From: Sumerlaeia bacterium
Lineage (GTDB): Bacteria; Sumerlaeota; Sumerlaeia; SLMS01; JAHLLQ01
Direction: 5' to 3'
NCBI GenBank assembly: GCA_040219255.1
Contig: JAVJSW010000008.1
Span: forward strand, 1-64,000
DNA length: 64,000 nt
Shown here: positions 1 through 64,000 of the stretch, one piece after another
Layout of the letters: each line of letters begins with the position of its first letter
Numbering within the stretch: position 1 is the stretch's first letter
The notes under the pieces: model-generated
Seen by the model: only the letters and a program-made list of their open reading frames with translations
Databases searched by the model: none
Told to the model about the DNA's origin: nothing
Translations under genes and position numbers: made by a program

Positions 1-130
1 CCCCTTCTCCCCGAGCGTCCAGAATCCGGCTCAGCAGAAGCGCGTTTTCCAGCGATGGCAGTTCCTCGTACGCCGCTCTGGCGTGGCTTTCGGCGTCGGA
101 AAGGCTGCTCTTGGGCTTGCCGATGCTCAT
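1..130 (-). CDS. partial hypothetical protein (helical/TPR-like) running off the window start
   Basis: ATG at 130 (minus strand) opens MSIGKPKSSLSDAESHARAAYEELPSLENALLLSRILDARGEG with no stop before the window edge; start uncertain. Confidence 0.3.
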   Translation of the reverse strand, partial: MSIGKPKSSLSDAESHARAAYEELPSLENALLLSRILDARGEG

Positions 131-144
131 GACTTTGGCGATTC

Positions 145-191
145 CGGGCTGCCGAGACTCGAACTCGGGACCCCCTGCTCCCAAAGCAGGC
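145..191 (-). pseudogene. 3' half of tRNA-Pro(TGG), att-like fragment
   Basis: Minus strand reads anticodon arm CCTGC-TTTGGGA-GCAGG, variable GGGTC, T-arm CCGAG-TTCGAGT-CTCGG and acceptor 3' strand CAGCCCG; no D-arm or 5' acceptor strand upstream. Confidence 0.8.
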
Positions 192-326
192 TTCTTGCGA
201 TTTTTTTGACCTTTGACATTTCGAGACTTACGAGGCTGTCGGAATGCCGAAGTAGCAACTTTTCCCAGCGCACCTACGATGCAGGCAGGGGCGTTTGCTC
301 CGAATCGCTGAATTGTCAGTCAAGAT

Positions 327-3300
327 TCAAGGTTCGCCGACGATCATCCAGAACGCCGGCCGCCTCGCTTCTTCAGAGTCCGTGGCGTAGAAATCGGAGA
401 ATCCATTGATGCCTTCGATCGTGAAAGTTGTCCCAGCCACGGTCAGTTCTTCGCCTGCGCGAAAGGTGGATGTGCGGCGGCCTGTGGCTGTGGCGTATTT
501 GAGGACGCTGCGGACCGGGCCATCGAGATTTTCCGCGCCGGCGGGATCGTAGGACCAAGTGATGGTCGCTTCTCCGCCAGAGAAGCCGCCGGTAATTCGC
601 AAGGCTTCGTCGAGGAAGCGTTCGGGGTCATCGCCCGGTGGAAACACGTCGCCGACAAGGCGTTCCACAGTGATGGGACCATCCATCCCCGTTCCCGCCG
701 ACCAGACCAAGGTGACTGACGAGGAGGGGGACATCGGAAAGACCGTTGGCACTGTGGGATCAATGATGGCGAGGGTCAGTGGGCTGTTGGCAAAGTCGTT
801 GTATATGACAGGACCGGCGGCCTGCGAGGGAGGCGAGACATTGCCCGAGGCATCCTCGGCGATCAAACGGACTCGATAACTGCCGTCTTCGGCCGGCGTG
901 TACACAAAGGACCTCGCCACGAGATCGACGAGAGCGCCGGGGGCCGGGGTGAATGGGCCGCCATTGCGGCTGGACTCGAGACGGACTTCGGTGAGCGTAT
1001 TGAGTTCCGCAATGGCGAAGTTGCCGGACAAGGGTGATGCGACAACCGCCGTCGCATGCACTGAGATGGACTGAACGACCGGCGCCGCGGTGTCATACGT
1101 GAAGACGATGGGAGTCGAACCCATGGCCGGATTGTTGGGCGGGGCCACGGCGGTGACGCCCGCACTGGAAATCGTTACCGAAACTTCACCGTCGGCATCT
1201 GGCGAGATCACGATCTCATAGGTCGTATCACTCTGCGCCGTGATGGAACGCACAGAAGCGTTCTGAGTGGCGACAGCCGCCGCTGAAAAACCATGCACGG
1301 CTTCGCTGTAAGTTGCGCGCATAAGAACTTCGCTGGCGCTTGTTTCCGTCCCTTCAGAGACGACGGAACTATTGAGTGAAACTGTTGGGCTGGCGGAGTT
1401 CCTGGTTACCGTCCAAACTGCTTCGCTGGTGCTGTTGCCCGCCGCGTCGCTTAGCGCACCGGCCTCCAGCCGCAGGGAAAGGATGCCATCAGGCGGATCA
1501 GCGACCGCGAAGGAAGCTAACGCTCCCTCGACCTCGATACCGGTGGCTGGCGTCCCGTTGACCGTAAGGGCTCCCACGCTGACTTCGGCAAAGACTTCAT
1601 CGGTGCGAACTTTGACTTCTGACAATGCGCTGACAATGGCCCCATCCGCAGGCGTCCACTCAACGATGATGGGGCTAGTGGCGTCGATAATGACTTGAAG
1701 CGGTTGCGAAGGAGGGCTGGTGCCAAAGCCAGCAGCGGTGGCAATGGCTGTCAACTGGTGGGTACCTTCGGATAAGTCCCTTCCCGGTGTCGCGTTCCAT
1801 AGCCCAGACCCATCGGCATCCGCGCTGGCAATATCGCCGTCCCGGTCGCTTGTGATCGTGATTGTGCTGCTGGGATGCGCCTGACCGGTCAAGACGGGGC
1901 GGCGCAGACGAGTCAGGTTGTCGCTGTCGTCGATGCCGCTGTCGCTCTGCGCCGCCAAGTCGGGGCGCGATGGCGCATCGAGAACCGGTTGCTGAATTGT
2001 GGCGCTCAATGCGCGGTTGGTCTTATTCCCCGCGATGTCTTCCGCAAAGACCAGGAAGATGTAGTTTCCGGCAGGCAGTGCCTGGTTGACAGAAAGTCTA
2101 AAGTTTCCCTCGGTATCCGCGTAGGCGGAGTCGAAGGTCGTTTTCCCGACGGCGCTCAATCGCACGGCCGTTTCGGGCTCCACTGTTCCTTCGAATGAAG
2201 GCGTTGTATCCTGGGTGATATTGTCGCCTTGGGTGCCGGTGTCGCTGGCGGGGTCGAGACGATAAGAAAGGCCGGGCTTGACCTCTAGATCCACGACTAC
2301 GGTCAATTCAATGGGAACAGATTGATTTCCCGCTTCATCGGTCAAGTAAGCGCGGAAGAGCGTTTCGCCCGCCGGCAGAGGAGCGATAGAAAATGTTCTA
2401 AACAACACCGATCCTCCGAATGGCGCGAGGAGGTAGGTTGCAAGTTCGCCACGGTCAACGGCGTCAACTGTCAAAGGTAGCAGGCCGAGGCCTTTGGCTC
2501 TCAGCCAAGGAGCCGTTTCCATTGTAATGTTGTCGGTTCTGCTTCTACCTGTGTCGTGGTTTGAGTCGAGGATCAAGGAGGTTGGAGACGGAGGCGGCGT
2601 GCGATCCACGGTAATAGCTAAGCTAGGACCTGCATTGCCGTCGCCGAGGGTAGGTCCCCCCAAGGCTTTCCCGCTTTCGTCCACGATGCTGTTGTCGTCC
2701 TCCAGGAGAAGATTGATGGAGCCGTCGCCGGTGCCAGTGTCGATCTCGATGTTCCAAACTTTGCCCCCTCCAGAGACGGAAGAGACCACGGCATCGGAGA
2801 GGGTGCCGTCCGCGGCAATCTGGAAATCAGAAACCGACACACCGGAAACCGGCTCGGTGAAAGTTGCCTGAAAAACGACTGTATCCGCGTTGGTGGGATT
2901 GGGTCCCAAGGCCGGGGCGAGTTCTCGCACCAGGGGGGGCAGTGTGTCGGTCGCCGAACCGATCACAAGATACCCCACTTGGTCCACTGTCGCGGTGACT
3001 AGGCCCCGGTTGAGGTCGAGCGAGGCGGTGACTTGCTCCCAGGGTCCCTCCGGCGCATCGGCGCGGTAGAGCGTCAGTTCCCTCGCATCGGCGCGTCCCA
3101 GGTTCATCGCTCCGAAATCGAATGTCACCTCGACCTCCGTCCAGCCGGTCCGATCGGTCTCGAGCCGCCAAAGCCTTGGCGCTGGCTTGAGCGTCGGAGG
3201 AAGCCCGCTTACCAGGTCAAGAGAGCGCCACAGCGTTACCGACTCGTGACTGAGATTGTCACCGCCATCGTAGTCGAGGAAGATGCTGGAAGCTGGCGAA

Positions 3301-4922
3301 GAGATGAGGGCGTTGCCAGAGGCCAGACCTATACCACGGCGGGGAGCGTTTCCCGCCCGGACAAACGTTCGCCACGCCGCCGTCGCAGGCGGATTCGCGT
3401 CGCTGTGAAAGACCCATGCGTGGCCATAATCATGGGGACCGGCGACGTAGAAGTCGCTTAGCCCATCGCCGTTGGCATCCCCCATAGCGGCGACACCTTG
3501 ACCCAGAAACTGATCCACCCAGCCTGTGGGGCACCAGGGACAGAAGAGTTGACGGGCGCCCGGAATGTCGTCGGCTGAAGTGTCGAGCACGACCGGATCG
3601 CTGGTGGCTTTGCCAAAAACGATGGCCGTGTAGCCATCATCGTCGAAGGCCAGGGAATTGGCCACCAGCAGATCCATGGCGCCGTCGCCATTCCAGTCGC
3701 CCAATGGCGCAAGATGGGTCAGGCCATCCATTCGCCAGTCATCCAGAGAAACCGAAAAAATCGTGTTGGCGGAGACGCCGATATCGATGGTTTCCGAAAT
3801 CGCTGCTCGCCCGGGAACGAGAAGCCCATTCAAGGGGCCGAAAGGTTCGTCCGACGCCGCCACGACGAGATCCCCGTACCCATCCCCATTGACATCGCCA
3901 AGGCCGCTCGCACCCGACTCGATGCTCGCAATACTGCCTTGATACGTCCGCAGCGCAGTGCCCGTCAGGACAGAGACGCGCGGTCCCGGATTTCCCGAGA
4001 GCGTTAGCGGATCCGTGCCGATTCCGCCAAAAACAATGTCGATCCGGCTATCCACGCCCGTGCTGCTGAGAGATGAAATCAGCAGGTCGTCATAGCCATC
4101 GCCATTGAAGTCGCCCGCTGGCTTCACGTCCTGAAAATCGCGATCCAACGAATCAAACGAGATCTTCAAGGTTTGGGCGGTGGCACTGCCGACTTGAATA
4201 TTCGCCCGGTTCGATCGGCCAAGGACGACATAGACCCGGGCTGCAATGGTTTCAGTGGCATCTGTCACGACGGCCAAATCACCCAATCCATCTCCATTGA
4301 AGTCGCCAATGCCACAGATTCTGTGCGTGAAGCCTCCACCGTCCGCGGGCGACAGCAGACGCGTGGCCTCGCCCGCGGGATTGCCAAGGTCCACCGCTTG
4401 ATTGTCTCCCTTGCCATAGACGATCCAGGGACGAACCTCGTAGGGGTCGGGAGCGATGGCCTCTAGGAACGCGGCATCGGGAGACCCATCGCCATCGAAG
4501 TCTCCCAAACCCGCCAGTGCGGAGATGAGCGTATCGGCGGTTTCGGCCATTTGGATTTCCATTCCATTGGAACCCAGTTCACCCAGGTTGACGTTCGTTG
4601 GATCGGCTTTGCCGTAAATCACCGCAACGCGGTTCAATGGCCCCAATCCCACGATCACATCGTCGCGCCCGTCGCCATTCATGTCGCCCACGCCAGCGGC
4701 GGGCGCGCCGAGATCGTCCTCGTCCAAAGGCGCCAGGTCCCTGGGAATATTCACGACCCATCCGGGGTGCGTTATTCCCACGTCAAAGGTCGAAAGATTG
4801 GGCTCCGCGGCTGCGGGAGCGCAGAAGCTGACCAAAGTGGGAACGATGACGTTCGCGAGGACCAAAGGCCGAAGAGTGGGAAACCGAAAATAGCTCATGA
4901 CAATGGTGTTGCTGGACCTCAC
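327..4922 (-). CDS. large secreted/surface adhesin: FG-GAP (integrin-alpha-like) propeller plus Ig-like (Big) repeats
   Basis: 1531-aa ORF; signal peptide; repeated GDxNGDGxxD Ca-binding motifs; DSG..SDNIT....P Big_3-type repeats; C-terminus RPAFWMIVGEP; true start may be a downstream Met. Confidence 0.85.
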   Translation of the reverse strand: MRSSNTIVMSYFRFPTLRPLVLANVIVPTLVSFCAPAAAEPNLSTFDVGITHPGWVVNIPRDLAPLDEDDLGAPAAGVGDMNGDGRDDVIVGLGPLNRVAVIYGKADPTNVNLGELGSNGMEIQMAETADTLISALAGLGDFDGDGSPDAAFLEAIAPDPYEVRPWIVYGKGDNQAVDLGNPAGEATRLLSPADGGGFTHRICGIGDFNGDGLGDLAVVTDATETIAARVYVVLGRSNRANIQVGSATAQTLKISFDSLDRDFQDVKPAGDFNGDGYDDLLISSLSSTGVDSRIDIVFGGIGTDPLTLSGNPGPRVSVLTGTALRTYQGSIASIESGASGLGDVNGDGYGDLVVAASDEPFGPLNGLLVPGRAAISETIDIGVSANTIFSVSLDDWRMDGLTHLAPLGDWNGDGAMDLLVANSLAFDDDGYTAIVFGKATSDPVVLDTSADDIPGARQLFCPWCPTGWVDQFLGQGVAAMGDANGDGLSDFYVAGPHDYGHAWVFHSDANPPATAAWRTFVRAGNAPRRGIGLASGNALISSPASSIFLDYDGGDNLSHESVTLWRSLDLVSGLPPTLKPAPRLWRLETDRTGWTEVEVTFDFGAMNLGRADARELTLYRADAPEGPWEQVTASLDLNRGLVTATVDQVGYLVIGSATDTLPPLVRELAPALGPNPTNADTVVFQATFTEPVSGVSVSDFQIAADGTLSDAVVSSVSGGGKVWNIEIDTGTGDGSINLLLEDDNSIVDESGKALGGPTLGDGNAGPSLAITVDRTPPPSPTSLILDSNHDTGRSRTDNITMETAPWLRAKGLGLLPLTVDAVDRGELATYLLAPFGGSVLFRTFSIAPLPAGETLFRAYLTDEAGNQSVPIELTVVVDLEVKPGLSYRLDPASDTGTQGDNITQDTTPSFEGTVEPETAVRLSAVGKTTFDSAYADTEGNFRLSVNQALPAGNYIFLVFAEDIAGNKTNRALSATIQQPVLDAPSRPDLAAQSDSGIDDSDNLTRLRRPVLTGQAHPSSTITITSDRDGDIASADADGSGLWNATPGRDLSEGTHQLTAIATAAGFGTSPPSQPLQVIIDATSPIIVEWTPADGAIVSALSEVKVRTDEVFAEVSVGALTVNGTPATGIEVEGALASFAVADPPDGILSLRLEAGALSDAAGNSTSEAVWTVTRNSASPTVSLNSSVVSEGTETSASEVLMRATYSEAVHGFSAAAVATQNASVRSITAQSDTTYEIVISPDADGEVSVTISSAGVTAVAPPNNPAMGSTPIVFTYDTAAPVVQSISVHATAVVASPLSGNFAIAELNTLTEVRLESSRNGGPFTPAPGALVDLVARSFVYTPAEDGSYRVRLIAEDASGNVSPPSQAAGPVIYNDFANSPLTLAIIDPTVPTVFPMSPSSSVTLVWSAGTGMDGPITVERLVGDVFPPGDDPERFLDEALRITGGFSGGEATITWSYDPAGAENLDGPVRSVLKYATATGRRTSTFRAGEELTVAGTTFTIEGINGFSDFYATDSEEARRPAFWMIVGEP

Positions 4923-5243
4923 GTGATGCGGTTTTTATACGCGGACAAAAGAACTATCTACTCTAATCATACGTATATGCTTCCCAGCCGACAGGCGCAA
5001 TAAAATCCTATCCCACGACCACCAAGAATGGCCTGGCAACGACTCAGTCTCTCAAGCTGACGCCAGCATGGCACCTCTTTTTTTGTGTCTATCCTTGCTT
5101 GCTCTGCGCCCCATACAGCTCCACCCCCCCACCACCACGCACACCGGAAGGAGGACCGCAGAGAAAAACCCCAGCCCCCCCGCCGACTCGCCCCCCGAGG
5201 TTGGTCACACTTTTGAACTTGGGCGGGTCAAATGATGTGATCG

Positions 5244-6338
5244 TTGACAGAGGAGGAGCTGACCAAAGCCTTTTCTCTGCTGCGGCAGGATTTTCCCGGG
5301 GCCCACGTGCCAGAGAACGTGACGTGGCGCATTGCGCGATCTTCCAAGAAGGGCATCGAACTCGACGACATCCGTACGTCGGAGGACAACGAGGCGATAG
5401 CGGATTGGATGCTGAGTGAGGTGCGTGAGGCTTGCGGCGCTGACGATAAGTCAGAGGTGCACGCCTCGCTGGCCGGGGGGCGCAAGACGATGAGCTTTCT
5501 GCTGGGCGCCGCGATGCAGTTGTGCGCCCGCCCGCAGGATCGGCTCTATCACGTTCTGGTGCCACCGGAGTTCGAGGTTCGGGGCTTCTATTTTCCGCGA
5601 GCCTGTTCGTCGAAGGAGTCGCTCCTCGAAGTGCGTGGCGGGGGAACCATCGACGCCGCCAAGGCGACCGTCGACCTGGCCGAGGTGCCTTTCGTAAGAC
5701 TGGCTCCGCTGCTGACCGGCGAAGACCTCTCCGAGTTGAACTTTCGCGACCTGATGGCTCGTGCGAACGACGCATTGTCGGACGAATACGGCACCGTTTC
5801 TGTCATCGTACCCGAGCGCGGCAAGTCCGGCAAGGCGGTGGTACGGATTAGCCTGCCTGGCAATCATCAGGTGGACGTGTCGTTCGGCAGTGTGACGAGC
5901 AAGGAGTTCGTGGTTTATTCCTGGCTTCTCTCGCGCCAGCAAAGGGGCTTGCCGCCGCTGGTGCTGATGGACCGCGAGAAGTTCCGCGACCATTTGGACG
6001 ACCTGGTGCTTTGGTGCGAGCATCTCGGAGTGCGGGGCGACGAGTTGAAGCAGTACTCTGATCTGGCCAACGAGTTGGATCAGGCCCGCCGCGACGACCA
6101 ACGCGGCACGGAAGACAAGGATCACGTCGGCGAGTTCTTCCAGAAATCCTGGTACGACCCGCTGAAGGTTTTCCCCGCCCGCGTTCGCGATAGGCTGCAA
6201 AAGGCGTTCCGCGAACAGGCGCGCCAGTGCGGCCACGGCAAGTACACCATCGAAACAAAGGACGGTGATAGCAGAGTGGCTTCCTGGCACGTGACGATCC
6301 CACCCAAGAACATAATCCTACCGGGCGACTCTCGATGA
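5244..6338 (+). CDS. CRISPR-associated CARF protein, NE0113 family, N-terminus apparently missing
   Basis: DDIRTSEDNEAIAD and HASLAGGRKTMS...RPQDRLYHVLV are the NE0113 signature; the usual N-terminal strand/helix is absent and an in-frame TGA lies at 5238-5240. Confidence 0.85.
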   Translation: MTEEELTKAFSLLRQDFPGAHVPENVTWRIARSSKKGIELDDIRTSEDNEAIADWMLSEVREACGADDKSEVHASLAGGRKTMSFLLGAAMQLCARPQDRLYHVLVPPEFEVRGFYFPRACSSKESLLEVRGGGTIDAAKATVDLAEVPFVRLAPLLTGEDLSELNFRDLMARANDALSDEYGTVSVIVPERGKSGKAVVRISLPGNHQVDVSFGSVTSKEFVVYSWLLSRQQRGLPPLVLMDREKFRDHLDDLVLWCEHLGVRGDELKQYSDLANELDQARRDDQRGTEDKDHVGEFFQKSWYDPLKVFPARVRDRLQKAFREQARQCGHGKYTIETKDGDSRVASWHVTIPPKNIILPGDSR

Positions 6339-6384
6339 AGAGACTGGAAACCCTGCTTGTAGATCGCGATTTGGAGACCAAACC

Positions 6385-7596
6385 ATGACTGAAGAAACGC
6401 TCATCTGCATCCCCGGAAAACCCCGCACAAACGCCGGCGAGTACGAAACGGCCCGCTATTCAGCGGTCGGCCGCGGCGAGACGGCGGACGAGCGCGCAAC
6501 GCCACTGTTGGCCCTTGTCGAACTCTATCGCCCCGCGCACTTGGTTGTCCTCTGCACGCCCGAGGCACTGGAGGCTGTCGAATTGTACGAGCAATGGGCC
6601 GCCGAAGAGAATCTTGAACCAAGACCACAGGTGCACCCTGTCAGTATCGAGATCGGCGATGGCCCAGCAGCTATCCCCACCTTGTTGTCGACCATTGCGG
6701 CCGTCGAACCGCCGACGCCGGATGTGCATCTCGACCTGACCTTCGGGCCGCGCTCCGTGACCATCCTGGCGATGCTGTCCGCCCTGGTCCAGGCCGCGGC
6801 GGGGCGATGGTCGCTTCGTCGGCTCACCTACGTCAACTTCGAGGCCCGGCCGTCGCAGGCCCCGGACGCTCCCGTGCCCATCGAGGACCTGACGGCCTAC
6901 CTTGCACTCCCCGCGCTGGCCACCGCCGTCACGAACCTGCGCGAACGTGGCGATCTAGCGGGCTTTGCCGACGCTGCCGCACCCTTCTTCGATTCTGACC
7001 AAACGGGACTCCAGGAAGGAGACCTCGCCGTTGTCCGCGACGCCGTGGCTTTCCTGCGCATCCGCTCGCTGATCGATGGCAGCGCCAATGGCGCCCTCGG
7101 CCGCATCATCGGAGCCCTTCGCCGCCGCGAGGGTGCCAACCCCATGCTGGCGCCTCTGATGGCCGACGCCGAGGAAGTCCTTGCCGGACTGCGCCGCCCC
7201 AAAGGCGCAGAGTCCGCCTCGCCCCCACACTTCGCCGCCATCGTGCAATGGTATCGCCAACACAACCAACCCGACCGCGCGCTTCTGCTGGCCAGCGAGG
7301 CATTGACTATGCTGGTCTGCACCCGGCTCCTTGATTATGAATATCCGCAGAAGCTCGGCGGCGATTTCTGGAAGGCTCGCGACTACTACATCGCCGCGAG
7401 TTCCCAGGCCAGGGGTGACGCGACTCGCGAAACGCTTGCCGGTGAATGTTACAGCCTCTGGGAACATATGAGCAAAGTTCGCGGCGATTTCGCCCACGCC
7501 TCCCTCACGTCGAAACCCTCCCCACACAGCACCGTCAGCGAAGACCACGTTAACCCCCTTCTCGACCGATTCGGCGAACTCTGCGACCGGCTGTGA
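6385..7596 (+). CDS. csx1: Csx1/TM1812-like CARF-HEPN ribonuclease
   Basis: HLDLTFGPRS (DxTHG-like CARF motif) and C-terminal RGDFAH (HEPN R-X4-H); RBS GGAG upstream. Confidence 0.75.
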   Translation: MTEETLICIPGKPRTNAGEYETARYSAVGRGETADERATPLLALVELYRPAHLVVLCTPEALEAVELYEQWAAEENLEPRPQVHPVSIEIGDGPAAIPTLLSTIAAVEPPTPDVHLDLTFGPRSVTILAMLSALVQAAAGRWSLRRLTYVNFEARPSQAPDAPVPIEDLTAYLALPALATAVTNLRERGDLAGFADAAAPFFDSDQTGLQEGDLAVVRDAVAFLRIRSLIDGSANGALGRIIGALRRREGANPMLAPLMADAEEVLAGLRRPKGAESASPPHFAAIVQWYRQHNQPDRALLLASEALTMLVCTRLLDYEYPQKLGGDFWKARDYYIAASSQARGDATRETLAGECYSLWEHMSKVRGDFAHASLTSKPSPHSTVSEDHVNPLLDRFGELCDRL

Positions 7597-7681
7597 AGCC
7601 CCGCGCCGCGCAACGTTGCAGGTCCTTGAGTCAGGCTCCCCGGCGTTGCCAGTCCGCCGGCGTCTCCCATGCCCATAGCCC

Positions 7682-7849
7682 ATGGACGACCGCGCCATCT
7701 CCATGATTCGCGACGCCCTCATGGAACTCATGGACCTTGCCCAGGACAGCCTGCGCATCTACCGTGTCGAAGAATCGGCCATCGACCGCGCCGAGCACCT
7801 GGGCCGCCAGCCCGAGTACGAATTCATGGGCCAGACCTTGATCTTCTGA
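7682..7849 (+). pseudogene. cas2: 5'-truncated Cas2 (C-terminal half)
   Basis: Manual translation MDDRAISMIRDALMELMDLAQDSLRIYRVEESAIDRAEHLGRQPEYEFMGQTLIF matches the I-C-type Cas2 C-terminus (D..DSLRxY...EHxG...LI); in-frame TAG at 7676-7678; directly upstream of the leader. Confidence 0.75.
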
Positions 7850-8003
7850 TGGGGGGCCATGCCCACTCCAGCGGACCCCAAGAAAGCGCGCCATGCCCAC
7901 CCCATCCGCAGGATTCGTCAACCCCGGGAAAGACCAAAAAGGGAGGAGGTTGACGATTCTCACCCCGCATCCGAAGCTCTACCAAGGGTTTCAAGGGGAT
8001 GCA
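7850..8003 (+). promoter_or_regulatory. CRISPR leader
   Basis: Non-coding 154 bp between the cas2 stop and the first repeat; repeats end in GTTGAAAC, which gives + orientation. Confidence 0.65.
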
Positions 8004-8124
8004 GTCACCACCCCTCCCCGGAGTGGTCACGTGTTGAAACCCTGAGTCTTCACGCCGTATGACGTGTCAACCGATTCGAGTCACGACCCCTCCCCGGAGT
8101 GGTCGAGTGGTCACGTGTTGAAAC

Positions 8125-8203
8125 GAGCAACATGCTTGGCCGAATCCTGATGGGAATTCGGGAAAATCTTCGGATATCTGACCCGAAAACCGTCAGGGGG
8201 TAG
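8125..8203 (+). pseudogene. 3' end of a NADAR-family (YbiA-like) gene, cut at repeat R2
   Basis: Frame from 8126 reads SNMLGRILMGIRENLRISDPKTVRG-stop; N-x-LG-x-x-LM-x-(I/V)R-x-x-L is the NADAR C-terminal motif. Confidence 0.6.
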
Positions 8204-8362
8204 CATCCCATGGGGTATCGAGCACCGTTGAATAATCAACAGAAACCTTGAACTTCTTCCGAAAAAATGGTCCATAGCGCAACACCATGAATCTCTTCTC
8301 ACAAGGTGCCCCCGCCTCCCACACGGCTAAATGCTGATGAGGCAAAGGCACCTTGGAGAACT

Positions 8363-8641
8363 CTACTCGCCGAATATCTTGTTCATGAATGCGTAGTACG
8401 CCCACGCGACATCGATCAGAATACCGGCTATGAAGGCAAGTATCGGCAGAACTGCGAAGAATGCTGGGACGTCCACCCCGTTCTTCGTATAGGTAACTCC
8501 TGCCTCACCAAAAGATCCGAAGAGCAAGACCACGGGGACAGCAAGCACAAGGGCGACCAGCGCCAACACGAACGGCAGCGCTACCATTCTGGCTATCAGG
8601 CCGGCAGTGGATAGGCGTTTGTCTCCATTGTTACCGTTCAT
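8363..8641 (-). CDS. small two-TM membrane protein (insert A)
   Basis: 92-aa ORF with two hydrophobic helices; AAGGGG RBS upstream on the minus strand. Confidence 0.6.
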   Translation of the reverse strand: MNGNNGDKRLSTAGLIARMVALPFVLALVALVLAVPVVLLFGSFGEAGVTYTKNGVDVPAFFAVLPILAFIAGILIDVAWAYYAFMNKIFGE

Positions 8642-8667
8642 CGCTTCGTCCCCTTAACCAAGAAAAT

Positions 8668-8685
8668 AGTCTCGACGTCGAGACT
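8668..8685. repeat. perfect 18-bp palindrome AGTCTCGACGTCGAGACT, copy 1
   Basis: Exact palindrome in the divergent intergenic gap; identical copy at 10000-10017; 1-mismatch copy at 11257-11274. Confidence 0.9.
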
Positions 8686-8819
8686 GTCTTCTCACTGCCG
8701 CGACATCATAAGTTTTCATGCAAGCGCGCACTCCAGCCAACAAGCTGACACTCCGGCTGATGTGCGCGCAAGCCGTTTTCACCACCATGGCTGAAACAAC
8801 AGCCACGAAAGGCACTACT

Positions 8820-9077
8820 ATGTCCACCAATACGACCGAGATCGTCAACACCAATCCCGCCGCCGACCACGAAGGGGGTGCATCTCCCGAGGACCGAAAG
8901 GTCTGCATTGACAAATACCTCGCGGCGGCTAAGGCTTTCCGGGCCAAGTACCAGAAGAAGGGCTTCTACTACGACGAGAAGTCCTCTGAGTGGATGAAGG
9001 CCACGAAACAGCAAAAGGCTGATAACCGTTTCGAGGGAAGTACATGTCAGAGCCAAAGCCCGGTGAGCGTAGCTTGA
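8820..9077 (+). CDS. small hypothetical protein (insert A)
   Basis: MSTNTTEIVN... preceded by GAAAGG RBS; lies within ORF 8718..9077. Confidence 0.55.
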   Translation: MSTNTTEIVNTNPAADHEGGASPEDRKVCIDKYLAAAKAFRAKYQKKGFYYDEKSSEWMKATKQQKADNRFEGSTCQSQSPVSVA

Positions 9078-9082
9078 CAGCC

Positions 9083-9259
9083 ATGGAAAAAGGCAAGCGG
9101 GGGACCATCCATGATGGACTCTCCTGGCCTGGGCTTTTCGCGGTGATCGGATACATCATCGTCAAGTGGTTCTTCTACGTCTTCCTACCAGCGGTGGTTT
9201 TCGCGATCATCGTCTTCATCCTCACGATCCTTGGCTTGTTCTTCGGCATCATAAGCTGA
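9083..9259 (+). CDS. small membrane protein (insert A)
   Basis: MEKGKRGTIHDGLSWPGLFAVIGY...; long hydrophobic C-terminus; followed by a terminator. Confidence 0.55.
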   Translation: MEKGKRGTIHDGLSWPGLFAVIGYIIVKWFFYVFLPAVVFAIIVFILTILGLFFGIIS

Positions 9260-9281
9260 CCTTCACCACTGTCGCCATTCA

Positions 9282-9337
9282 AACCCCTCGTCTCCCTCTG
9301 CTACACCAGCGGACGGAGACGAGGGGTTATTTTTTTT
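9282..9337 (+). terminator. intrinsic terminator
   Basis: AACCCCTCGTCTCC / GGAGACGAGGGGTT 14-bp stem followed by a T-tract. Confidence 0.8.
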
Positions 9338-9585
9338 ACCCCACTGGTTGGCACTGGCACTATACGGCACCAGCACCCCACCCGCCGTCCCTTGGCACTG
9401 GCACCATTTGGCACCCTGGCCACCCTAAAAAGGGAGTAACAAGTCCAAATGCCAAGTTTTGGTCAAAACTTCAAAATTCACCCCCAAAAAAGAGGGGCAA
9501 TACAGCCTCGTCACGGAAAAATGGGCTGAAAACTAAGGGTTTTGTAAGTCTTCTCATATCAATGGACTACAAAACACGAGGCAGG

Positions 9586-9932
9586 TTTTCGATCATAGGG
9601 TGGATGCCACTTTTCAACCACCAGGATCACCCCTCACAGAGGAAGCTTCCAGGTTGTCTTGGCCTGCTGGGCGAGCGAAGCGAGCCCCTCTTCCCCCGGA
9701 TTGGCACTCTGAGAGGCTACTTGGCTGATATTGCTCAGCTTAGCCGCTCTCTGGGCTAGGCCTGGGGGATTCTTATTCTGTGTTGCGGTTGATTGGCTAT
9801 CAGCGCTCTTTTTGGGCGAGCGCAGCGAGCCCATCGTCTCTGGTAAGGGCCATTCCTTGGCACTTTTCCAAGTCAAACAATATCAACACTCTACAAATCA
9901 GGAGGTAACTTTTCGATCATAGGGTGGATGCC
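9586..9932 (+). repeat. 23-bp direct repeat TTTTCGATCATAGGGTGGATGCC (9586-9608, 9910-9932) enclosing two GGGCGAGCG(A/C)AGCGAGCCC motifs (9669, 9814)
   Basis: Read directly from the sequence; similarity extends imperfectly on both flanks. Confidence 0.85.
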
Positions 9933-9999
9933 CATTTTCCACCCTACCGAAGGCTGCCCTCCAAGCAAACATCCAAACATCACAAACCACCCTCCAACC

Positions 10000-10017
10000 A
10001 GTCTCGACGTCGAGACT
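10000..10017. repeat. perfect 18-bp palindrome, copy 2
   Basis: AGTCTCGACGTCGAGACT about 90 bp upstream of ORF 10108. Confidence 0.9.
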
Positions 10018-10107
10018 AACCCTCATCACCACCAACTACCCTCCAACCACCCATCCAACCCATCAGCATCCAAGCATTCCACCCCCCCCTAAAGGACCCA
10101 AAACCCA

Positions 10108-10509
10108 ATGCCCATCTACGATACAGCGGAAAAGCTTCTCCTTGGCTACCTGACCATTGCAGCCCTGTGGCTCGTTATTCATAGGTACTATGCCCGAACA
10201 CTCTTCCAAAAGTGCCTGGAGCCGAGAAGCGAAACCATCATCAACAGGGTCAGAGATAGGCTCGTCAGCCACTCTAGAGGCGAAGCAGAGACCTTCCTCC
10301 TCGACTGGGCCATCCAAGCAGCCACCTACCACATCGTCTCCATGACACCAAAGTACTGGGAGATCAAAGCCGGATCCCTAGAGGAGGAAGTTATTTCGCT
10401 GAAAGCGGAGCAGGCTGTGCTGAAACACATTAGAGTCACGACCCCTCCCCGGAGTGGTCACGTGTTGAAACGCCAAGAAGGCCGGTTGTCGGCCAGGAGA
10501 CGTTCGTGA
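10108..10509 (+). CDS. hypothetical membrane-anchored protein reading through CRISPR repeat R3 (chimeric C-terminus)
   Basis: AAAGGA RBS; N-terminal TM; repeat translated as VTTPPRSGHVLK; TGA overlaps the GTG of the next gene. Confidence 0.55.
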   Translation: MPIYDTAEKLLLGYLTIAALWLVIHRYYARTLFQKCLEPRSETIINRVRDRLVSHSRGEAETFLLDWAIQAATYHIVSMTPKYWEIKAGSLEEEVISLKAEQAVLKHIRVTTPPRSGHVLKRQEGRLSARRRS

Positions 10510-11093
10510 GCGACACGTACCGCAATTTCGAAGACGTGCTGCGGCATCACCCGGACCCAAGGTTCCGGGTCGTCGCCGTGCCGCAGTCATCACCCGTTCT
10601 GATTGCCGCTCCGCATGGAGGCGGAATTGAATTTCAAACGGACGTGATCGCACGCCACGTGGCCCGCAAAGGATCATTCTCCCTCTACCAACTTGTGTGG
10701 ATGGGGAAGCAAGCCCGCGATGCCCACATTACGAGCCACCGATTTTTTGAAAAGGACCTCGATCTCCTTCTGAAGAGACACCACTGGACCGTCACCATAC
10801 ACGGTTTCCGGTCGGAGCGACCGTGCGTGGAGATCGGCGGGATGAACGAGAAATTTAAGTGTGCCCTTTATGAGGCTATGTTAGAACACGATATTTCCGC
10901 GATATTTTCTAAGAATATTCGCGAAGGCGCGCACCCGAAAAATATATGCAATAGGGGGCTCGGCATCAACGGCGGCGTTCAACTCGAATTTAGCTCGGCA
11001 ATCAGAAGCATTTTTCTCGATAACTACGACGAACAGTGTCGAGCAGTACGCTCAATTTGCTCTGGAATTTCAAGATTCGCAGGTGATTTTTAA
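10506..11093 (+). CDS. poly-gamma-glutamate hydrolase family protein (DUF867/YjqB/PghP-like), insert B
   Basis: IAAPHGGGIE, HITSHRF, TIHGF and HPKNICNRG...GVQLE motifs; AGGAG RBS at 10495-10499. Confidence 0.85.
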   Translation: MSDTYRNFEDVLRHHPDPRFRVVAVPQSSPVLIAAPHGGGIEFQTDVIARHVARKGSFSLYQLVWMGKQARDAHITSHRFFEKDLDLLLKRHHWTVTIHGFRSERPCVEIGGMNEKFKCALYEAMLEHDISAIFSKNIREGAHPKNICNRGLGINGGVQLEFSSAIRSIFLDNYDEQCRAVRSICSGISRFAGDF

Positions 11094-11390
11094 TGAACAA
11101 GGACGAGAGACCAAAAAAAATTGCGAGCTCGTCAGTTCGACGAGAATTTGCCCGATCTGCCTGTGGAGCATGGCCTAATCCAGTCGGTCATTTTAGACGA
11201 TGCAGAGTCCCTGGTCGAAGTCACGACCCCTCCCCGGAGTGGTGACGTGACGAAACAGTCTCAACGTCGAGACTGAACTGCCCGTCTTCTTGCCGGTCAC
11301 GCCCCCGCTCCGGCGGGGTCGCCCGTTGAAACAAGGGCGCGCCATTGCAAGCGCCCGCCTGCGCCAGCAGTCCCGACCCACTTCTACAAA

Positions 11391-11442
11391 CAACGCCCCG
11401 CCCCGTCCTGATCTTATCGCTCAGGGCAGGGCGGGGCTGTTG
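11391..11442. terminator. GC-rich stem-loop at the array end, between the array and the convergent helicase gene
   Basis: GCCCCGCCCCGTCCTGA / TCAGGGCAGGGCGGGGC imperfect inverted repeat; no clear T-tract. Confidence 0.45.
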
Positions 11443-11624
11443 GCGTCAGGGTCAGGGAGCGACAGTGTTGAAGACACAGTGTGATCACAAAACACGGCGG
11501 GGGGGGTGGAATCGTTGTGGGCACACCAGGTGGGCGGCTTCACGGGAACGCGCGCTCCGCCGAGGAGATGGAGAAGATGGGCTTCGGAGGATCGGCCGCC
11601 CTGTCGTTGGCGTCCTTGGCGAGT

Positions 11625-13304
11625 TCAAGTGAAGTTCGAAAGTCCACCTTCTGCCACGTTGCAATCGCCGCCTTCCCCAATACCCAATTCGGCCAGGACG
11701 CCGGCGGTGGGGTCGGCTCCTGAATCGAGAATGGCGGCGAAGCGGGCAAGCGTGGCCAGCCGATAGGCCCGGCGCTCCTCGACCGTGGTCAGCAACCCAT
11801 CGAGCGCGTTGTCATCGAGCGGATTTCCCCGGCGCAGGAAAAGGCACTTGTCGGGCGCGGAGGTCAGACGAAGCCGTCCAGCCCCAAAAAGGCCGAACAA
11901 TTGATCCCGAACAGCGTGCAGGGGTTGTTCCAGCCGCCGCGCGATCGTGATGAGCATGCCAGTGCGCGTCATTCCCCTGATCGTTTCGAAGGCGGCGCAG
12001 CTTTGCGGCGGCGCTTCGAAGCAGGCGATCGTGCCGATGCCACGGCCGAGCACCTGGACGCATCCGGCGCGCACAAGGTGGTGGAAAGACGTCAGCGCGT
12101 GATCGTCGCCCCCGAGCGTTTCATAGAGGTTCCACGTGGTGGCGTGGTCGGTGAGCGCCAGGCGTTGGTCGAGCACGGCAACGAAATCGCTGGCGCCAGG
12201 AAACTGCCCGGCTATGAGATCGCGCCGCACCGCCACGTTGGTGGGGGTGTAGAGCAGAACACCGCGCGCGGCGAACCCATCGCGCCCGCCCCGGCCCACT
12301 TCCTGGTAGAACTGCTCGGCGGACTCGGGCATCAGATAGTGTACCACCAGCCGGATGTCGGGAATGTCGATGCCCATGCCAAAGGCGCTGGTGGCGAAAA
12401 CGGTGTGAAGCGAGCCGTTGAGAAAACCGGCCAGCACGCCGCGCTTTTCCTCGTCGGTGCGGTCGGCGTCGAAGTAGTCCACGCCTTGCACGGGACCACC
12501 GAAGTGGCTGGCGAGCGAGCTGGTCCCGTACCTTCCGGATTTGCGGTGGACGTAAACCAGCGTCTTGCCTCGGCCGGGATCGGCTAGGAGATCTTCGAGG
12601 CGCGCCAGCTTGGCGTCCTCATCCTCGTGGCTCTCCACGGAAAGCTCCAGGTTTGTGCGGCGCAGGCAGTCGCTGCGTAGAACGGCTGATTCATCGAGTC
12701 CGAACTCGGCGCGGATTTCCCTCTCCTCGCGCGGATTCAATGTCGCCGTCAGGCCCAACAACGGCGGCCGTTCTCCATCGTCGAAGACGCGGTGGAGAAA
12801 AGATGGCAGCCCCTTGTAGGATGGGCGGAAGCTGTGGCCCCACTGCGAAATGCAGTGCGCCTCGTCGATGACAACGAGGCCGATGCGGTCACGAACGCGT
12901 TGAAGAACGTACTCGACAAAGCCATCGGAGAAAGCTCGCTCGGGTGAGAGAAAGAGGAAACGCGGGCGCGCATCGTTGAGCACCTCGTCGCGCAGGATTT
13001 CGTACTGGCGCTTGCCGCTGATGCCGCAGTGCAACTCGGTGGCGAGGAGCCCGAGAGAGCGGAGCACGGCACATTGCTGGCCAATCAATGCGCGCAGCGG
13101 CGAGACGACCAGCGTGAGTCCACCGCGCACAAGCCCGGCGACCTGGTAAACGAGCGATTTGCCGCTCCCCGTGGGGGCGAGATAGAGCAGCGACTCGCCG
13201 CGGACAAGGCGGTCGATGGCCTCCTCCTGCCGGTCGCGGAAGTCAGGAATCGCTGGAAAGTGGCGAGCGAGAGCATGGCGAATTGTTGGGGCGGCAGCGG
13301 TCAT
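11625..13304 (-). CDS. RecQ-family ATP-dependent DNA helicase (no HRDC domain)
   Basis: APTGSGKS, IDEAHCISQWGHSFRPSY, TAT, ATSAFGMGID and QEVGRGGRDG motifs; ATG at 13304 overlaps the upstream stop (ATGA). Confidence 0.9.
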   Translation of the reverse strand: MTAAAPTIRHALARHFPAIPDFRDRQEEAIDRLVRGESLLYLAPTGSGKSLVYQVAGLVRGGLTLVVSPLRALIGQQCAVLRSLGLLATELHCGISGKRQYEILRDEVLNDARPRFLFLSPERAFSDGFVEYVLQRVRDRIGLVVIDEAHCISQWGHSFRPSYKGLPSFLHRVFDDGERPPLLGLTATLNPREEREIRAEFGLDESAVLRSDCLRRTNLELSVESHEDEDAKLARLEDLLADPGRGKTLVYVHRKSGRYGTSSLASHFGGPVQGVDYFDADRTDEEKRGVLAGFLNGSLHTVFATSAFGMGIDIPDIRLVVHYLMPESAEQFYQEVGRGGRDGFAARGVLLYTPTNVAVRRDLIAGQFPGASDFVAVLDQRLALTDHATTWNLYETLGGDDHALTSFHHLVRAGCVQVLGRGIGTIACFEAPPQSCAAFETIRGMTRTGMLITIARRLEQPLHAVRDQLFGLFGAGRLRLTSAPDKCLFLRRGNPLDDNALDGLLTTVEERRAYRLATLARFAAILDSGADPTAGVLAELGIGEGGDCNVAEGGLSNFT

Positions 13305-14371
13305 CCGGAACAACCTCCCGCGTCCATTTCGGGCGCCCAATCCTTTGTGACGGAAAGATTCTCGTCGGCGACGAACTTCAGAAAATCGCCGGCGATCACC
13401 ATGCGGTGCGACTCGGGAAACGGGACGCCAAGGCATTCGGCAGCCTCCTGCAGCAAGGCGGCGACGCGAGCGACATGCAGGAAGAAGGGTGCATAGAGAT
13501 AGGTGTAATTGGAATAGCAGGCGCCGCTCCTGACGTCCCAAAGAACGAACTCTGGCGTCTCCAGAGCACCGGTGCACTGACCGGACAGAAAGTGGAGACC
13601 GGTGAGTGCAAACCTCGAACGCCAGGGCAACAGCGCGGGCTCGCGAAAATGGAGCAGCGCGCTTGTGATGCCCAGACCGATCGTGCCGGGGAGGCAAAGC
13701 GGGGCGACCTGAAGCCCACCGCGACGCGGCATCGCACCATCCTGGGAGTAGGGATTCTCGAGAGGCGCGAATGGCAGACAGGCAGGGTCTGTCTCGCCCA
13801 GCAAATTCTCCCAGACATAAAGGCGCGGGAAGTCCGCGGCGAATTCCACAAGCCCGCCAACGAGCGCGAGAATGGCACGCGGGTCCTGCTTGCACGCCAT
13901 GTGCAGACGGCGTTTCCACGGCTCCATGTCCTCGAGCTTCGCGTTACGCGCATTGTTGATAATGGGCAGCTTCTTGAGGAAATCGCGGACGAACTGATTG
14001 GGGTCCTCGGCATATTCCTCCAGGACTTCCGCATCGAGAATGCAATCGTACGAATCCCGGCGCTGACTCTCATAATCGAGAATGGCTTCATCGGTGCGTT
14101 GACGCAGACGAGTCTGCGGGTCCATCACCAGGCTGGAATGCTGGCCGCGTAATCCCTTCTGGAAACGCGCCTGGCCCACGAGCGCATGTTTCGCATAGCG
14201 CTCGAAATAGTCCTGAAAACCACGCGCGATTTCCCCTGCGACCGCGGCCGCATGACTGGGATCGAGGATCGTTTGGAAATCGTCATACTGGCCGCGAATC
14301 ATGTCCAGGTCTCCCATCAAGGCGATAGAAGGAACCTCGCATGCCCATTCGCGAATGTCACGACGCTGCAA
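13301..14371 (-). CDS. hypothetical protein translationally coupled to the RecQ-like helicase
   Basis: 356-aa ORF; PGTIGLGITSALLH is loosely HhH-like; start uncertain. Confidence 0.7.
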   Translation of the reverse strand: MQRRDIREWACEVPSIALMGDLDMIRGQYDDFQTILDPSHAAAVAGEIARGFQDYFERYAKHALVGQARFQKGLRGQHSSLVMDPQTRLRQRTDEAILDYESQRRDSYDCILDAEVLEEYAEDPNQFVRDFLKKLPIINNARNAKLEDMEPWKRRLHMACKQDPRAILALVGGLVEFAADFPRLYVWENLLGETDPACLPFAPLENPYSQDGAMPRRGGLQVAPLCLPGTIGLGITSALLHFREPALLPWRSRFALTGLHFLSGQCTGALETPEFVLWDVRSGACYSNYTYLYAPFFLHVARVAALLQEAAECLGVPFPESHRMVIAGDFLKFVADENLSVTKDWAPEMDAGGCSG

Positions 14372-14610
14372 GGTTGCAGGGAAGAATCGGAAGGCGGTGT
14401 ACCCTGCCCCGATGCAAATCCGGCACTCTGATCGACCAGCCTCCCATAGCCCAAGATGGACCCTGCGGATGGCCCATGAGCGAACCAGTCCTCAATCCCG
14501 GCGACCGAAAACAATGCAGACGCTTCAAGCCGCCGCAGGGCGCCATGCCGGCTCCCTGAAGATTCGCCTGCCTCTTCCTCACCCAACCTCAAGAAGCTTC
14601 ACCGGCCAAC

Positions 14611-14634
14611 TGTGCCAGAATTTGTGCCAGAATT
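14611..14634 (+). repeat. tandem 12-bp repeat TGTGCCAGAATT x2, candidate integrase arm-type sites
   Basis: Exact tandem repeat about 100 bp inside a tRNA 3' fragment. Confidence 0.6.
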
Positions 14635-14732
14635 CGCTGAAACGGGTGAGAATCGACCGAATTGCTCGGACTATGAAAATATCCAAGCTCAATGATCCCA
14701 GTGCTTTCAGGGTCTGCCGTAGATGACGAATG

Positions 14733-14752
14733 GAATCCCTCCCTCTCCGCCA
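14733..14752 (+). mobile_element. att site: displaced tRNA-Ser 3' end (right boundary of an integrated island)
   Basis: GAATCCCTCCCTCTCCGCCA is a T-loop-to-CCA tRNA-Ser-type end without the rest of the tRNA; gene content changes from accessory to core here. Confidence 0.75.
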
Positions 14753-14855
14753 GTTTTTTCCCGATTCAGCAGATTTTATCCCTGGCCACGTTGGCGCTAA
14801 TGCCAAAGTGCGGCCTCGAGATCTTGTTGTGGGCCGAAGCTTTCGCTTGAGCCGA

Positions 14856-16505
14856 CTACTCCCCCGCCACCGCGCGGAACAGTTCGCCCCGCGTCTTGCC
14901 CGCGAGGGGGCCGGCCAGGGCGGTTTTGTCCTCGCCACTGACTTCTTTCCAACGCGCCAGGTAACGCGCCGCCTCGCCGTCCGCCAGCGGGCGGTCCGGC
15001 GCGAGGGTCATCGGTTCGTCGTCCGGGAAGAAGCCACGCACGCCGAGCGCCTGCACGGCGCGGAAGGCCGGGTGGGTGGCGAGCAGGTCTTTGCTCGGGA
15101 AGAGCGCCACGTCCGCCGCGATCAGGGTTTTCTGCAACTCCGCCACGTCCAGGGCCCGGGGCTCAATGCCGCCCTTGATCGCCAGTGCCGCCGCCGCGCC
15201 GATGGCCTGGCCTGTCAACATGACCACCGGTTGCAGCCGCGAGCAGCCGTTGACGATGTGGCTGACGCCGATGTTTTTCTCCGCCGCCATCAGGCCGTCC
15301 CACTCCTTGGGCACCGTCGAGGCGAAGGGAATCTGGAACGGCGCGTTGTCCGGATAGTCCTCCACCAGGCGGATGTCCGGCGGCAGGTGGGCTTTGCTAT
15401 GGTGGTGATCGAGGAAGTAGTCGCCGATGGCGATGGAGTCGCGCTGGAGAGGCGCGCGCTCGCAACCGGCCTTCGGGACGACGTCGCTTTCCACCATCAG
15501 GCGCACCGGATCGATGCGGCGGCTCTCGCGCATGTACGGCATCATCGGCAGATGATCGTCCGTCGGGTACTCGTCCGTGGCCAGACCCCACTCGGGATGG
15601 CCGAGATCGTTCTGCATGTAGTAAACGTAGCGCAGGGTGCGCTCCTTGGCCAGCTTCAGCGCCTGGGCGCGCTCCTCGGCGGTGCCGAAGACACCGATGG
15701 TGTCTGGGCTGTCGTTTGAGTGGAACGGCCAATTGAGCAGGTACTTATCGTTCGGCAGGGTGGCGTAGCCAATGAAGCTGCCCCAATCGTGGAGCCCGTG
15801 GTTCAGGCGCTTTTCGTCCGGTGTGGTGCACAGAATCGAGGTCGAGCAGTCGAACTCGCCCGGGTCGTAATCGGAAGGCTTGGGCAGCGCGGGCGCTTTG
15901 CCGGGGTACTTCTTCAGCGTGGCGCACAGCGTCAGGTCCTGCACTTCCAGGTCGTGCTGCTCGGGGGCGTGCTCCTCGCCGGTGTCGGATTTGGCGTCTC
16001 GGCCCAGCCGGAAGGGCACGCCCGCCTTGGCGATCACGTCGCCGTATTCCGTGGCGTCCACGGTGATGGCGGCGCGGATCGTGCGCGACTCGCCCTGGTG
16101 GCGGACCACCGCGCCAGTGACCTTTTTCCCTTCGGTGAGGACGTCTTCGAACTCGGCGCCAAACCAGATGTCGGCGCCGGATTCGGCCACCCAACGGTTC
16201 AGAAATCCGGCCGCCAGCTTCGGCTCGAAGCAGGTTTCGCTAATCCAGCCGGTGAAGGTGTTCTGCGGACCGCCGTAGTTGGCTTCGATGGCGTCGCGCA
16301 GGCGGCGGAAGAACCCGCTGGCCATGGCGCCCTTGTTGCCATCGAAGGCGCTGACTCCGGCGGCGGTGATCATCCCGCCGAGCCAGGGCGTGGGCTCGAT
16401 GACGATCACGCGGACGCCGAGGGTGGCGCCCTGCCAGGCGGCGGCACTGCCACCGGTTCCACCGCCGATGATAAGTAGGTCTGTGGAATAATTGTTCTGA
16501 GACAT
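14856..16505 (-). CDS. FAD-dependent oxidoreductase (FAD_oxidored family)
   Basis: IIGGGTGGSAAA Rossmann motif; WLGGMITAAGV, DATEYGD, RESRR and SRLQPV motifs. Confidence 0.85.
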   Translation of the reverse strand: MSQNNYSTDLLIIGGGTGGSAAAWQGATLGVRVIVIEPTPWLGGMITAAGVSAFDGNKGAMASGFFRRLRDAIEANYGGPQNTFTGWISETCFEPKLAAGFLNRWVAESGADIWFGAEFEDVLTEGKKVTGAVVRHQGESRTIRAAITVDATEYGDVIAKAGVPFRLGRDAKSDTGEEHAPEQHDLEVQDLTLCATLKKYPGKAPALPKPSDYDPGEFDCSTSILCTTPDEKRLNHGLHDWGSFIGYATLPNDKYLLNWPFHSNDSPDTIGVFGTAEERAQALKLAKERTLRYVYYMQNDLGHPEWGLATDEYPTDDHLPMMPYMRESRRIDPVRLMVESDVVPKAGCERAPLQRDSIAIGDYFLDHHHSKAHLPPDIRLVEDYPDNAPFQIPFASTVPKEWDGLMAAEKNIGVSHIVNGCSRLQPVVMLTGQAIGAAAALAIKGGIEPRALDVAELQKTLIAADVALFPSKDLLATHPAFRAVQALGVRGFFPDDEPMTLAPDRPLADGEAARYLARWKEVSGEDKTALAGPLAGKTRGELFRAVAGE

Positions 16506-16529
16506 GAAGATTTCCTTGCGTGCGGGCAC

Positions 16530-16543
16530 TGCAACTAGTTTCA
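16530..16543. promoter_or_regulatory. LacI-type operator TGCAACTAGTTTCA
   Basis: In a divergent promoter region; identical to 46053-46066. Confidence 0.65.
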
Positions 16544-16588
16544 TGACTCCAACGTCACCACCCGCCACGCGTCAAGAGTGATTGATTT

Positions 16589-18259
16589 ATGTCCTTAGCC
16601 GCCCCCGCCGCCCCCGTCCCCGCTTCTTCAGGCGATGTCCCCGAGGTGCTCCACGGCACGGAAGAAACACCGGAATCGCCCAAACCGACTCCCCCGCCGC
16701 GGGCTCTCGCCCTCGATGCGGTGCGCGGCCTTGCGATCCTGGCGATGTGCTGGAGTGGCCGGGTCCCCATCGGCGATCTGCCGGGCTGGATGTCGCACCA
16801 TTACCACGTTCCGAACCCGGAGGGCGGCGGCTTTACGCAGCAGCTCCTCATGTCCGGCTATACCTGGGTCGATTGGGTTTTCCCGGCGTTCCTCTTCTCC
16901 ATGGGCGCGGCCTTTCCGTTCGCCCTGGGCGGGCGGCTCAAAAAAGGCTGGCCGCTGTGGAAGATTTCCACCGGCGTGGTGATGCGCGGCGTGGCGCTGC
17001 TGGGCTTCGCGATTTACATCTGGCACATGAGCTTTTCGCGCATCGCGGCCCCATCGCAGATGGTGGCCTGCCTTCTCAGCCTCCTCGGCTTCGGCATGCT
17101 CTTCCTGGTCTATCAGCGCTTTCCCGACAAGTGGCCCGCCGCCCTTCGCCACGGGCTCAAGTTCGGCGGCGTGGCGCTGGCCATTGGCTATCTGCTCCTG
17201 CTCGACTACAAGAACGGAGCCGAGGTCTTCGCCTTGGAGAAAGACGCCGGTGAGTTCTTCGAGCGCCTGACCTTTATCTGGCGGCGCGACATCATCATCC
17301 ACCTGCTGGCGATCGTCTCAATCTTCGGGGCGTTCATCTGGCTGCTCACAAAGGCCTCGGTCAAGCTCCGGCTGGCGTTCCTCGTGCTTCCGTTCATCGC
17401 CTTCCTCTGTCAGGGCGACCTCGACAAAATCGCCGATCCGTCGATTTCCCAAGGCATCCGCTCATTGCCCGGCATGGGCGCGGTCCTCGGCTTCTTCGGC
17501 GGCCTGTTCCCCTTCCCCGATCGCCTCGGCTACTTCCAATTCCTCAAGTTCCTCTGGCCCGTCATTCCCGGCACAATCATCGGCGACCTGATGGTGCGTT
17601 GGATGAAGGACCGCAAGGGCGAGGACCCGGCTGCGGATAAGGCGCCCACCGGCAAGCTGCTCGGCGCCGCGGCCCTCGTGGTGGTGCTGTGCGCCGTGGT
17701 GTTCACGGGGCTCCAGGCCCGCTGGCCTGTCGTCACGTTGCTGATTGGCGGCGCTCTCATGGGTGCGATTCACGTCCTGATGCCCCCGGCGAGCGGCCCC
17801 GCCACGAACCGCTTCCTGCGCCAATTGTCCCTCTGGGGCATTGTCTGGCTAGGTATCGGCCTGTTCATGGACGCGGTGCCGTACCTGAACGATGGCGGGA
17901 TCAAGAAGGGGCCGCCGATCACGCTCAGCTATCCGCTTGTCAGCACCGGCCTCTCGATTTACATGCTTCTGGCGTTCACGGTCTGGCTGGACCTAGCGAG
18001 GAAGCGCAAAACGTTCTGGCTCCTGTGGGCCAGCGGACAGAATCCGCTGCTGGCCTATGCGGCCATTGGCATGCTCCTGCTGCCGCTCGTCAGCCTGCCG
18101 ATTTTTCCGGGAAGCAATGGCGCCGTCAGTTTGAATTCGCTGGTGGTCGGAGCGGTAGAGAATCCGTGGCTGGAAGCGGGTTGGGGACTCTTGCAAACGA
18201 TTGCCCTGGCAGCCTTTGCGGGATTCTGCACGGCGAAGAAGATCTTATGGCGCACTTAA
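16589..18259 (+). CDS. DUF5009/HGSNAT-like polytopic membrane protein (possible glucosaminide N-acetyltransferase)
   Basis: RALALDAVRGLAILAM, TWVDWVFPAFLFSMG, GIKK.P.TLSY and GQNPLLAY motifs. Confidence 0.8.
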   Translation: MSLAAPAAPVPASSGDVPEVLHGTEETPESPKPTPPPRALALDAVRGLAILAMCWSGRVPIGDLPGWMSHHYHVPNPEGGGFTQQLLMSGYTWVDWVFPAFLFSMGAAFPFALGGRLKKGWPLWKISTGVVMRGVALLGFAIYIWHMSFSRIAAPSQMVACLLSLLGFGMLFLVYQRFPDKWPAALRHGLKFGGVALAIGYLLLLDYKNGAEVFALEKDAGEFFERLTFIWRRDIIIHLLAIVSIFGAFIWLLTKASVKLRLAFLVLPFIAFLCQGDLDKIADPSISQGIRSLPGMGAVLGFFGGLFPFPDRLGYFQFLKFLWPVIPGTIIGDLMVRWMKDRKGEDPAADKAPTGKLLGAAALVVVLCAVVFTGLQARWPVVTLLIGGALMGAIHVLMPPASGPATNRFLRQLSLWGIVWLGIGLFMDAVPYLNDGGIKKGPPITLSYPLVSTGLSIYMLLAFTVWLDLARKRKTFWLLWASGQNPLLAYAAIGMLLLPLVSLPIFPGSNGAVSLNSLVVGAVENPWLEAGWGLLQTIALAAFAGFCTAKKILWRT

Positions 18260-18405
18260 GCGTGGAAACAAACCTTGATTTGCAACCATTTGTCGGCAAA
18301 GACTCCTCTTTCGGGCTGGCGTCAGTCACCCAAGACCTTCAACAACAGCTTTGACAAGCTTTCAAAGTTCTGCGGACCGAACACTGTGGGAAAAGGCTAC
18401 ACCTC

Positions 18406-19377
18406 ATGATCAGCGGCACGTTTATTGACGAAATCACGCATGATATCCCTTATCAGAACTGGGGACCGGACGAGTGGGCGCGCGATTTCGCCGCCATGCG
18501 CTCTGTCGGCATCGACACCGTGATTATCATTCGCGCGGGCTATAAAGACCGCGCCACGTTCCAGTCCAAGGTCTTGCAGAAGCTCCACCCCCACCTGCTC
18601 GTCCAAGACGATCTCGTCGGCCTATACCTGACCCTCGCCGAAGAGCACGGCATGACCCTCTTCTTCGGTACCTACGACTCGGGCCACTACTGGCACAGCG
18701 GCCAGTACGAAAAGGAAGCGGACATCAACAAGGCCTTCGCCGACGAAGTGATGGAGCGCTACGGCCACATGAAGGCGCTCGGCGGCTGGTATCTGTGCCA
18801 CGAGACGGATGCCTTCAATGACGGCCTGATGAAGGTTTACGAATCGCTGGCGTCCCACCTGCGCTCGCTCAAAGACATGCCGATCCTGATTTCTCCCTAC
18901 ATCCGCGGCGTGAAGCAGTTCGCCGAGAAAGCCATCACCCTCGACGATCACGAACGCGAATGGGATCAGGTCTTCGCCCGCATCAGCGGCATGGTCGATA
19001 TCGTCGCCTTCCAGGACGGCAACGTCGATTACCCCTATCTGGCCCAGTACCTCCAGACGAACGCGCGCCTCGCCCACAAGCACGGCCTGCGCTGCTGGAG
19101 CAACGTGGAGAGCTTCGACCGCGACATGCCCATCAACTTCCCGCCCATCGGTTGGCCCAAGCTGCGTTACAAGATCGACGCCGCCATGAGCACCAACGTC
19201 GAGAAGCTGATCACCTTCGAGTTCAGCCATTTCATGAGCCCCAACGCCACCGTCTGGCCCAGCGCCCGCATGCTGTTCGAGCGCTACCGCGAGCAATATA
19301 TCCTGTCGGGCAACGGCCGGGTCGCGCTCGATGGCCGGTCGCATTCTCTCGCCGCCCAAGAGGCCTCCGTTAAATGA
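18406..19377 (+). CDS. DUF4434-domain TIM-barrel putative glycoside hydrolase
   Basis: ISGTFIDEITHDIP..NWG..EW..DF..M, GWYLCHE, AFQDG and WSNVESF motifs. Confidence 0.8.
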   Translation: MISGTFIDEITHDIPYQNWGPDEWARDFAAMRSVGIDTVIIIRAGYKDRATFQSKVLQKLHPHLLVQDDLVGLYLTLAEEHGMTLFFGTYDSGHYWHSGQYEKEADINKAFADEVMERYGHMKALGGWYLCHETDAFNDGLMKVYESLASHLRSLKDMPILISPYIRGVKQFAEKAITLDDHEREWDQVFARISGMVDIVAFQDGNVDYPYLAQYLQTNARLAHKHGLRCWSNVESFDRDMPINFPPIGWPKLRYKIDAAMSTNVEKLITFEFSHFMSPNATVWPSARMLFERYREQYILSGNGRVALDGRSHSLAAQEASVK

Positions 19378-20576
19378 GCACCGCCGCTCCGGCCCAGAGC
19401 ACACTCGCCCGCGAGCGCGACCGCGTTTCCCAATGCCTTCGTGAGAGCGTCATCCCCTTCTGGATGAATCACAGCCTGGATCGCGAATTGGGCGGCTATT
19501 TCAACTGCCTCGACCGCGATGGCTCGGTGTACGACACGAAGAAGCACATCTGGCTGCAAGGCCGCCAGGTCTGGATGCTGTCCAAGCTCCACAACGCCGA
19601 TCCGTCCGCCAAGGACGCCGGCGCCTTTCGCGATGCGGCGACGCTCGGCGCCGATTTTCTGCGCAACCGCGCCCGCGACGGCCAGCGCGTCTTTTTCTCC
19701 CTGACCCGCGAAGGAAAACCCCATTTCCTCCAGCGCAAAATGTTCTCGGAATGCTTCTATGTCATGGCGATGGCGGAATACGCCCGCGCCACCGGCGATG
19801 CCTCGGCCCGCGCCGAAGCGGACGAACTCTTCCAGTCCATCCTGCGCTACGCCAAGGACCCCTCGCTCCTCGGCCGTCCCGTCTATGACAACGGCCTGCC
19901 CGCCACCGGCGAACTCGCCGTGCCGATGATTCTCCTCAACCTGATCGAGGAACTCAACGGCGCCGACGGCAACGACTTCGAAGACATCGCCCAGTGGTGC
20001 GTCGAACGCATCAAGCTCCACGTCCGTCACGATCTCAAAATGGTCATGGAAACGGTGCCGCTCGACGGCTCCCTCCTCGACACGCCGGAGGGCCGCCTCC
20101 TGAACCCCGGCCACGCCATCGAAGCGGGCTGGTTCCTGATGAGTTACGCCCGCAAGCGCGGCCTCGCCGACCTGGAGAAAATGGCCCTCGCCATGATCGA
20201 CTGGTCCTTCGAAACCGGCTGGGACAAGGAAGAAGGCGGCATCTACTACTTCCTCGACCGGGGCGGATACTCACCGCTCCAGCTCGAGTGGAGCATGAAG
20301 CTCTGGTGGCCCCACTGCGAAGCCATGATCGCCTTCCTGATGGCCTACGACACCACCGGCGAAGCGGCCTATTTCGAGAAGTACCTGCAAGTGGCCGATT
20401 ACAGTTTCGCCCACTTCGACGACCCTCAACACGGCGAGTGGTTCGGCTACCTCGACCGGCACGGCAGAGTCAGCCAGCGCTTCAAGGGCGGCCCGTACAA
20501 AGGCTGCTTCCACGTGCCAAGGGCGCTGTGGATGTGCGAGGGGCTTCTTGGCGGGCTGATCGCGAAGGCATCGTAA
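19374..20576 (+). CDS. N-acylglucosamine 2-epimerase (AGE family)
   Basis: PFW..HSLD..GGYF.CLDRDG, WLQGRQVW, NPGHAIEAGWF, KLWWPHCE and KGCFHVPR motifs. Confidence 0.92.
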   Translation: MSTAAPAQSTLARERDRVSQCLRESVIPFWMNHSLDRELGGYFNCLDRDGSVYDTKKHIWLQGRQVWMLSKLHNADPSAKDAGAFRDAATLGADFLRNRARDGQRVFFSLTREGKPHFLQRKMFSECFYVMAMAEYARATGDASARAEADELFQSILRYAKDPSLLGRPVYDNGLPATGELAVPMILLNLIEELNGADGNDFEDIAQWCVERIKLHVRHDLKMVMETVPLDGSLLDTPEGRLLNPGHAIEAGWFLMSYARKRGLADLEKMALAMIDWSFETGWDKEEGGIYYFLDRGGYSPLQLEWSMKLWWPHCEAMIAFLMAYDTTGEAAYFEKYLQVADYSFAHFDDPQHGEWFGYLDRHGRVSQRFKGGPYKGCFHVPRALWMCEGLLGGLIAKAS

Positions 20577-20605
20577 GTCAAGCTGGCACAATCACTCAAT
20601 ATGCA

Positions 20606-20637
20606 AAAGGCTCGCCAGAATGTCCTGGCGAGCCTTT
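20606..20637. terminator. bidirectional terminator
   Basis: AAAGGCTCGCCAG / CTGGCGAGCCTTT stem between convergent genes. Confidence 0.75.
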
Positions 20638-20665
20638 CTGTTTCTCATGCTTTGCCTGGCGGAAG

Positions 20666-22216
20666 TTACCTTCGCATCGCCTTGCGATCGATCAGCAGCA
20701 GCACCGGGCCAGCAACCGCCGGACCCGTGGCTTCCATTGTCAACTGCACCTCTTCGCCAGCCGCCAGACGGGTCTGACCCACCTTGGTCCATCCTTCGAC
20801 AGTGGACTGATCGACCTGCATGGCGTCGGAGCCGAGCTTGTAAGTCACGGCGGCCGTGTCACCCTGCGCCTCCCCGGGGTAGAGCATATAGGCGTTGTAG
20901 ACGCCGTCCACCGCCGGAGCGGTCAGGGTCCAGGTCATCGTGCCCTCTTCCCCCTTGGCGAGTTGCAGCTTATCGAGAGCGGCGCCGCTGGGCTTGGTCC
21001 AAGTGCCGGTTCCGCGTTCGGCGACGGCCTGCACCTGATAGGGCACGGGGCGCCACTTCATACCGGCGCGATAGGGAATCTCCGCCGGCAGGGCGTACGG
21101 TCCGCGGCGCAGCAGATGGGCCAATTCGTTGCTGTTGCGGCGCAGGCCTTCGTAGAAGAAGTGAACCTCGCCCGGAACGCCCTTCTCGCGGTTGTAGGCG
21201 ATGGCCTCGAGCATATACTCCGGCGTCATGCGATAGCTGCCCACGTTGGTCAGCAGACCGGGCGCGAAGGTGGTCTTGTCGAAATCGTGCTGGGCCAGCA
21301 GGCTGTCCAGCGTGCTCTTGTAGGCGTCGAGTTCGTAGCGGTAGTTCTGAGGATGAATCGAGTCCACGATGCCGCGCTCGACCCAGGTCTTGGAGTCCTG
21401 AAGGTACTCGCGCAGCGACCAGTCGTAAACGCTCGGCGAACTGGAAACGGTCAGATTCGGATCCACGGCATGCACGGCGTCGGACAATTCCTCGAACCAG
21501 TCGGATAGGATGTCGGCGCGCCACTGGAGCCACTCCGGGTCCTTGTAATCGGCCGGCGGGTCCTGGCCGAATTCTTCGCGGTACATGGCCACGGTCTTGT
21601 GATCGTAACCGCCCAGCGATGGCATCGCCGGCATGCGGTCGTCGCCCTGGATGCCATCGATGTCGTAGTTCTCGACGACTTCCAGGACCATACTGGTCAG
21701 AAAATCCTGCACTTCGGGATCGAACGCGTTCATCCATTCAAAGTTGTTCTTCTTAGCCAAGTTGCCCTCCTGATCCAGGCCCTTCCACTCGGGACGCTGT
21801 TTGAGGAGTTCGCCGCCGTCCTTGTTGTAGGATGCCGCGAAACCGTACTCGAACCACGGAACGACCTCGAGACCGACACGGTGGGCTTCGACGATCAGTT
21901 CGGCGAGGGGGTCGCGGCCTTCGAAACGAGAACTGATTCGCAAACCGAATTCTTCTTCCATCAGATCGCTTGGGTACAGGGTCTTCGCATCGTTCCAGAC
22001 GACGGGATAGACGACATTGATTCCCGTCATAGCCAAGAAGTCCATCGCCTCAGCGATTTTTTCCCGGCTGTCGAGGACATCGCTGTCCACATTGGTGATC
22101 CAGACACCGCGCAATTCGTGGAGCGTGGAATTCTCGCCCGCGTTGCAAAAGGCTGATGGGATCAGGCTGAACGCGGAAATCGAGAGGAAAATCAGGGTCC
22201 TCAGGAAGGGTCTCAT
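20666..22216 (-). CDS. secreted GHL10/YddW-like (DUF187) glycoside hydrolase with a C-terminal beta-sandwich
   Basis: ELRGVWIT, DPLAELIVEAH..GLEV.PWFEYGF and YDIDGIQGDD motifs; signal peptide from MRPFLRT. Confidence 0.85.
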   Translation of the reverse strand: MRPFLRTLIFLSISAFSLIPSAFCNAGENSTLHELRGVWITNVDSDVLDSREKIAEAMDFLAMTGINVVYPVVWNDAKTLYPSDLMEEEFGLRISSRFEGRDPLAELIVEAHRVGLEVVPWFEYGFAASYNKDGGELLKQRPEWKGLDQEGNLAKKNNFEWMNAFDPEVQDFLTSMVLEVVENYDIDGIQGDDRMPAMPSLGGYDHKTVAMYREEFGQDPPADYKDPEWLQWRADILSDWFEELSDAVHAVDPNLTVSSSPSVYDWSLREYLQDSKTWVERGIVDSIHPQNYRYELDAYKSTLDSLLAQHDFDKTTFAPGLLTNVGSYRMTPEYMLEAIAYNREKGVPGEVHFFYEGLRRNSNELAHLLRRGPYALPAEIPYRAGMKWRPVPYQVQAVAERGTGTWTKPSGAALDKLQLAKGEEGTMTWTLTAPAVDGVYNAYMLYPGEAQGDTAAVTYKLGSDAMQVDQSTVEGWTKVGQTRLAAGEEVQLTMEATGPAVAGPVLLLIDRKAMRR

Positions 22217-22238
22217 GGAAGGGATTCCTTTCTTTTCG

Positions 22239-22307
22239 TGCAAATCGTTGCAAGAGTGCGATGGTTGCTTGACACGGGGTGCGGCGATTGATACGCAACT
22301 ATTTGCA
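22239..22307. promoter_or_regulatory. two LacI-type operators (TGCAAATCGTTGCA 22239-22252; CGCAACTATTTGCA 22294-22307)
   Basis: In the divergent region directly upstream of the LacI gene. Confidence 0.7.
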
Positions 22308-22472
22308 TGGGGCAAGCTGCGGGACCGCGGCAAGTGAAACTCGTCGAATGCCTTGACAAAGGGTCACTTCTCAGCGTTCCCAAGGGTTTCAAGCAGATGT
22401 TATCCGGCGCCCCGCGAGGGAACTTGGACCGGAACCTAGATACCTTGATCGCAACCCAGCGAGGACGATTAC

Positions 22473-23567
22473 ATGACGACAAAAGACAGTTCCGAGAACA
22501 ATTCGCAGCATCCCGGAGCCAAGGGCCGGAAACGCAATGTCACCGTAAAGGAAATCGCCAAGCGAGCTGGCGTCTCCGTCTCCACTGTCTCGCGCGTCAT
22601 GAGCGGCGCCGACACCGCCATCCCCATCAGCGAACAGACCCGCAAGAAGGTCATGGAGGTTTGCGAGGAACTCAAGTTCCTGCCCGACGTCAACTACCTC
22701 CGCCTCAAGGAACGCCGCAGTTACTCTATCGGCTTCCTGATCCCCCGCATGAACCCGGAAAAGGGCATTCCCTTCCAGTTCGACGAAAACGTCGGCCTCT
22801 TCCTCAGCGCCTTCGAGCATCACCTCTCCCTCAATCGCTTCGGCATTCTGATCCAGGGCGTCGACGCGGAGTATATCAAGGGACTCGAGCACCTGCGCAT
22901 TCTGCGCAACAACACCGTCGACGGCATGGTCGTCTGGGACGCGTTCTCCTCCCCAGCCCCGGTTCACGAACTCAATCAGGAAATCCGGCCATTCATCTGC
23001 GTGGCCTTCCCCTACGAAGGCGCCAAGAATTTCATCATCCCCGACAACTTCCAGGGCGCCTACGATCTGGCCTCCCACCTGATCAGCCTGGGCCACAAGG
23101 AAATCGCCTACGTCAGCGGCGGCATGGGCGAACTCGTCGACCGCCTGCGCGAAGATGGCTTCCGCCGCGCCCTCAATGAACACGGCCTTACCATCCGCGT
23201 CTACGACGGTCACTACACCTTCAAAGGCGGCTACTCCTGCGCCGAGCAGATCATGGCCGACAACGCGAACATCACGGCGATCCTCGCCGCCAACGACCTC
23301 ATGGCCATCGGTGCCATGGAGTACGCCCGCCTCGCGGGCATCAGCATGCCTCAGGACCTCGCCATCGCCGGCTTCGACGGCTCCTCCCACTCCTCCGTCG
23401 TTCTTCCCCGTCTCACCACAGGGCGCCTGCCCTGGGAGGAAATGGGCCGCCTCGCCGCCGAACACCTCGTCAACATGATCGAGAACGAGGACAAGGACCC
23501 GGTCCAATTGACTCTGCCGATCGAGATCATCACGCGCGAAAGCACCCTCGGGTCGAGCAAGAAGTAG
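22473..23567 (+). CDS. LacI-family transcriptional regulator
   Basis: VTVKEIAKRAGVSVSTVSRVM HTH; ANDLMAIGA, IAGFDG, LTT and RES motifs. Confidence 0.95.
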   Translation: MTTKDSSENNSQHPGAKGRKRNVTVKEIAKRAGVSVSTVSRVMSGADTAIPISEQTRKKVMEVCEELKFLPDVNYLRLKERRSYSIGFLIPRMNPEKGIPFQFDENVGLFLSAFEHHLSLNRFGILIQGVDAEYIKGLEHLRILRNNTVDGMVVWDAFSSPAPVHELNQEIRPFICVAFPYEGAKNFIIPDNFQGAYDLASHLISLGHKEIAYVSGGMGELVDRLREDGFRRALNEHGLTIRVYDGHYTFKGGYSCAEQIMADNANITAILAANDLMAIGAMEYARLAGISMPQDLAIAGFDGSSHSSVVLPRLTTGRLPWEEMGRLAAEHLVNMIENEDKDPVQLTLPIEIITRESTLGSSKK

Positions 23568-23649
23568 CCAGCGCTCCGCTGCACAACTTCTCTGCCCACA
23601 GTACTTCACCCCCAAAACCCACACATGAAGGATACACTGACGCTTCTCC

Positions 23650-25626
23650 ATGTTCTTTGATTTCGCCAATTTCTTTCGATACAAAATTATTGTCACGATT
23701 TTTTTGACCGCTCCCGTCCTTCCACTCGCCGCCCAGGACATCATCGTCGACAATCGCGATCCCGGGTTTTCCACCGTCGGCTTCTGGTTCGCCTCCTCCA
23801 ACGCCGGTTTCTATGGCACCGACTCGGTGCTCAACGACACCTTTCCCGCCGGAGAGGAAGCCACTTGGTCGGCCACGCTGCCGGCCAATGGCGTCTATCG
23901 CGTCTCGGCCTGGTGGGTGGCGGCGGGCAACCGCCCCACCGACGCGCCCTATACCGTGATCCATAGCCTCGGCTCCAACCAAGTCCGCATGAACCAGACG
24001 TCCAACGGCAGCCGATGGGTCGAATTGGGCGAGTTCCCTTTCAGCGCCTCCTCCCCCGCCCTCGTCAAACTCTCCGACGATGCCAACGGCCAATTCGTCT
24101 CGGCCGACGCGGTGCGGTTCGAATATCTGCGCGACGATTCCGGCGGTGGCGAGTTGTGTGGCCCGCCGCCGACGGCCCTGAGCCTGCTGACCGGTTCGGC
24201 CAGTTGCGGCATTTGCGGTGGCTTTCGTCTTCCCGGTGCCCGCGAACCCCATCCGGAAGCCAAGTTCGACATCCACTCGGACCTGCCCGAGATCTTCACC
24301 TCGAACGGGGTGCTCTACAGCACGGAAGCCATCCTGCCCCCCTTCAATCTCGAGAACGGTGCACCGCTTTCACTCACCCAACGCACTCAGATGAACAATG
24401 GTTTCACCGCCATCGACGACGATTTCGACCTCTTCCTGTTTCACATCGCCCAACCCGGCGACGGCGGCACGCCCCGCCGGATCGTGCTCTACGTCGAAAA
24501 CAACGGCACCGCACCGGTGCAGGTCGCGCCCAGGCAGGTGATCGTCACCGATGGCATCATCGGAACGGTGCACGAAATGGAGTCCACCCTGGGCCGCCGC
24601 GTGCTGGCCGGCGACTGGGACCAGCCGCTGGGCACGACGACCATTCCAGCGGGCCAGGGCGAAGTGCTGGCCTGGTCCAAGCGCTTCTCGATCATCGGCA
24701 ACGGACCCGATTCGAGCCAAAACGTCAACTGCTTCGGCCGCATCCGGGTGGATGTGGACCCGGTTGGTACCGCGACAGAGACACCCAATTTGACAGCCTA
24801 CCTGCTGGCGATCCCGGGAGTTCCGGATATCGGACAAAACAAAGCCTTCGCCGAAACGTTTCTGGAAGTCGGCGCCGACTCGGGCGAGACCTTCCTCGAC
24901 CTCTCCACACCCATTTCCGGCTGCGAGCTGAGCCGCGCCACCGGCGTCCATGAAGCCTTCGTCTGGCGCGGCGAGCCGGTCCGCTTCGATGTGAATTCTT
25001 TGGCCACCCTCGGACCCGTGCGCTTCTCCATGGCGCTTTCGGACACCCAGTCCAATGGCTGCGACGAAGGCCAGCAGACCGGCCCGCAGCTCCTCTGGCC
25101 CAACTATGCCCCGGCCGACACGGTGGGGAACTACATGATCGAGTACCGTCTCGCCCTGACCCTGGTGAACCGCAGCAGCGCCGCCCACCGCGCTTTCGAC
25201 CTGCGGTTTGGCAAGACCGGCGCCGATGTCGGTCTCGCATGGCAAATGGCCATCACCGACGGGGAGAGCGCTCCCGCCGACGGCCTTGTCGATAAGGCAA
25301 CGGTCCGCACCGGATGGGCTGGCCCGAACCAATCCGGCGACTTGCCCGATGACACGCGATCCTTCCTGGCCCAGGACGGCGGTCCGATCACACTGGCCCC
25401 CTGCGAAGTCCGAACCGTCGGCATCCGCTTCCTGGTGCTGGGCAACTCCTCGCTGCCCTTCACGCTCTCCGTGGTTCCCGAGAATCCGGTCATTCCGACC
25501 GGAACTCCGACGCCCACTCCCACCGCGACACCCTCCCCCACGCCAACTCCGACACCTTCCCCCACGGCGACTCCAACGCCCACAGCCACGCCAGACGTCC
25601 AACCTTCAGCCTGGTCCGTCTACTGA
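23650..25626 (+). CDS. secreted protein: golvesin/Xly-like CBM, uncharacterised domain, Pro/Thr linker, C-terminal WSVY
   Basis: Signal peptide; IIVDNRDPGF...W..LG.F.F...ADAVRF; PT repeat at about 25495-25593. Confidence 0.8.
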   Translation: MFFDFANFFRYKIIVTIFLTAPVLPLAAQDIIVDNRDPGFSTVGFWFASSNAGFYGTDSVLNDTFPAGEEATWSATLPANGVYRVSAWWVAAGNRPTDAPYTVIHSLGSNQVRMNQTSNGSRWVELGEFPFSASSPALVKLSDDANGQFVSADAVRFEYLRDDSGGGELCGPPPTALSLLTGSASCGICGGFRLPGAREPHPEAKFDIHSDLPEIFTSNGVLYSTEAILPPFNLENGAPLSLTQRTQMNNGFTAIDDDFDLFLFHIAQPGDGGTPRRIVLYVENNGTAPVQVAPRQVIVTDGIIGTVHEMESTLGRRVLAGDWDQPLGTTTIPAGQGEVLAWSKRFSIIGNGPDSSQNVNCFGRIRVDVDPVGTATETPNLTAYLLAIPGVPDIGQNKAFAETFLEVGADSGETFLDLSTPISGCELSRATGVHEAFVWRGEPVRFDVNSLATLGPVRFSMALSDTQSNGCDEGQQTGPQLLWPNYAPADTVGNYMIEYRLALTLVNRSSAAHRAFDLRFGKTGADVGLAWQMAITDGESAPADGLVDKATVRTGWAGPNQSGDLPDDTRSFLAQDGGPITLAPCEVRTVGIRFLVLGNSSLPFTLSVVPENPVIPTGTPTPTPTATPSPTPTPTPSPTATPTPTATPDVQPSAWSVY

Positions 25627-25760
25627 GGTCCAGGGACCAGGGCATCGCCGCCCCTCCAGTTCCTCCCGAGCTGGCGAACCAGCTCAATTCGAGCATCCCC
25701 AAGGCTTTCGGGATCAAGGCGAGCGTGCCCATATCCTGCTCCTGCTAATTGGCCTCTGCA

Positions 25761-25802
25761 CAAAAAAGAAAGCCCCTGCCAAGCAAAATGCCTGGCAGGG
25801 GC
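25761..25802 (-). terminator. intrinsic terminator for the 25873-26928 gene
   Basis: GCCCCTGCCA / TGGCAGGGGC stem with an adjacent A-tract on the + strand. Confidence 0.7.
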
Positions 25803-25872
25803 GTTCCTTCATCCGCGAGCGGATCAGTCTTCGGCTGACAGGGGGATGCGAGCCGAAGACAAGCGGCGCGAG

Positions 25873-26928
25873 TTAGTAGAGGTCCCAGTTCTCCACATCG
25901 GCACCGGCCTGAAGCGTAGCGCCGTCGATACCGAAGACCGAAACTCGGGCGCCACCGGCACCGCTGTCGGCGTTGGAGACGACCAAGTACTGGCTCGAAC
26001 CCACGGTGTGCACGACGGCATCGCGGGGGAAGGTCAGGTTCGTGGCGTCGGTCAGGGTCACCGTGTTGGCGGCGTTCGTCACGTCGATCAGGACGATCTG
26101 ATCGCTTTCCGGAAGGGAAAGGACCGCATATTCCGTGCTGTCGCCCAGGTAGGTGAAGACGCTGATGCCCTGGACAGAACCCGAGTCGGTGACGGCCTGG
26201 GTGTACCAGTTAGACTGGATCGTGTTGCCCGACAGCGACAGCGGCGAGCCCACATCGTCATTCATGCGGTGGATACCAACCGTCAGACCATCGCCCACGA
26301 ACTTGTTGTTGTAGGAGATGAGGACGTCGCCGTTAGACGCCACAGCCAGATCGCGGGAAGCGCTCGGGGCGGGGCCGCTGTAGAACCCAGCGCCGGTCAA
26401 CTTGGTCAGACCGTTGTTGAACTGATAGTAGTTCGTGCCAGCGGTGAACTGAGCGATGATGTTGTTCCCATAGAATTCGGCACCGGCGGTGCGGCGGGGT
26501 GAGCCACCGATGTTGGCCGGCAGGTAGGTGGCCGAGTCATCGGTCGGGTCGATCTTGACGATTACGCCGTCCGTGCCTTGATCGCCAGCGAACATCAGCG
26601 TGCCGGTGGTCGACTCGTAGGCCGCGGTGAAGAGACCGCGGAAGAGCGGCCAAGTGATCGGGCCCGAGGTCGTGGAGTCGTCGAGGGAGGTGGCTTCCAC
26701 CAGGATTGCGGCGCTGGGGGCGTCGGTCACCACGTCTGTGACCTTGGTGATGCGGCGCTGGGAGGCGCCGGCGAAGTACGCGTCGCCATCGGCGGTGACG
26801 GCCACGCCGGTGGGCGTGGACTCAAGGCCGTTAAGGGCGACGTCTTGCAGGTGGGTGATGGAGGGTTGAGCCATCAGAGGAGCCGCAAGAAGAGTCGCGG
26901 CGCCGAGAGCTAATGTGAGTTTCATCAT
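25873..26928 (-). CDS. secreted beta-propeller-like protein, C-terminus ADVENWDLY
   Basis: CAGGAG RBS; MMKLTLALGAATLLAAPLMA signal peptide; NHL-like PTGVAVTADG repeats. Confidence 0.8.
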   Translation of the reverse strand: MMKLTLALGAATLLAAPLMAQPSITHLQDVALNGLESTPTGVAVTADGDAYFAGASQRRITKVTDVVTDAPSAAILVEATSLDDSTTSGPITWPLFRGLFTAAYESTTGTLMFAGDQGTDGVIVKIDPTDDSATYLPANIGGSPRRTAGAEFYGNNIIAQFTAGTNYYQFNNGLTKLTGAGFYSGPAPSASRDLAVASNGDVLISYNNKFVGDGLTVGIHRMNDDVGSPLSLSGNTIQSNWYTQAVTDSGSVQGISVFTYLGDSTEYAVLSLPESDQIVLIDVTNAANTVTLTDATNLTFPRDAVVHTVGSSQYLVVSNADSGAGGARVSVFGIDGATLQAGADVENWDLY

Positions 26929-26966
26929 GATTGGATGAGGCTCCTGTGAAAAAAGTGCTGGTGTTA

Positions 26967-26980
26967 TGCAACTCATTGCA
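26967..26980. promoter_or_regulatory. LacI-type operator TGCAACTCATTGCA
   Basis: 39 bp upstream of the 26928 start. Confidence 0.65.
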
Positions 26981-26999
26981 ATGGCATAAGTCAAGCCTT

Positions 27000-27692
27000 T
27001 TACCGATGAAAATATTCGACCCGGGCGAAATCTGCCGCAGCCTTGAGACTGGAGAAGTTGCGGTATTTGTTGCATGCAAGAAAACGGTCCAAAGGACCCA
27101 CCGCGAGCACCTCCATCCCCGCCGCCTCCGCGGCCTTCACCCCGGAAACCGAGTCTTCGAAGACAAGACTTGTCCGCGGAGCGACTCCCAGCATTTCCGC
27201 CACCCTCAGATAAGGTTCCGGATCGGGCTTGGGACGTGCCACGTCCTCCAGGGTCAGAACCACCTGAAAAGCCTCCGCCAGACCTGAAGCTTTCAGCGAA
27301 ATCTCCGCGATGGAGCGGCTGCAACTGGTGCAAACGGCGAGCCGGCACCCGGTCTCGGCGAAGGCGGCGACGGCCTCGCGCGCGCCCGGGACGATGAAGG
27401 AGCGCTCGCTGGCCAGTTCACGGAAGCGCGCTTGTTTGCGGCGCACCGATTCGGCGGCGCTGATCGGCAGGCGGTATTCCTCCTCCAGCACCCTGCCCAG
27501 GTGCGGTTCGGGGCAGCCGATCCAGCCTTCGAACCATTCGTCCGTCAGTTCGAAGCCGAACGGCGCCAGAACGTCTCGCCAAGCGTCGCGATGGATCGGT
27601 TCACTGTCCACCAGGGTGCCGTCGAGATCGAAAATGACGGCCTGGATCGAGGGTCGGTGAGTGAGCAAGGGAGGTTTCCTTTCGGGAGTCAT
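27000..27692 (-). CDS. HAD-family phosphatase (beta-PGM/CbbY-like)
   Basis: IFDLDGTLVDSE, KPDPEPY and VFEDS..GV.AA..AGM motifs. Confidence 0.9.
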   Translation of the reverse strand: MTPERKPPLLTHRPSIQAVIFDLDGTLVDSEPIHRDAWRDVLAPFGFELTDEWFEGWIGCPEPHLGRVLEEEYRLPISAAESVRRKQARFRELASERSFIVPGAREAVAAFAETGCRLAVCTSCSRSIAEISLKASGLAEAFQVVLTLEDVARPKPDPEPYLRVAEMLGVAPRTSLVFEDSVSGVKAAEAAGMEVLAVGPLDRFLACNKYRNFSSLKAAADFARVEYFHR

Positions 27693-27978
27693 CGCATCCG
27701 GATCATACCAGAGGAATCATGACACTGAAATTGGGATAAGGTTGGAAGCCCGGCGGGTCAATCAATCGCTTACTTGGATGACTTTGCCCATTTTTCGAAA
27801 AATTCAGGGGAATGAAATCAGTTTCTCCTGCACTCTTTGTGTTTATTTTCTGCAAAAGCGTGCATTTCTCCCTTGCGTTTCGGGGCCGGATGCTTTTCCG
27901 TTGCACCATCATTTCCAGACGTCGCGGCCCGCGCACCTGGACACGCTGGGTCAGGACGCGCCGCCTGAGGGGTTCTCC

Positions 27979-30489
27979 ATGGCAACATCCGCTCCAAAGT
28001 CCACCAAATCTCCCAAGAAGGAATCGGTGAAGAACACAGCAACCGCTCCCGCCGCGAAGGCAAACGACGGCGCCGCCACCGGCAATGGCGCCACCCAGAC
28101 GAAGTCCTCAACCTCGACCCCATCGCGCCGCCGCACGGCTCCCTCCATGAAAACCTCTTCTAAAGTCGAACAAGCATTCCTCGATCAGCGCGGCCGCCCG
28201 CTGCGCTTCGCCCCCAACGAGAAAGCCAGCATCGTCGAAGTCTCCGACTTCCCGACCCTCGGCCGCCTGACCGCCCTGCGCTTCCTCGAGTGGGTTCTCG
28301 AAAACCCCGAAGGCGTCGTCAGCCTGCCCACCGGCAAAACCCCCGAGTACTTCATCCGCTGGACGAAGCACTACCTGGAGAACTGGACCAAGAAGGCCAC
28401 CCAGGAGCAGCTCGCCTCCTACGGCATTCCGACCGCCAAGCGCCCCGAACTGCACGGCCTGCGCTTTGTCCAGATCGACGAATTCTACCCCATCGAGCCC
28501 ACCCAGCGGAACAGCTTCTACTACTATGTGATGAAGCACTACATCCGCGGTTTCGGACTCGATCCCGAGCGCGCTCTCCTCATCGACCCGTCCACCATCG
28601 GCATTCCGGAAGGCATGACGGTGCAGGAAGTTTACCCCGATGGCCACGTGGACCTGAGCCTGCGTTCGCGCCAGCCCAAGAACGACCTGGAAACCCTGCA
28701 GCAGCAGGTAATCCAGGAAGTCGATCAGTTCTGCAGCGAATTCGAGCAGAAGATCCGAGACTGGGGCGGCATCGGCTTCTTCCTGGGCGGTATCGGCCCG
28801 GACGGCCACATCGGCTTCAACGCCCGCGGTTCGCACCTGCATTCGCCCACGCGCCTGACGCTGACGAACTATGAAACGGAAGCGGCCGCCGCCGGCGATC
28901 TTGGCGGCATCGAAGTCTCGCGCAACAAGCCGGTCATCACCATCGGCCTGGGCACGATCACCTTCAACCCGGAAGCCACCGTCATCATCTTCGCCGCCGG
29001 TGAAGCCAAGGCCCCGCAAGTCGCCGCCGCCGTGGAGAAGGACAAGAACGTCCTCTACCCCGCCAGCGTCCTGCAGGACATGAAGAACGCCCGCTTCTAC
29101 CTGACCACTGGCGCCTGCCTTTACCTGAACGAGCGCAACCTGGACGACGTCCTGAAGACGGAGAAAATCAGCGACGAAAAGCTGGAGAAGCACGTCTTCG
29201 ACCGCGCCGTGGCGGTGGACAAGCGCCTGGAGGATTTGACTCCGGCAGATCTCGGCGACGACCGCATCTTGAAGGCGATCCTGGAAAAGACCGGTAAGGA
29301 ACTGCCGGAAGCGGCCAAGTGGACCCAGGAGCGGCTGATGCAGAAAATCGCCCGCGGTCTGGAAACCCCGGAAAACGAGACGATCCTGCACACCGGCCCC
29401 CACCACGACGACATCATGCTGGGTTATATGCCCTACATCATGCACCTGGTGCGCCGCCCCACGAACAAGAACTTCTTCACCGTTCTGACCTCGGGCTTCA
29501 CCGCCGTGACGAACAACTTCCTGGCGAGCGTCATGCAGGACTGCCTGAGCTTCATCGAGGAAGGCGAGTACGAGAAGGATCAGCGCGAAGGCGCGTTCTT
29601 CAACGACAACCAGGCCGCCCGCGCCGAGGAAGTGTACCGCTTCCTGGATGGCATCGCCGCCCGCGACGACCGCGCCAGCCGCCGCGCCCAGGCCCGCCGC
29701 ATGCTCTACAATCTGATGAACGTGTACGAGGAAGACGACCTCGAACGCATCAGCGAGCGCATCAACGAAAACCTCCACTACCTCAGCACGCTCTACCCTG
29801 GTAAGAAGGATGTTCCGATCATCCAGAAGCTGAAGGGCATGCAGCGCGAGTACGAGGAAGAGCTGATCTGGGGCTACGTCGGCACCGCCCCCCAGCACGT
29901 GCACCACCTGCGCCTGGGCTTCTACACCGGCGATATCTTCACCGAGCAGCCCACGATGGACCGCGACGTGCTGCCCTTTGTGAACCTGCTGAAGGAAGTC
30001 GAGCCGACCACCGTGACGGTGACGATCGACCCTGAAGGCGCCGGCCCGGACACCCACTACAAGGTGCTCCAGGTCATCAACGAAGGCCTTGTCCGCTACA
30101 AGAAGGAAACGGGCAACTCGCCCAAGGTGTGGGGCTACCGCAACGTGTGGTATCGCTTCCACCCGTCGCAGGCGAACGTCTTCATCCCGGCGACGCTGAA
30201 CACGATGGCGATCATGGACAACAGCTTCATGAACTGCTTCGGTTCGCAGAAGGCCGCTTCGTTCCCGAGCTTCGAGTACGACGGCCCCTTCAGCGAACAC
30301 GCCCAGAACATCTGGGTCGCCCAGTTCCGCAAGCTGCGCACCTGCCTGGGCGAGCGCTTCTTCATCGAGAACGACAGCCCCCGCCTGCGCGCCGCCCGCG
30401 GCATGCTCTACCTCAAGACCATGACGCTCGACGAGTTCAGCGGCATCAGCCGCACGCTGGCCAAGGCGACGGAAGGTTTTGGGGGTTGA
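27979..30489 (+). CDS. nagB: glucosamine-6-phosphate deaminase fused to a PIG-L-type deacetylase-like domain
   Basis: SLPTGKTPE, QIDEFYP, LGGIGPDGHIGFN and ITIGLGTI; C-terminal GPHHDDIMLG and GPDTH; start at MATSAPK after GAGG. Confidence 0.88.
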   Translation: MATSAPKSTKSPKKESVKNTATAPAAKANDGAATGNGATQTKSSTSTPSRRRTAPSMKTSSKVEQAFLDQRGRPLRFAPNEKASIVEVSDFPTLGRLTALRFLEWVLENPEGVVSLPTGKTPEYFIRWTKHYLENWTKKATQEQLASYGIPTAKRPELHGLRFVQIDEFYPIEPTQRNSFYYYVMKHYIRGFGLDPERALLIDPSTIGIPEGMTVQEVYPDGHVDLSLRSRQPKNDLETLQQQVIQEVDQFCSEFEQKIRDWGGIGFFLGGIGPDGHIGFNARGSHLHSPTRLTLTNYETEAAAAGDLGGIEVSRNKPVITIGLGTITFNPEATVIIFAAGEAKAPQVAAAVEKDKNVLYPASVLQDMKNARFYLTTGACLYLNERNLDDVLKTEKISDEKLEKHVFDRAVAVDKRLEDLTPADLGDDRILKAILEKTGKELPEAAKWTQERLMQKIARGLETPENETILHTGPHHDDIMLGYMPYIMHLVRRPTNKNFFTVLTSGFTAVTNNFLASVMQDCLSFIEEGEYEKDQREGAFFNDNQAARAEEVYRFLDGIAARDDRASRRAQARRMLYNLMNVYEEDDLERISERINENLHYLSTLYPGKKDVPIIQKLKGMQREYEEELIWGYVGTAPQHVHHLRLGFYTGDIFTEQPTMDRDVLPFVNLLKEVEPTTVTVTIDPEGAGPDTHYKVLQVINEGLVRYKKETGNSPKVWGYRNVWYRFHPSQANVFIPATLNTMAIMDNSFMNCFGSQKAASFPSFEYDGPFSEHAQNIWVAQFRKLRTCLGERFFIENDSPRLRAARGMLYLKTMTLDEFSGISRTLAKATEGFGG

Positions 30490-30522
30490 TCCCAGCCTGA
30501 AATCGCGTCTATGACAACCGCG

Positions 30523-30562
30523 CCCGCTTCGGAAGACACGACTCGTTCCGAAGCGGGTTTTT
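30523..30562 (+). terminator. intrinsic terminator after nagB
   Basis: CCCGCTTCGGAA / TTCCGAAGCGGG stem plus T-tract. Confidence 0.75.
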
Positions 30563-30593
30563 CCGTTTTTTTCGCAAAGGCTCTCCCCCGCCC

Positions 30594-33500
30594 ATGATCC
30601 TCCATCTCCGCACCCTGCGCAAACTGCGCCGCACCCTGGAATTCTACGAGCTACTCAGCTTTGAAAGCCTGCAGCCCGTTGCCTTCGAATTCCAGGAAAC
30701 GAAGGCCCATCATCGCCGCACCCCGGCCGACGGCGTCTGGCGCCGGATCGAGGTGGGCGAAAGCTGGGGCGCGGAGTGGGCCAACGGCTGGTTCCGGACC
30801 GAGGTGACCCTGCCCCCGGACGCCGCCGGGCGCCGTGTTTATCTGAGGGCGGACACCGGTACGGCGGAGACTATTCTGTTCGTGGACGAGGTTCCTTACG
30901 GGGTGCTTACTCCCAACTACGATTTCAGCGGCTGCACCCCGCCCTATCAGCACCGCGAAGCGCTCCTGACGCCGATGGCGGAACCGGGCCGGAAGCTGAC
31001 GATTTCGCTGGAGGCCTACGCCGGCCACAGCCATCCCGGCACCCAGCCCCCGCGGGCCAGCGGGAACGTCATGGGCGCCGAATTTGCACGGCCCACCTAT
31101 CGCGGAGCGGAGGTCGTGGCGGAACGCACGGATGTGATGGAATTCTGCTACGATCTGCTGGTTTTGCTGGACTTGGTCGATGCGCTCGAGGCGAACAGCC
31201 TGCGCCGGGCGAAGGTCGCCAAGGGCCTTGCGGAGGTCTGGAAGGTCCTGCCCGCCGAGCCCCAGCGAGTGGCCGAGGATGATTGGCGCCAGGCGATGGC
31301 CCGCGCCCGCGAGATCATGGCACCGCTGCTGGCCCGCAAGAACGGGCCGACCGCACCGGTCTTCGGGATCATCGGCCATTCGCACATCGACACCGCCTGG
31401 TTGTGGCCCATTTCCGAGACGGATCGCAAGATCGCTCGCTCGGCCAGCAATTACCTGGCGCTAATGGAGTTGGACCCCAAATTCCGCGCGCTGATGAGCG
31501 CGCCCTATCACATGGAGCGCCTCCGCACGGAATACCCGGAACTCTACACCCGCATCGCTGAACGCACTCGCGAAGCCCGCTTTGAAGTCAACGGCGCCAT
31601 GTGGATCGAACCCGACGGCAACATCCCCAGCGGCGAGTCCTTTGTGCGCCAACTGCTGTACGCGCAGCGTTGGACGCGCGAGCAATTCGGCCAGACGATG
31701 GACACGCTGTGGCTGCCGGATACCTTCGGCTACTCGGCGGCGCTGCCCCAGATCCTGCGCCAGGGCGGCGTGCCCTACTTCTGCACGACCAAGCTGTCGT
31801 GGAACGACACGAACAAGTTCCCGTACGACATGTTCCACTGGCAGGGCATCGACGGCTCGCGGGTGCTGGCGCACCTGAACGTGATGGACCTGGAGGGTCC
31901 CTCGCCGAAGACGCTGACCCTGAACTGGAACCGCGTTCAGCACAAAGACGTGCAGGATCGCGTGCAGGCCATCTACGGCTTTGGCGACGGCGGCAACGGC
32001 CCCCATCGCCGCAACATGGAATATGCCCGCCGGGTCGAGGATCTGGAAGGCATCCCCCGCGCCAAATCGATGACCGTTTCGGAATTCATGCAGGGCGCCG
32101 AGCGCGACCTGGGCTCGGACCTGCCGGTCTGGATGGGCGAGCTTTACCTCGAACTGCACCGCGGCACCCTGACATCGCAGGCCTGGATCAAGCGCCACAA
32201 CCGGCGGAACGAATTCCTGCTGCACGACGCCGAATTCCTCTGGGCGATGGCCTGGAAAAATGGAGCCGAATGGCCCGAGGCGGAATTCGAACGGCTCTGG
32301 AAAGACCATCTTCTGCACCAATTCCACGACATCCTGCCGGGCACTTCGATCCAGCGCGTGAACGAAGAAGCCGTCGCGGCGATGGGCCGCATCGGCGAGG
32401 AAGTGGAAGCCCTGGCGCAAGCCGGCGCGGAGGCGTTGGACCTCAAGGGCGATGGCCGAAATCAGGCCCTGATGCTGGTCAACACGCTCGGTTGGGACCG
32501 CAGCGGGCCCGTGGAATTGATGAACCTGCCGGAGGGCTATTCGCCAGGCGATCACAGCCGCCGCTGGCAGGCCATCCGCAAGCCCTGGAGCCACGAGACC
32601 ATCATCGTCGCCGGTCAGCAGGACATCCCCGCCATGGGCTCGAGAATCCTGCCGCTCCAGCACATCAGCCTCTCGGATACGCTGCCGCCATCGCCCTTCT
32701 CGGTCCATGACGGTGAAATCGAAACCTCGCGCCTGATCGTGCGCTACGATTCAGAAACGGGCGCGATCACCTCGATGTTCGACAAGGCTCTCCGACGCGA
32801 ATGCGTGGCGGAAGGCGGGGCCATCAATTTGCTCCAATTTGGCGAGGACGTGCCGGAACTCTGGGACGTTTGGGACATCGACAGCGATCAGGAGCACAAA
32901 CTGGAAACGGTGCAGCCTATGGGTCCGCCGGACATCGTGTCCGAGGGCCCGCTGCAACTGCGCCTGCGCTGGAAATTCCATGTCGGCCGAAAGTCAGAAA
33001 TGATCCAGGACATGGTGCTGCGGAACAAATCTCCGCAGGTCGATTTCGAAGCTGTCATCGACTGGCGCGAGGAGCACACGCTCCTCAAAGCCCGCTTCGA
33101 CCTCGCCCCCTGCGCCACGGAAGCGCGCCACGAAATCCAGTTTGGCCATGTCAAACGTCCCACCCACCGCAACATGCCGGAAGACCGCGCGCGCTTCGAG
33201 ACCTGCTGCCATAAGTGGAGCGACATCAGCGAACCGAGCTTCGGCGTGGCGCTGCTCAACGACGGCAAGTACGGCGTTGGCGCCCACGAGACGACGCTGA
33301 CGCTGTCGCTGCTGAAGGGCGGCATCCGGCCCGACCCGCGCGGCGACGCCGCGCGCCATATCGTACGCTACGCCGTGCGCGCCCACGATGGGTTCTCGGT
33401 GGCCAACGTGGTCAAACCCGCCTACGAGTTCAACCTGGCGCCGATGCATTTTCACTGTGCCACAGGAGCCGAACCGATTCAGCCCCCCTTCGCCTTCGAG

Positions 33501-33737
33501 GCCGAAACGGTCATCATCGACGCCATCAAGCGCTCGGAAGATGGCAGGGGCCTGATCGTGCGTCTCTACGAGGCGGGCGGCCGCACGAGCCACGCGACCC
33601 TGCGTTTCTCCCCCGGCGCCACCGTGGAAGAAACGAATCTGCTGGAAGACGTGGATAGCGCCCTCCCCGTGGACGAGAAGGGCGCGCTGTCTTTGACCTT
33701 CCGGCCGTTTCAGCTGAGGACGTTGAAGGTCGGCTGA
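30594..33737 (+). CDS. alpha-mannosidase, GH38
   Basis: GHSHIDTAWLWP, WLPDTFGY, GDGG.GP, ELYLELHRGT and QFHDILPGTS motifs. Confidence 0.95.
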   Translation: MILHLRTLRKLRRTLEFYELLSFESLQPVAFEFQETKAHHRRTPADGVWRRIEVGESWGAEWANGWFRTEVTLPPDAAGRRVYLRADTGTAETILFVDEVPYGVLTPNYDFSGCTPPYQHREALLTPMAEPGRKLTISLEAYAGHSHPGTQPPRASGNVMGAEFARPTYRGAEVVAERTDVMEFCYDLLVLLDLVDALEANSLRRAKVAKGLAEVWKVLPAEPQRVAEDDWRQAMARAREIMAPLLARKNGPTAPVFGIIGHSHIDTAWLWPISETDRKIARSASNYLALMELDPKFRALMSAPYHMERLRTEYPELYTRIAERTREARFEVNGAMWIEPDGNIPSGESFVRQLLYAQRWTREQFGQTMDTLWLPDTFGYSAALPQILRQGGVPYFCTTKLSWNDTNKFPYDMFHWQGIDGSRVLAHLNVMDLEGPSPKTLTLNWNRVQHKDVQDRVQAIYGFGDGGNGPHRRNMEYARRVEDLEGIPRAKSMTVSEFMQGAERDLGSDLPVWMGELYLELHRGTLTSQAWIKRHNRRNEFLLHDAEFLWAMAWKNGAEWPEAEFERLWKDHLLHQFHDILPGTSIQRVNEEAVAAMGRIGEEVEALAQAGAEALDLKGDGRNQALMLVNTLGWDRSGPVELMNLPEGYSPGDHSRRWQAIRKPWSHETIIVAGQQDIPAMGSRILPLQHISLSDTLPPSPFSVHDGEIETSRLIVRYDSETGAITSMFDKALRRECVAEGGAINLLQFGEDVPELWDVWDIDSDQEHKLETVQPMGPPDIVSEGPLQLRLRWKFHVGRKSEMIQDMVLRNKSPQVDFEAVIDWREEHTLLKARFDLAPCATEARHEIQFGHVKRPTHRNMPEDRARFETCCHKWSDISEPSFGVALLNDGKYGVGAHETTLTLSLLKGGIRPDPRGDAARHIVRYAVRAHDGFSVANVVKPAYEFNLAPMHFHCATGAEPIQPPFAFEAETVIIDAIKRSEDGRGLIVRLYEAGGRTSHATLRFSPGATVEETNLLEDVDSALPVDEKGALSLTFRPFQLRTLKVG

Positions 33738-33750
33738 AGCGCTGAGAAGC

Positions 33751-35955
33751 TTACGCTTCCTTGCGGCAGCTAATCAGCGCCACCGACTCGTCTGGGTCGA
33801 TGGTCTGGGTTTCCACGCGGGCGACACTGAGCATCTGGCCGGTCTCGACCAACCCAGTCAGGTCAGCGATCTGGTTCGGTTTCACCAGGAACACGTCCGG
33901 CAGCACTTCGCCGCCGTCGCCGTAGGTCGTGTAGGCTTCCAGGATGTAGGACAGACGGTCCTGCACCTCGTTCGGCTTCAGGATATCGACGCGGGCGTCG
34001 GGCACTTGCAGGCGCACGATGCCTTCTTTGTCGATGACGACCGCAGGGGTGCGAATGGTTTTGAGCAAGCCGAGCAGAATCCGCTTCTCCATCTCCGCCT
34101 GGAACACGCGCAACCAGCCGTTGCCCACAGTCTTTTCCTCTACCTGCGCCGCGGTGGATTTCATGGTTTCCGCAGCCTGCGACTGGAGTTCTTCCTTGGA
34201 CGGCAGCTTGCCACCCAGTTCCCGCGTTCGCAGTTCCGGCGTGCCGCTGGCGGTGGCGCTGACGCGCTTGGTCTGGCGGTCCACTTCCACGACCACCTCG
34301 ACCGAATCCGGGTCCGCACCCATGGCGATGACCGACTCGACCGCTTCGCGGCGGATGCTCATCAGGTCGCTTTCCGAGGGATTCATGATGCTCCGCTCGA
34401 CGGTGTCCTGGATGATGCCGAGGGCGACGCCGATCGCGCTGATCACTTCGTTGTTCTTCGCGATGCGGTAATCCATCTTCATCTTACGCGCGGTGAAGGG
34501 CACGATGGCCTCGGCCCCGCCGCCGCCGCCGACCAGCGTGATGCGCCGGTCCTTCAGCTTGTGCTCGTCCAGCATCGCCTTGACGACCTTGATGACGCGC
34601 TTTGTGGCGACTTCGAGAAGCTTCTCGGCGAGGGCGCCGGCGCTCATGCCGGCCTTCTTGCCGACCTCGTGGAAGCACGTCGTGATCGAGGCCATGTCGC
34701 CTTGGGCGTAGCCCTCGACCAAATCCAGCATGTTCGCCGCGCCCGTCGGCGTCAGGGTAATGGTCGGTTTCTCCGCGCCGTTGACCGCCAGGGCGAGGTA
34801 ATCGTCCGGGTCGTCGGGTCGCGGGCGGATCGTCTCGACGCGCACGGACCCGACATCGTGGGTGAAGGCTTCGTAGCCCAGGCCCGCAATGTGGGCGCTG
34901 CGGGGGCCGACATCGATCAGTTTGCCGTCCTTGAATCGCGGAACCGAACCTCCGGCGATGCCGACGGTGCGCACGTCCAACGTGCGAACGAAGAGCCGGT
35001 GGCCGCCGACTTCGCCATGGCGCACGATGGGCCGGCCGTTCTTGATCACGCAGATGTCGCTGGTCGTGCCGCCCACTTCGATCATCGAGCCGTCGGTGAT
35101 GCGTTCGTACATCAGCGCCGCCGCCACGCCCGCTGCGGGGCCGGACAGCATGGTCAGGATCGGGCGCTTGCGCATGGCTTCGATATCCATGATGCCGCCA
35201 TCGCTGCGCATCACCATCAGGGGCGCGTCGATCCCGCTCTCGCGAACCGCCTGTTCGGTGCGATTGGCGGTCTCGAGCATTTTGGGCAGCATCGACGCGT
35301 TGATGACGGCGGTGCGGGTGCGCACACGCAGACCGTAGAGCTGGCTCAGCGAACTGCTCGAACTGGCCGGCAGGCCCATCTCGCGGGCGATTTCGGCGAC
35401 CCGTTCCTCGCGGCTCGGATCGTCCACGCCAAAGCTCTCGGAGGCGACGATGGCTTCCGCGCCTTCTTCCTTCAGCTCCGTGATCGCTTTGCGGATTTGA
35501 TCCTCTCCCAAGTCCTTAGTATCCAAGTATCGGAAGCAGGTCTTGAGGTACTTGCCCTCGGAGAGTTCGATGGCACCGGGGTTGGCTTCGCTGCGGGCGC
35601 GCACCGCCGCGGCGCCGGTCGCCATGCCCACCACGCCGACCTTGGCGACGTCGCCCTCGATCAGGGCGTTGGTGGCCTGGGTTGTGGAGTGCGCGATCAG
35701 GATGACTTCTTCCGGGTGGATGCGCGCTTCTTCCAGGAGCTTGTGCATCGATTGCACAACGCCGCTGGCGACGCCTTCCTCGGCGGTGTGGGTCGTCGGG
35801 ACGACGGACTTGCCGACCAAGTCCATCGTGGTCAGGTCCACGGCGACGGCGTGGGTGAAGGTACCACCGACGTCGATGCCGATTTTAATGCGGCGATGGC
35901 CTTCGTTTTCCACCGGATGATGGGCGATCGGGGTGTGGTCTTGAATGGAACTCAT
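33751..35955 (-). CDS. hydantoinase/oxoprolinase A-family ATP-dependent protein
   Basis: IGIDVGGTFT, HSTT.ATNA, LSGPAAG, EVGGTTSD and GIAGGS motifs. Confidence 0.9.
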   Translation of the reverse strand: MSSIQDHTPIAHHPVENEGHRRIKIGIDVGGTFTHAVAVDLTTMDLVGKSVVPTTHTAEEGVASGVVQSMHKLLEEARIHPEEVILIAHSTTQATNALIEGDVAKVGVVGMATGAAAVRARSEANPGAIELSEGKYLKTCFRYLDTKDLGEDQIRKAITELKEEGAEAIVASESFGVDDPSREERVAEIAREMGLPASSSSSLSQLYGLRVRTRTAVINASMLPKMLETANRTEQAVRESGIDAPLMVMRSDGGIMDIEAMRKRPILTMLSGPAAGVAAALMYERITDGSMIEVGGTTSDICVIKNGRPIVRHGEVGGHRLFVRTLDVRTVGIAGGSVPRFKDGKLIDVGPRSAHIAGLGYEAFTHDVGSVRVETIRPRPDDPDDYLALAVNGAEKPTITLTPTGAANMLDLVEGYAQGDMASITTCFHEVGKKAGMSAGALAEKLLEVATKRVIKVVKAMLDEHKLKDRRITLVGGGGGAEAIVPFTARKMKMDYRIAKNNEVISAIGVALGIIQDTVERSIMNPSESDLMSIRREAVESVIAMGADPDSVEVVVEVDRQTKRVSATASGTPELRTRELGGKLPSKEELQSQAAETMKSTAAQVEEKTVGNGWLRVFQAEMEKRILLGLLKTIRTPAVVIDKEGIVRLQVPDARVDILKPNEVQDRLSYILEAYTTYGDGGEVLPDVFLVKPNQIADLTGLVETGQMLSVARVETQTIDPDESVALISCRKEA

Positions 35956-35962
35956 GATCGAA

Positions 35963-38062
35963 TTACTCCCAGAGCCAAGGGGTGAAGAACCCCGCGATGA
36001 TAAGGCCGGCAAAGACCATCACCCAAATGAAGGGCAGTGTTTTCCACATCAGTTTTTGCACATCGACGCGCAGTTCGTTGGCGAGCCAGACGTTGTGGGT
36101 GTTGGTCGGATCGCAGACGCCCTGGACCTGGCCCACGACAAGGAGCATCGCCATGGCGGCGGCAGCGGGCAACATGGTGGACATCACCGCGACAAGGGCC
36201 AGCCCGAGCCCCCAGGTGTTCAAGGGACCGCGATAGAGCGCCAGCGGCGCCGCGATGCCAAAAATCAAGACGTAGCTGAACGGATTCTGCGGAATGACTA
36301 CGCGGAGAATGGGCTCGATGGCGGCTGCGATGGGCCAATCGGCACCCCCGTGCATCTCGCTCCACCCCGCCGGTCCGATCACGGACCGGATCAGGATACC
36401 GATGCCGACGAAGAGAAGAACCGCTGGCAGCACCGCCGCGCTGCCTTGGAACAGGCTCTGAATCAGCAGGCTGATACTGCCGGGCCGCGCCGTGGCCAGG
36501 AACGCATACGCAATTCCGAAAAGAAACGCCGGAATCGGATCGACGCTGAAGACCATGATGAGGACCAGCGGAATCACCGGGATCAAGTACGCATACCACT
36601 TCACCGTAACCACCTGATGGCGCCAGCGCGGAATGCGTTTCCAAACGTCGGCGAGAGCCAGCAAGAGTATGAGCAGAATCGCGAGGCCGAAGACCGCCTT
36701 GCTGGCCAGAACCACTACGGAAGCTTGCTCGCGATCGGCGAAAGTCCATCCGGAAAACTCCAGCGTCAACGCGTTCGGCAATGGCGCATCCGGGTCGGGC
36801 GTAAAGGCCACGACAACCGATCGCACGTCGGCCAGGACTTGCTGGTCCAACTCGGACAAGTCCTTGTCGAGCACGATGCCCGCGTTGGGCTTGCTAATGG
36901 CGCCGCGCACGATGGCGGTTTGGCCATTCGCGCCGTTGAGACGGAACTGGATATCGCCCTTCGCGGTGCCCTGATAATGGATTTTCAACAGGTCCCACTT
37001 GGACCAGTCGGCCTCGAAAAATGCTTCGGCGGTTTCTTCATCGACGGAGTCGCGGCGAATTTCCAGCACGTCCATCGTGTTTGACATGGGCTGACGCACA
37101 TGGACCACAAGGCGGCCGGGAAGTTGGAGGTTTTCCGCTTCGTAAAGCTCGAGTTCCGGCGCGGGATCGCCGGCGCCGAGGCCCTGCACGTTGGAAGAAC
37201 CGATGGCTTCGGCGCTCAGGGCCTGCCGAGCCTCGATCCCCGGCGGGGCGAGATAGGCCATGGCGTCTCCGCTCGCGAGCGGCAACGAAGCGCTGTCCGG
37301 ACCGGCACCGTTGCCCATCAGTCGCGACAAACCGAAGATGGAGGCTCCGCCCACGACGAACGAAATCAACAAGACGAGCAGGATATGCCCGACATTTCGC
37401 GAGGCGCCACTCCGGTAAAGCTCCACGCCGACGAACACGATGCCCGTCAGCAGCATCAGGAAGAAAACGATGATCGCGAAGGACTTGACCTGATCCAGCG
37501 GAATGTTCAGCGGGGCCTGGGTGTAGAAGACCCAGTTGCCGGCGTTCATGACGCCGCCCAGGCTAAGGCCGATGAGAAAGATGCCGCCGGCGGTGGCGGG
37601 CTGGACGCCGACCGTCGCCAGCATGGGCAGAATCACCAGGGCTGTCATGATAATGGCACCCAGGCCGCCGATGCTGGTGAAGATGAAGGCGATCAGCAGC
37701 AGACTGAAAATGGAAACGGCGAGCGGGTTGTCCCCGATCAGTTCGGCCCCCTGCTTGACGAGGCTTTCCGCGGCGCCGCTCTTCTGCATGATGAAGCCGA
37801 TGACGCCGCCGAAGAACGCCACGAAGGCCGGCACGTAAAGCATGGTGGCGCCGTCTTTGAGAACGCCCGACAGAATGTCGATACCGCTGATCTGGGGCAG
37901 GTCGCCGGGGACGAGCAACTGCATCAGGGCGCCCGCCGAGACGATCGCCGCACCCATGAGCGGCAGCGTCAGCAGAGCGGGGAGCTTGCGGGTGATCATG
38001 CAGGCGGCGCCGATACCGAAGATGACCAGGACTGCGATCGCGATCAGAATTTCGTTAGCCAT
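35963..38062 (-). CDS. IT-superfamily (citrate/gluconate-type) transporter with a large extracytoplasmic insertion
   Basis: Multiple TMs; PLALYRGPLN.WG.G and CDPTNTHNVW motifs; hydrophilic segment of about 190 aa in the middle. Confidence 0.75.
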   Translation of the reverse strand: MANEILIAIAVLVIFGIGAACMITRKLPALLTLPLMGAAIVSAGALMQLLVPGDLPQISGIDILSGVLKDGATMLYVPAFVAFFGGVIGFIMQKSGAAESLVKQGAELIGDNPLAVSIFSLLLIAFIFTSIGGLGAIIMTALVILPMLATVGVQPATAGGIFLIGLSLGGVMNAGNWVFYTQAPLNIPLDQVKSFAIIVFFLMLLTGIVFVGVELYRSGASRNVGHILLVLLISFVVGGASIFGLSRLMGNGAGPDSASLPLASGDAMAYLAPPGIEARQALSAEAIGSSNVQGLGAGDPAPELELYEAENLQLPGRLVVHVRQPMSNTMDVLEIRRDSVDEETAEAFFEADWSKWDLLKIHYQGTAKGDIQFRLNGANGQTAIVRGAISKPNAGIVLDKDLSELDQQVLADVRSVVVAFTPDPDAPLPNALTLEFSGWTFADREQASVVVLASKAVFGLAILLILLLALADVWKRIPRWRHQVVTVKWYAYLIPVIPLVLIMVFSVDPIPAFLFGIAYAFLATARPGSISLLIQSLFQGSAAVLPAVLLFVGIGILIRSVIGPAGWSEMHGGADWPIAAAIEPILRVVIPQNPFSYVLIFGIAAPLALYRGPLNTWGLGLALVAVMSTMLPAAAAMAMLLVVGQVQGVCDPTNTHNVWLANELRVDVQKLMWKTLPFIWVMVFAGLIIAGFFTPWLWE

Positions 38063-38100
38063 AGGTAAGCCTTAACCGGAGCGAACTGAGAGCAATGGAC

Positions 38101-38128
38101 AAAAAAAACCCCGAGGTTGAAGTCGGGG
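38101..38128 (-). terminator. intrinsic terminator/attenuator after the pilin-like gene
   Basis: CCCCGA / TCGGGG stem next to A8 on the + strand. Confidence 0.6.
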
Positions 38129-38157
38129 CGAGAGATTAATCGGGATAAGAGGAGGCT

Positions 38158-38853
38158 TTAGCCGTTCGGGATGCCGCCCTGGAAGCGCCAGACGTCGCCG
38201 TCGCTCACGGTGCCGTTGGTCGGATCGTAGAGCATGAAGCGATCTTGGCCGCCGCCGAACATCTGGGCGGGTTCGAAATCGCCGTCGGGACCATAGCTGA
38301 TCAGGGTGTACGATCCGCGCTGATTCAGTTCGCCCGGCATGTTCTGCCAGACGGTGGCCGGAGGCTGGCCGCCGAAACCGCTGACCTTGGTGTTATCCGT
38401 GAAGGGCGAATCCCAGTAGGTGAAGGCGGGGAACTGCTTGTTCGGGCCCGGGGGCTCGGCCTGGGCCGGCGCGAAGGCATCGAAGGGGGCGCTGGTCAGG
38501 TAGGCGATGGGCGTCGTGATCCAAGAGTAGCGCTCGATGCGGGGGTTGATCTGGTTGCCGACGCGGCCTTCCACACCGGGGACCGTCGTGGTGCCGAATT
38601 GAATCGTGCCGGTGACGTTGCTCCAGCCCGGGTGGTACTTGTTGTTGTCCACCGCGTAGGATTCGACGGCGGTGGAGATGGTGCGCATGTCGGCCTTGGC
38701 GCGGCTGACTTTCGAGCGCACCTGGGCCTCGAGGAAGTTGGGAACGGCGATCGCCGCGAGAATGGCGATAATCGCCACCACGATCAGCAGTTCGATCAGG
38801 GTGAAGGCTTTGCCGGCGGAACCGGAGCCTGTGCGATGGAAGGGAAGGTTCAT
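38158..38853 (-). CDS. prepilin-type N-terminal cleavage/methylation protein (type IV pilin/pseudopilin)
   Basis: KA|FTLIELLIVVAIIAILAAIAVPNF; C-terminal SYGPDGD...YDPTNGTVSDGD; CAGGAG RBS. Confidence 0.92.
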   Translation of the reverse strand: MNLPFHRTGSGSAGKAFTLIELLIVVAIIAILAAIAVPNFLEAQVRSKVSRAKADMRTISTAVESYAVDNNKYHPGWSNVTGTIQFGTTTVPGVEGRVGNQINPRIERYSWITTPIAYLTSAPFDAFAPAQAEPPGPNKQFPAFTYWDSPFTDNTKVSGFGGQPPATVWQNMPGELNQRGSYTLISYGPDGDFEPAQMFGGGQDRFMLYDPTNGTVSDGDVWRFQGGIPNG

Positions 38854-38954
38854 GGAAGTCTCCTGTGGGTGCTGTGTCAGAGCCAGTGGATCATGAAGTG
38901 ATCGGATTGTGGAGGGACTTTCGCAAAACGTGAGACGAGTTGCAAGAGATTTAT

Positions 38955-38968
38955 TGCAACTGTTTGCA
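38955..38968. promoter_or_regulatory. LacI-type operator TGCAACTGTTTGCA
   Basis: About 100 bp upstream of the pilin start. Confidence 0.65.
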
Positions 38969-38986
38969 CTCTTTTTTTTCGACCCC

Positions 38987-40249
38987 CTATTTCTTTCGCG
39001 TCAAAAGAACCGCGTTGCCCACGAAACGCTCGCCTTGCGGGTCCGACGGGCGGTTCTTCAACTCGCCCTCGAGCACAAGGGCGCTGGACCCGCCACCGTC
39101 GAAATTGAGGGCTTCGCGGGCGTCGAGGACTTCCGTCGAAAAGCGCGCCAGTTCGTCGAAGGAAACGCCGACGCTGTAGCCTTCCTGCCGCCCGTCGATG
39201 ACCGCCAGGTACAGGTACTGCCGATCCCAAGCGGCGAGGCTGCGGGGGTGTCGCTTGCGGAAATCCTCGGCGTAGGTGGGCCATTGCTCGCGATAGGGTT
39301 CGCCGTCGCGGACGATGTAGCCCCCCATGTCCATCATCATGTCCGCCTGAGCCAGTTCAGGGGCGTCGTCGAAGACGTAAGCGATGGCGACGTCCACATC
39401 GGAAGAAAGCAGGGCGGCCTGGGAGCCACTGGCGGCGATCAGGACGCCGTCGCCGGGGATTTCGACGACGAGGTCGCCGCCTTCCTTGACGGAGACTTCG
39501 CCCAGAACGCCCGTGACCCGGCTGTTCGGGGCCACCGGCCCGCTGGTTCTGGTGACGCGGGCCACGGCCACGCCGGCCGGAACGATCAGCGTGTCGCCCC
39601 AGTCCTGGCTGTAGAGCCCGATGGCGTCTTCGCCCAAGTCCTCGTTCAGCACGTCAATACGCATTCGCGTTTCGTTTCCGAGGGTCAGCGTCGGGGTGGA
39701 CAGACGCGGGTCCATCAGCGCCAGCGGACGATTCGCTTTCGTCCAGACCAGCGTGGGCCAGTAAAGCTCCTCGCGGGAGACGCCGACCATTCGGCCTTCG
39801 GACGCCAACAAGCCGATGATGTCGTTCCCATGGCCGAAGAAACTGCCGTTGATGGCGGCGACGACATCGGTGCCTTCGGCGTTCAATTGCTCGTCATAGC
39901 GCTGGAAAATGCCGGTGGTGCGTTCCTTGATTTGCGACTCCCGTTCGCCGTAGGGATGGCCCACAATCAAATCGTAGCCCGGCTGTCGGAGATCGAGGCG
40001 CAGGACGTATGCTCTGATGGGACCAGGCAATTCGAGTTCGAAATAATCGAGGCCGGGGGCGATTTCCCGCAGCGGCTCGAAGGTGCTGAGAGCGGGAAAG
40101 CCATGGATTTCATCGGGCCCGAGTTCGGCGGGCACGTTGTCCGGATCGTTGACCAAATCCGTGTCGCGAAGCTCCTTGCCGGCGCTGGCGGTGGCCGGGG
40201 CGAAACCGGCCAGGAATACGGAGGCGAAAAGGGCGGATCGATGAATCAT
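38987..40249 (-). CDS. secreted phosphodiester glycosidase (NAGPA/DUF2233 family)
   Basis: AAINGSFF, RHPRS, VIDGRQ..YS.G and ALNFDGGGSS motifs; signal peptide. Confidence 0.88.
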   Translation of the reverse strand: MIHRSALFASVFLAGFAPATASAGKELRDTDLVNDPDNVPAELGPDEIHGFPALSTFEPLREIAPGLDYFELELPGPIRAYVLRLDLRQPGYDLIVGHPYGERESQIKERTTGIFQRYDEQLNAEGTDVVAAINGSFFGHGNDIIGLLASEGRMVGVSREELYWPTLVWTKANRPLALMDPRLSTPTLTLGNETRMRIDVLNEDLGEDAIGLYSQDWGDTLIVPAGVAVARVTRTSGPVAPNSRVTGVLGEVSVKEGGDLVVEIPGDGVLIAASGSQAALLSSDVDVAIAYVFDDAPELAQADMMMDMGGYIVRDGEPYREQWPTYAEDFRKRHPRSLAAWDRQYLYLAVIDGRQEGYSVGVSFDELARFSTEVLDAREALNFDGGGSSALVLEGELKNRPSDPQGERFVGNAVLLTRKK

Positions 40250-40333
40250 AGATGGGAGTTCTCTGTGGGAAAAGTGGGCGGCGGATGGGTTCTCCGCTGG
40301 ACACAGGCCGTGGCGGCCATTAGGACTTGAATG

Positions 40334-40347
40334 TGCAAATGGTTGCA
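40334..40347. promoter_or_regulatory. LacI-type operator TGCAAATGGTTGCA
   Basis: In the divergent region between the NAGPA gene and the ABC operon. Confidence 0.7.
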
Positions 40348-40401
40348 ATACGCATTTCCCTCCGCTCCAGGATGCCATCCCGAAAGGCCCACGTCAAGAC
40401 C

Positions 40402-41682
40402 ATGTCGATCCGTACAATGCTGATTTCCCTGCTCTTCGCCGCCTCCCTGGTCTTGGGAGGATGCGGTTCGCCCTCCACCGGACCGGAAAGTGACGGCGGC
40501 ACGACTATCACCTTCGTCACGATGCAGTTGCAGCCGACGTTCAACGACTACTTCGCCGATCTGATCGCGGAGTTCGAGAAGGAAAATCCGGGCGTGAAAA
40601 TCGACTGGGTGGATTATCCCTTCGCCAATTACGACACCAAGCTGCTGACCAACTTCCTGGGCCGCGACGTTCCGGACGTGGTGAATCTTTCGGCGGAGAA
40701 GCTTCCGATCTACGTCGATGGCGGGCACCTGGAACCGCTCGGCGAGCACCTGACGTCGGCCACGCTGGCGAGCTATGTGCCGAAACTTCTCGACGAAGGC
40801 GGCCGGCGCGACGGCAGCCTGTACGCGCTGCCTTGGTATTTTTCGACTTACATCACCTATTACAACACCGCTCTTCTCGAACAAGCGGGTCTCCCGGCGG
40901 AGCCGGTCGAGAGCTTGGATGACCTGCCGGAATTCGCCGCCGCGATCAAAGAAAAGACCGGCGAATTCGGCTTCTACCCCGCCTACACGGAAAACGGCGA
41001 GTTGAAGAATTGGCTCGTCCAAAGGGGCGTTCCGTTGATTTCCGAGGATGGCAAGAAGGCGGCCTTCAACACGCCGGAAGGCGTCGCGGTGCTCGCATTC
41101 TGGGCGGACCTGTACCAGGCCGACCTGGTGCCGAAAGAGTCGCTGATCGAAGGCCATCGCGCCGCCATGGCGATGTACAAGCGGGGCGAACTGGCGGTGC
41201 TGCGGCTGGGCCAGGAATTCGTCAGCCAGATCGAAAAAGACGCGCCAGACATCTTCGCGCAGACCATGGTGGCGCCCGAGCCCATCTGGCCCGAGGCGGA
41301 AAACAACGTGGTTTCCATGCACGTCGTGGCGGTGACGAAGCGCTCGGCGAACCCGGACGTAGCGGCGAAGTTCGCGGCCTTTGTGACGAACGCGGAGAAC
41401 CAACTCGAATTCTGCAAGAACGCGACGATCCTGCCGAGCAGCCAGGAAGCGCTCGCTTCGCCCTACTTCACCGAACCGGACGAGTCGCTGGCCTCGCAGG
41501 CCCGCGCCATCGCGGCGGCCCAGGCGGAAAACGGCGTGATCGTGCGCCTGCCCGAGCAAACCCAGGCCCTGCAGCGCGTCTTCGAAGACATCACGGAAAA
41601 GGTGGCTCGCGGCGCCATGAGCCCCGAGGAAGGCATCGCCGCGGCGGAGGAGCAGTGGAATGCGATCCTCGCCCGCGACTGA
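40402..41682 (+). CDS. sugar ABC transporter substrate-binding lipoprotein
   Basis: Lipobox LGGC; FEKENPGVKI, PDVV and LYALPWY motifs. Confidence 0.92.
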   Translation: MSIRTMLISLLFAASLVLGGCGSPSTGPESDGGTTITFVTMQLQPTFNDYFADLIAEFEKENPGVKIDWVDYPFANYDTKLLTNFLGRDVPDVVNLSAEKLPIYVDGGHLEPLGEHLTSATLASYVPKLLDEGGRRDGSLYALPWYFSTYITYYNTALLEQAGLPAEPVESLDDLPEFAAAIKEKTGEFGFYPAYTENGELKNWLVQRGVPLISEDGKKAAFNTPEGVAVLAFWADLYQADLVPKESLIEGHRAAMAMYKRGELAVLRLGQEFVSQIEKDAPDIFAQTMVAPEPIWPEAENNVVSMHVVAVTKRSANPDVAAKFAAFVTNAENQLEFCKNATILPSSQEALASPYFTEPDESLASQARAIAAAQAENGVIVRLPEQTQALQRVFEDITEKVARGAMSPEEGIAAAEEQWNAILARD

Positions 41683-42637
41683 GGCCCCGGCGCCGGAGGG
41701 CCTCCCCGACGGGCTGAAGCTCCAGCCCGCTCCCCCGCCGCCGAGGCGGGGCCTAAGCCCCCGCGCCCAGCAGATCCTGGTGGCTTATGGGTTCCTGCTG
41801 CCGGCGTTGGCGGTCGTCGGGATTTTCCAGTTTTATCCGATCATCCAGTCTCTCTTTTCCTCGTTCTACGAATACGGTCTCGCGGATCCGGGCGGCGGCG
41901 AGTATGTGGGCCTTGGCAATTACGACCGCCTTCTGCACGACGCCAATTTCTGGGCCGCCTTGAAAAACTCGCTGCTGTACCTGCTCGTGGTGCCGCTGAT
42001 TATCGGGCTCTCGCTGATGCTGGCGGCGCTGGTCGAGCCCAAAGTCCCCTTCATCGGATTCTTCCGCGCCTGCTATTACGTGCCGGTCATTACGACGATG
42101 GTGGTGGTGGCGCTGGTGTGGAAGTACCTCTTCCGGACCGATGGCGGCCTGATCAACGAATGGCTGGTGGGTTCGGGGTTGCTGGAGAACGGCGTGCCCT
42201 GGCTGGTGGATGAATCGTACGCGCTCTGGACGGTGATGTCGGTCACGATCTGGAAGGGCCTCGGCTATTACATGATCCTGTTCCTGGTGGCCTTGAAGGC
42301 GATCCCGAAGGAGCTGATGGAGGCCGCCCGCATCGACGGCGCGAACCCCGTGCAGACCTTCTTCGCGGTGAAGGTGCCCCTGCTCTGGCCAACGATTTCA
42401 CTGGTCTCCGTGCTGTCGAGCATCAGCGCCATTCAGGTTTTCGAAGAAATCTGGATCATGACTTCGGGGCGGTCCGGCACGGCGACGCTGGTGGTGGAGA
42501 TTTACCGCTACGGGTTCGAGGGCTTCGGCCGCGATCTGGGCTATGGCTGCGCCATGGGCGTGGTTCTGTTCGGGGTGGTCATGGCCTTTACGCTGGTCGC
42601 GCTGCGACTGATGCCGGGAGCTTTGAAGAATGAATAG
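41660..42637 (+). CDS. carbohydrate ABC transporter permease
   Basis: EAA loop IPKELMEAARIDGA; 6 TMs. Confidence 0.93.
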   Translation: MRSSPATEAPAPEGLPDGLKLQPAPPPPRRGLSPRAQQILVAYGFLLPALAVVGIFQFYPIIQSLFSSFYEYGLADPGGGEYVGLGNYDRLLHDANFWAALKNSLLYLLVVPLIIGLSLMLAALVEPKVPFIGFFRACYYVPVITTMVVVALVWKYLFRTDGGLINEWLVGSGLLENGVPWLVDESYALWTVMSVTIWKGLGYYMILFLVALKAIPKELMEAARIDGANPVQTFFAVKVPLLWPTISLVSVLSSISAIQVFEEIWIMTSGRSGTATLVVEIYRYGFEGFGRDLGYGCAMGVVLFGVVMAFTLVALRLMPGALKNE

Positions 42638-43487
42638 GCACCACCCCACGGCCCCGAGGCCGCCCAAATTCTTTGGCCCCAAAGCCGAGCTCGCAGCGCG
42701 CTACGCGGCCATGATCGCGCTGCTGGCCCTGTTCATTGGGCCGTTTGTCTGGATGACGTTGATCGCGCTGCAGGAAGGCGGCGCGGCCATGGACATCAGT
42801 CTGCGCCCGGCGGACATGACGCTGGAGAACTTCGCGGCCGTCTGGAAGAACTACGCCATCGGCCGGGCGTTTCTCAACAGCGTCCTGGTGGCGCTGGCGG
42901 TGGTGGCGCTGAACGTGGTGATCTGCTCGCTGGCGGCATATCCGCTGGCGCGGATGGATTTCCCCGGCAACAAGCTGATCTTCCTGCTGATCCTCAGCAC
43001 CCTGATGCTGCCGGTGCAGCTCTACATGATCCCGCTGTATGAGCTGGCGCTGGCGCTGCGGCTCGACGACACGCTGACGGCGGTGGTGCTGCCAGCGGCG
43101 GCGGGGGCGCTGGGGATCTACATCATCCGCCAGTACTACGCCACGATCCCGCGCGACCTGGAGGAAGCGGCCCGCATCGACGGCGCTAACGAATTCGCCA
43201 TCTGGTTCCGGGTGATGTTGCCTCTGACCAAGCCTGCTGTGGCGGCGATGGCGATTTTCGTCTTCGTCCAAAACTGGAGCAACTTCCTATGGCCGCTGAT
43301 CGTGCTCAAGAGCCAGGAGAAGTACACGCTGCCGCTGGCGCTCTTCGAGTTGGAGGGTGTTTTCGAGGCCAACACGCGCTACATCTACGCCGGGTCTTTC
43401 ATCGCCATCGCCCCGATTCTTCTCTTCTTCCTGTTCTTCCAGCGCTGGTTCCTGGGCGGGTTGAGTATGGGTGCGGTGAAGGGTTAA
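42630..43487 (+). CDS. carbohydrate ABC transporter permease
   Basis: IPRDLEEAARIDGA and W.NFLWPL motifs. Confidence 0.93.
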   Translation: MNRHHPTAPRPPKFFGPKAELAARYAAMIALLALFIGPFVWMTLIALQEGGAAMDISLRPADMTLENFAAVWKNYAIGRAFLNSVLVALAVVALNVVICSLAAYPLARMDFPGNKLIFLLILSTLMLPVQLYMIPLYELALALRLDDTLTAVVLPAAAGALGIYIIRQYYATIPRDLEEAARIDGANEFAIWFRVMLPLTKPAVAAMAIFVFVQNWSNFLWPLIVLKSQEKYTLPLALFELEGVFEANTRYIYAGSFIAIAPILLFFLFFQRWFLGGLSMGAVKG

Positions 43488-43607
43488 TTCGTCGCGAGCG
43501 GGGCGTTTTCGCTTGCCGGAATCGTTCCCCGCCTGAACCTTCGAAGGCTTGGCTCTCGATATTGCGAGCCCACAATTCCCCGGACGCCTCGGACAGGAGT
43601 TCTCCCC

Positions 43608-44801
43608 ATAAGTACCCGCCGCTCCCTCTTCGCCCTTCCCACGCTTGTCAGCATCCTGTGCGCCTCCGCCCTCCCCGCTCCCGTTCCGGACGACCTCGAC
43701 CAGCGGCTGCAAAGCGCCATTCCCGGCGAGGTCCTGCCGCTCGGCTTTTCCTCGACCGCAGCCATCCCAGCGCTGAACGCGTTCCCTGACCGGCTGGAGA
43801 CATCGGGGGGGTCCCTGATTTACTCAGACGATCCAGAAACGGTGCTGGGCGAAGGGGTGCTCTACGAAGCGAGCCTCGCCGCCGGCACGCATCGGCTTTA
43901 CCTCTACCATGTCAACGGGCTGACCGAGCCGATGCGGTTCCTGGCGGTGGCGTCGAACGCTGGGGACGGCAACGTGCGGTTCCGCATTCAGCGCGAGGCC
44001 CTCGAAGGCCCCTCGGCGAACTATCTCGCGGTCGGGAGGGCGGCGTCTGAGCGCTTCCTCGCGCCGCCGGTGCAGACGCTCGCCGGCGTGTTCGGACCCG
44101 GCGACGTGGGGCCCTTGGACAACGAACTGCTCGCCATCGCCGCCGCCCGCGATCAACTGGTCAACGGCATCTATCGCATCGAAACGGACGGCCCCATGCG
44201 GGTTACCGTGATGGCGCTGCGCCAAAGCACGCCGACCTTCCCCCTGCCGATGAACCTGCCACCGTCGGCCGACGACGGAGACAATCGCGAGGGGACCTTT
44301 GCCGGGACGACGCGGTCGGGCACCTATGCCTGGAGCACGGAGTCCGGCATGGCGCGCCTGCGCATTGGAGACGGGGGCGAATTCGAAACCGATCCGCCTC
44401 TGTCCGGCGTGGACGAAGAAGACGGCGCCGCGCGGCTCCTGCGGGGCAATTATGGGGTCGAGTACGCCATCGATGTCGATGTCTCCGCGCCCGATGGCCA
44501 GCGCTTTGCCGTGCTGCTCAACCCGCGCGGCGGGAACTATGGAGGAGCCGTCGAAACCACCTTCGGCCCCGGCCCGGCCGTCATGCAGCTCGTGCCCGAG
44601 GAGAGCCTCGTGGTTCCACCTACGACGGAGGCAGGCGTCGTGGGCATCTACGACCCCTTCACAGTGGCGGGCGATGCGGACCGCCTGACGATCCGCCTCA
44701 CGCCCGCGGGTGCGAGTTCCCTTGCGATCGATCTGCTCCTGGTGCCCTTCGGCGGCCCGCGCGAGAAGCCGCTGCCGCCAGCGGGGTGGATGCTCTACTG
44801 A
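43608..44801 (+). CDS. secreted uncharacterised protein with an ATA start codon, C-terminus PAGWMLY
   Basis: CAGGAG RBS, then ATA in frame with ORF 43842..44801; adds signal peptide (M)STRRSLFALPTLVSILCASALP and the conserved LIYSDDPE motif. Confidence 0.75.
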   Translation: MSTRRSLFALPTLVSILCASALPAPVPDDLDQRLQSAIPGEVLPLGFSSTAAIPALNAFPDRLETSGGSLIYSDDPETVLGEGVLYEASLAAGTHRLYLYHVNGLTEPMRFLAVASNAGDGNVRFRIQREALEGPSANYLAVGRAASERFLAPPVQTLAGVFGPGDVGPLDNELLAIAAARDQLVNGIYRIETDGPMRVTVMALRQSTPTFPLPMNLPPSADDGDNREGTFAGTTRSGTYAWSTESGMARLRIGDGGEFETDPPLSGVDEEDGAARLLRGNYGVEYAIDVDVSAPDGQRFAVLLNPRGGNYGGAVETTFGPGPAVMQLVPEESLVVPPTTEAGVVGIYDPFTVAGDADRLTIRLTPAGASSLAIDLLLVPFGGPREKPLPPAGWMLY

Positions 44802-44813
44802 GCGGAAGGTCCG

Positions 44814-46034
44814 CTATTCAACCGACTTCGAATCCATATCCACAGGCACGAAAATCAGCGGCACCGGCAGACAGGACGCGCCCGGGGGCGAGTAGGTGAT
44901 GTGGATGGTGCCCGTTTCGCCCTCAGGGACGGGCGGGAAGACCTGGATCACGGCGACTTCCGGTGGTTTGCGGACGTTGAGCTGGTTGCTCGGAATCGGG
45001 ACGATGCCGCCTTCGTGAAGGCCGTCGCTGACGCGCACCGAGGCCGCCATGCCGCCGCACCACTGCGAAGACTCGAAACGCGAGTTCCACGTCACCAGCG
45101 CGAGGCCCTTGCCGTCAGGCGTCTTGTAGTTCAGTTCGATCTCGTACATGACGCCGTAGTTACCCGCCAGATCGACGATTTCGCCGCTCGAGCTGTCGAT
45201 GCCCCGCACCCAGGGATCGCGTTCGTCGTCAGCGACGAGGAGTTGCACCACGCCCGACGTTGTATCGATGACCCCTGCCTCGCGGTTACGGATCAGGTAG
45301 TTGCTGACGCCGAACTTGCCCCGGCCCGCGTTCTTCTTCTTCTCGATGGGAATGACTTCGGCAAGGCGCTCGCTGGCTTCGGCGCTGCCGGTTTCCGGGT
45401 CGGTCTGGACGACCGAGACGGTGGCCGGTTGGTCGATCACGAATTCGTAGAGGCCGTGAACGAGATCGTTGTAGTTGGCGATGCGGCTCTCCATGTCCGA
45501 GTCCAGCGGCGCGGATTCCCCCGGGGCCAAGGTCATGGTGCGGTCGAGGCCTTCGGACGCGAAGTAATCGCGCAGGCCATTCTTGCCCACGCCGTGGTAA
45601 TTGCCCGAGGGCGGTTGGGACGAGAAGTGCAGGAAGCGCAGGTTCAGGTCCTCGCCGCCCTCGTTGCGGATGACAGCGTTGATGCGGCGGGGCATTTGCT
45701 CCGGTTCTTTGACGCCATTGACGTTATACATGTAGAGGCGCACCGCGCCGGGTTCGACCGGCTCGCGCATGGCGACGCCTTCCGGAACGCGGATGTATTC
45801 TGGTTCGTCGGAAAACAGGAACTGGGGCCCAGGCAGGATCACCTGCTCGTAATCCATGGCCGGGATGCTCTTGAAGGGGAAATCGGGGACATTGACCGCA
45901 TGACCGGGAGCGGCGGAGAGGAGGATTTCGCTGGTGCTGGAAGTCGGCTGATCGGCCGTCGTGGTCTCGTCGGCGGCGAGCGCCAAGGGCGAGAGCAGGA
46001 TGGGGAGGGCCAGAAGGGAAAGGGATGAACGCAT
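44814..46034 (-). CDS. secreted uncharacterised protein, paralog of the 43608 gene
   Basis: Signal peptide; FLFSDEPE, RLYMYNVNG, GNYGVMYEI and PPGAS.LP motifs. Confidence 0.8.
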   Translation of the reverse strand: MRSSLSLLALPILLSPLALAADETTTADQPTSSTSEILLSAAPGHAVNVPDFPFKSIPAMDYEQVILPGPQFLFSDEPEYIRVPEGVAMREPVEPGAVRLYMYNVNGVKEPEQMPRRINAVIRNEGGEDLNLRFLHFSSQPPSGNYHGVGKNGLRDYFASEGLDRTMTLAPGESAPLDSDMESRIANYNDLVHGLYEFVIDQPATVSVVQTDPETGSAEASERLAEVIPIEKKKNAGRGKFGVSNYLIRNREAGVIDTTSGVVQLLVADDERDPWVRGIDSSSGEIVDLAGNYGVMYEIELNYKTPDGKGLALVTWNSRFESSQWCGGMAASVRVSDGLHEGGIVPIPSNQLNVRKPPEVAVIQVFPPVPEGETGTIHITYSPPGASCLPVPLIFVPVDMDSKSVE

Positions 46035-46052
46035 TCGGAGAGAGGTATCCTC

Positions 46053-46066
46053 TGCAACTAGTTTCA
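46053..46066. promoter_or_regulatory. LacI-type operator TGCAACTAGTTTCA
   Basis: 19 bp upstream of the 46034 start; identical to the 16530 site. Confidence 0.65.
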
Positions 46067-46145
46067 GGCATTGTCCCGGTTCGACTCAAAAAGGGCAACG
46101 GGAAATTCAAACCACTGAGAATACAGAAGAAAGCTCTGTCCTGAT

Positions 46146-47549
46146 TTACGACTCTTCCGGAGCCACGCTCTGGGTCGCGGTCTGGCTCTTCAGCGCCGCC
46201 AACGCGAACAGCCCGAGCGCCGGCCACAGCTTGAGCGACATCGCCAGCCAGCCCACGCCCCGGTCGGCCGGGAAGGTGACGAGCGGGCGCGAGAGCTGGG
46301 CGAGGGCGGCAAGGCCCTCTCCCCCGCCACCGGTCCACTCGGCGATGGCCGCCGCGAACCGCCCAGGCCACGCCCACCCCACGATCAGGCGCCCCTCGAC
46401 AACCACGAAGTTGATACAGAAAACGGCCACAGCCAAGACGATGGCAGCCCGGCCCTTGGCGCCGCAGATGGGCCAGAGCAGCGCGGCCGCCACAAGCGCC
46501 TGCACCAGGTAATGGTCCCACATGATCGAGGGCACGAGCAGGCTCGTCAGGATCGCGAGGGCAAAAGTGGCGCGCTGGCGGGGGCCGAAACCAGTTCCAC
46601 GGTTCTTCCAGGTGACAAAGACGAAGACACCGAGGAGGGCGAGGCTCACCAGCCAGGTCAAGCCGTTGGCGGCTGCGGGGCCGAGGTCCGCCCAGGGACG
46701 CCCACTCTCCGCCGCCACGAACAGGTGGTGCATCAGCGAATTGACCGACTGGTTCATGGGATCGCGCCAGAAGGTCATGCCCTCAGCGGCCCAGGTGGAC
46801 TTGCCATAGCCCATGTCGGCCAGCACCGGCAGGAATTCCAGATGGGTCCCGAAGCCGGCGATCAGGGCGCTCAGCAGCGTCAGCCCCACCGCCCAGCCAA
46901 CCATCCAGGCCGCGCAGCGCCAGCGCCCGGCGAGCAGGAACCAGATCAGGAAAATCCCCGGCGTGATCTTGAACAGCATCAGCGCCGCCGCGATGCCGCC
47001 CAGCGCCATCGGCTTCCAACCGCGCGCCAACCCCACCGCCAGCAGCCCGCTGCCGAAGAGCAGCGCCGCGTTGAGTTGACCCGCATTGTTCTGGCGGTAA
47101 AGCGTGGCGTTGACGACCACCGCCCCGCCGACCAGGAGGACGCTCTTCCAATGCCATCGCCATCCGCCGGCGCACGCCGCCAACGCAAGCCCCGCCGCAA
47201 CGAACAGATGATTGCAAAGCTGCCACACCACCGCCGCCACGTGGAACGGCAGAAGGCTCAGCGGCCAGAGCACCATGCCGGTGAAGGGCAGGTAAACGTA
47301 GGGCAGGATGCTGCGGAAGCGCGGATCCTCGGCGGCGAAGACGAAGGCCGTCTCCTTCATCAGCTCCGCGTCGTAAGGGCTGGCGCCCTGGCCCATCAGC
47401 ACGGCGCCGAGGTAGATGTGCTTGAAGTCGTTCTGCTGGCTGTTGGCCAGCAGCGGCACGACCTGAAAGACCACATAGAGCGCCACCATCGCGGCCATGG
47501 CGACGAGTGCCTTGGTGCACTCCGGGCGATGCGGGCCGGTCGTGTTCAC
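46146..47549 (-). CDS. GT87/DUF2029 membrane glycosyltransferase (GT-C)
   Basis: DF..IY......G.SPY, YVYLPF, GQ.N, KITPG and NQS motifs; GTG start overlaps the upstream stop. Confidence 0.85.
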   Translation of the reverse strand: MNTTGPHRPECTKALVAMAAMVALYVVFQVVPLLANSQQNDFKHIYLGAVLMGQGASPYDAELMKETAFVFAAEDPRFRSILPYVYLPFTGMVLWPLSLLPFHVAAVVWQLCNHLFVAAGLALAACAGGWRWHWKSVLLVGGAVVVNATLYRQNNAGQLNAALLFGSGLLAVGLARGWKPMALGGIAAALMLFKITPGIFLIWFLLAGRWRCAAWMVGWAVGLTLLSALIAGFGTHLEFLPVLADMGYGKSTWAAEGMTFWRDPMNQSVNSLMHHLFVAAESGRPWADLGPAAANGLTWLVSLALLGVFVFVTWKNRGTGFGPRQRATFALAILTSLLVPSIMWDHYLVQALVAAALLWPICGAKGRAAIVLAVAVFCINFVVVEGRLIVGWAWPGRFAAAIAEWTGGGGEGLAALAQLSRPLVTFPADRGVGWLAMSLKLWPALGLFALAALKSQTATQSVAPEES

Positions 47550-49294
47550 GGCTGCGGTGTCCCGTACTGGGCCGAGTAAATCCGGCGGGCGCGGTCGATG
47601 CTGTCCTGCATTTCCGCCGAGTCCCGCATCCAGAGCGAAAACGCCGACCGCCCGACGGGAAAGGTGCCAATCCGCTCCCAGTCCGGGCTCTGGCGCAGGC
47701 GGGCCGAGAGACCGGTGAATTCGCCGGTCTGGCTGTCCTGGCGCACGGCGGTTACGATCCAAGTGACGCCGTACTCGTCGAGGTGTTCCTGCCATTCGGG
47801 AGCGCCAGCCAGGATTGACTGCTCCACGCGCCAGATGTCGGCACCGAAGATGTCGAAACGCGGATCGGTGAAGACTTTGTGTTCCTCGGGCGAGAGTCGC
47901 CAGATGAGATAACCGGCGAACCAGTTTTCGTTGAACATGCGGCCTTTCGGCTGGGCCAGTTCGACGAAATCGGCGATGTTCGAGGGGAAGGCGCTCTTCA
48001 CATACCCATCCCGATTCTGGAAGAAAGCGACGTTTCGCCGCGGGTAGTTATCCAGCCGCGCCGGGTCGAACTCCCAGGGAAACCAGTTCGTCAGCGCCAG
48101 ATACGCCACCAGCAGAATCGGTAAGGCTCCGATCACGACGCGGCCCTGGCGGCAGGGCACGCACGCCTGAAAACGCGCCCAAAGAAGCGTACTGGTGCGG
48201 GCGAGGAGCGGCGCGGCGGCAACGCTGAGGAGCAGGAGATGGCGCACGTGTTTGAGGCCCTGCCACGCGAAGAAGGCCGCGATGACGGCTTCGGCGGAAA
48301 GGGGCAGGCGCTCTTCGTCGCGCCGCCGGATACCGGAGACGACTTGCCAGATTACGAGCCCCGCGAGGAAGAAAACCGTGAAGTGGGAGATGATCGTGAA
48401 GCGAAACTCGGGGGGCTTCAATTCGCCGATCTGGGCGACCAAGTCGGTGTTACCGAGCACCCGCCCCGGCAGCGCGTACAGATGCCAACCGTAGGGGTTC
48501 GCAAAGGTGGCCAGGACGATCGCCGGGGCGAACGCCAGCCAGAAAACCGGCGGGCCGATCGAGGGCGGTTTCCGGAAAATGCGATGGAGCATGCCGGCCC
48601 AGCGATAGCGCTCGGCCAGCGAGGCCGCAAGGTCGCTGGCGCAGAACGCCGCCAGAATCACCGCCCCCGCCATCCAGGCCCCGTGCAGGTTCGTCCAGAG
48701 AGCGAAGAGCGGCACGAACACCCAGAGCCATCGCCTCCGCCACCAGCCCTGCTGGACGCCCACAAGCATCAGGATTTCGAAGGCCAGCAACAGGTTGGAG
48801 ACAACTGGCGGACGCGGAAAAAAGGTCCTTCGCCCGATGGCGCAGCACAGCATCGCCACAAAAAGCGCGATCCACCAGTTGCGCGAGATGCGTCCCGCCA
48901 GATACCAGACCAGAAGGTACGCCCCGCAGAGGACGAGCGCCTTCGCCAGGATCACCGCCCGCCAGCCGCCGAGCGTCGTGCCTTCGCCGGCCTGCCAGAT
49001 TTTCCAGGCGATCAATTGGGTCAGCCATTCGTGGTTGTGCCATTCGTAACTCTCGGCGGTATAGGCGAACACGTCGTAGGTGGGCAGGCCTTGTTCGGCG
49101 ATGACCTTGCCCGCCTTCACATGCCACCAGGCGTCGTTATCGGCGCGGATGGGAACGAGGGACAGGGACATGCAGAAAAGCACGAGCAGAAGTGCGCTGG
49201 CGGCGGCCTGCCAGCGCTGGGGCCACGGCGAGGAAGCATCGCCGGGCGGATTCGGAGTCTGCTCTTCTGGCAATTCGTCGGCGGTCGGGGTCAC
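47546..49294 (-). CDS. polytopic membrane protein, GT-C-like
   Basis: DNDAWWHVKAG, W.NHEWL, LWTNLHG, ANPYG and F.DPR.D motifs; GTG start coupled to the upstream stop. Confidence 0.75.
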   Translation of the reverse strand: MTPTADELPEEQTPNPPGDASSPWPQRWQAAASALLLVLFCMSLSLVPIRADNDAWWHVKAGKVIAEQGLPTYDVFAYTAESYEWHNHEWLTQLIAWKIWQAGEGTTLGGWRAVILAKALVLCGAYLLVWYLAGRISRNWWIALFVAMLCCAIGRRTFFPRPPVVSNLLLAFEILMLVGVQQGWWRRRWLWVFVPLFALWTNLHGAWMAGAVILAAFCASDLAASLAERYRWAGMLHRIFRKPPSIGPPVFWLAFAPAIVLATFANPYGWHLYALPGRVLGNTDLVAQIGELKPPEFRFTIISHFTVFFLAGLVIWQVVSGIRRRDEERLPLSAEAVIAAFFAWQGLKHVRHLLLLSVAAAPLLARTSTLLWARFQACVPCRQGRVVIGALPILLVAYLALTNWFPWEFDPARLDNYPRRNVAFFQNRDGYVKSAFPSNIADFVELAQPKGRMFNENWFAGYLIWRLSPEEHKVFTDPRFDIFGADIWRVEQSILAGAPEWQEHLDEYGVTWIVTAVRQDSQTGEFTGLSARLRQSPDWERIGTFPVGRSAFSLWMRDSAEMQDSIDRARRIYSAQYGTPQP

Positions 49295-49695
49295 TCGTCT
49301 TCGTTCATGACGTGGTCGAGCACATCGTCGGCCACGAAAATCGGGACATCCGCCTTGGCGGAAAGGACGACGGCGTCGCTGGGGCGGCAGTCGATCTTGA
49401 CCATTTCGCCAGTTTCCAGACGCACCATGAGCTTTCCGTGAAAGGTGTCGTTGGTCAGGCTGTCGACGACCACGCCTTCCAGGGCGCCGTTCATGCCCTC
49501 GATCACGTTGAGGATCAGGTCGTGGGTCAGGGGCCGTGCGGCTTTGCGCCGGCGGACCGCGTCGTCGGCCTGACTGGCTTCGTAGAGGCCGATAAAAATA
49601 GGGAAGGAGCGCGCGCCGTCTTTTTCCTCCAGCACGATGATCTGGTGGGGAGAGACATGGCTGATCTGGATTTCCCGGAGTTCCATCTCGACCAT
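49291..49695 (-). CDS. bifunctional nuclease family protein (DUF151)
   Basis: FPIFIG..EA, RPLTHDL and IDCRPSDA motifs. Confidence 0.92.
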   Translation of the reverse strand: MVEMELREIQISHVSPHQIIVLEEKDGARSFPIFIGLYEASQADDAVRRRKAARPLTHDLILNVIEGMNGALEGVVVDSLTNDTFHGKLMVRLETGEMVKIDCRPSDAVVLSAKADVPIFVADDVLDHVMNEDE

Positions 49696-49809
49696 GAAGT
49701 GCTATCCTTTGAGGGGGAAAATGAGTCTCGCACGGGGCCATCCCAGCCACGAACCCCACAATGGAAATCGGGCGGGAAGCGGGCAACGGTTTTCATACAA
49801 GAGTCGCGC

Positions 49810-50748
49810 CTAAGGCGTGGCGCTCTCGTGCTCTTTTGTGGCCGAGAGGCATTCACAGGTGGCGGGAACCAGAAAGCGCAGGGCGTGGGGAAAGACCTCG
49901 AAGCGGAACAGGTCAGAGCGCATCGGTTCGCCGTCGGCGTTGACCTGTAGGCCGCCGGGGGTATGCACCTCGATCCAGGGGAGTTTCTTGTAGAGGATGG
50001 CCGGGTTGTTGATTTCGCGGTGATTGAGTATCCGGGCGACGGCGGCGAAGCGTTCCTCGAAGGGCATGTCCGGAATGACCAGCACGTCCAGCAAGCCATC
50101 GTCGATGCGGGCGTCGTAGGCGACTTCGAAGCCGCCGCCGGAAGTGCGGCCGTTCTGAACACAAAGGCCCGCCAGGGGGCCCCGCCATTCGAAGTCATCG
50201 CTGACCAGGTGGGCTTCGAAGGGAACTTCCTGGAAGAGTTTCATGAAGCCGGAAACATGGTAGGACGCGCCGCCGAGGAGGCGTTTGAGGGACGGCGGGG
50301 TGCCGGTGGTGATTTCCGCCGCCAGCCCACCGGTGGCGGAGTTGACGAAGAGACGGTCGTTGATGCGGCCGACATCGATGGGAACGGGGTCGATCTCGCA
50401 GAGGAGTTTCAGGTCTTCGCTGGGCGCGTCGTCCTGGAGCCCGATGGCCCGGGCGAAGTCGTTGCCTGTGCCATAAGGCAACACACCCACGGCACAATCG
50501 GGGTGCGCGGAATTCAAGACGCCATTCACAACTTCGTTCAAGGTGCCGTCGCCGCCGGCTGCGATCACGGCACGGGCACCTTCCTCGACGGAGCGAGCGG
50601 CCCATCGCTCGGCTTCGCCGGGTTCCCAGAGCGCGTGCACCAGGATGTCGTGGCCCAGGGCCCGAAGGTGGTAAACGGCTTCGCGGAGAAACTCGTCCTG
50701 GGCGGCCCGGGGGTTCAAGAAAATGACAATGGGTTGGGGGGTGGTCAT
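49810..50748 (-). CDS. yegS: YegS/diacylglycerol-kinase-family lipid kinase
   Basis: AAGGDGTLNEV, PYGTGNDFAR, NGR..GGG, DDGLLD and N.DGE motifs. Confidence 0.88.
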   Translation of the reverse strand: MTTPQPIVIFLNPRAAQDEFLREAVYHLRALGHDILVHALWEPGEAERWAARSVEEGARAVIAAGGDGTLNEVVNGVLNSAHPDCAVGVLPYGTGNDFARAIGLQDDAPSEDLKLLCEIDPVPIDVGRINDRLFVNSATGGLAAEITTGTPPSLKRLLGGASYHVSGFMKLFQEVPFEAHLVSDDFEWRGPLAGLCVQNGRTSGGGFEVAYDARIDDGLLDVLVIPDMPFEERFAAVARILNHREINNPAILYKKLPWIEVHTPGGLQVNADGEPMRSDLFRFEVFPHALRFLVPATCECLSATKEHESATP

Positions 50749-50815
50749 GGGGTCCGGCTCTCGCGAAATCCTGTTCGCGTAGAGATAGCCAACTCCAGAC
50801 CAGGAGGCCGCCGCG

Positions 50816-51244
50816 TCAGTGGACGGAATGAATGGCCCGGCCCACCGCCAGACCGACGATCTGCTGGGCCTCGACGCGGCTCTGCACGAGGGGCACCTGG
50901 CGGAAATCGACCCAGCGGCGCTCGCGGTCGTCTCTCTCCGGCCAATCGTCGAGGACCTCCTCGACCCGCAGCAGGAATGTGCGAACCTGGTGCAAGGTGC
51001 CCCACTTCATATACTCCCACTCGCCCACTTCCGGCAGCAGGATTTCGCCGCGGACGCCCGCTTCCTCGTAGGCTTCCTGGGCAGCCTGGGCGGGCGCGTC
51101 CCTGCCGGGATCGATGTCGCCCTTGGGAAAGATCCACTGGCGGGTGGTGCTGCTGGTGACGAGAAGGAACTCGAGTTCGCCATCCGCCGCGATGCGAAAG
51201 GGAATCGCGCCGGCTTGCTTCTGCAACTCGTAAAGCATGAGCAA
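50816..51244 (-). CDS. NUDIX hydrolase
   Basis: WIFPKG...AAQEAYEEAGVRG Nudix box. Confidence 0.9.
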   Translation of the reverse strand: MLMLYELQKQAGAIPFRIAADGELEFLLVTSSTTRQWIFPKGDIDPGRDAPAQAAQEAYEEAGVRGEILLPEVGEWEYMKWGTLHQVRTFLLRVEEVLDDWPERDDRERRWVDFRQVPLVQSRVEAQQIVGLAVGRAIHSVH

Positions 51245-51365
51245 TCAATCCTTGCCGCTTGGCGGTCGGTTGCCTCAAAAATTCTTCGACGTTTTTTCTT
51301 GCCGTTCATAGCGGCGCAACGCATTCCTGCCCGAAAGATTCGCGTCGAGAGGCTCACCCAATTCT

Positions 51366-52502
51366 ATGTTCGATAACCTCGGACCCACCGCCCCGCGAAA
51401 AGTGCTCCTGCTCTGTGGAGGCCCCTCCGCGGAATACGTCGTTTCCCTCACCAGCGCCCGATGCGCGGCCCACGCCCTGGACCGCCATCGCTATCAGCTT
51501 CGGGTGGCTTGCGTGACAGACGACGGTTCCTGGATTGTTCCCGACGAAAACTGGTCGTCGGATACGCCCCCTTCGCGCGTGGAAAAGTTCTTCGATCTGC
51601 TCGACATGCCCGAGCTTTGCCCCCGCGGCTACCTGACCCGCAGGGCCGCTGGCGAGGCGATCACCCGCATCCTGGCCTGGCGCCCCGACATCGTTCTGCC
51701 GATCATGCACGGTGCCTACGGCGAAGACGGCCGCCTTCAGGGCATGCTCGATTTCCTGAACATCCCCTACGTGGGCAGCGGCGTTCTCGCCAGCTCGCTC
51801 TCCATGGACAAGAAACGCACCAAGGACTTCCTGGCCGCCAACGGCATCCGCGTCGCCCCTCACGTCCTGATCCAATCCGCTTCATCGCAGATGCTCAAAG
51901 AAGATCAGATGGCGGCGGCGGGAAACCTGATGGGCTGGCCGCTGGTGGTGAAGCCCAATCGCGGCGGCTCGTCCATCGCCTCCGGCATCGCCCGCGGCGA
52001 AGAGGAACTGCGCTCGCTGGTGCTGCGCGCCACCGACGCCGATTCGGAAATCCTGATCGAGCAATACGTCGCCGGGCGGGAAGTGACCTGCGGCATTTTG
52101 GACATGGCCGAAAGTTTCGGCGGACGAGTGCTTTGCCCGCCGACGGAAATCCGCCCCAAGTCTTCCCACTTCTTCGATTTCGATGCCAAGTACCGCCCCG
52201 GCGCCAGCGAGGAAATCACCCCCGCTCCCCTGCCCGACGAAGTGACCAACCGCATCCACGCGATGGCGGAAAAAGCCCATGACCTCCTGGGCTGCAAAGG
52301 CATGAGCCGCAGCGACTTCATGGTCAAAGACAACGGCCAGCCAATCTATCTGGAAACCAACACGATCCCCGGGCTCACCTCCACATCCCTCCTGCCGCAA
52401 GGCGCGGCGGCCCTCGGAATCAACATGACGACCCTGCTCACGGGGCTCATCGAAGGCGCCTTCGAGCGCTTGATCGAACAACAAACCCGGCGCCACGCCT
52501 GA
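51366..52502 (+). CDS. ddl: D-alanine--D-alanine ligase
   Basis: GGPSAEY.VSL.S, HGAYGEDG, MDK, KP..GGSS and ETNTIPGLT..SLLP motifs. Confidence 0.93.
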   Translation: MFDNLGPTAPRKVLLLCGGPSAEYVVSLTSARCAAHALDRHRYQLRVACVTDDGSWIVPDENWSSDTPPSRVEKFFDLLDMPELCPRGYLTRRAAGEAITRILAWRPDIVLPIMHGAYGEDGRLQGMLDFLNIPYVGSGVLASSLSMDKKRTKDFLAANGIRVAPHVLIQSASSQMLKEDQMAAAGNLMGWPLVVKPNRGGSSIASGIARGEEELRSLVLRATDADSEILIEQYVAGREVTCGILDMAESFGGRVLCPPTEIRPKSSHFFDFDAKYRPGASEEITPAPLPDEVTNRIHAMAEKAHDLLGCKGMSRSDFMVKDNGQPIYLETNTIPGLTSTSLLPQGAAALGINMTTLLTGLIEGAFERLIEQQTRRHA

Positions 52503-52624
52503 TCCCCGGTCGGCAGCGTCTGAATCAGCCGGACGAACACCGCCCGGCAAGTTGACGTTTTGGGCCAAACAGACAAAACTTAATTTCAAATTTGTCTCTT
52601 CGCAAAAGAGAAAAGGACCCTGCC

Positions 52625-52717
52625 ATGGCAACACTGACCATTCCGCTCATCCTCGGACTCATCCTGCTGAGCATCGGCCTCGATCACTACGATGAGTTCA
52701 TGCAGCGCAATCACTAG
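52625..52717 (+). CDS. putative 30-aa single-TM small protein
   Basis: AAAAGGA RBS; MATLTIPLILGLILLSIGLDHYDEFMQRNH; too short for the ORF track. Confidence 0.5.
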   Translation: MATLTIPLILGLILLSIGLDHYDEFMQRNH

Positions 52718-53232
52718 GCGGGGGGATCGAGTTTCCGCAGCACCCGCGCCGGGTTGCCACCGATCACCTGCCACCCATCCGGGAAGGACTTGGTGACGAC
52801 GGCTCCGGCGCCGACGATGGTGTTCTCGCCCAGTTCCACACCGGGCAAAATCACCGCGTTCATGCCGATCCAGGTGCGGGCGCCGAGCCGAATCGGCGGG
52901 GCCTCCAGATGGCGGCTGTTGTCGTAGAGGTCGTGGTTGGCGCTGATCAGCCCAACCCCAGGCGCCAGGTTGCAATCATCGCCGACTATGATTCCGTTGT
53001 GGCCGTTGATGTAGCAATGGGGCGAATCGCCGGGAAAAGTGCGGGCGCCGAGTTGGACCTTCTGGCCGTTGATAACGATGCTGGTCCAATGCACGGGCCA
53101 AGGCGCGCGGCGGTTGAGGCCGGCGATCTGCCCGAGGCGGAACAGGACGTAAAACTTGGTTCCGCAACCCTCCGGAACGCGCAGGACGCGTTTGAGCCAG
53201 CCGGGCGCGGGGCGGGGAGCGGGGTCGGTCAT
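52714..53232 (-). CDS. hexapeptide-repeat O-acetyltransferase
   Basis: WIGMNAVILPGV.LG...IVGAGAVVTKS and GGNPAR motifs. Confidence 0.9.
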   Translation of the reverse strand: MTDPAPRPAPGWLKRVLRVPEGCGTKFYVLFRLGQIAGLNRRAPWPVHWTSIVINGQKVQLGARTFPGDSPHCYINGHNGIIVGDDCNLAPGVGLISANHDLYDNSRHLEAPPIRLGARTWIGMNAVILPGVELGENTIVGAGAVVTKSFPDGWQVIGGNPARVLRKLDPPA

Positions 53233-53810
53233 CGGCGCTTTTTCTTTTTCGGTTTCGCGGATTTTTTGGCGGCCTTGCGGGGCGACTCGATCTCGACGAG
53301 ACGGACGCCTTCGTCGACGATGGTGATATAGGACGGCAACGGAAAGCCCATGACAAAGCCAACGAAGTCGATGGCCTTCGCGATGGGGCCGCCGCTGACC
53401 ACGGCCACCCGGCAGCAGTCTTTCGCGTCGTAAACGCGGACGCCCTTGAGGCGCATTTCGAGGAGCGCCTGACCGATCATTTCGCCGAAGACGAGAGGTT
53501 CCTGGAGCACGACGCCGAAGGGCCGTTCCCACCGCCCACCCTCGCCCTCAAGACACTTCCCGGCCAGCACCAGGTCCTCGTCCGGCGGCGCGCCGAGACG
53601 CACCAGTTGCTCCCGGAAACGGGCACTGCAAATCTCCAGACCCTCCTGCGAATTGGCGCTCAGAACCACCTTGCGCTTGAGCCAGTCGAAGTCGAAGTCG
53701 GGCGCGAAGTCTCGCTGCGCCGGGTGCTCGCAGACGATCTTGAGGGCTTTCAGGACCTGGCTGGGGCCGATGCGGGCTTCGAGGCGAAAGGAACGGGTTT
53801 CGATGGGCAT
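53229..53810 (-). CDS. hypothetical protein
   Basis: 193-aa ORF whose stop overlaps the next start; basic C-terminal tail. Confidence 0.6.
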   Translation of the reverse strand: MPIETRSFRLEARIGPSQVLKALKIVCEHPAQRDFAPDFDFDWLKRKVVLSANSQEGLEICSARFREQLVRLGAPPDEDLVLAGKCLEGEGGRWERPFGVVLQEPLVFGEMIGQALLEMRLKGVRVYDAKDCCRVAVVSGGPIAKAIDFVGFVMGFPLPSYITIVDEGVRLVEIESPRKAAKKSAKPKKKKRR

Positions 53811-53937
53811 GGACGAAGGCGGTGGAGGGTGGGGTGGTTTCCTCGTCAGCTAAGAATCTGGAGGTCTTCCGGGCAAGCCATTCCAGAGGGCCTGGTCCTT
53901 GGGTGCGATTGGGAGCGCATGCGGTGGGGCCGTGAGG

Positions 53938-55035
53938 TCAGGCCGGTTTGATGGGATGCTGCGAATCGACGATCTGGTAGGGCACGGGTTCGCCGCAGCC
54001 GGGGCAGGCTTTCCCGTCCTGAAGCTCGGTCAGGATCGTTCCCGCTGTGCCGCGCCGAACCAGCGGCCGATGACATTTGAGGCAACGCGTGTCCATCAGG
54101 CCCAGGTCTGGATCGTCGACGTAGACGACGGGCACGTGCTCGGAGAGGAGGCCATGGGCGGTGGCGAGGGCTTCGCGGCTGGTTTCCTCGCCCTGCCATT
54201 GGAAGCGCTTGCGCAGGCCGAGGAGCAGAACGGGAACCCGCCCTTGAGAGACTTCGGCGAGCCAGGTGCCGAATTGCAGCAGTTCCTCCATCCAACGGTC
54301 GTGTTCCTCGATGACGAGGTAGGTGGCTTCGACGTGCTTCTCGGCGGTCAGGGAGACTTCGAGATTCCGCATGGCGGTGCGCAAGTTGCCGCCGGCGGTG
54401 CGTGAGAGGAATTCGGCGTCGAAGCCCTTGAAGCCGAAGGTCACGGCGGAGGTGACTTCGAGCATGTCGCGGAAGGGTTCGCGGCACCACATGCCGGAGG
54501 TGGCGAGGTGGGTTTTTAGGCTTTGCTCCTTGGCCTGCTCAAAGACGTCGAAGACGAATTCGTGGGCGGGGGCCGGTTCGTTGACCCCAAAGGCCACGCC
54601 GAGGGCGCCGTTTTCTTTGGCCGACAGGACGGCTTCGCCGGGAGTGAGGGGCGAGGTCTGGGTGCCGCCGAGTTGACTGAACTTGGCGGTGTTACAGAAG
54701 GTGCAGCGCATCGTGCAGCCGCGCTGGGCTAAGAGGAGCCACTTGCCTCCCGGCGCGTAATGATACAGCGGTAAGGCGTCCGAGGCGGCCAGGAACCGGC
54801 CCGCCACCCGGCCATAGTTGTCGCAGTAGAGCACCCCCCCCCGATTGGTGCGCACGCCGCAATTGCCCGACCGCGAGGGCGCTACGCTGCACAGGTGGGG
54901 ACAGAGGCGGCAGTTGACCGTTTCCCATTCGGCGCAATCGCCGTATCGGGACTTGGCTGCTTCGGGATAGGAGGACATGCGGACTCGATCGTGGGGCGGC
55001 GAACCGCCGGGGGTGGAACGCTCAATGTCCGTCAA
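53938..55035 (-). CDS. AmmeMemoRadiSam-type radical SAM protein
   Basis: N-terminal C..CPH.C......G.CGVR, PLYHY.PG, CTMRCTFC and C-terminal Cys pairs. Confidence 0.8.
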   Translation of the reverse strand: MTDIERSTPGGSPPHDRVRMSSYPEAAKSRYGDCAEWETVNCRLCPHLCSVAPSRSGNCGVRTNRGGVLYCDNYGRVAGRFLAASDALPLYHYAPGGKWLLLAQRGCTMRCTFCNTAKFSQLGGTQTSPLTPGEAVLSAKENGALGVAFGVNEPAPAHEFVFDVFEQAKEQSLKTHLATSGMWCREPFRDMLEVTSAVTFGFKGFDAEFLSRTAGGNLRTAMRNLEVSLTAEKHVEATYLVIEEHDRWMEELLQFGTWLAEVSQGRVPVLLLGLRKRFQWQGEETSREALATAHGLLSEHVPVVYVDDPDLGLMDTRCLKCHRPLVRRGTAGTILTELQDGKACPGCGEPVPYQIVDSQHPIKPA

Positions 55036-55114
55036 GAAGCGGAAAAAGTCAAGGTGACGACCGCGAAAGCACGCCTAAATGAAAACCCGAAGTTGCCGAT
55101 GGAAACTGGCTCGA

Positions 55115-56383
55115 TCAGATCGTATGAACCATCATGGCGTCGCGCAACTTGGGCTCGAACCAGGTGGACTTGGGCGGCATGATGCCCCCTTCGTCGGCGA
55201 TGGCCATCAGGTCCTCGACCGAAGTGGGGAACATGGCGAAGGCAACGGCGTACTGGCCGCCGTCGACCAGCTTGACGAGTTCCCGGGGGCCGCGGATGCC
55301 GCCGATGAACGCGATGCGGTCGCTCGTGCGGGGGTCGTCGATGCCCAGCAGCGGGGTCAGGACATGGCGCTGCAAGACGGCGACATCGAGCCGGTCGGCC
55401 TCCGTGGCAGCCTTGGCCGCGTCTTCCGACCATCGCACCGTGTACCACTTGCCGGCAAAATACATCGTCATCTCGCCCTTTTCCGTGGGGAGCAACGAGT
55501 CGTCCGGGGTGCCTTCTTCGACTTCGGCGACGCCTTCGAGCTTCTTCATGAAGACTTCCGGCGTGAGTCCGTTCAGGTTCTTGACGACGCGGTTGTAGCC
55601 GAGGATCTGCATTTGGTTGTGGGGAAAGGTGACGGTGAGAAAGTAGGCGACGGCGTCTTTGGCGACGAGATCGCGCGAGCCGCCGGATTCCTCCTGTGTG
55701 GCGGTCTTGGCGCGCTGGCGGAAGACACGGGCGGCGGCGGCGCTGCGGTGGTGGCCGTCGGCGATATAGAGAGCCGGAACGCGTTGAAAGGCGCTTTCGA
55801 TTTTCTTGACCTCCGCCGGATCGGAAATCACCCAGGCGGTGTGGCGGATGCCGTCGTTGGCGGTGAAGTCCACAACCGGATTGTCGGCGGCGGCTTCGGC
55901 CAGGAGCAGGTCGGTTTCGGGCGTGGAACGGAAGGTGAGGAAGACGGGGCCGGTCTGGGCGCCGGTGATTTCGATGTGGCGGGTGCGGTCGTCTTCCTTA
56001 TCGGGGCGCGTCAACTCGTGCTTCTTGACGATGCCCCGGTCGTATTCGGTGCAGCTCGCGACAGCGACGAGGCCAAGCTGTTCATGTGAACCCATAACAA
56101 GGCGGTAGAGGTAATAGCAGGGCTTCTCCTCGCGGAGGAGCGCGCCGTTGGCGATGAGTTCCTTCAGGTTGCGGGCGGCCAGCTCGTACGCCTCGTCGGA
56201 GTGTGCGTCGGCGCCTTCGGGCATTTCGATTTCCGGGCGGGTGACGCGCAGGAACGAGAGCGGATTGCCCTCGGCCATGACGCGAGCCTCGTCGGCGCTC
56301 ATGACGTCGTAAGGAGGGGTGCAGATCTGTTGCGCTTTCGCGGGATCGGGACGCAGGGCGCGGAAAGGTTTGAGAGTGGCCAC
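55115..56383 (-). CDS. DUF1015 family protein
   Basis: PPYDV, IVKKHELTR.DKE.DR, YIADGHHR and MPPKSTWFEPKL motifs. Confidence 0.92.
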   Translation of the reverse strand: MATLKPFRALRPDPAKAQQICTPPYDVMSADEARVMAEGNPLSFLRVTRPEIEMPEGADAHSDEAYELAARNLKELIANGALLREEKPCYYLYRLVMGSHEQLGLVAVASCTEYDRGIVKKHELTRPDKEDDRTRHIEITGAQTGPVFLTFRSTPETDLLLAEAAADNPVVDFTANDGIRHTAWVISDPAEVKKIESAFQRVPALYIADGHHRSAAAARVFRQRAKTATQEESGGSRDLVAKDAVAYFLTVTFPHNQMQILGYNRVVKNLNGLTPEVFMKKLEGVAEVEEGTPDDSLLPTEKGEMTMYFAGKWYTVRWSEDAAKAATEADRLDVAVLQRHVLTPLLGIDDPRTSDRIAFIGGIRGPRELVKLVDGGQYAVAFAMFPTSVEDLMAIADEGGIMPPKSTWFEPKLRDAMMVHTI

Positions 56384-56537
56384 GGCGAAGAGAGTCCTTC
56401 CGGAGTGTGACTTGCCCATTCGGTGTGGTTTGGTAAGCACCGGCCCCGTCAGGCGGCAAGGGAGAATCGCGGGGGAGAAATGCCGGATCGGTAAAACAAA
56501 AGAGAAACTGGGGGCTGAGGCGGACGAAACATCAAGC

Positions 56538-57518
56538 TCAGGCGACAGGTCCACGCAAAATTTTATCGGCGAAGTCCTCAATCAGAGACTCGATTTCCGC
56601 CCGCCGCGCCAGAACGGCCAGCCAATCGGCGGGCAATCCACCTTCGCCATAAAAGGCTCCGGCCAGCCCGCCCGCCACCGTTCCCGTGGTGTCCGTGTCC
56701 TCGCCCAGGTTCACGGCGCGCAGCACGCACTCGGCATAACCGCCAGTGGTCAAAAAGCACCACAGGGCTGCCTCCAGCGTGTGCATCACATAGCCGCCGG
56801 ACCCGATGTGGCTCTCTGGCAGGGCCAGCCACTGGGCCAACGAACGCTCGAGCCGCGGACGAAAGTGGGTGTCCTCCCCGGGGCAGTGCTGCTCGATCCA
56901 GGCGAGTCCATCGGCCCGGGCGCGATCCCACGCGGCTTCCTTGCCCTCGCCCGCAAGCAGAGCCCGCACCATGGCGCAGTAAACCACGCAGGCTCCGACC
57001 GAGCGCGGGTGCGCGTGGGTCAGGCGGGAGGCGACGGAGGCAGCCTGTGCCAAATCGGCGAAGGATCCATGATGCCAGAAAAGCGCCACCGGCATCGTCC
57101 GCATCAGCGAGCCGTTGCCGTTGCTGTGTTGGTCCGTGGCCCCCGCTTCGCGCGGGTCCGCGACGGACCCGTATCGCCGAAGCGCCCCCGCCGTCGTGAC
57201 GCCGATGTCGAAGACTTCGCCGTGCGGAGTCCAGAGGGCCTCGTCATACCAGGCGCGGAATAGATCGGCGGCCCGGCGCCACCACTCACCCGCGCCGCCG
57301 GTCTCAGTGAGGGCCTGAGTCAGGCAGAGCATCATCGACGTGTCGTCGGACCACGTACCGGCGGGCTGGTCGTGTGTACCGAAGGCGCGCATGCTGGTGA
57401 CGGGATTTCGCTGGACCGCGGCACGGGATTGAAACTCGACGGGAACGCCGAGCGCATCGCCGAGGGCGGCTCCAAGGATGGCCGCCCGAAGGCGTTCGGT
57501 GAGGTGCGAGTGGGACAT
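56538..57518 (-). CDS. ADP-ribosylglycohydrolase
   Basis: GDALGVPVEF, GTWSDDT, GNGSLMR and GEDTDT motifs. Confidence 0.93.
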   Translation of the reverse strand: MSHSHLTERLRAAILGAALGDALGVPVEFQSRAAVQRNPVTSMRAFGTHDQPAGTWSDDTSMMLCLTQALTETGGAGEWWRRAADLFRAWYDEALWTPHGEVFDIGVTTAGALRRYGSVADPREAGATDQHSNGNGSLMRTMPVALFWHHGSFADLAQAASVASRLTHAHPRSVGACVVYCAMVRALLAGEGKEAAWDRARADGLAWIEQHCPGEDTHFRPRLERSLAQWLALPESHIGSGGYVMHTLEAALWCFLTTGGYAECVLRAVNLGEDTDTTGTVAGGLAGAFYGEGGLPADWLAVLARRAEIESLIEDFADKILRGPVA

Positions 57519-57669
57519 GGCGGAGAAGCCCTCTTCCTTCACAGTGTACCTATTACACCGTATTTCGGTCCGCCTGTCAATCGCCTTCAACCTTGCCCTC
57601 CATCAGGTCCTGGCCAGAGGCTTGGTGGTTGATTGCTGCACTGAGGGGGCTCGGTTTCCCGTTCCTGTG

Positions 57670-58665
57670 ATGAAAAAGCACCGCAAGAAGTTACTCTCGC
57701 TCCTGGTTTCCGCAACCCTGTTGGGGCTGCTCATATCCAGTGTGGACCGGGGCGCGCTGCTCCAGGTGATCGGGGGGGCGAACCTGTGGTGGTTCGCGCT
57801 GGCGCTGGCGATGTTCATTCCGCAGACGCTGGCCATCGCGCACCGGTGGAGCCTGATCGTCGAACCGATCGCGCCCATTTCCGAGCGGGAAGCGGGACGG
57901 CAGGTCCTGGCGTCGTCGTGCCTGAATCTGGTGCTGCCGAGCAAACTGGGAGATCTGGCGAAGGGGGTCTTCCTGTATCGCCAGGGCCGTTGCCGTTTCG
58001 AGGACGGGTTGCAGATCGTGGTGTTCGAGAAGTTGCTGGATTTGGCGGCGCTGTCGGGTCTGATGGTCATTGGGTGGCTCATCGCGCCGCGGAGCGACTG
58101 GTGGGTGCTGGCGACGCTGGGGCTGGGCCTGGTGGTGATGGGGGCGGTCTGGACGATTTACTTCGTCAAGCGAGGCGGTAGCGTGGTGGAGGGTGTTCTG
58201 CCGGGGTTTGTGACAAAGCACCCGAAATTCGGCAAACTCGATGGTCTCCTCAAGGCGGGACCGCGTGTGATGGCGCTGATCCACGGCGACGCCCGGCGCA
58301 AGTGGAGCATCGTGGCCTGGAGCTTCACCATCTGGCTGCTGCACCTGGCGCAGATCGCGTTCTTCTTTTTCTGCCTGAGGGCGGACGCCGGGTTCTTCGA
58401 AGTGCTGGCGCGGGTTCCCATCGCGATTTTCGCGGGTCTGTTGCCCCTGGCCATCGCGGGGGTGGGCGTGCGGGACTGGGCCATCGTGGCGATCTTCGGC
58501 TCGGCCACGAATCCGAGGGCGGTGCTGGTCGGCGTGGGATTGCTGGTCTCGCTCCGCTATGTGATTCCCGCGGCGGCGGGGCTCTTGTTTTTCAACCGCT
58601 ATCTGGGCGCGGCGCGGGAAGCCCAGGAGAAGCTGAGCGATTCGCCGTCGAAGGAGCCCACCTGA
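57670..58665 (+). CDS. LPG_synthase_TM / flippase-like membrane protein
   Basis: RW, N.VLPSKLGD.AK, EKLLD and LP..IAG.GVRD motifs. Confidence 0.85.
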   Translation: MKKHRKKLLSLLVSATLLGLLISSVDRGALLQVIGGANLWWFALALAMFIPQTLAIAHRWSLIVEPIAPISEREAGRQVLASSCLNLVLPSKLGDLAKGVFLYRQGRCRFEDGLQIVVFEKLLDLAALSGLMVIGWLIAPRSDWWVLATLGLGLVVMGAVWTIYFVKRGGSVVEGVLPGFVTKHPKFGKLDGLLKAGPRVMALIHGDARRKWSIVAWSFTIWLLHLAQIAFFFFCLRADAGFFEVLARVPIAIFAGLLPLAIAGVGVRDWAIVAIFGSATNPRAVLVGVGLLVSLRYVIPAAAGLLFFNRYLGAAREAQEKLSDSPSKEPT

Positions 58666-58672
58666 TCGTCCC

Positions 58673-60652
58673 ATGCCCGACTTCCCCAAGCACAGCACGC
58701 TCTGGGCGCGATTCCTTGTCTTCCTCGGGTTGGCCGGACTGGGCCTGTTCTGGCTCCTGACAATTCCCGAGGACTCCTTCATTTTCCGGTGGGACCGGGC
58801 GATATTCCAGCTCATCAACGCGGCCGTCGGCCGCAGCGCCGTGCTCGACTGGTCGCTGCTGGTGACCGGCAGCCGGGGGTGGTACTACGGGTCGCTGGGG
58901 GCCATGCTGGCCTTTGCCATGTATCAGGCGTGGCGAACGCGGGCGCGGCATCATGGCCGGCGTTTCGGTTACCTGCTTTGCGCCGGGCTGCTGGCATTGG
59001 CGGCCGAGGAAATCGCCGATGAAGCGAGCGACCTCTTTCCCCGGCCAGCGCCATGGGTCGCGCAGGCGGAGACCTGGAACGAAGTCGCCGTCCGCGCGGA
59101 AATGAAGGATTTCCTCGATTATGGCCCCACCGACCGGGTGCCGGATGAAAACTTCGTGGCGTGGTTTTTCGTCGTGCTCATGCTGCTGCCGCGCATGCCC
59201 CGCACCGCATCCATCACGTTGGGCCTGCTGGCGTTGTACACGGCCAGTCACCTGATCCTGGGCACGGAGTGGACGACCACGTTCGTCAGCTCCGTGTTCT
59301 TCGCGTCGGCCCTGACGGGCGTGATTCTGTTTCTCCTGGGCGGCCCCATCGAATGGACCGAGCGCAAAGCGGAGAAGCTGTTCGCCGCCGCGCTGCCGAG
59401 CGAGCTGCTGCGCAGCGATCTGCGCAAAGCGCTGGAGGCCCGAGACGCGGAATGGCAAGCGGCGCTCCGTGTGGCCTATCAGTCCCAGGACCGGCAGAAA
59501 ATCCGGCGCAAGGAACGTTTCTGGCACGAGTTGGTTGGCGGCCGTGTCCTCCCGCTGCTGGGCCATTCGGGGGAACCGTTCACCCTTTCGAACAAACCAC
59601 CGGGTCCGAAACGGGAGGGCATGCAGCCGAGCCGCTACGTTCGGTTCTTGACCTATGGCGAAGAAAAGCAGACGGTCGTTGTCAAGGCGGCGGCGGCGGC
59701 GCGGCTGCCTTGGTCCCGGCCGTCGCGCCTGGCGCGCTACCTGCGCAGCGTGGAGAGTCAACTTTATCTCGAGCGCCTCGGATTCCCAGTGGCCCGGACG
59801 TATTTCTGCGAGGACATGATGAGCCGCTTCGGGCTGCGCGAGTCGGTCCTGATCATCGAGGACTACCTGTCCGGCTCACACCTGCCGCTCGAAGACTTCG
59901 AGACGAAGCGGGAGGCGATCCGGCTTCTGGCCCGCATGCACCAGGTGCGGCGGCAGAACTGGGGCGCCCTCTCGGCCGGCCCGGAGGAAGAACTGACCCG
60001 CGCCAGCTATGTGTCGATTTTTCTGCGGCGAGAAGTCATCTACGCCCTGCGGCGGATGGAGCGGCACTTTGGCGTCTCGCTGGATGGCGAAACGCGCGAG
60101 GAAATCTGGCACTTGTTCGAAGGCGAAGCGGGGGCGTTGCTCTCCGAACCGGACTTGGCGTTCCGGCTGATCCACGGTGATGTGAGTGTCCGCAATTTCT
60201 TGAAGAGCACCGACGGGACGGTGCGCATGATTGACTTCGTGACGGTCGCATTCGACCTGCCGGGCATTGAAATCGTGCGGGCGCCGCTCGTTTTCACCGA
60301 GGCGAAGAGCAAAAAGAAAGGCCGCCCCAAAGAGTTGTCCCCGCTGTGGACGGCCTATTTCGAGGAGGCGGGCGCGCAAGCCTACGAGCGTTTCACCCGC
60401 CAGTCGCGGCTGGCGCTGGCGAGGTTTTCGCTGCGGGAACTGGCTTGGGGACGGGCCCGCCTTGAGGAAGAAAAGCCGGATGCGGCGACCCTTGTCTCCT
60501 GGATCCGCCAACTGTTCGCCGCCGATCCGCGTAGTCTCTGGGGCGGCCAACCGGAAGAAGCGGACTGGTCAGCCGTTCTGCGGATTCTGGGATGGAACCG
60601 GGAAGAACCTTCCACGTCAAAAACTATCCGCCCCGCGCCATTACCCGATTGA
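58673..60652 (+). CDS. degenerate PAP2-like membrane domain fused to an APH/WaaP-type kinase domain
   Basis: D.AIF.LIN, FPRPAP and LILG.EW in the N-terminal half; LIHGDVSVRNFL and MIDF in the C-terminal half. Confidence 0.75.
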   Translation: MPDFPKHSTLWARFLVFLGLAGLGLFWLLTIPEDSFIFRWDRAIFQLINAAVGRSAVLDWSLLVTGSRGWYYGSLGAMLAFAMYQAWRTRARHHGRRFGYLLCAGLLALAAEEIADEASDLFPRPAPWVAQAETWNEVAVRAEMKDFLDYGPTDRVPDENFVAWFFVVLMLLPRMPRTASITLGLLALYTASHLILGTEWTTTFVSSVFFASALTGVILFLLGGPIEWTERKAEKLFAAALPSELLRSDLRKALEARDAEWQAALRVAYQSQDRQKIRRKERFWHELVGGRVLPLLGHSGEPFTLSNKPPGPKREGMQPSRYVRFLTYGEEKQTVVVKAAAAARLPWSRPSRLARYLRSVESQLYLERLGFPVARTYFCEDMMSRFGLRESVLIIEDYLSGSHLPLEDFETKREAIRLLARMHQVRRQNWGALSAGPEEELTRASYVSIFLRREVIYALRRMERHFGVSLDGETREEIWHLFEGEAGALLSEPDLAFRLIHGDVSVRNFLKSTDGTVRMIDFVTVAFDLPGIEIVRAPLVFTEAKSKKKGRPKELSPLWTAYFEEAGAQAYERFTRQSRLALARFSLRELAWGRARLEEEKPDAATLVSWIRQLFAADPRSLWGGQPEEADWSAVLRILGWNREEPSTSKTIRPAPLPD

Positions 60653-60664
60653 GGTTCTATCACA

Positions 60665-61657
60665 ATGATTGCCAGCGTTCCCGACACATCGAATCGATTC
60701 GACCGAAAGCTCCGTGGACATGGTCTGAGTCTGGAGAGAGCCAGACTCGAGGTGCTGCAAGTCAACGTCGGGCGGCTCTGCAATCAGACCTGCCGCCATT
60801 GCCACGTCAACGCCGGACCAACGCGTACCGAACTGATGAGCATGGAGGTGGCGGAGGCGGCCATTGCCTGGCTGGACAAAGTGCCGACGATCCACACGCT
60901 GGACATCACCGGCGGAGCGCCGGAGATGGCTCCGTGCTTTCGCCGGCTGGCGGAAGCCGGGGCGGAGCGCGGCAAGAAAGTGATCGACCGCTGCAACCTG
61001 ACGATCCTGACGGAGCCCGGATACGAGGATCTGGCGGATTTCCTCGCCCGCCATCGAGTCGCCGTGATCGCCTCCCTCCCCTGCTATTCGGCGGCGAACG
61101 TGGATAAGCAGCGGGGTGACGGGGTGTTCGAGCGCTCGATCGCCGGGCTGCGGACGCTCAACGCCCTCGGCTATGGTCAGGCGGAGGGCGAGCCGGGGCA
61201 GGGCGCTCTGCGGTTGGATCTCGTTTACAACCCCATCGGGCCGAAACTTCCGCCGAGCCAGAAGGCCCTGGAGGCGGCCTATCGGCAGAAACTGAAGGCG
61301 GACTTCGGCATCGTCTTCGACCGATTGCTGACGATTACCAACCTGCCCGTGGGCCGGTTCCGCAGCGCCCTGCACCGCAGCGGCGAGTTGGAGGGATACG
61401 TCGATCTCCTCGACGACAACTTCAACCCCTGCGCCGTGGCGGGGTTGATGTGCCGCAATCACCTGTCGGTGGATTATCGGGGCTATCTGTACGATTGCGA
61501 TTTCAATCAGATGACGGACCTGCCGATCGGCGGGTCGCCGCTGAATATTCTAGAAACGACACCCGAGGAGGTGGCCCGGCGCCGGATCGCGACGGCGGAC
61601 CACTGTCTCGGTTGCACCTCGGGCGCCGGTTCGTCCTGTGGGGGTTCTCTGGCCTAG
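60665..61657 (+). CDS. arsS: radical SAM protein, ArsS/DUF3641 family
   Basis: LQVNVGRLCNQTCRHCHV, DITGGAPE, LMCR, LYDCDFNQM and HC.GCT.G.GSSCGG motifs. Confidence 0.88.
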   Translation: MIASVPDTSNRFDRKLRGHGLSLERARLEVLQVNVGRLCNQTCRHCHVNAGPTRTELMSMEVAEAAIAWLDKVPTIHTLDITGGAPEMAPCFRRLAEAGAERGKKVIDRCNLTILTEPGYEDLADFLARHRVAVIASLPCYSAANVDKQRGDGVFERSIAGLRTLNALGYGQAEGEPGQGALRLDLVYNPIGPKLPPSQKALEAAYRQKLKADFGIVFDRLLTITNLPVGRFRSALHRSGELEGYVDLLDDNFNPCAVAGLMCRNHLSVDYRGYLYDCDFNQMTDLPIGGSPLNILETTPEEVARRRIATADHCLGCTSGAGSSCGGSLA

Positions 61658-61700
61658 AGTCTTATCGGAGGCTTGCCCGCTCCATGATTCTTCAAGGAAA

Positions 61701-62004
61701 TCACCGCAGAGGCGCAGAGAACGCAGAGAAGATTGGTGCCTTTGAAGGTGACTGGAACAATGGGAATGCTCCGATTCCTGGCTGGGCAACTGGGATATCG
61801 CAGCCGGTTCTCTTGAAACAGGGACCAAGGACAAGAAAAGACGACAGATTCTCCGCCACTTCGCAAGGTATTGCAGAAATCAGGGTTTGGGAGTTGGCGA
61901 CAGATTGCCTATTTCTATGGAGTTGGCCCAACAGGCCATCCATTTCTGCCACTCCTTTTGAATGATCTCTGTGGAACTTCTGTCTTCCGTGCCCATTGTG
62001 GTGA
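61701..62004. repeat. intergenic element with imperfect inverted ends (REP/MITE-like)
   Basis: TCACCGCAGAGGCGCAGAGAACGCAGAG at the left end versus CTCTGTG...TGTGGTGA at the right end; lower-GC interior. Confidence 0.5.
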
Positions 62005-62016
62005 AGGATCGCGGGC

Positions 62017-63297
62017 CTACTTCATCGGCAGCGTCTGCTCGCGGTCCGGGCCGATGCTGACCATCGAGATGGGCGTGTCGAGGGCATGCGAAACCCTGTC
62101 GAGGTAGCGAAGAGCCTCAACCGGCAGATCTTCCGTCGTCTTGGCGTTACTCGTCTGGCATTTCCAGCCCTGGTGCGTTTCGTAGGAGGGACGGGAAGCC
62201 TCGACGGCGTCGGCGCCGAAGGGGATCAGTTCGGCTTCCGAGGCGTCGGCCAGGATGTATCTGTCGCAGACTTCAACAGTATCGAAGTCGTCGAGAACAT
62301 CGAGTTTCGTGACGACCATTTCGGTGCAACCACAGATCTGGACGGCGCGACGGACGACCGGCAGGTCGAGCCAGCCGCAGCGGCGGGCGCGGCCCGTGGT
62401 AGCGCCGTATTCGCCGCCGGCTTCGCGCAGGCGTTCGCCTTCGGCGCCGAGCAGTTCGGTGGGGAAGGGGCCTTCGCCGACGCGGGTGGTGTAGGCTTTG
62501 AAAACGCCGACGACGCGTTCGATGTGGCGGGGCGAAATTCCCAAGCCGGTGCAGGCGCCGCCGGGAGTGGGGCTCGACGATGTGACATAGGGATAGGTCC
62601 CATGGTCGATGTCGAGCATGACGCCCTGGGCGCCCTCGCAGAGGACGTTTTCGCCGCGGGCGAGGGACTCGTTCACAAGGGCCACGGTATCGCCCACCAG
62701 GGGCGCCAGGCGGTCGGCGCAGGCGGTCAGTTGCTCGAGGGCCTGCTCCGTATTGGCGGGCTGGATTTCATAGACTTTGCGAAGAAATTCGCCGTGGAAC
62801 TCGGCGAGGGCGCGATACTTCTTCACGAATTGATCGCGCCTGCGCAAGTCGCCGAGGCGCAGGCCGACGCGGCGGAATTTGTCGGAGTAGGTCTGACCGA
62901 TGCCGCGCAGAGTGGTGCCGATCTTACGGCCGCCCTTCTGGTGTTCGGCGGCATGGTCGAGTTCCTTGTGGAGAGGCAGGACCATATGAGCCTGCTCGGA
63001 GAGCGTAAGACGGTCGGCGATATCCATGCCCTGCTCGAGAAGTTTGTCGATCTCGCCCGCGAGGCCGAGGACATCGACGACCATGCCGTTGCCGACGATA
63101 TTGCGCACGCCGGGGCGCAGCACGCCGGAGGGCAAGGCGTGGAGGACGAACTTTTTGCCGTTCACGATCACGGTGTGTCCGGCGTTGCTGCCTCCCTGGA
63201 ATCGGGCGACGACGTCGCTGTCGGCGGCGAGGAAGTCAACGATCTTGCCTTTTCCTTCGTCGCCCCATTGGCATCCGATGACCACTGTCGCGGGCAT
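62017..63297 (-). CDS. purA: adenylosuccinate synthetase
   Basis: QWGDEGKGK, GG.NAGHT, EGAQG..LDIDHGTYPYVTSS, GATTGR.RRCGW and TKLDVL motifs. Confidence 0.97.
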   Translation of the reverse strand: MPATVVIGCQWGDEGKGKIVDFLAADSDVVARFQGGSNAGHTVIVNGKKFVLHALPSGVLRPGVRNIVGNGMVVDVLGLAGEIDKLLEQGMDIADRLTLSEQAHMVLPLHKELDHAAEHQKGGRKIGTTLRGIGQTYSDKFRRVGLRLGDLRRRDQFVKKYRALAEFHGEFLRKVYEIQPANTEQALEQLTACADRLAPLVGDTVALVNESLARGENVLCEGAQGVMLDIDHGTYPYVTSSSPTPGGACTGLGISPRHIERVVGVFKAYTTRVGEGPFPTELLGAEGERLREAGGEYGATTGRARRCGWLDLPVVRRAVQICGCTEMVVTKLDVLDDFDTVEVCDRYILADASEAELIPFGADAVEASRPSYETHQGWKCQTSNAKTTEDLPVEALRYLDRVSHALDTPISMVSIGPDREQTLPMK

Positions 63298-63472
63298 GGT
63301 TACGGTTCCTTCGGTAAATAAGCTCGGGCCGCTCAAAGAGAAGCGCCCCAGCGCAGGGCCGGGGCGAGGGACTCGATGCACAGCGCGGCGGGAGTTCGGG
63401 GTGTCTGTCGATAAACGTGAGAAGAGCTATGGAGGGTTTTCCACGGCCACCTGCGGCTTGAGGCCTCAGGCC

Positions 63473-64000
63473 TTACTTCTTCTTTTTCTCGTCCTTGTCC
63501 TGCGGTTCGTCTTCTCCGGCGGGCTCGTCCGCCGGTTTATCCTCGGCTGGCGCCTCGTCTTTGGTGGCGGCTTTGGACTTGGGGTCCGTGATCACTTCGG
63601 CGTTGTCGTCTTCGAAGTCTTCCTCGTCATCGAAGCCGAAATCGTCGTCGAAGGTCGAGAAATCGTCGTCCTCATCGTCCTCAAAGGGTTTGGGACGCAG
63701 GAGGAGATAGAGGATGGCCACGACGACGAAGAGGAGCAGGATGATGACAACGTAGTTGAAGGCGTTGCTCTCGTTTTCCTGGGAGGGCTCGGCGCTGGAG
63801 GAGGGGGCGGAAGCGGGGGCGGCGGTGTCGCGGGCGAGGCCCGGTTTGTCGGCGAGGATGTTCTCGAGAACGCCCCGCTGCTTTTCGATCTGGTTGCGCA
63901 GCGTGGTCGCTTCGCGGCCCAGCGGGCTGTCGCGCAGCAGTTCGTTGTCCGCGTATTGGGAGATCTGCTCGGCGGTGCGTTGCAGTTCGCGGTTGGACTG
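63473..64000 (-). CDS. partial membrane protein (coiled coil, TM, acidic tail); start lies beyond the window
   Basis: Open frame from the window end: QSNRELQRTAEQ...NYVVIILLLFVVVAILYLLLRPK followed by an Asp/Glu-rich tail. Confidence 0.7.
   Translation of the reverse strand, partial: QSNRELQRTAEQISQYADNELLRDSPLGREATTLRNQIEKQRGVLENILADKPGLARDTAAPASAPSSSAEPSQENESNAFNYVVIILLLFVVVAILYLLLRPKPFEDDEDDDFSTFDDDFGFDDEEDFEDDNAEVITDPKSKAATKDEAPAEDKPADEPAGEDEPQDKDEKKKK

Follow-up and report, generated by a model that had tools for sequence, protein, structure and literature searches.

The window analysed here comprises 64,000 nucleotides of a Sumerlaeia bacterium genome (GCA_040219255.1 JAVJSW010000008.1:1-64000) and carries a CRISPR array beside type III genes. 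A CARF-domain gene of the Csx1/ring-nuclease family (5244..6338, plus strand) matched Pfam Cas_NE0113 (E 2.6e-26), NCBIfam TIGR02584 (E 2.1e-36, profile positions 56-205 only) and PADLOC CARF5 (profile 79-347/351). It is 5'-truncated, with about 80 fewer N-terminal codons than its orthologue in the genome of a family relative (G002), to which DNA homology begins at 5349. On the same strand follow a Csx1/Csm6 CARF+HEPN type III ancillary gene (6385..7596; PADLOC Csx1/Csm6 E 2.8e-28; G002 orthologue 75% identical) and a 3' fragment of cas2 (7682..7849), the 55 codons of which cover only the C-terminal half of Cas2. This fragment aligned to positions 44-93 of 95 in PADLOC Cas2c (E 7.3e-8) and to 41-71/74 in Pfam Cas2 (E 0.059), and it is 82.6% identical in DNA to the 3' end of G002 cas2. 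A 94-aa ORF at 7669-7953 was also considered as cas2 and was rejected as a junk frame. Between the stub and the first repeat lies a leader-like region (7850..8003, plus strand), designated by position only and without DNA similarity to the G002 leader. The array had been described in the original prediction as following cas2 and a leader; the first of these has to be reduced to a 3' stub and the second to a matter of position. Downstream, a RecQ/DpdF/PsyrT-like helicase gene (11625..13919, minus strand) is a conserved neighbour of the array, with 75% DNA identity to G002.

Comparison with G002, which carries the same repeat family, indicates what the locus once contained. The gene order there is CARF, csx1, cas1 (Pfam E 1.2e-73), cas2 (E 3.5e-19), array and the same helicase, with Cmr4, Cmr5 and a Cmr6/Cmr1 fusion upstream of CARF, and the array has 10 identical repeats and spacers of 36-40 nt. 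In our genome (92% complete), the cmr genes are gone, neither Cas10 (Csm1 or Cmr2 models) nor Cas6 (PF01881) was found, and cas1 has been deleted together with the first ~120 nt of cas2, leaving 34 bp where G002 has 1341 bp. Two cas1 genes exist in the genome, on contigs C49 and C10, both beside arrays with other repeats. Adjacent cas genes (CARF, Csx1 and the cas2 stub) at a position syntenic with G002 assign the locus to type III-B, and the array is a genuine host CRISPR array at the orthologous position. With no cas1, a 55-codon cas2 stub and non-identical repeats, the array is not renewable; the locus is a decayed type III-B CRISPR-Cas relic that is unable to acquire new spacers.

The array (8004-11332) consists of five recognisable 37-nt repeats, all on the plus strand, separated by intervals of 39, 2310, 748 and 39 nt. 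Identities were scored against R3 (10435..10471), a copy without private changes. R1 (8004..8040) matches at 36/37 positions, with a private G6>C, and R2 (8080..8124) at 37/37, with an internal 8-nt tandem duplication (GAGTGGTC) that extends it to 45 nt and makes it a unique variant. R4 (11220..11256; 34/37) has three private changes, all in its 3' part, and R5 (11296..11332; 29/37) is a degenerate terminal repeat that, compared by eye, has ACGCCCCC and GGGGTCGCC in common with the terminal repeats, likewise degenerate, of the arrays in G002. Spacers S1 (8041..8079) and S4 (11257..11295), both on the plus strand, are of normal size at 39 nt, and S1 has no match anywhere else in the genome. One repeat family and unique spacers of similar size thus define a CRISPR array (29-37/37 identities), with two intervals that are not spacer-sized. 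A sixth repeat had also been proposed. At 11370..11406 (plus strand), it has 13/37 identities, a level that 14.7% of the contig's 37-nt windows reach, and its sole support is its spacing (74 nt); we therefore retain five repeats, and of three intervals reported as normal (37-39 nt) the two of 39 nt, the 37-nt one being dependent on this doubtful copy. No two of R1-R5 are identical, so the array has drifted since a last renewal that lies long ago.

Insert A (8125..10434, plus strand), the R2-R3 interval, is 2310 nt long with a GC content of 0.530. It opens with a possible C-terminal tail of a NADAR gene (8126-8197, plus strand), for which NADAR was the sole Pfam match (positions 149-163 of 163, E 0.1) and in which 7/15 residues matched by eye the C terminus of a real NADAR from relative G006; no NADAR body was found in this genome, and the claim that the insert begins in such a gene is plausible but weak at this level of similarity. 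Further along are a 92-aa membrane-like ORF on the minus strand (8363-8641), two copies of an 18-nt palindrome (8668-8685 and 10000-10017), two plus-strand ORFs (8718-9077 and 9044-9259), a hairpin plus T-run (9282-9335), TGGCAC-rich direct repeats (9348-9415), a pair of 80-nt direct repeats (9540-9619 and 9864-9943) and an ORF at 10108-10434, the reading frame of which continues through R3 to 10509.

Insert B (10472..11219, plus strand; 748 nt) has a GC content of 0.524, with halves of 0.591 and 0.457. It carries a poly-gamma-glutamate hydrolase family gene (PF05908/DUF867; 10506-11093, plus strand) preceded by an AGGAG ribosome-binding site (by eye), and ends in an apparently partial, unassigned ORF that starts at 11093 or 11121 and is represented by its first ~33-42 codons. 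The hydrolase ORF matched Pfam PF05908 (E 4.6e-35, profile 1-180/191) and was the only insert ORF with a family match below E 0.1 in Pfam, NCBIfam, PADLOC and PHROGs; for the ORF at 10108 and that after the hydrolase, both putatively truncated as first proposed, no known relatives were found. Hydrolase homologues are 36-42% identical, those aligned being 192-200 aa long, and YndL and PghP are its relatives in the PDB. The ORF is full length and, in an alignment of 8 sequences, keeps every one of the 35 invariant columns. This bears out the proposal that an insert carries an apparently intact foreign gene, which has probably kept its function. No promoter-like site belongs to the gene itself, so that it would be transcribed only by read-through from upstream.

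The interval lengths and the lower GC of the inserts were measured as originally claimed: genes upstream and downstream have GC contents of 0.631 and 0.627, respectively. Neither insert has a copy elsewhere in this genome or in 60 relatives, the DNA of insert A has no match in phages, plasmids or those relatives, and the inserts matched none of the 38 spacers of this genome's other arrays or the 31 of G002. The long intervals are foreign DNA in a host array, and the inserts are fragments of a phage- or plasmid-like element at two spacer positions. They do not have the hallmarks of an insertion sequence or transposon, in line with the earlier description. No transposase family was detected in them (Pfam, NCBIfam, PADLOC, PHROGs), none of 16 inverted-repeat pairs lies at insert ends, and a scan for target duplications gave one candidate for A (2.06 expected from shuffles) and none for B (1.69 expected). 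That the inserts abut the repeats exactly holds as geometry and does not prove a flush junction, because insertion within a spacer gives the same picture and as much as ~40 nt at each interval end may derive from a former spacer. In a by-eye alignment, the conserved part of the NADAR-like tail falls within 40 nt of R2, and the hydrolase ribosome-binding site starts 23 nt past R3.

Intervals of this kind could also be produced by an assembler that exited at a spacer or repeat common to a co-occurring phage and returned through another. The genome is a metagenome-type assembly of 83 contigs, its other three arrays all lie at contig starts, and the array of contig C49 is present a second time, inverted, at the contig start, which shows that this assembly is not free of artefacts at arrays. 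Against such chimerism, however, all k-mers of at least 33 nt in 7950-11450 are unique in the genome, and at k=27-31 the only shared words are those of R1/R3 and R2/R3. The unique R2, with its 8-nt duplication, and R4, with its three changes, tie S1 to insert A and insert B to S4 for any k from about 29 upwards. An artefact would take four crosswise mis-joins, no leftover contig carries the repeat, and the flanks are syntenic with G002. We consider assembly chimerism unlikely to account for the locus.

The presence of full repeats on both sides of the inserts raises the question of whether the adaptation machinery put them there. Cas1-Cas2 would have attached fragments of kilobase length at the leader-proximal repeat, with duplication of that repeat, through full-site integration without a length ruler or repair of a half-site intermediate, taking up B, then A, then S1 before cas1 was lost. 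The flanking repeats, the adjacency of the inserts and their arbitrary gene ends would follow naturally, S4 would be an earlier normal acquisition from the same element family, and the ancestor had a cas1-cas2 pair at this locus. Related integrases of casposons insert kilobase-size DNA with target duplication, as described in PMC6452270. The family range for spacers is nevertheless 35-40 nt, against inserts of 2310 and 748 nt. When inter-repeat lengths were tabulated in G002 and G020, the two relatives with this repeat family, none of 54 intervals was oversize (31 G002 spacers of 35-40 nt; 24 G020 start-to-start distances of 72-91), and this genome's three other arrays are likewise regular. 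Repeats in these relatives are well preserved, with 32/32 identical copies in G002 and 23/25 in G020. Flush junctions, which such integration would leave, are not demonstrable here for the reason given above. The inserts would moreover have to predate S1 and all repeat decay, which sits poorly with an intact hydrolase and an unameliorated GC content. We know of no case in print of Cas1-Cas2 joining over-long DNA in vivo. With cas1 deleted, cas2 a stub and five repeats all different around an intact hydrolase, we regard oversize integration as unlikely, and slightly more so the fuller version in which Cas1-Cas2, before its loss, acted like a casposase, captured kilobase fragments and left a hydrolase that the array could transcribe. 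If it were true, CRISPR adaptation could occasionally serve as a gene-capture route.

A different source of such intervals is element-driven or illegitimate insertion, inside spacers or directly 3' of ...GTTGAAAC, that left no inverted repeats or duplication; HUH or rolling-circle type strand transfer and one-ended transposition are candidates, and the original spacer would be the last ~38 nt of each interval. The absence of terminal inverted repeats and target duplications is the trace expected of such elements, and the left junctions of A and B fall at the same position of the repeat. The palindrome offers a possible lead. Allowing two mismatches, it occurs at 6 sites in 5.35 Mb, against ~0.2 expected by chance (our own arithmetic): two in insert A, one, with a single mismatch, as the first 18 nt of S4, and three in a low-GC island on contig C14. 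Because S4 bears the palindrome of insert A, the array had earlier met this element family, although beyond the palindrome S4 and insert A show no significant similarity (best shuffle p 0.019 among 10 comparisons). A 616-aa protein is encoded on the C14 island, and its nearest clusters in the Atlas carry the rolling-circle initiator Phage_CRI (feature score 0.93; TM 0.38 by query and 0.60 by row), a lead only that Pfam and PHROGs did not confirm. An element that was excised could have left the 8-nt duplication in R2. Set against this, there is no mobility gene in or beside the inserts, the ends of A and B share no sequence, and a fragment that begins in a gene tail is not an element with defined ends. 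We judge this kind of insertion to be rather improbable. The same palindrome permits a weaker reading of R4-S4-R5 as a surviving regulatory mini-array of the CreA-like type, aimed at palindromes of the captured element that resemble operators: at the start of S4, 17/18 nt agree with the copies at 8668 and 10000, which lie upstream of ORFs. No effector complex for such a mini-array was found in the genome.

That two independent insertions lie no more than 76 nt apart in a genome of 5.3 Mb calls for a cause specific to the array, and homology to array sequences provides one without any enzyme that is missing at the locus. We therefore tentatively favour entry of the fragments through homologous recombination with array sequences as arms, to which we would give a little under an even chance. 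The relic state of the locus and the palindrome in S4, which ties a spacer to the element family, also speak for it, as do the published cases described below, while the lack of significant similarity between S4 and insert A outside the palindrome speaks against it. What the data show directly is the relic state, the foreign nature of the inserts, the orthologous array position and the related spacer; the recombination itself, its arms and its timing are what we infer from them. As for timing, an intact hydrolase despite repeat drift fits arrival after the last Cas1-Cas2 activity, which recombination allows; the mutations behind this argument are few (4 substitutions and 1 indel in 148 nt), and it would no longer hold if the hydrolase were under selection. 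A further point against this explanation is arm length, 35-40 bp being close to the minimum for RecA-type recombination.

The form of recombination that we prefer, itself possible rather than probable, is a double crossover between spacers and protospacers. The array would once have carried several normal spacers against the element, and crossovers of two spacers with their protospacers would have swapped the repeat-spacer units between them for element DNA; this would have occurred twice, at neighbouring positions, and the old spacers would now survive as the outermost ~35-40 nt at both ends of each insert. Such events would explain repeat-flush intervals, arbitrary gene edges and a short array. 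Two separate double crossovers are required, however, and all four insert-edge genes run in the sense direction of the array, so that the spacers would have been sense-oriented and non-functional for an RNA-targeting type III system. A crossover between host repeats and repeat copies borne by the element, as solitary repeat units or mini-arrays, is a less probable form, at about the level of the insertion discussed above. The exact repeat pattern had no match in genome, metagenome and viral collections, and a looser family pattern had no viral match and hit only one other genome record (Candidatus Sumerlaeota). Solitary copies outside the array were absent from this genome (blastn-short) and, with up to 3 mismatches allowed, from G002 and G020, in which all copies lie inside arrays. 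The lack of a repeat-bearing element is weak evidence because the collections are poor in this phylum, and metagenome contigs contained no close relatives of this genome. No donor element came to light in these searches, and with it neither protospacers nor element-borne repeats. Of the proposal that the array holds kilobase-scale invader DNA, the foreign origin and the orthologous array stand, spacer-protospacer recombination is the variant that we favour, and oversize integration finds no support.

Provided that the junctions are real, the locus is a natural example, from a bacterial phylum that has been little studied, of a CRISPR array that even when dead is a landing site for DNA of elements that it once recorded. 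It would support the view that immune memory can act as recombination homology and promote gene transfer, and it would be a bacterial counterpart to the single Sulfolobus precedent. Repeat-flush intervals alone are no proof of integrase-type capture.

The inserts probably do not reflect a new gene-capture mechanism; they are unusual, but a precedent exists. In integron cassettes, promoterless genes of a common orientation sit between short repeated sites and follow a leader with a promoter, an arrangement similar to that of the array, which was initially likened to an integron-like gene-capture device. This comparison fails at a single relic locus with no integrase or recombination machinery: no integrase was found among the scanned ORFs of the inserts and of the DNA next to them (5244-7953 and 11625-14371), the genes are bounded by CRISPR repeats and not by attC-type sites, there is no sign of excision or reshuffling, and the 'cassettes' are gene fragments. 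Casposons, as described in PMC6452270, resemble the locus in that a Cas1-family integrase inserts kilobase DNA with a target duplication much like the repeat duplication around a spacer; they differ in having terminal inverted repeats and in encoding a Cas1 and a polymerase themselves, features that are absent here.

Recombination between spacers and phage targets has been described or proposed, according to a review (PMC8616872, citing Varble 2019 and Watson 2018), and the likeness lies in the short spacer-protospacer identity that serves as an arm between chromosome and invader. In those cases, as the review reports them, CRISPR-Cas loci and adjacent regions were moved via transducing particles, whereas here we propose that array units were replaced by phage DNA via two crossovers. 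The same review presents a proposal (Faure 2019b) in which solitary repeat units or mini-arrays carried by a virus let it integrate in a host array. That model shares with our locus foreign DNA bounded by full repeats in an interrupted array, but in the form given there it predicts a whole element with a repeat, where we see fragments, an edge-cut gene and no repeat-bearing element. In locus F of Sulfolobus solfataricus, an 899-bp fragment of a pNOB8-like plasmid lies between two repeats of a leaderless, inactive array, as set out in section 4.5 of PMC4390879. Both loci hold kilobase-scale mobile-element DNA in an inter-repeat interval of an acquisition-inactive array, the defect being the lack of a leader there and of cas1 here. 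Locus F has an archaeal type I/III context and a donor from a known plasmid family with its own small CRISPR loci; our locus, with no known donor, is a bacterial type III-B relic in which two inserts lie side by side and one of them carries an intact gene.

The window covers the initial 64 kb of contig C8; its CRISPR array spans 8004–11332 and comprises five copies (R1–R5) of a 37-nt repeat that has the 3′ end GTTGAAAC. Scored against R3 (10435–10471), R1 (8004–8040) has 36/37 identities, R4 (11220–11256) 34/37 and R5 (11296–11332) 29/37, and R2 (8080–8124) is a complete copy of 45 nt. The extra length of R2 is an exact 8-nt tandem duplication in mid-repeat, GAGTGGTC, that could have come from slippage during replication or have been left by an excised element that makes an 8-bp target duplication. 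A sixth repeat had been proposed at 11370–11406; we do not count it, because it has only 13/37 identities and 14.7% of the contig's windows score as well. The interval lengths of 39, 2,310, 748 and 39 nt are as originally predicted, and the two long intervals, insert A (8125–10434) and insert B (10472–11219), are indeed lower in GC (0.530 and 0.524) than the flanking genes (0.631 and 0.627).

We compared the locus with those of 60 relatives, only two of which (G002 and G020) hold a related array. No two of the five repeats in the window are identical; identical copies number 32/32 in G002 and 23/25 in G020. The repeat pattern, used as a query for sister arrays, had no matches in three sequence collections, and no Csx1 relatives were found among metagenome contigs. 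G002, a member of the same family, carries an intact type III-B locus in the order second array, Cmr4, Cmr5, Cmr6/Cmr1 fusion, CARF, Csx1 (75% identical), Cas1, Cas2, leader, ten identical repeats with spacers of 36–40 nt, a degenerate terminal repeat and a RecQ/DpdF-like helicase. Upstream of the array in the window lie a CARF-domain gene (5244–6338), a Csx1/Csm6 gene with CARF and HEPN domains (6385–7596; PADLOC E 2.8e-28) and a cas2 remnant (7682–7849); downstream lies the helicase, at 75% DNA identity to that of G002. This RecQ-type gene (11625–13919, minus strand) has its best PADLOC matches to DpdF (E 2.7e-83) and PsyrT (E 4.6e-76), so that the array adjoins another putative defence gene, as it does in G002.

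Relative to G002, this genome has lost the cmr genes, its CARF gene is shorter by about 80 codons, and 34 bp stand in place of the 1,341 bp in which G002 carries cas1 and the 5′-terminal ~120 nt of cas2. The cas2 gene that the original prediction placed before the array is therefore present only as a 55-codon ORF in which the C-terminal half of Cas2 is matched (profile positions 44–93/95, E 7.3e-8), and the 94-aa ORF that was probably meant is an overlapping junk frame. There is no cas1 at the array; the two in the genome, on contigs C49 and C10, adjoin arrays with different 32-nt repeats. Neither Cas10 (two models) nor Cas6 was found in the whole genome, a metagenome-type genome of 83 contigs that is 92% complete. 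The gene order shared with G002 and the loss of cas genes demonstrate that the array is genuine and at its ancestral position, yet a relic.

Long intervals might also arise as assembly artefacts, and at another array of this genome one is apparent: the array on C49 is preceded, at the contig start, by an inverted copy of itself. Two reverse-oriented repeats are followed there by the same array in forward orientation (C49:1–330), with one spacer in both orientations (37 nt, 92%), which looks like a fold-back artefact. In the array studied here, however, k-mers of at least 33 nt from 7950–11450 are all genome-unique, and the only words shared at k = 27–31 are those of R1/R3 and R2/R3. R2 and R4 are unique variants, so the junctions of the first 39-nt spacer (S1, between R1 and R2) with R2 and insert A, and of insert B with R4 and the last 39-nt spacer (S4, between R4 and R5), are unambiguous paths at any k of at least about 29. 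The repeat occurs on no other contig and the flanks of the array are syntenic with G002, and we regard an artefact as highly unlikely.

Insert A opens with a 24-codon ORF tail whose sole Pfam match covers the C-terminal 15 positions of the NADAR profile (E 0.1), and 7/15 of these residues match, by eye, the C terminus of a real NADAR from a relative (G006). The body of a NADAR gene is absent from the genome. In another relative, the NADAR gene (L020/L021, G016:C22:20436–20911) gave two separate matches and contains a single in-frame TGA, and may be broken or recoded. The remainder of insert A contains small ORFs that have no relatives, of which two are membrane-like; a hairpin that precedes a T-run; internal direct repeats of two kinds; and an 18-nt perfect palindrome in two copies, both upstream of ORFs. 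Short TGGCAC-rich direct repeats, iteron- or sigma-54-like, occupy 9348–9415, and 9540–9943 contains a pair of 80-nt direct repeats with 76% identity, spaced 324 nt apart, that encloses a pair of 26-nt repeats. The last ORF (10108–10509), for which only the protein itself matched among 7 candidate relatives, continues in frame across R3, and its stop codon TGA overlaps the start codon GTG of the next gene (GTGA). This overlap resembles that of translationally coupled genes, and the ORF that starts at 11121 runs into R4 in that repeat frame as well; both may be due to chance.

The gene in insert B (10506–11093) encodes a 195-aa protein of the poly-gamma-glutamate hydrolase family PF05908 (DUF867). 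Its GTG start is preceded by an AGGAG site 7 nt upstream (by eye), and it is full length, covering Pfam profile positions 1–180/191. Aligned with seven homologues of 192–200 aa, picked from 120 listed, it is 31–37% identical over the whole alignment (36–42% in the best local BLASTP alignments) and keeps all 35 invariant columns of the eight sequences. Relatives with solved structures are YndL, a prophage protein, and PghP, a phage enzyme. Downstream, an ORF without assigned family runs for 99–127 nt up to R4. The GC of the hydrolase gene is strikingly uneven, at 0.59 over the first half of insert B and 0.46 over the second; the alignment of the hydrolase to its homologues is continuous nonetheless. 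No sigma-70-like promoter was seen on the plus strand of 7600–11700, and expression of the hydrolase would thus depend on read-through from upstream.

Scans for families, inverted repeats and duplications found no transposase, terminal inverted repeat or target duplication, in line with the original prediction, nor an integrase. At the DNA level, neither insert is matched elsewhere in the genome, against which tblastx returned noise only, or in the 60 relatives, except for R3 matching the G020 array and one 31-nt match (E 7.8e-4). There was no blastn match for insert A among phages or for A, R3 and B together among plasmids, and no hydrolase locus among viral contigs.

The palindrome links the array to the source of insert A. 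At up to 2 mismatches it has six sites in the 5.35-Mb genome, compared with ~0.2 expected by chance (our arithmetic): insert A holds two, a third makes up the first 18 nt of S4 (17/18), and the other three fall within 1.4 kb of an island at the end of contig C14. Its presence in both S4 and insert A indicates that the array had recorded a member of the same element family. The rest of S4 has no significant similarity to the flanks of palindrome sites (best shuffle p 0.019 among 10 comparisons); an extended likeness to the flank of the palindrome at 8668 was rejected as not significant after the 10 comparisons. Two single-site matches among viral contigs were judged compatible with chance. The C14 island (54000–59279; L006 4000–9280), which carries three copies of the palindrome, has a low GC of 0.47–0.54 and may be related to the donor element and resident in the genome. 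Neither Pfam nor PHROG assigns a family to its large ORFs. In the Atlas, and as a lead only, a 616-aa ORF is placed close to filamentous-phage rolling-circle initiators (Phage_CRI) and a 599-aa ORF close to phage proteins; the identification of the island as a filamentous phage was rejected because Pfam and PHROG lend it no support.

As geometry, the claim that the inserts abut the repeats exactly is correct. A spacer is anonymous sequence, so insertion inside a spacer, or replacement of units between spacers, also gives an interval that ends exactly at repeats, and a junction is informative only where recognizably foreign sequence touches the repeat. In B, as many as 22 nt between R3 and the ribosome-binding site may be left over from an old spacer. 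In A, the NADAR motif has its conserved core within 40 nt of R2, and this left end could even be an ordinary spacer from a phage NADAR gene. The flush ends, seemingly the strongest part of the observation, therefore do not tell integrase-type capture apart from other routes.

Foreign DNA inserted twice at positions 76 nt apart, in a genome of 5.3 Mb, requires an array-specific cause. We tentatively favour entry by homologous recombination with array sequences as arms, a reading that we place a little short of probable. That spacers served as arms is, taken alone, possible though doubtful: two spacers would cross over with their protospacers, and element DNA would replace the repeat–spacer units between them. 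Such a double crossover would account for intervals flush with the repeats, for genes cut at arbitrary points and for the short array; it would require nothing that the relic is missing and would work best with dead interference, the state here. Repeats as arms are unlikely, as the element would have to carry the repeat, no element-borne or solitary copy of which was found in viral contigs, this genome, G002 or G020, and a gene tail beside a repeat is unlike what a whole integrated element would show. Passages of one source (PMC8616872) place both spacer–target recombination and integration through virus-borne repeats in the literature, as observation or proposal.

Capture of over-long DNA by Cas1–Cas2 would explain the geometry and adjacency of the inserts, but would date them before S1 and all repeat decay, yet the hydrolase ORF is intact. 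R1–R4 have accumulated 4 substitutions and one indel in 148 nt; extrapolated roughly from these few events, a neutral 588-nt gene would be expected to carry ~16 substitutions along with several indels. Oversize intervals number 0/54 in G002 and G020 together and are absent from the other three arrays of this genome, and we consider such capture very unlikely. An element-encoded or illegitimate mechanism that inserts DNA without marking its ends is possible but as unlikely as repeat arms, and no enzyme for it is at hand. The weights that we give to recombination, Cas1–Cas2, mark-free insertion and artefact leave an unallocated remainder.

Several specific arrangements were rejected. One crossover between a circular element and a lone spacer fails because the ends of A and B have no direct repeat in common. 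An origin of A and B as one contiguous stretch of the donor, later split by R3, fails because removal of R3 shifts ORF 10108 out of the hydrolase frame (by eye), and continuity from B to A through one NADAR gene fails because neither post-hydrolase frame matches NADAR at E up to 10. Insert lengths equal to a whole number of repeat–spacer units, as in Sulfolobus, fail for B (2347/76 = 30.9 for A, 785/76 = 10.3 for B). A reading of R4–S4–R5 as an element-borne mini-array was set aside because R5 has derived states in common with the terminal repeats of G002.

The locus has no integrase and no attC, and the description 'integron-like' does not hold; nor does it qualify as an IS insertion. On present evidence we judge it a relic of moderate interest rather than a new capture system, and an integrase product is not established. 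It belongs to a known kind, the CRISPR array interrupted between repeats by mobile-element DNA, for which the plasmid fragment between repeats of Sulfolobus locus F is a direct precedent (PMC4390879, section 4.5). What is unusual here is the combination of two neighbouring fragments, an intact promoterless gene in the orientation of the array and a spacer that is linked to the same family of elements.

Follow-up and report, generated by a model that had tools for sequence, protein, structure and literature searches.

A private 18-bp palindrome links a kilobase insert and a spacer of a decayed CRISPR array to an integrated element in a Sumerlaeia bacterium

The window analysed here, a 64-kb stretch of DNA from a Sumerlaeia bacterium, carries a decayed CRISPR array of five repeats (R1–R5) in which two spacers, S1 and S4, and two foreign inserts, A and B, separate the repeats (Table 1). 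This layout, which an earlier sequence-only reading of the same DNA had assumed, is confirmed. A profile of the five repeats, run with nhmmer over the whole genome, retrieves only R1–R5 at E < 0.9, and an extra degenerate repeat considered at 10404–10426 is unsupported by it. The repeat occurs in none of the 24 other genomes of the order and in neither IMG/VR nor genome_contigs. The cas neighbourhood is reduced to a remnant of three ORFs, and no RAMP-family protein, the effector subunits of type III systems, was found in the 92%-complete genome. The only effectors found in the genome belong to two type I-C systems, the repeats of which differ from those of this array. An Rfam scan over 7600–11700 returns nothing but a chance mir-665 match (E 0.065). 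Among public sequencing runs, two runs of one study hold 0.05–0.06 of the sampled words, and their contigs cover only 7600–8032, 10431–10471 and 11525–11699, so that they bear neither on the insert junctions nor on excised circles or the assembly.

Table 1. Features of the array, its cas remnant and its inserts (positions in the 64-kb window)
Feature	Position	Strand	Remarks
cas neighbourhood remnant	5244..7849	+	three ORFs
Csm6/NE0113-type CARF gene	5244..6338	+	cas remnant
weak TM1812-like gene	6385..7596	+	cas remnant
ORF resembling Cas2 C-terminus	7682..7849	+	55 aa; possible cas2 stump
repeat R1	8004..8040	+	next to leader
spacer S1	8041..8079	+	39 nt
repeat R2	8080..8124	+	internal 8-nt tandem duplication (GAGTGGTC twice)
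insert A	8125..10434	+	2310 bp; GC 0.50–0.55
membrane-protein ORF (predicted)	8363..8641	-	92 aa; orphan
palindrome copy 1	8668..8685	.	exact; between divergent ORFs 8363–8641 (-) and 8718–9077 (+)
intrinsic terminator	9282..9337	+	20-pair hairpin then T8; array strand
three TGGCAC dyads	9349..9414	+	within two 24-nt direct repeats, insert A
palindrome copy 2	10000..10017	.	exact; 90 nt upstream of ATG 10108
ORF	10108..10509	+	133 aa
repeat R3	10435..10471	+	consensus form; ORF 10108–10509 reads through
insert B	10472..11219	+	748 bp; no palindrome
repeat R4	11220..11256	+	3 mismatches
spacer S4	11257..11295	+	39 nt; trailer-most spacer
palindrome copy 3	11257..11274	.	G7 to A; opens spacer S4
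repeat R5	11296..11332	+	degenerate terminal repeat; 8 mismatches

All four insert junctions lie exactly at repeat ends, and none of them carries a half-palindrome. Insert A contains small orphan ORFs, a terminator, TGGCAC dyads and two copies of the palindrome described below, and its ORFs have no matches in Pfam, PHROGs or NCBIfam. The terminator (-37.6 kcal/mol, z -9.3; none of 200 shuffles is equally stable) sits between the leader and S4. The first 109 codons of the 133-aa ORF fill insert A exactly to its border and the remainder runs through R3; a search of 74 further genomes of the phylum gave no homologue of this ORF. Insert B holds one complete gene of the poly-gamma-glutamate hydrolase family (10506–11093; PF05908, 4.6e-35). 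Protein-family searches found no integrase or recombinase in either insert, blastn of the inserts against phage and plasmid collections gave no match, and none of the 39 spacers of the other arrays of the genome matches the inserts or the integrated element on contig C14 described below.

The sequence AGTCTCGACGTCGAGACT is a perfect 18-bp palindrome. As the sequence-only reading had stated, it occurs twice in insert A and again at the start of S4, where the first 18 nt, AGTCTCAACGTCGAGACT, differ from it at a single position. When the window was shuffled 100 times with its dinucleotides preserved, no match to the palindrome arose. Six copies with no more than one mismatch are present in the 5.35-Mb genome, all on contigs C8 and C14, three of them in this window and three in a 1.4-kb control region on C14, and all six fall within two low-GC regions. 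The next-nearest sites in the genome are one with three mismatches and ten with four. The REP/BIME-type palindromes of host genomes are likewise short and repeated in intergenic DNA, but here every copy lies in foreign DNA at two loci. A dispersed host REP-like repeat, which the sequence-only reading had itself set against its proposal, is thus rejected, and the palindrome belongs to foreign DNA alone, as a repeated cis-element.

The C14 locus is of low GC content and lies beside a tRNA-Arg gene, which alone scores there in Rfam. It encodes a tyrosine integrase (PF00589 at 4.2e-10; phrog_1 at 8.5e-24), a Rep_trans-like rolling-circle initiator and a large orphan gene, and is cut off by the contig end. 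Judged from the tRNA-Arg, the integrase and the predicted initiator, it is a real mobile element. The Rep-like ORF adjoins the palindrome copy at 55957. In a fold comparison with 48,161 chains, the two best matches of this ORF are both rolling-circle initiators, namely 4cwc_A (Z 10.3, rmsd 5.3, 185 residues aligned) and 4cij_A (Z 9.4, rmsd 5.5, 207 residues aligned), with a structural model that is poor overall (mean pLDDT 50.8). Four of six distant homologues show sub-threshold matches to PF02486 or PF05144, with conserved motifs that align, and the nearest clusters in an Atlas search carry PF05144. The ORF itself has no Pfam match that reaches the cut-off; together with the 599-aa ORF of the element it gives nothing in Pfam, PHROGs or NCBIfam, a word-indexed homology search with both large ORFs returns self matches only, and PDB sequence searches return nothing. 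The idea that the 599-aa ORF encodes a family A DNA polymerase, drawn from a single Atlas-search row (0.77) and from sequence motifs, was dropped because neither Pfam nor the PDB supports it.

A second motif joins the two loci. The TGGCAC dyad, defined on insert A, recurs in the C14 control region, so that five of its 18 copies in the genome lie within the about 4.5 kb made up of insert A and the C14 region, where about 0.015 would be expected. The three palindrome copies in the integrase- and Rep-bearing element and this second shared motif both strengthen the link to one invader family. The palindrome and the TGGCAC dyads are the sole sequence threads that join the old spacer, the 2.3-kb insert and the rolling-circle-type element, and this link marks the kilobase inserts as DNA from an invader family already on record in the array.

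The five palindrome copies other than that in S4 all lie outside the preferred gene models, 19–163 nt from the nearest candidate ORF start, and the copy at 8668 is 26 nt upstream of the ATG of the minus-strand 92-aa ORF. This placement upstream of genes hinges on the choice of start codon, and public gene calls differ. The public call for the Rep gene (596 aa) puts the copy at 55957 inside the coding sequence, and that for the large orphan gene (443 aa) starts about 500 nt after its palindrome; the later Rep start is preferred because six distant homologues begin there. A promoter scan found no sigma-70-like promoter beside any copy. In a terminator scan, only the copy at 8668 is terminator-like, on the minus strand, owing to a T-rich flank that the other copies lack.

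These observations lead to a reading, given about an even chance, in which the palindrome is a dyad-symmetric binding site of one mobile-element family, probably an operator. The palindrome is perfectly conserved while the flanks of its copies are unrelated, as would be expected under selection for binding. When single-stranded, it forms only a weak hairpin (-5.4 to -6.8 kcal/mol) with a 7-bp stem and a 4-nt loop, which favours recognition as duplex DNA, and its dyad symmetry falls within the 14–20 bp expected of an operator. One element family would have left DNA at two places in the genome, namely the C14 element and insert A, the latter in a spacer position of a decayed, orphan array. A dimeric protein encoded by the element may bind these identical sites and thereby regulate the several transcription units behind them in concert. 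The binder could be some repressor, or else Rep itself through its uncharacterised C-terminal half. Against this, no DNA-binding protein was identified in either locus: no helix-turn-helix or ribbon-helix-helix family was found among 48 small ORFs or in the larger ORFs of the two loci, the C14 element being cut off by the contig end. The dependence on start codons, the negative promoter scan, the missing comparative support and the missing protospacer of S4 also count against it. Multi-copy operator palindromes of temperate phages and integrative elements, such as the lambdoid operators or the many repressor sites of mycobacteriophage L5, are likewise short dyads that recur unchanged in the control regions of a single element, lie between divergent genes and are absent from the host chromosome. 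Here, in contrast, no repressor gene can be named, the site occurs on two otherwise dissimilar segments, and one copy is preserved in a CRISPR spacer. By itself, an operator-like site private to one uncultured bacterium is nothing unusual. The 18-bp palindrome is at the same time a concrete probe for finding the binding protein. Of the earlier proposal of an operator, promoter or recombination site of one invader, what stands is the private repeated cis-element, whereas the recombination site is not supported.

On this reading the copy in S4 is not a working site. S4, the oldest normal spacer of the array, lies between R4 and R5 and equals S1 in length, and the 21 nt beyond the palindrome match at only 2–6 positions the ten flanks of the five resident copies. 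No protospacer of S4 was found in the genome itself or among 40 public loci that bear the 18-mer, and the single match to its 21-nt tail is a chance one that lacks the palindrome. Since the tail is unlike all ten resident flanks, the protospacer was presumably another copy or a relative; since S4 carries the same motif, S4 and insert A would trace to one invader family. The earlier suggestion that spacer and insert come from the same element is not supported in that form, since the tail fits no site now resident; what is supported is a common family. On the operator reading, S4 would be an immune record that the array, when it was still working, took from another copy of the site, carried by a related element. 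It is improbable that S4 is instead the stump of a third foreign insert, mostly deleted, with which the palindrome arrived. Two kilobase inserts already occupy spacer positions in the array, and the missing protospacer agrees with such an origin, but S4 is exactly as long as S1, and a deletion that leaves precisely one spacer length would be an unlikely coincidence.

The main alternative to an operator, although a doubtful one, is that the palindrome is the origin or nick site, a double-strand origin or an oriT, of the adjacent Rep_trans-type initiator. Rep would extrude and nick the hairpin; acting on both copies in insert A, it could cut out the 1.3-kb segment that they enclose. A spacer that begins precisely at the palindrome would also make sense if DNA were nicked or broken at that point. 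In this family the initiators nick within the origin palindrome, as at ICRII of pT181, and the fold matches of the ORF adjoining the copy at 55957, the sub-threshold PF02486/PF05144 signals of its homologues, the PF05144 of its Atlas neighbours and the lack of a separate regulator gene among those found all agree with a nick site. However, three copies within 1.4 kb and two more in an insert without rep are unusual for an origin, the hairpin is weak with its loop of only 4 nt, and a perfect palindrome reads the same on both strands and so offers no choice of strand. Initiators of this family usually require an adjacent specificity element as well, whereas the flanks of the copies are not conserved, and the identification of the initiator itself comes with a poor model and Pfam scores below the cut-off. 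In the pT181 family, too, and in the initiators of PDB entries 4cwc (RepDE) and 4cij, the initiator gene lies beside a hairpin-forming palindrome; here the palindrome is present several times, is perfectly symmetric, has a loop of 4 nt and sits in an integrated element that encodes an integrase, and the sequence matches are all below cut-off. That the palindrome is a site-specific recombination site, which moves or builds the gene-bearing inserts between the CRISPR repeats, is considerably less credible. A perfect dyad with a 6-bp centre would resemble the core site of a recombinase, the S4 copy directly abuts a repeat, and the half-site AGTCTCGAC agrees at eight of nine positions with the first bases of the repeat together with the base just before them (AGTCACGAC), a match equalled by only 116 shuffled half-sites and 153 shuffled repeats, out of 20,000 each. 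Yet insert A carries its copies 543 and 417 nt inside its borders, insert B lacks the palindrome, the junctions show clean repeat ends, no recombinase was found in the inserts, and the sole integrase, on C14, lies at a tRNA site. With its copies inside the insert and not at the ends, the palindrome is also unlikely to be the cassette-building site proposed earlier.

The sequence-only reading had further suggested that a crRNA of S4, by pairing with the palindromes, keeps the captured genes repressed, and this is very unlikely. S4 does match the palindromes at 17 of 18 nt, on both strands since they are palindromic. The pairing nevertheless ends after these 18 nt, with the tail matching as poorly as noted above, and the genome, as far as it is complete, yielded no RAMP-family protein. 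The locus keeps just CARF genes and a possible cas2 stump, the two resident type I-C systems use other repeats, and TTC, the type I-C PAM, does not occur among the ten 5' flanks. Moreover, a strong terminator in the orientation of the array stands between the leader and S4. A more speculative idea combines several of these observations: the palindrome would be two inverted mimics of the 5' end of the CRISPR repeat, nicked by the Rep_trans initiator, and through the resulting ends DNA of the element, in short as well as kilobase-long pieces, would enter the array at repeat borders. It is a long shot, but if it were true, the element family would fill and silence an array that had targeted it or, alternatively, the adaptation machinery would capture long fragments from ends made by Rep.

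With the inserts linked to an invader family, the routes by which they could have entered are narrowed to two, capture of long fragments by the array or invasion of the array by its own target. Mobile DNA within CRISPR arrays has precedents. Prophage PhiAP1.1 is reported to integrate into CRISPR repeats of Streptococcus pyogenes (Varble et al., bioRxiv 10.1101/2020.10.09.333658), where, as here, foreign DNA is bracketed by repeats and interrupts transcription of downstream spacers. By comparison, the present array is an orphan remnant and has two adjacent inserts of 0.75 and 2.3 kb without integrase or phage structural genes. Tn7-like transposons of Cyanobacteria are likewise described as mobile DNA that prefers CRISPR arrays (PMC11837452); they are reported to insert at a fixed position within spacers and to carry Tns genes, whereas the junctions here are at repeat ends and no transposase is found.

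Outside this genome, the palindrome is absent from the 24 other genomes of the order. It matches twice in IMG/VR and 27 times in metagenomes, and 596 Gb of genomes contain 11 loci against about 9 expected by our own arithmetic; these public matches are single sites at about the chance rate. No genes are common to the public palindrome loci and the two resident loci, and the loci compared include no related element that repeats a similar palindrome. IMG/VR holds no related loci for either large C14 ORF or for P0123. Locus G016 and a locus in a Verrucomicrobiota MAG are both without a repeated palindrome. The Verrucomicrobiota locus carries, just before rep, an ORF with a C-terminus that appears integrase-like when read by eye.

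The exact 18-mer AGTCTCGACGTCGAGACT is located at 8668-8685 and 10000-10017 of the window, and a near-copy, AGTCTCAACGTCGAGACT, at 11257-11274 forms the first 18 nt of spacer S4, in agreement with the sequence-only reading that this palindrome occurs twice in insert A and again at the start of the spacer 11257-11295. Shuffling of the window 100 times yields no match to the palindrome at ≤2 mismatches. The palindromes are surrounded in the assembly by a five-repeat CRISPR array on the plus strand, in which kilobase DNA (inserts A and B) occupies spacer positions. The repeat R2 has GAGTGGTC twice in tandem at 8104-8120, which could be the result of slippage or the footprint of an element formerly seated in the repeat.

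Features of the CRISPR array in the window and of the palindrome region of contig C14 from the same genome
Feature	Position	Strand	Description
Csm6/NE0113-type CARF gene	upstream of array
Weak TM1812-like gene	upstream of array
55-aa ORF	upstream of array		weak alignment to the C-terminus of Cas2 from the same genome (E 0.002)
R1	8004-8040	+	CRISPR repeat
S1	8041-8079	+	spacer
R2	8080-8124	+	CRISPR repeat with 8-nt internal duplication
Insert A	8125-10434	+	foreign DNA between R2 and R3
R3	10435-10471	+	CRISPR repeat
Insert B	10472-11219	+	foreign DNA between R3 and R4
R4	11220-11256	+	CRISPR repeat
S4	11257-11295	+	39-nt spacer, same length as S1
R5	11296-11332	+	degenerate repeat
tRNA-Arg(ACG) gene	C14		low-GC region begins directly after
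Tyrosine integrase	C14 low-GC region		PF00589 4.2e-10, phrog_1 8.5e-24
Small ORF, excisionase-like in our reading	C14 low-GC region		no family match
529-616-aa ORF	C14 low-GC region	-	Rep_trans-like; start codon uncertain
1.4-kb stretch	C14		no convincing genes; holds three palindromes
443-599-aa orphan ORF	C14		after the 1.4-kb stretch; start codon uncertain

A scan of the genome (5.35 Mb, 83 contigs, 63.6% GC) has shown that the palindrome is present in six copies at ≤1 mismatch, three in the window and three on C14 (55957 and 56590 exact; 57306 with a change in its final base). Beyond these six, one site differs from the palindrome at 3 positions and ten differ at 4. The 12-nt and 14-nt cores of the palindrome are found only at the five non-spacer sites, two in insert A and three on C14, and the palindrome is absent from all 24 other genomes of the order. 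Since the six copies lie on just two contigs, the palindrome is not a common REP-like host repeat, which would have undermined the sequence-only reading. IMG/VR contains two single sites, a 596-Gb genome collection 11 loci against about 9 expected for a palindromic 18-mer by our arithmetic, and a metagenome collection 27 single-site loci (pattern with G or A at position 7). None of these 40 public loci shows protein-level similarity to the inserts or the C14 element, and their DNA likeness is confined to 21-40 nt around the motif. At the loci L012 and L018/L019 (Clostridia, Lachnospiraceae MAG contigs; low-GC Firmicutes), copies of the palindrome are clustered with symmetric variants whose two arms have changed in concert, such as AGTCCCGACGTCGGGACT and AGTCTCGCCGGCGAGACT, and these clusters look like an unrelated repeated hairpin family.

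The GC content of the C14 palindrome region drops from ~0.64 to 0.49-0.57, and past the orphan ORF the contig ends where it meets an IS copy. Three lines of evidence, weak but in agreement, identify the large minus-strand ORF as a Rep_trans-type rolling-circle initiator. PF05144 is present in the clusters nearest to the ORF in the Atlas search (score 0.93). When 1.84 billion representatives were searched exhaustively with HMMER, six distant homologues emerged, with E values from 7e-7 to 6e-4; four of these have sub-threshold matches to PF02486 or PF05144, and the motifs common to the ORF and these homologues align. The structural model has a mean pLDDT of 50.8 with a usable N-terminal domain (blocks 11-140 mostly 70-85), and of 48,161 chains compared, those that match it best are two initiators, 4cwc_A (Z 10.3) and 4cij_A (Z 9.4). 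On contig C24 of the same genome, partial copies of the tRNA-Arg 3' part lie at 3098-3145 (+) and, inverted, at 4349-4426 (-), adjoining an ORF whose tail-spike-type domain is weak; these copies may mark the other end of the C14 element or be its att sites, or they may be those of a second element.

Outside the palindrome and the few bases next to it, insert A shows no blastn similarity and no convincing tblastx similarity to the C14 element. A second motif, found both in insert A and in the control region on C14, is the dyad TGGCAC(0-6 nt)[T/G]GGCAC, which has 18 copies in the genome, three of them in insert A (9349-9414) and two on C14, at 57027 (minus strand) and at 57344 directly after the third palindrome. 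Thus 5 of the 18 lie within ~4.5 kb against ~0.015 expected, for a pattern that was drawn up from insert A and relaxed a little once C14 had been seen, the strict T form giving one C14 copy. These dyads may serve as iterons or as operators of a second type. Insert A (GC 0.50-0.55) also contains small orphan ORFs, a very strong terminator and other internal repeats, including direct repeats at 9540-9619/9864-9943 (80 nt, 76% identity, conserved TTTTCGATCATAGGGTGGATGCC core) and 9668-9693/9813-9838 (26 nt, 88% identity); neither of these two further families has an Rfam match. The 109 codons of the ORF at 10108-10509 reach the insert A border exactly and have no homologue in the 74 other genomes of the phylum. 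Since this ORF continues through R3 and its stop codon shares a GTGA with the start codon of the insert B hydrolase gene, inserts A and B may be transcribed as a single unit across the CRISPR repeat. Insert B contains one complete gene of the poly-gamma-glutamate hydrolase family (PF05908, 4.6e-35), whose closest homologues share 36-42% identity with it and match it in length.

The remaining 21 nt of S4 agree at only 2-6 positions with the ten flanks that the five resident copies offer. The shared palindrome traces the spacer and insert A to one family of invaders, but this tail does not support their origin from the same element, as had been proposed. The full protospacer was found neither elsewhere in the genome, nor in IMG/VR, where the 21-mer alone has no match, nor at the 40 public loci, none of which continues like S4 (best, 13/39 mismatches); the one match to the 21-mer alone is in a genome without the palindrome. 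These observations suggest that the source of S4 is a palindrome copy outside both this assembly and the searched collections.

The palindrome is exactly conserved and its flanks are unrelated; all five non-spacer copies lie outside our preferred gene models, whose start codons are uncertain, and as single-stranded DNA it forms only a weak hairpin. We give an even chance to the palindrome being an operator, in which a dimeric protein of the element family would bind it as duplex DNA and the bound site would act on transcription as an operator. Family searches of the ORFs of either locus identified no palindrome-binding protein, and no related element elsewhere gave comparative support. The main rival reading, an origin or nick site for the Rep_trans protein encoded next to it, would also account for a spacer beginning at the palindrome, but it is less likely, as the site is multicopy and perfectly symmetrical and its flanks are not conserved. 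It is unlikely that the palindrome is the recombination site that builds the cassettes, as had been suggested alternatively, because its copies are internal to insert A and insert B has none.

The CRISPR context makes it unlikely that an S4 guide RNA represses the captured genes, as the sequence-only reading had also envisaged: the genome has no RAMP-family match, its two complete-looking type I-C systems use repeats that differ from those of this array, and insert A carries on the array strand a -37.6 kcal/mol hairpin with a run of eight T after it. Of the 39 spacers of the type I-C systems, none targets insert A, insert B or the C14 element. At its start (1-260), contig C49 has its first spacers repeated in inverted order, which looks like an assembly fold-back at a type I-C array end. 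A related-strain contig of the metagenome run X2 has the same leader and first repeat and diverges upstream of 7681, so the cas2-like ORF may be a truncation. In a second metagenome contig, the CRISPR repeat is preceded by unrelated sequence.

The half-site AGTCTCGAC matches the preceding A plus the first 8 bases of the repeat in 8 of 9 bases, at 8003-8012 and where the other repeats begin. Shuffled half-sites match the repeat 5' end equally well in 116 of 20,000 cases (~0.6-0.8% over the shuffles overall), and as a curiosity this likeness may leave room for a bolder reading of the palindrome.
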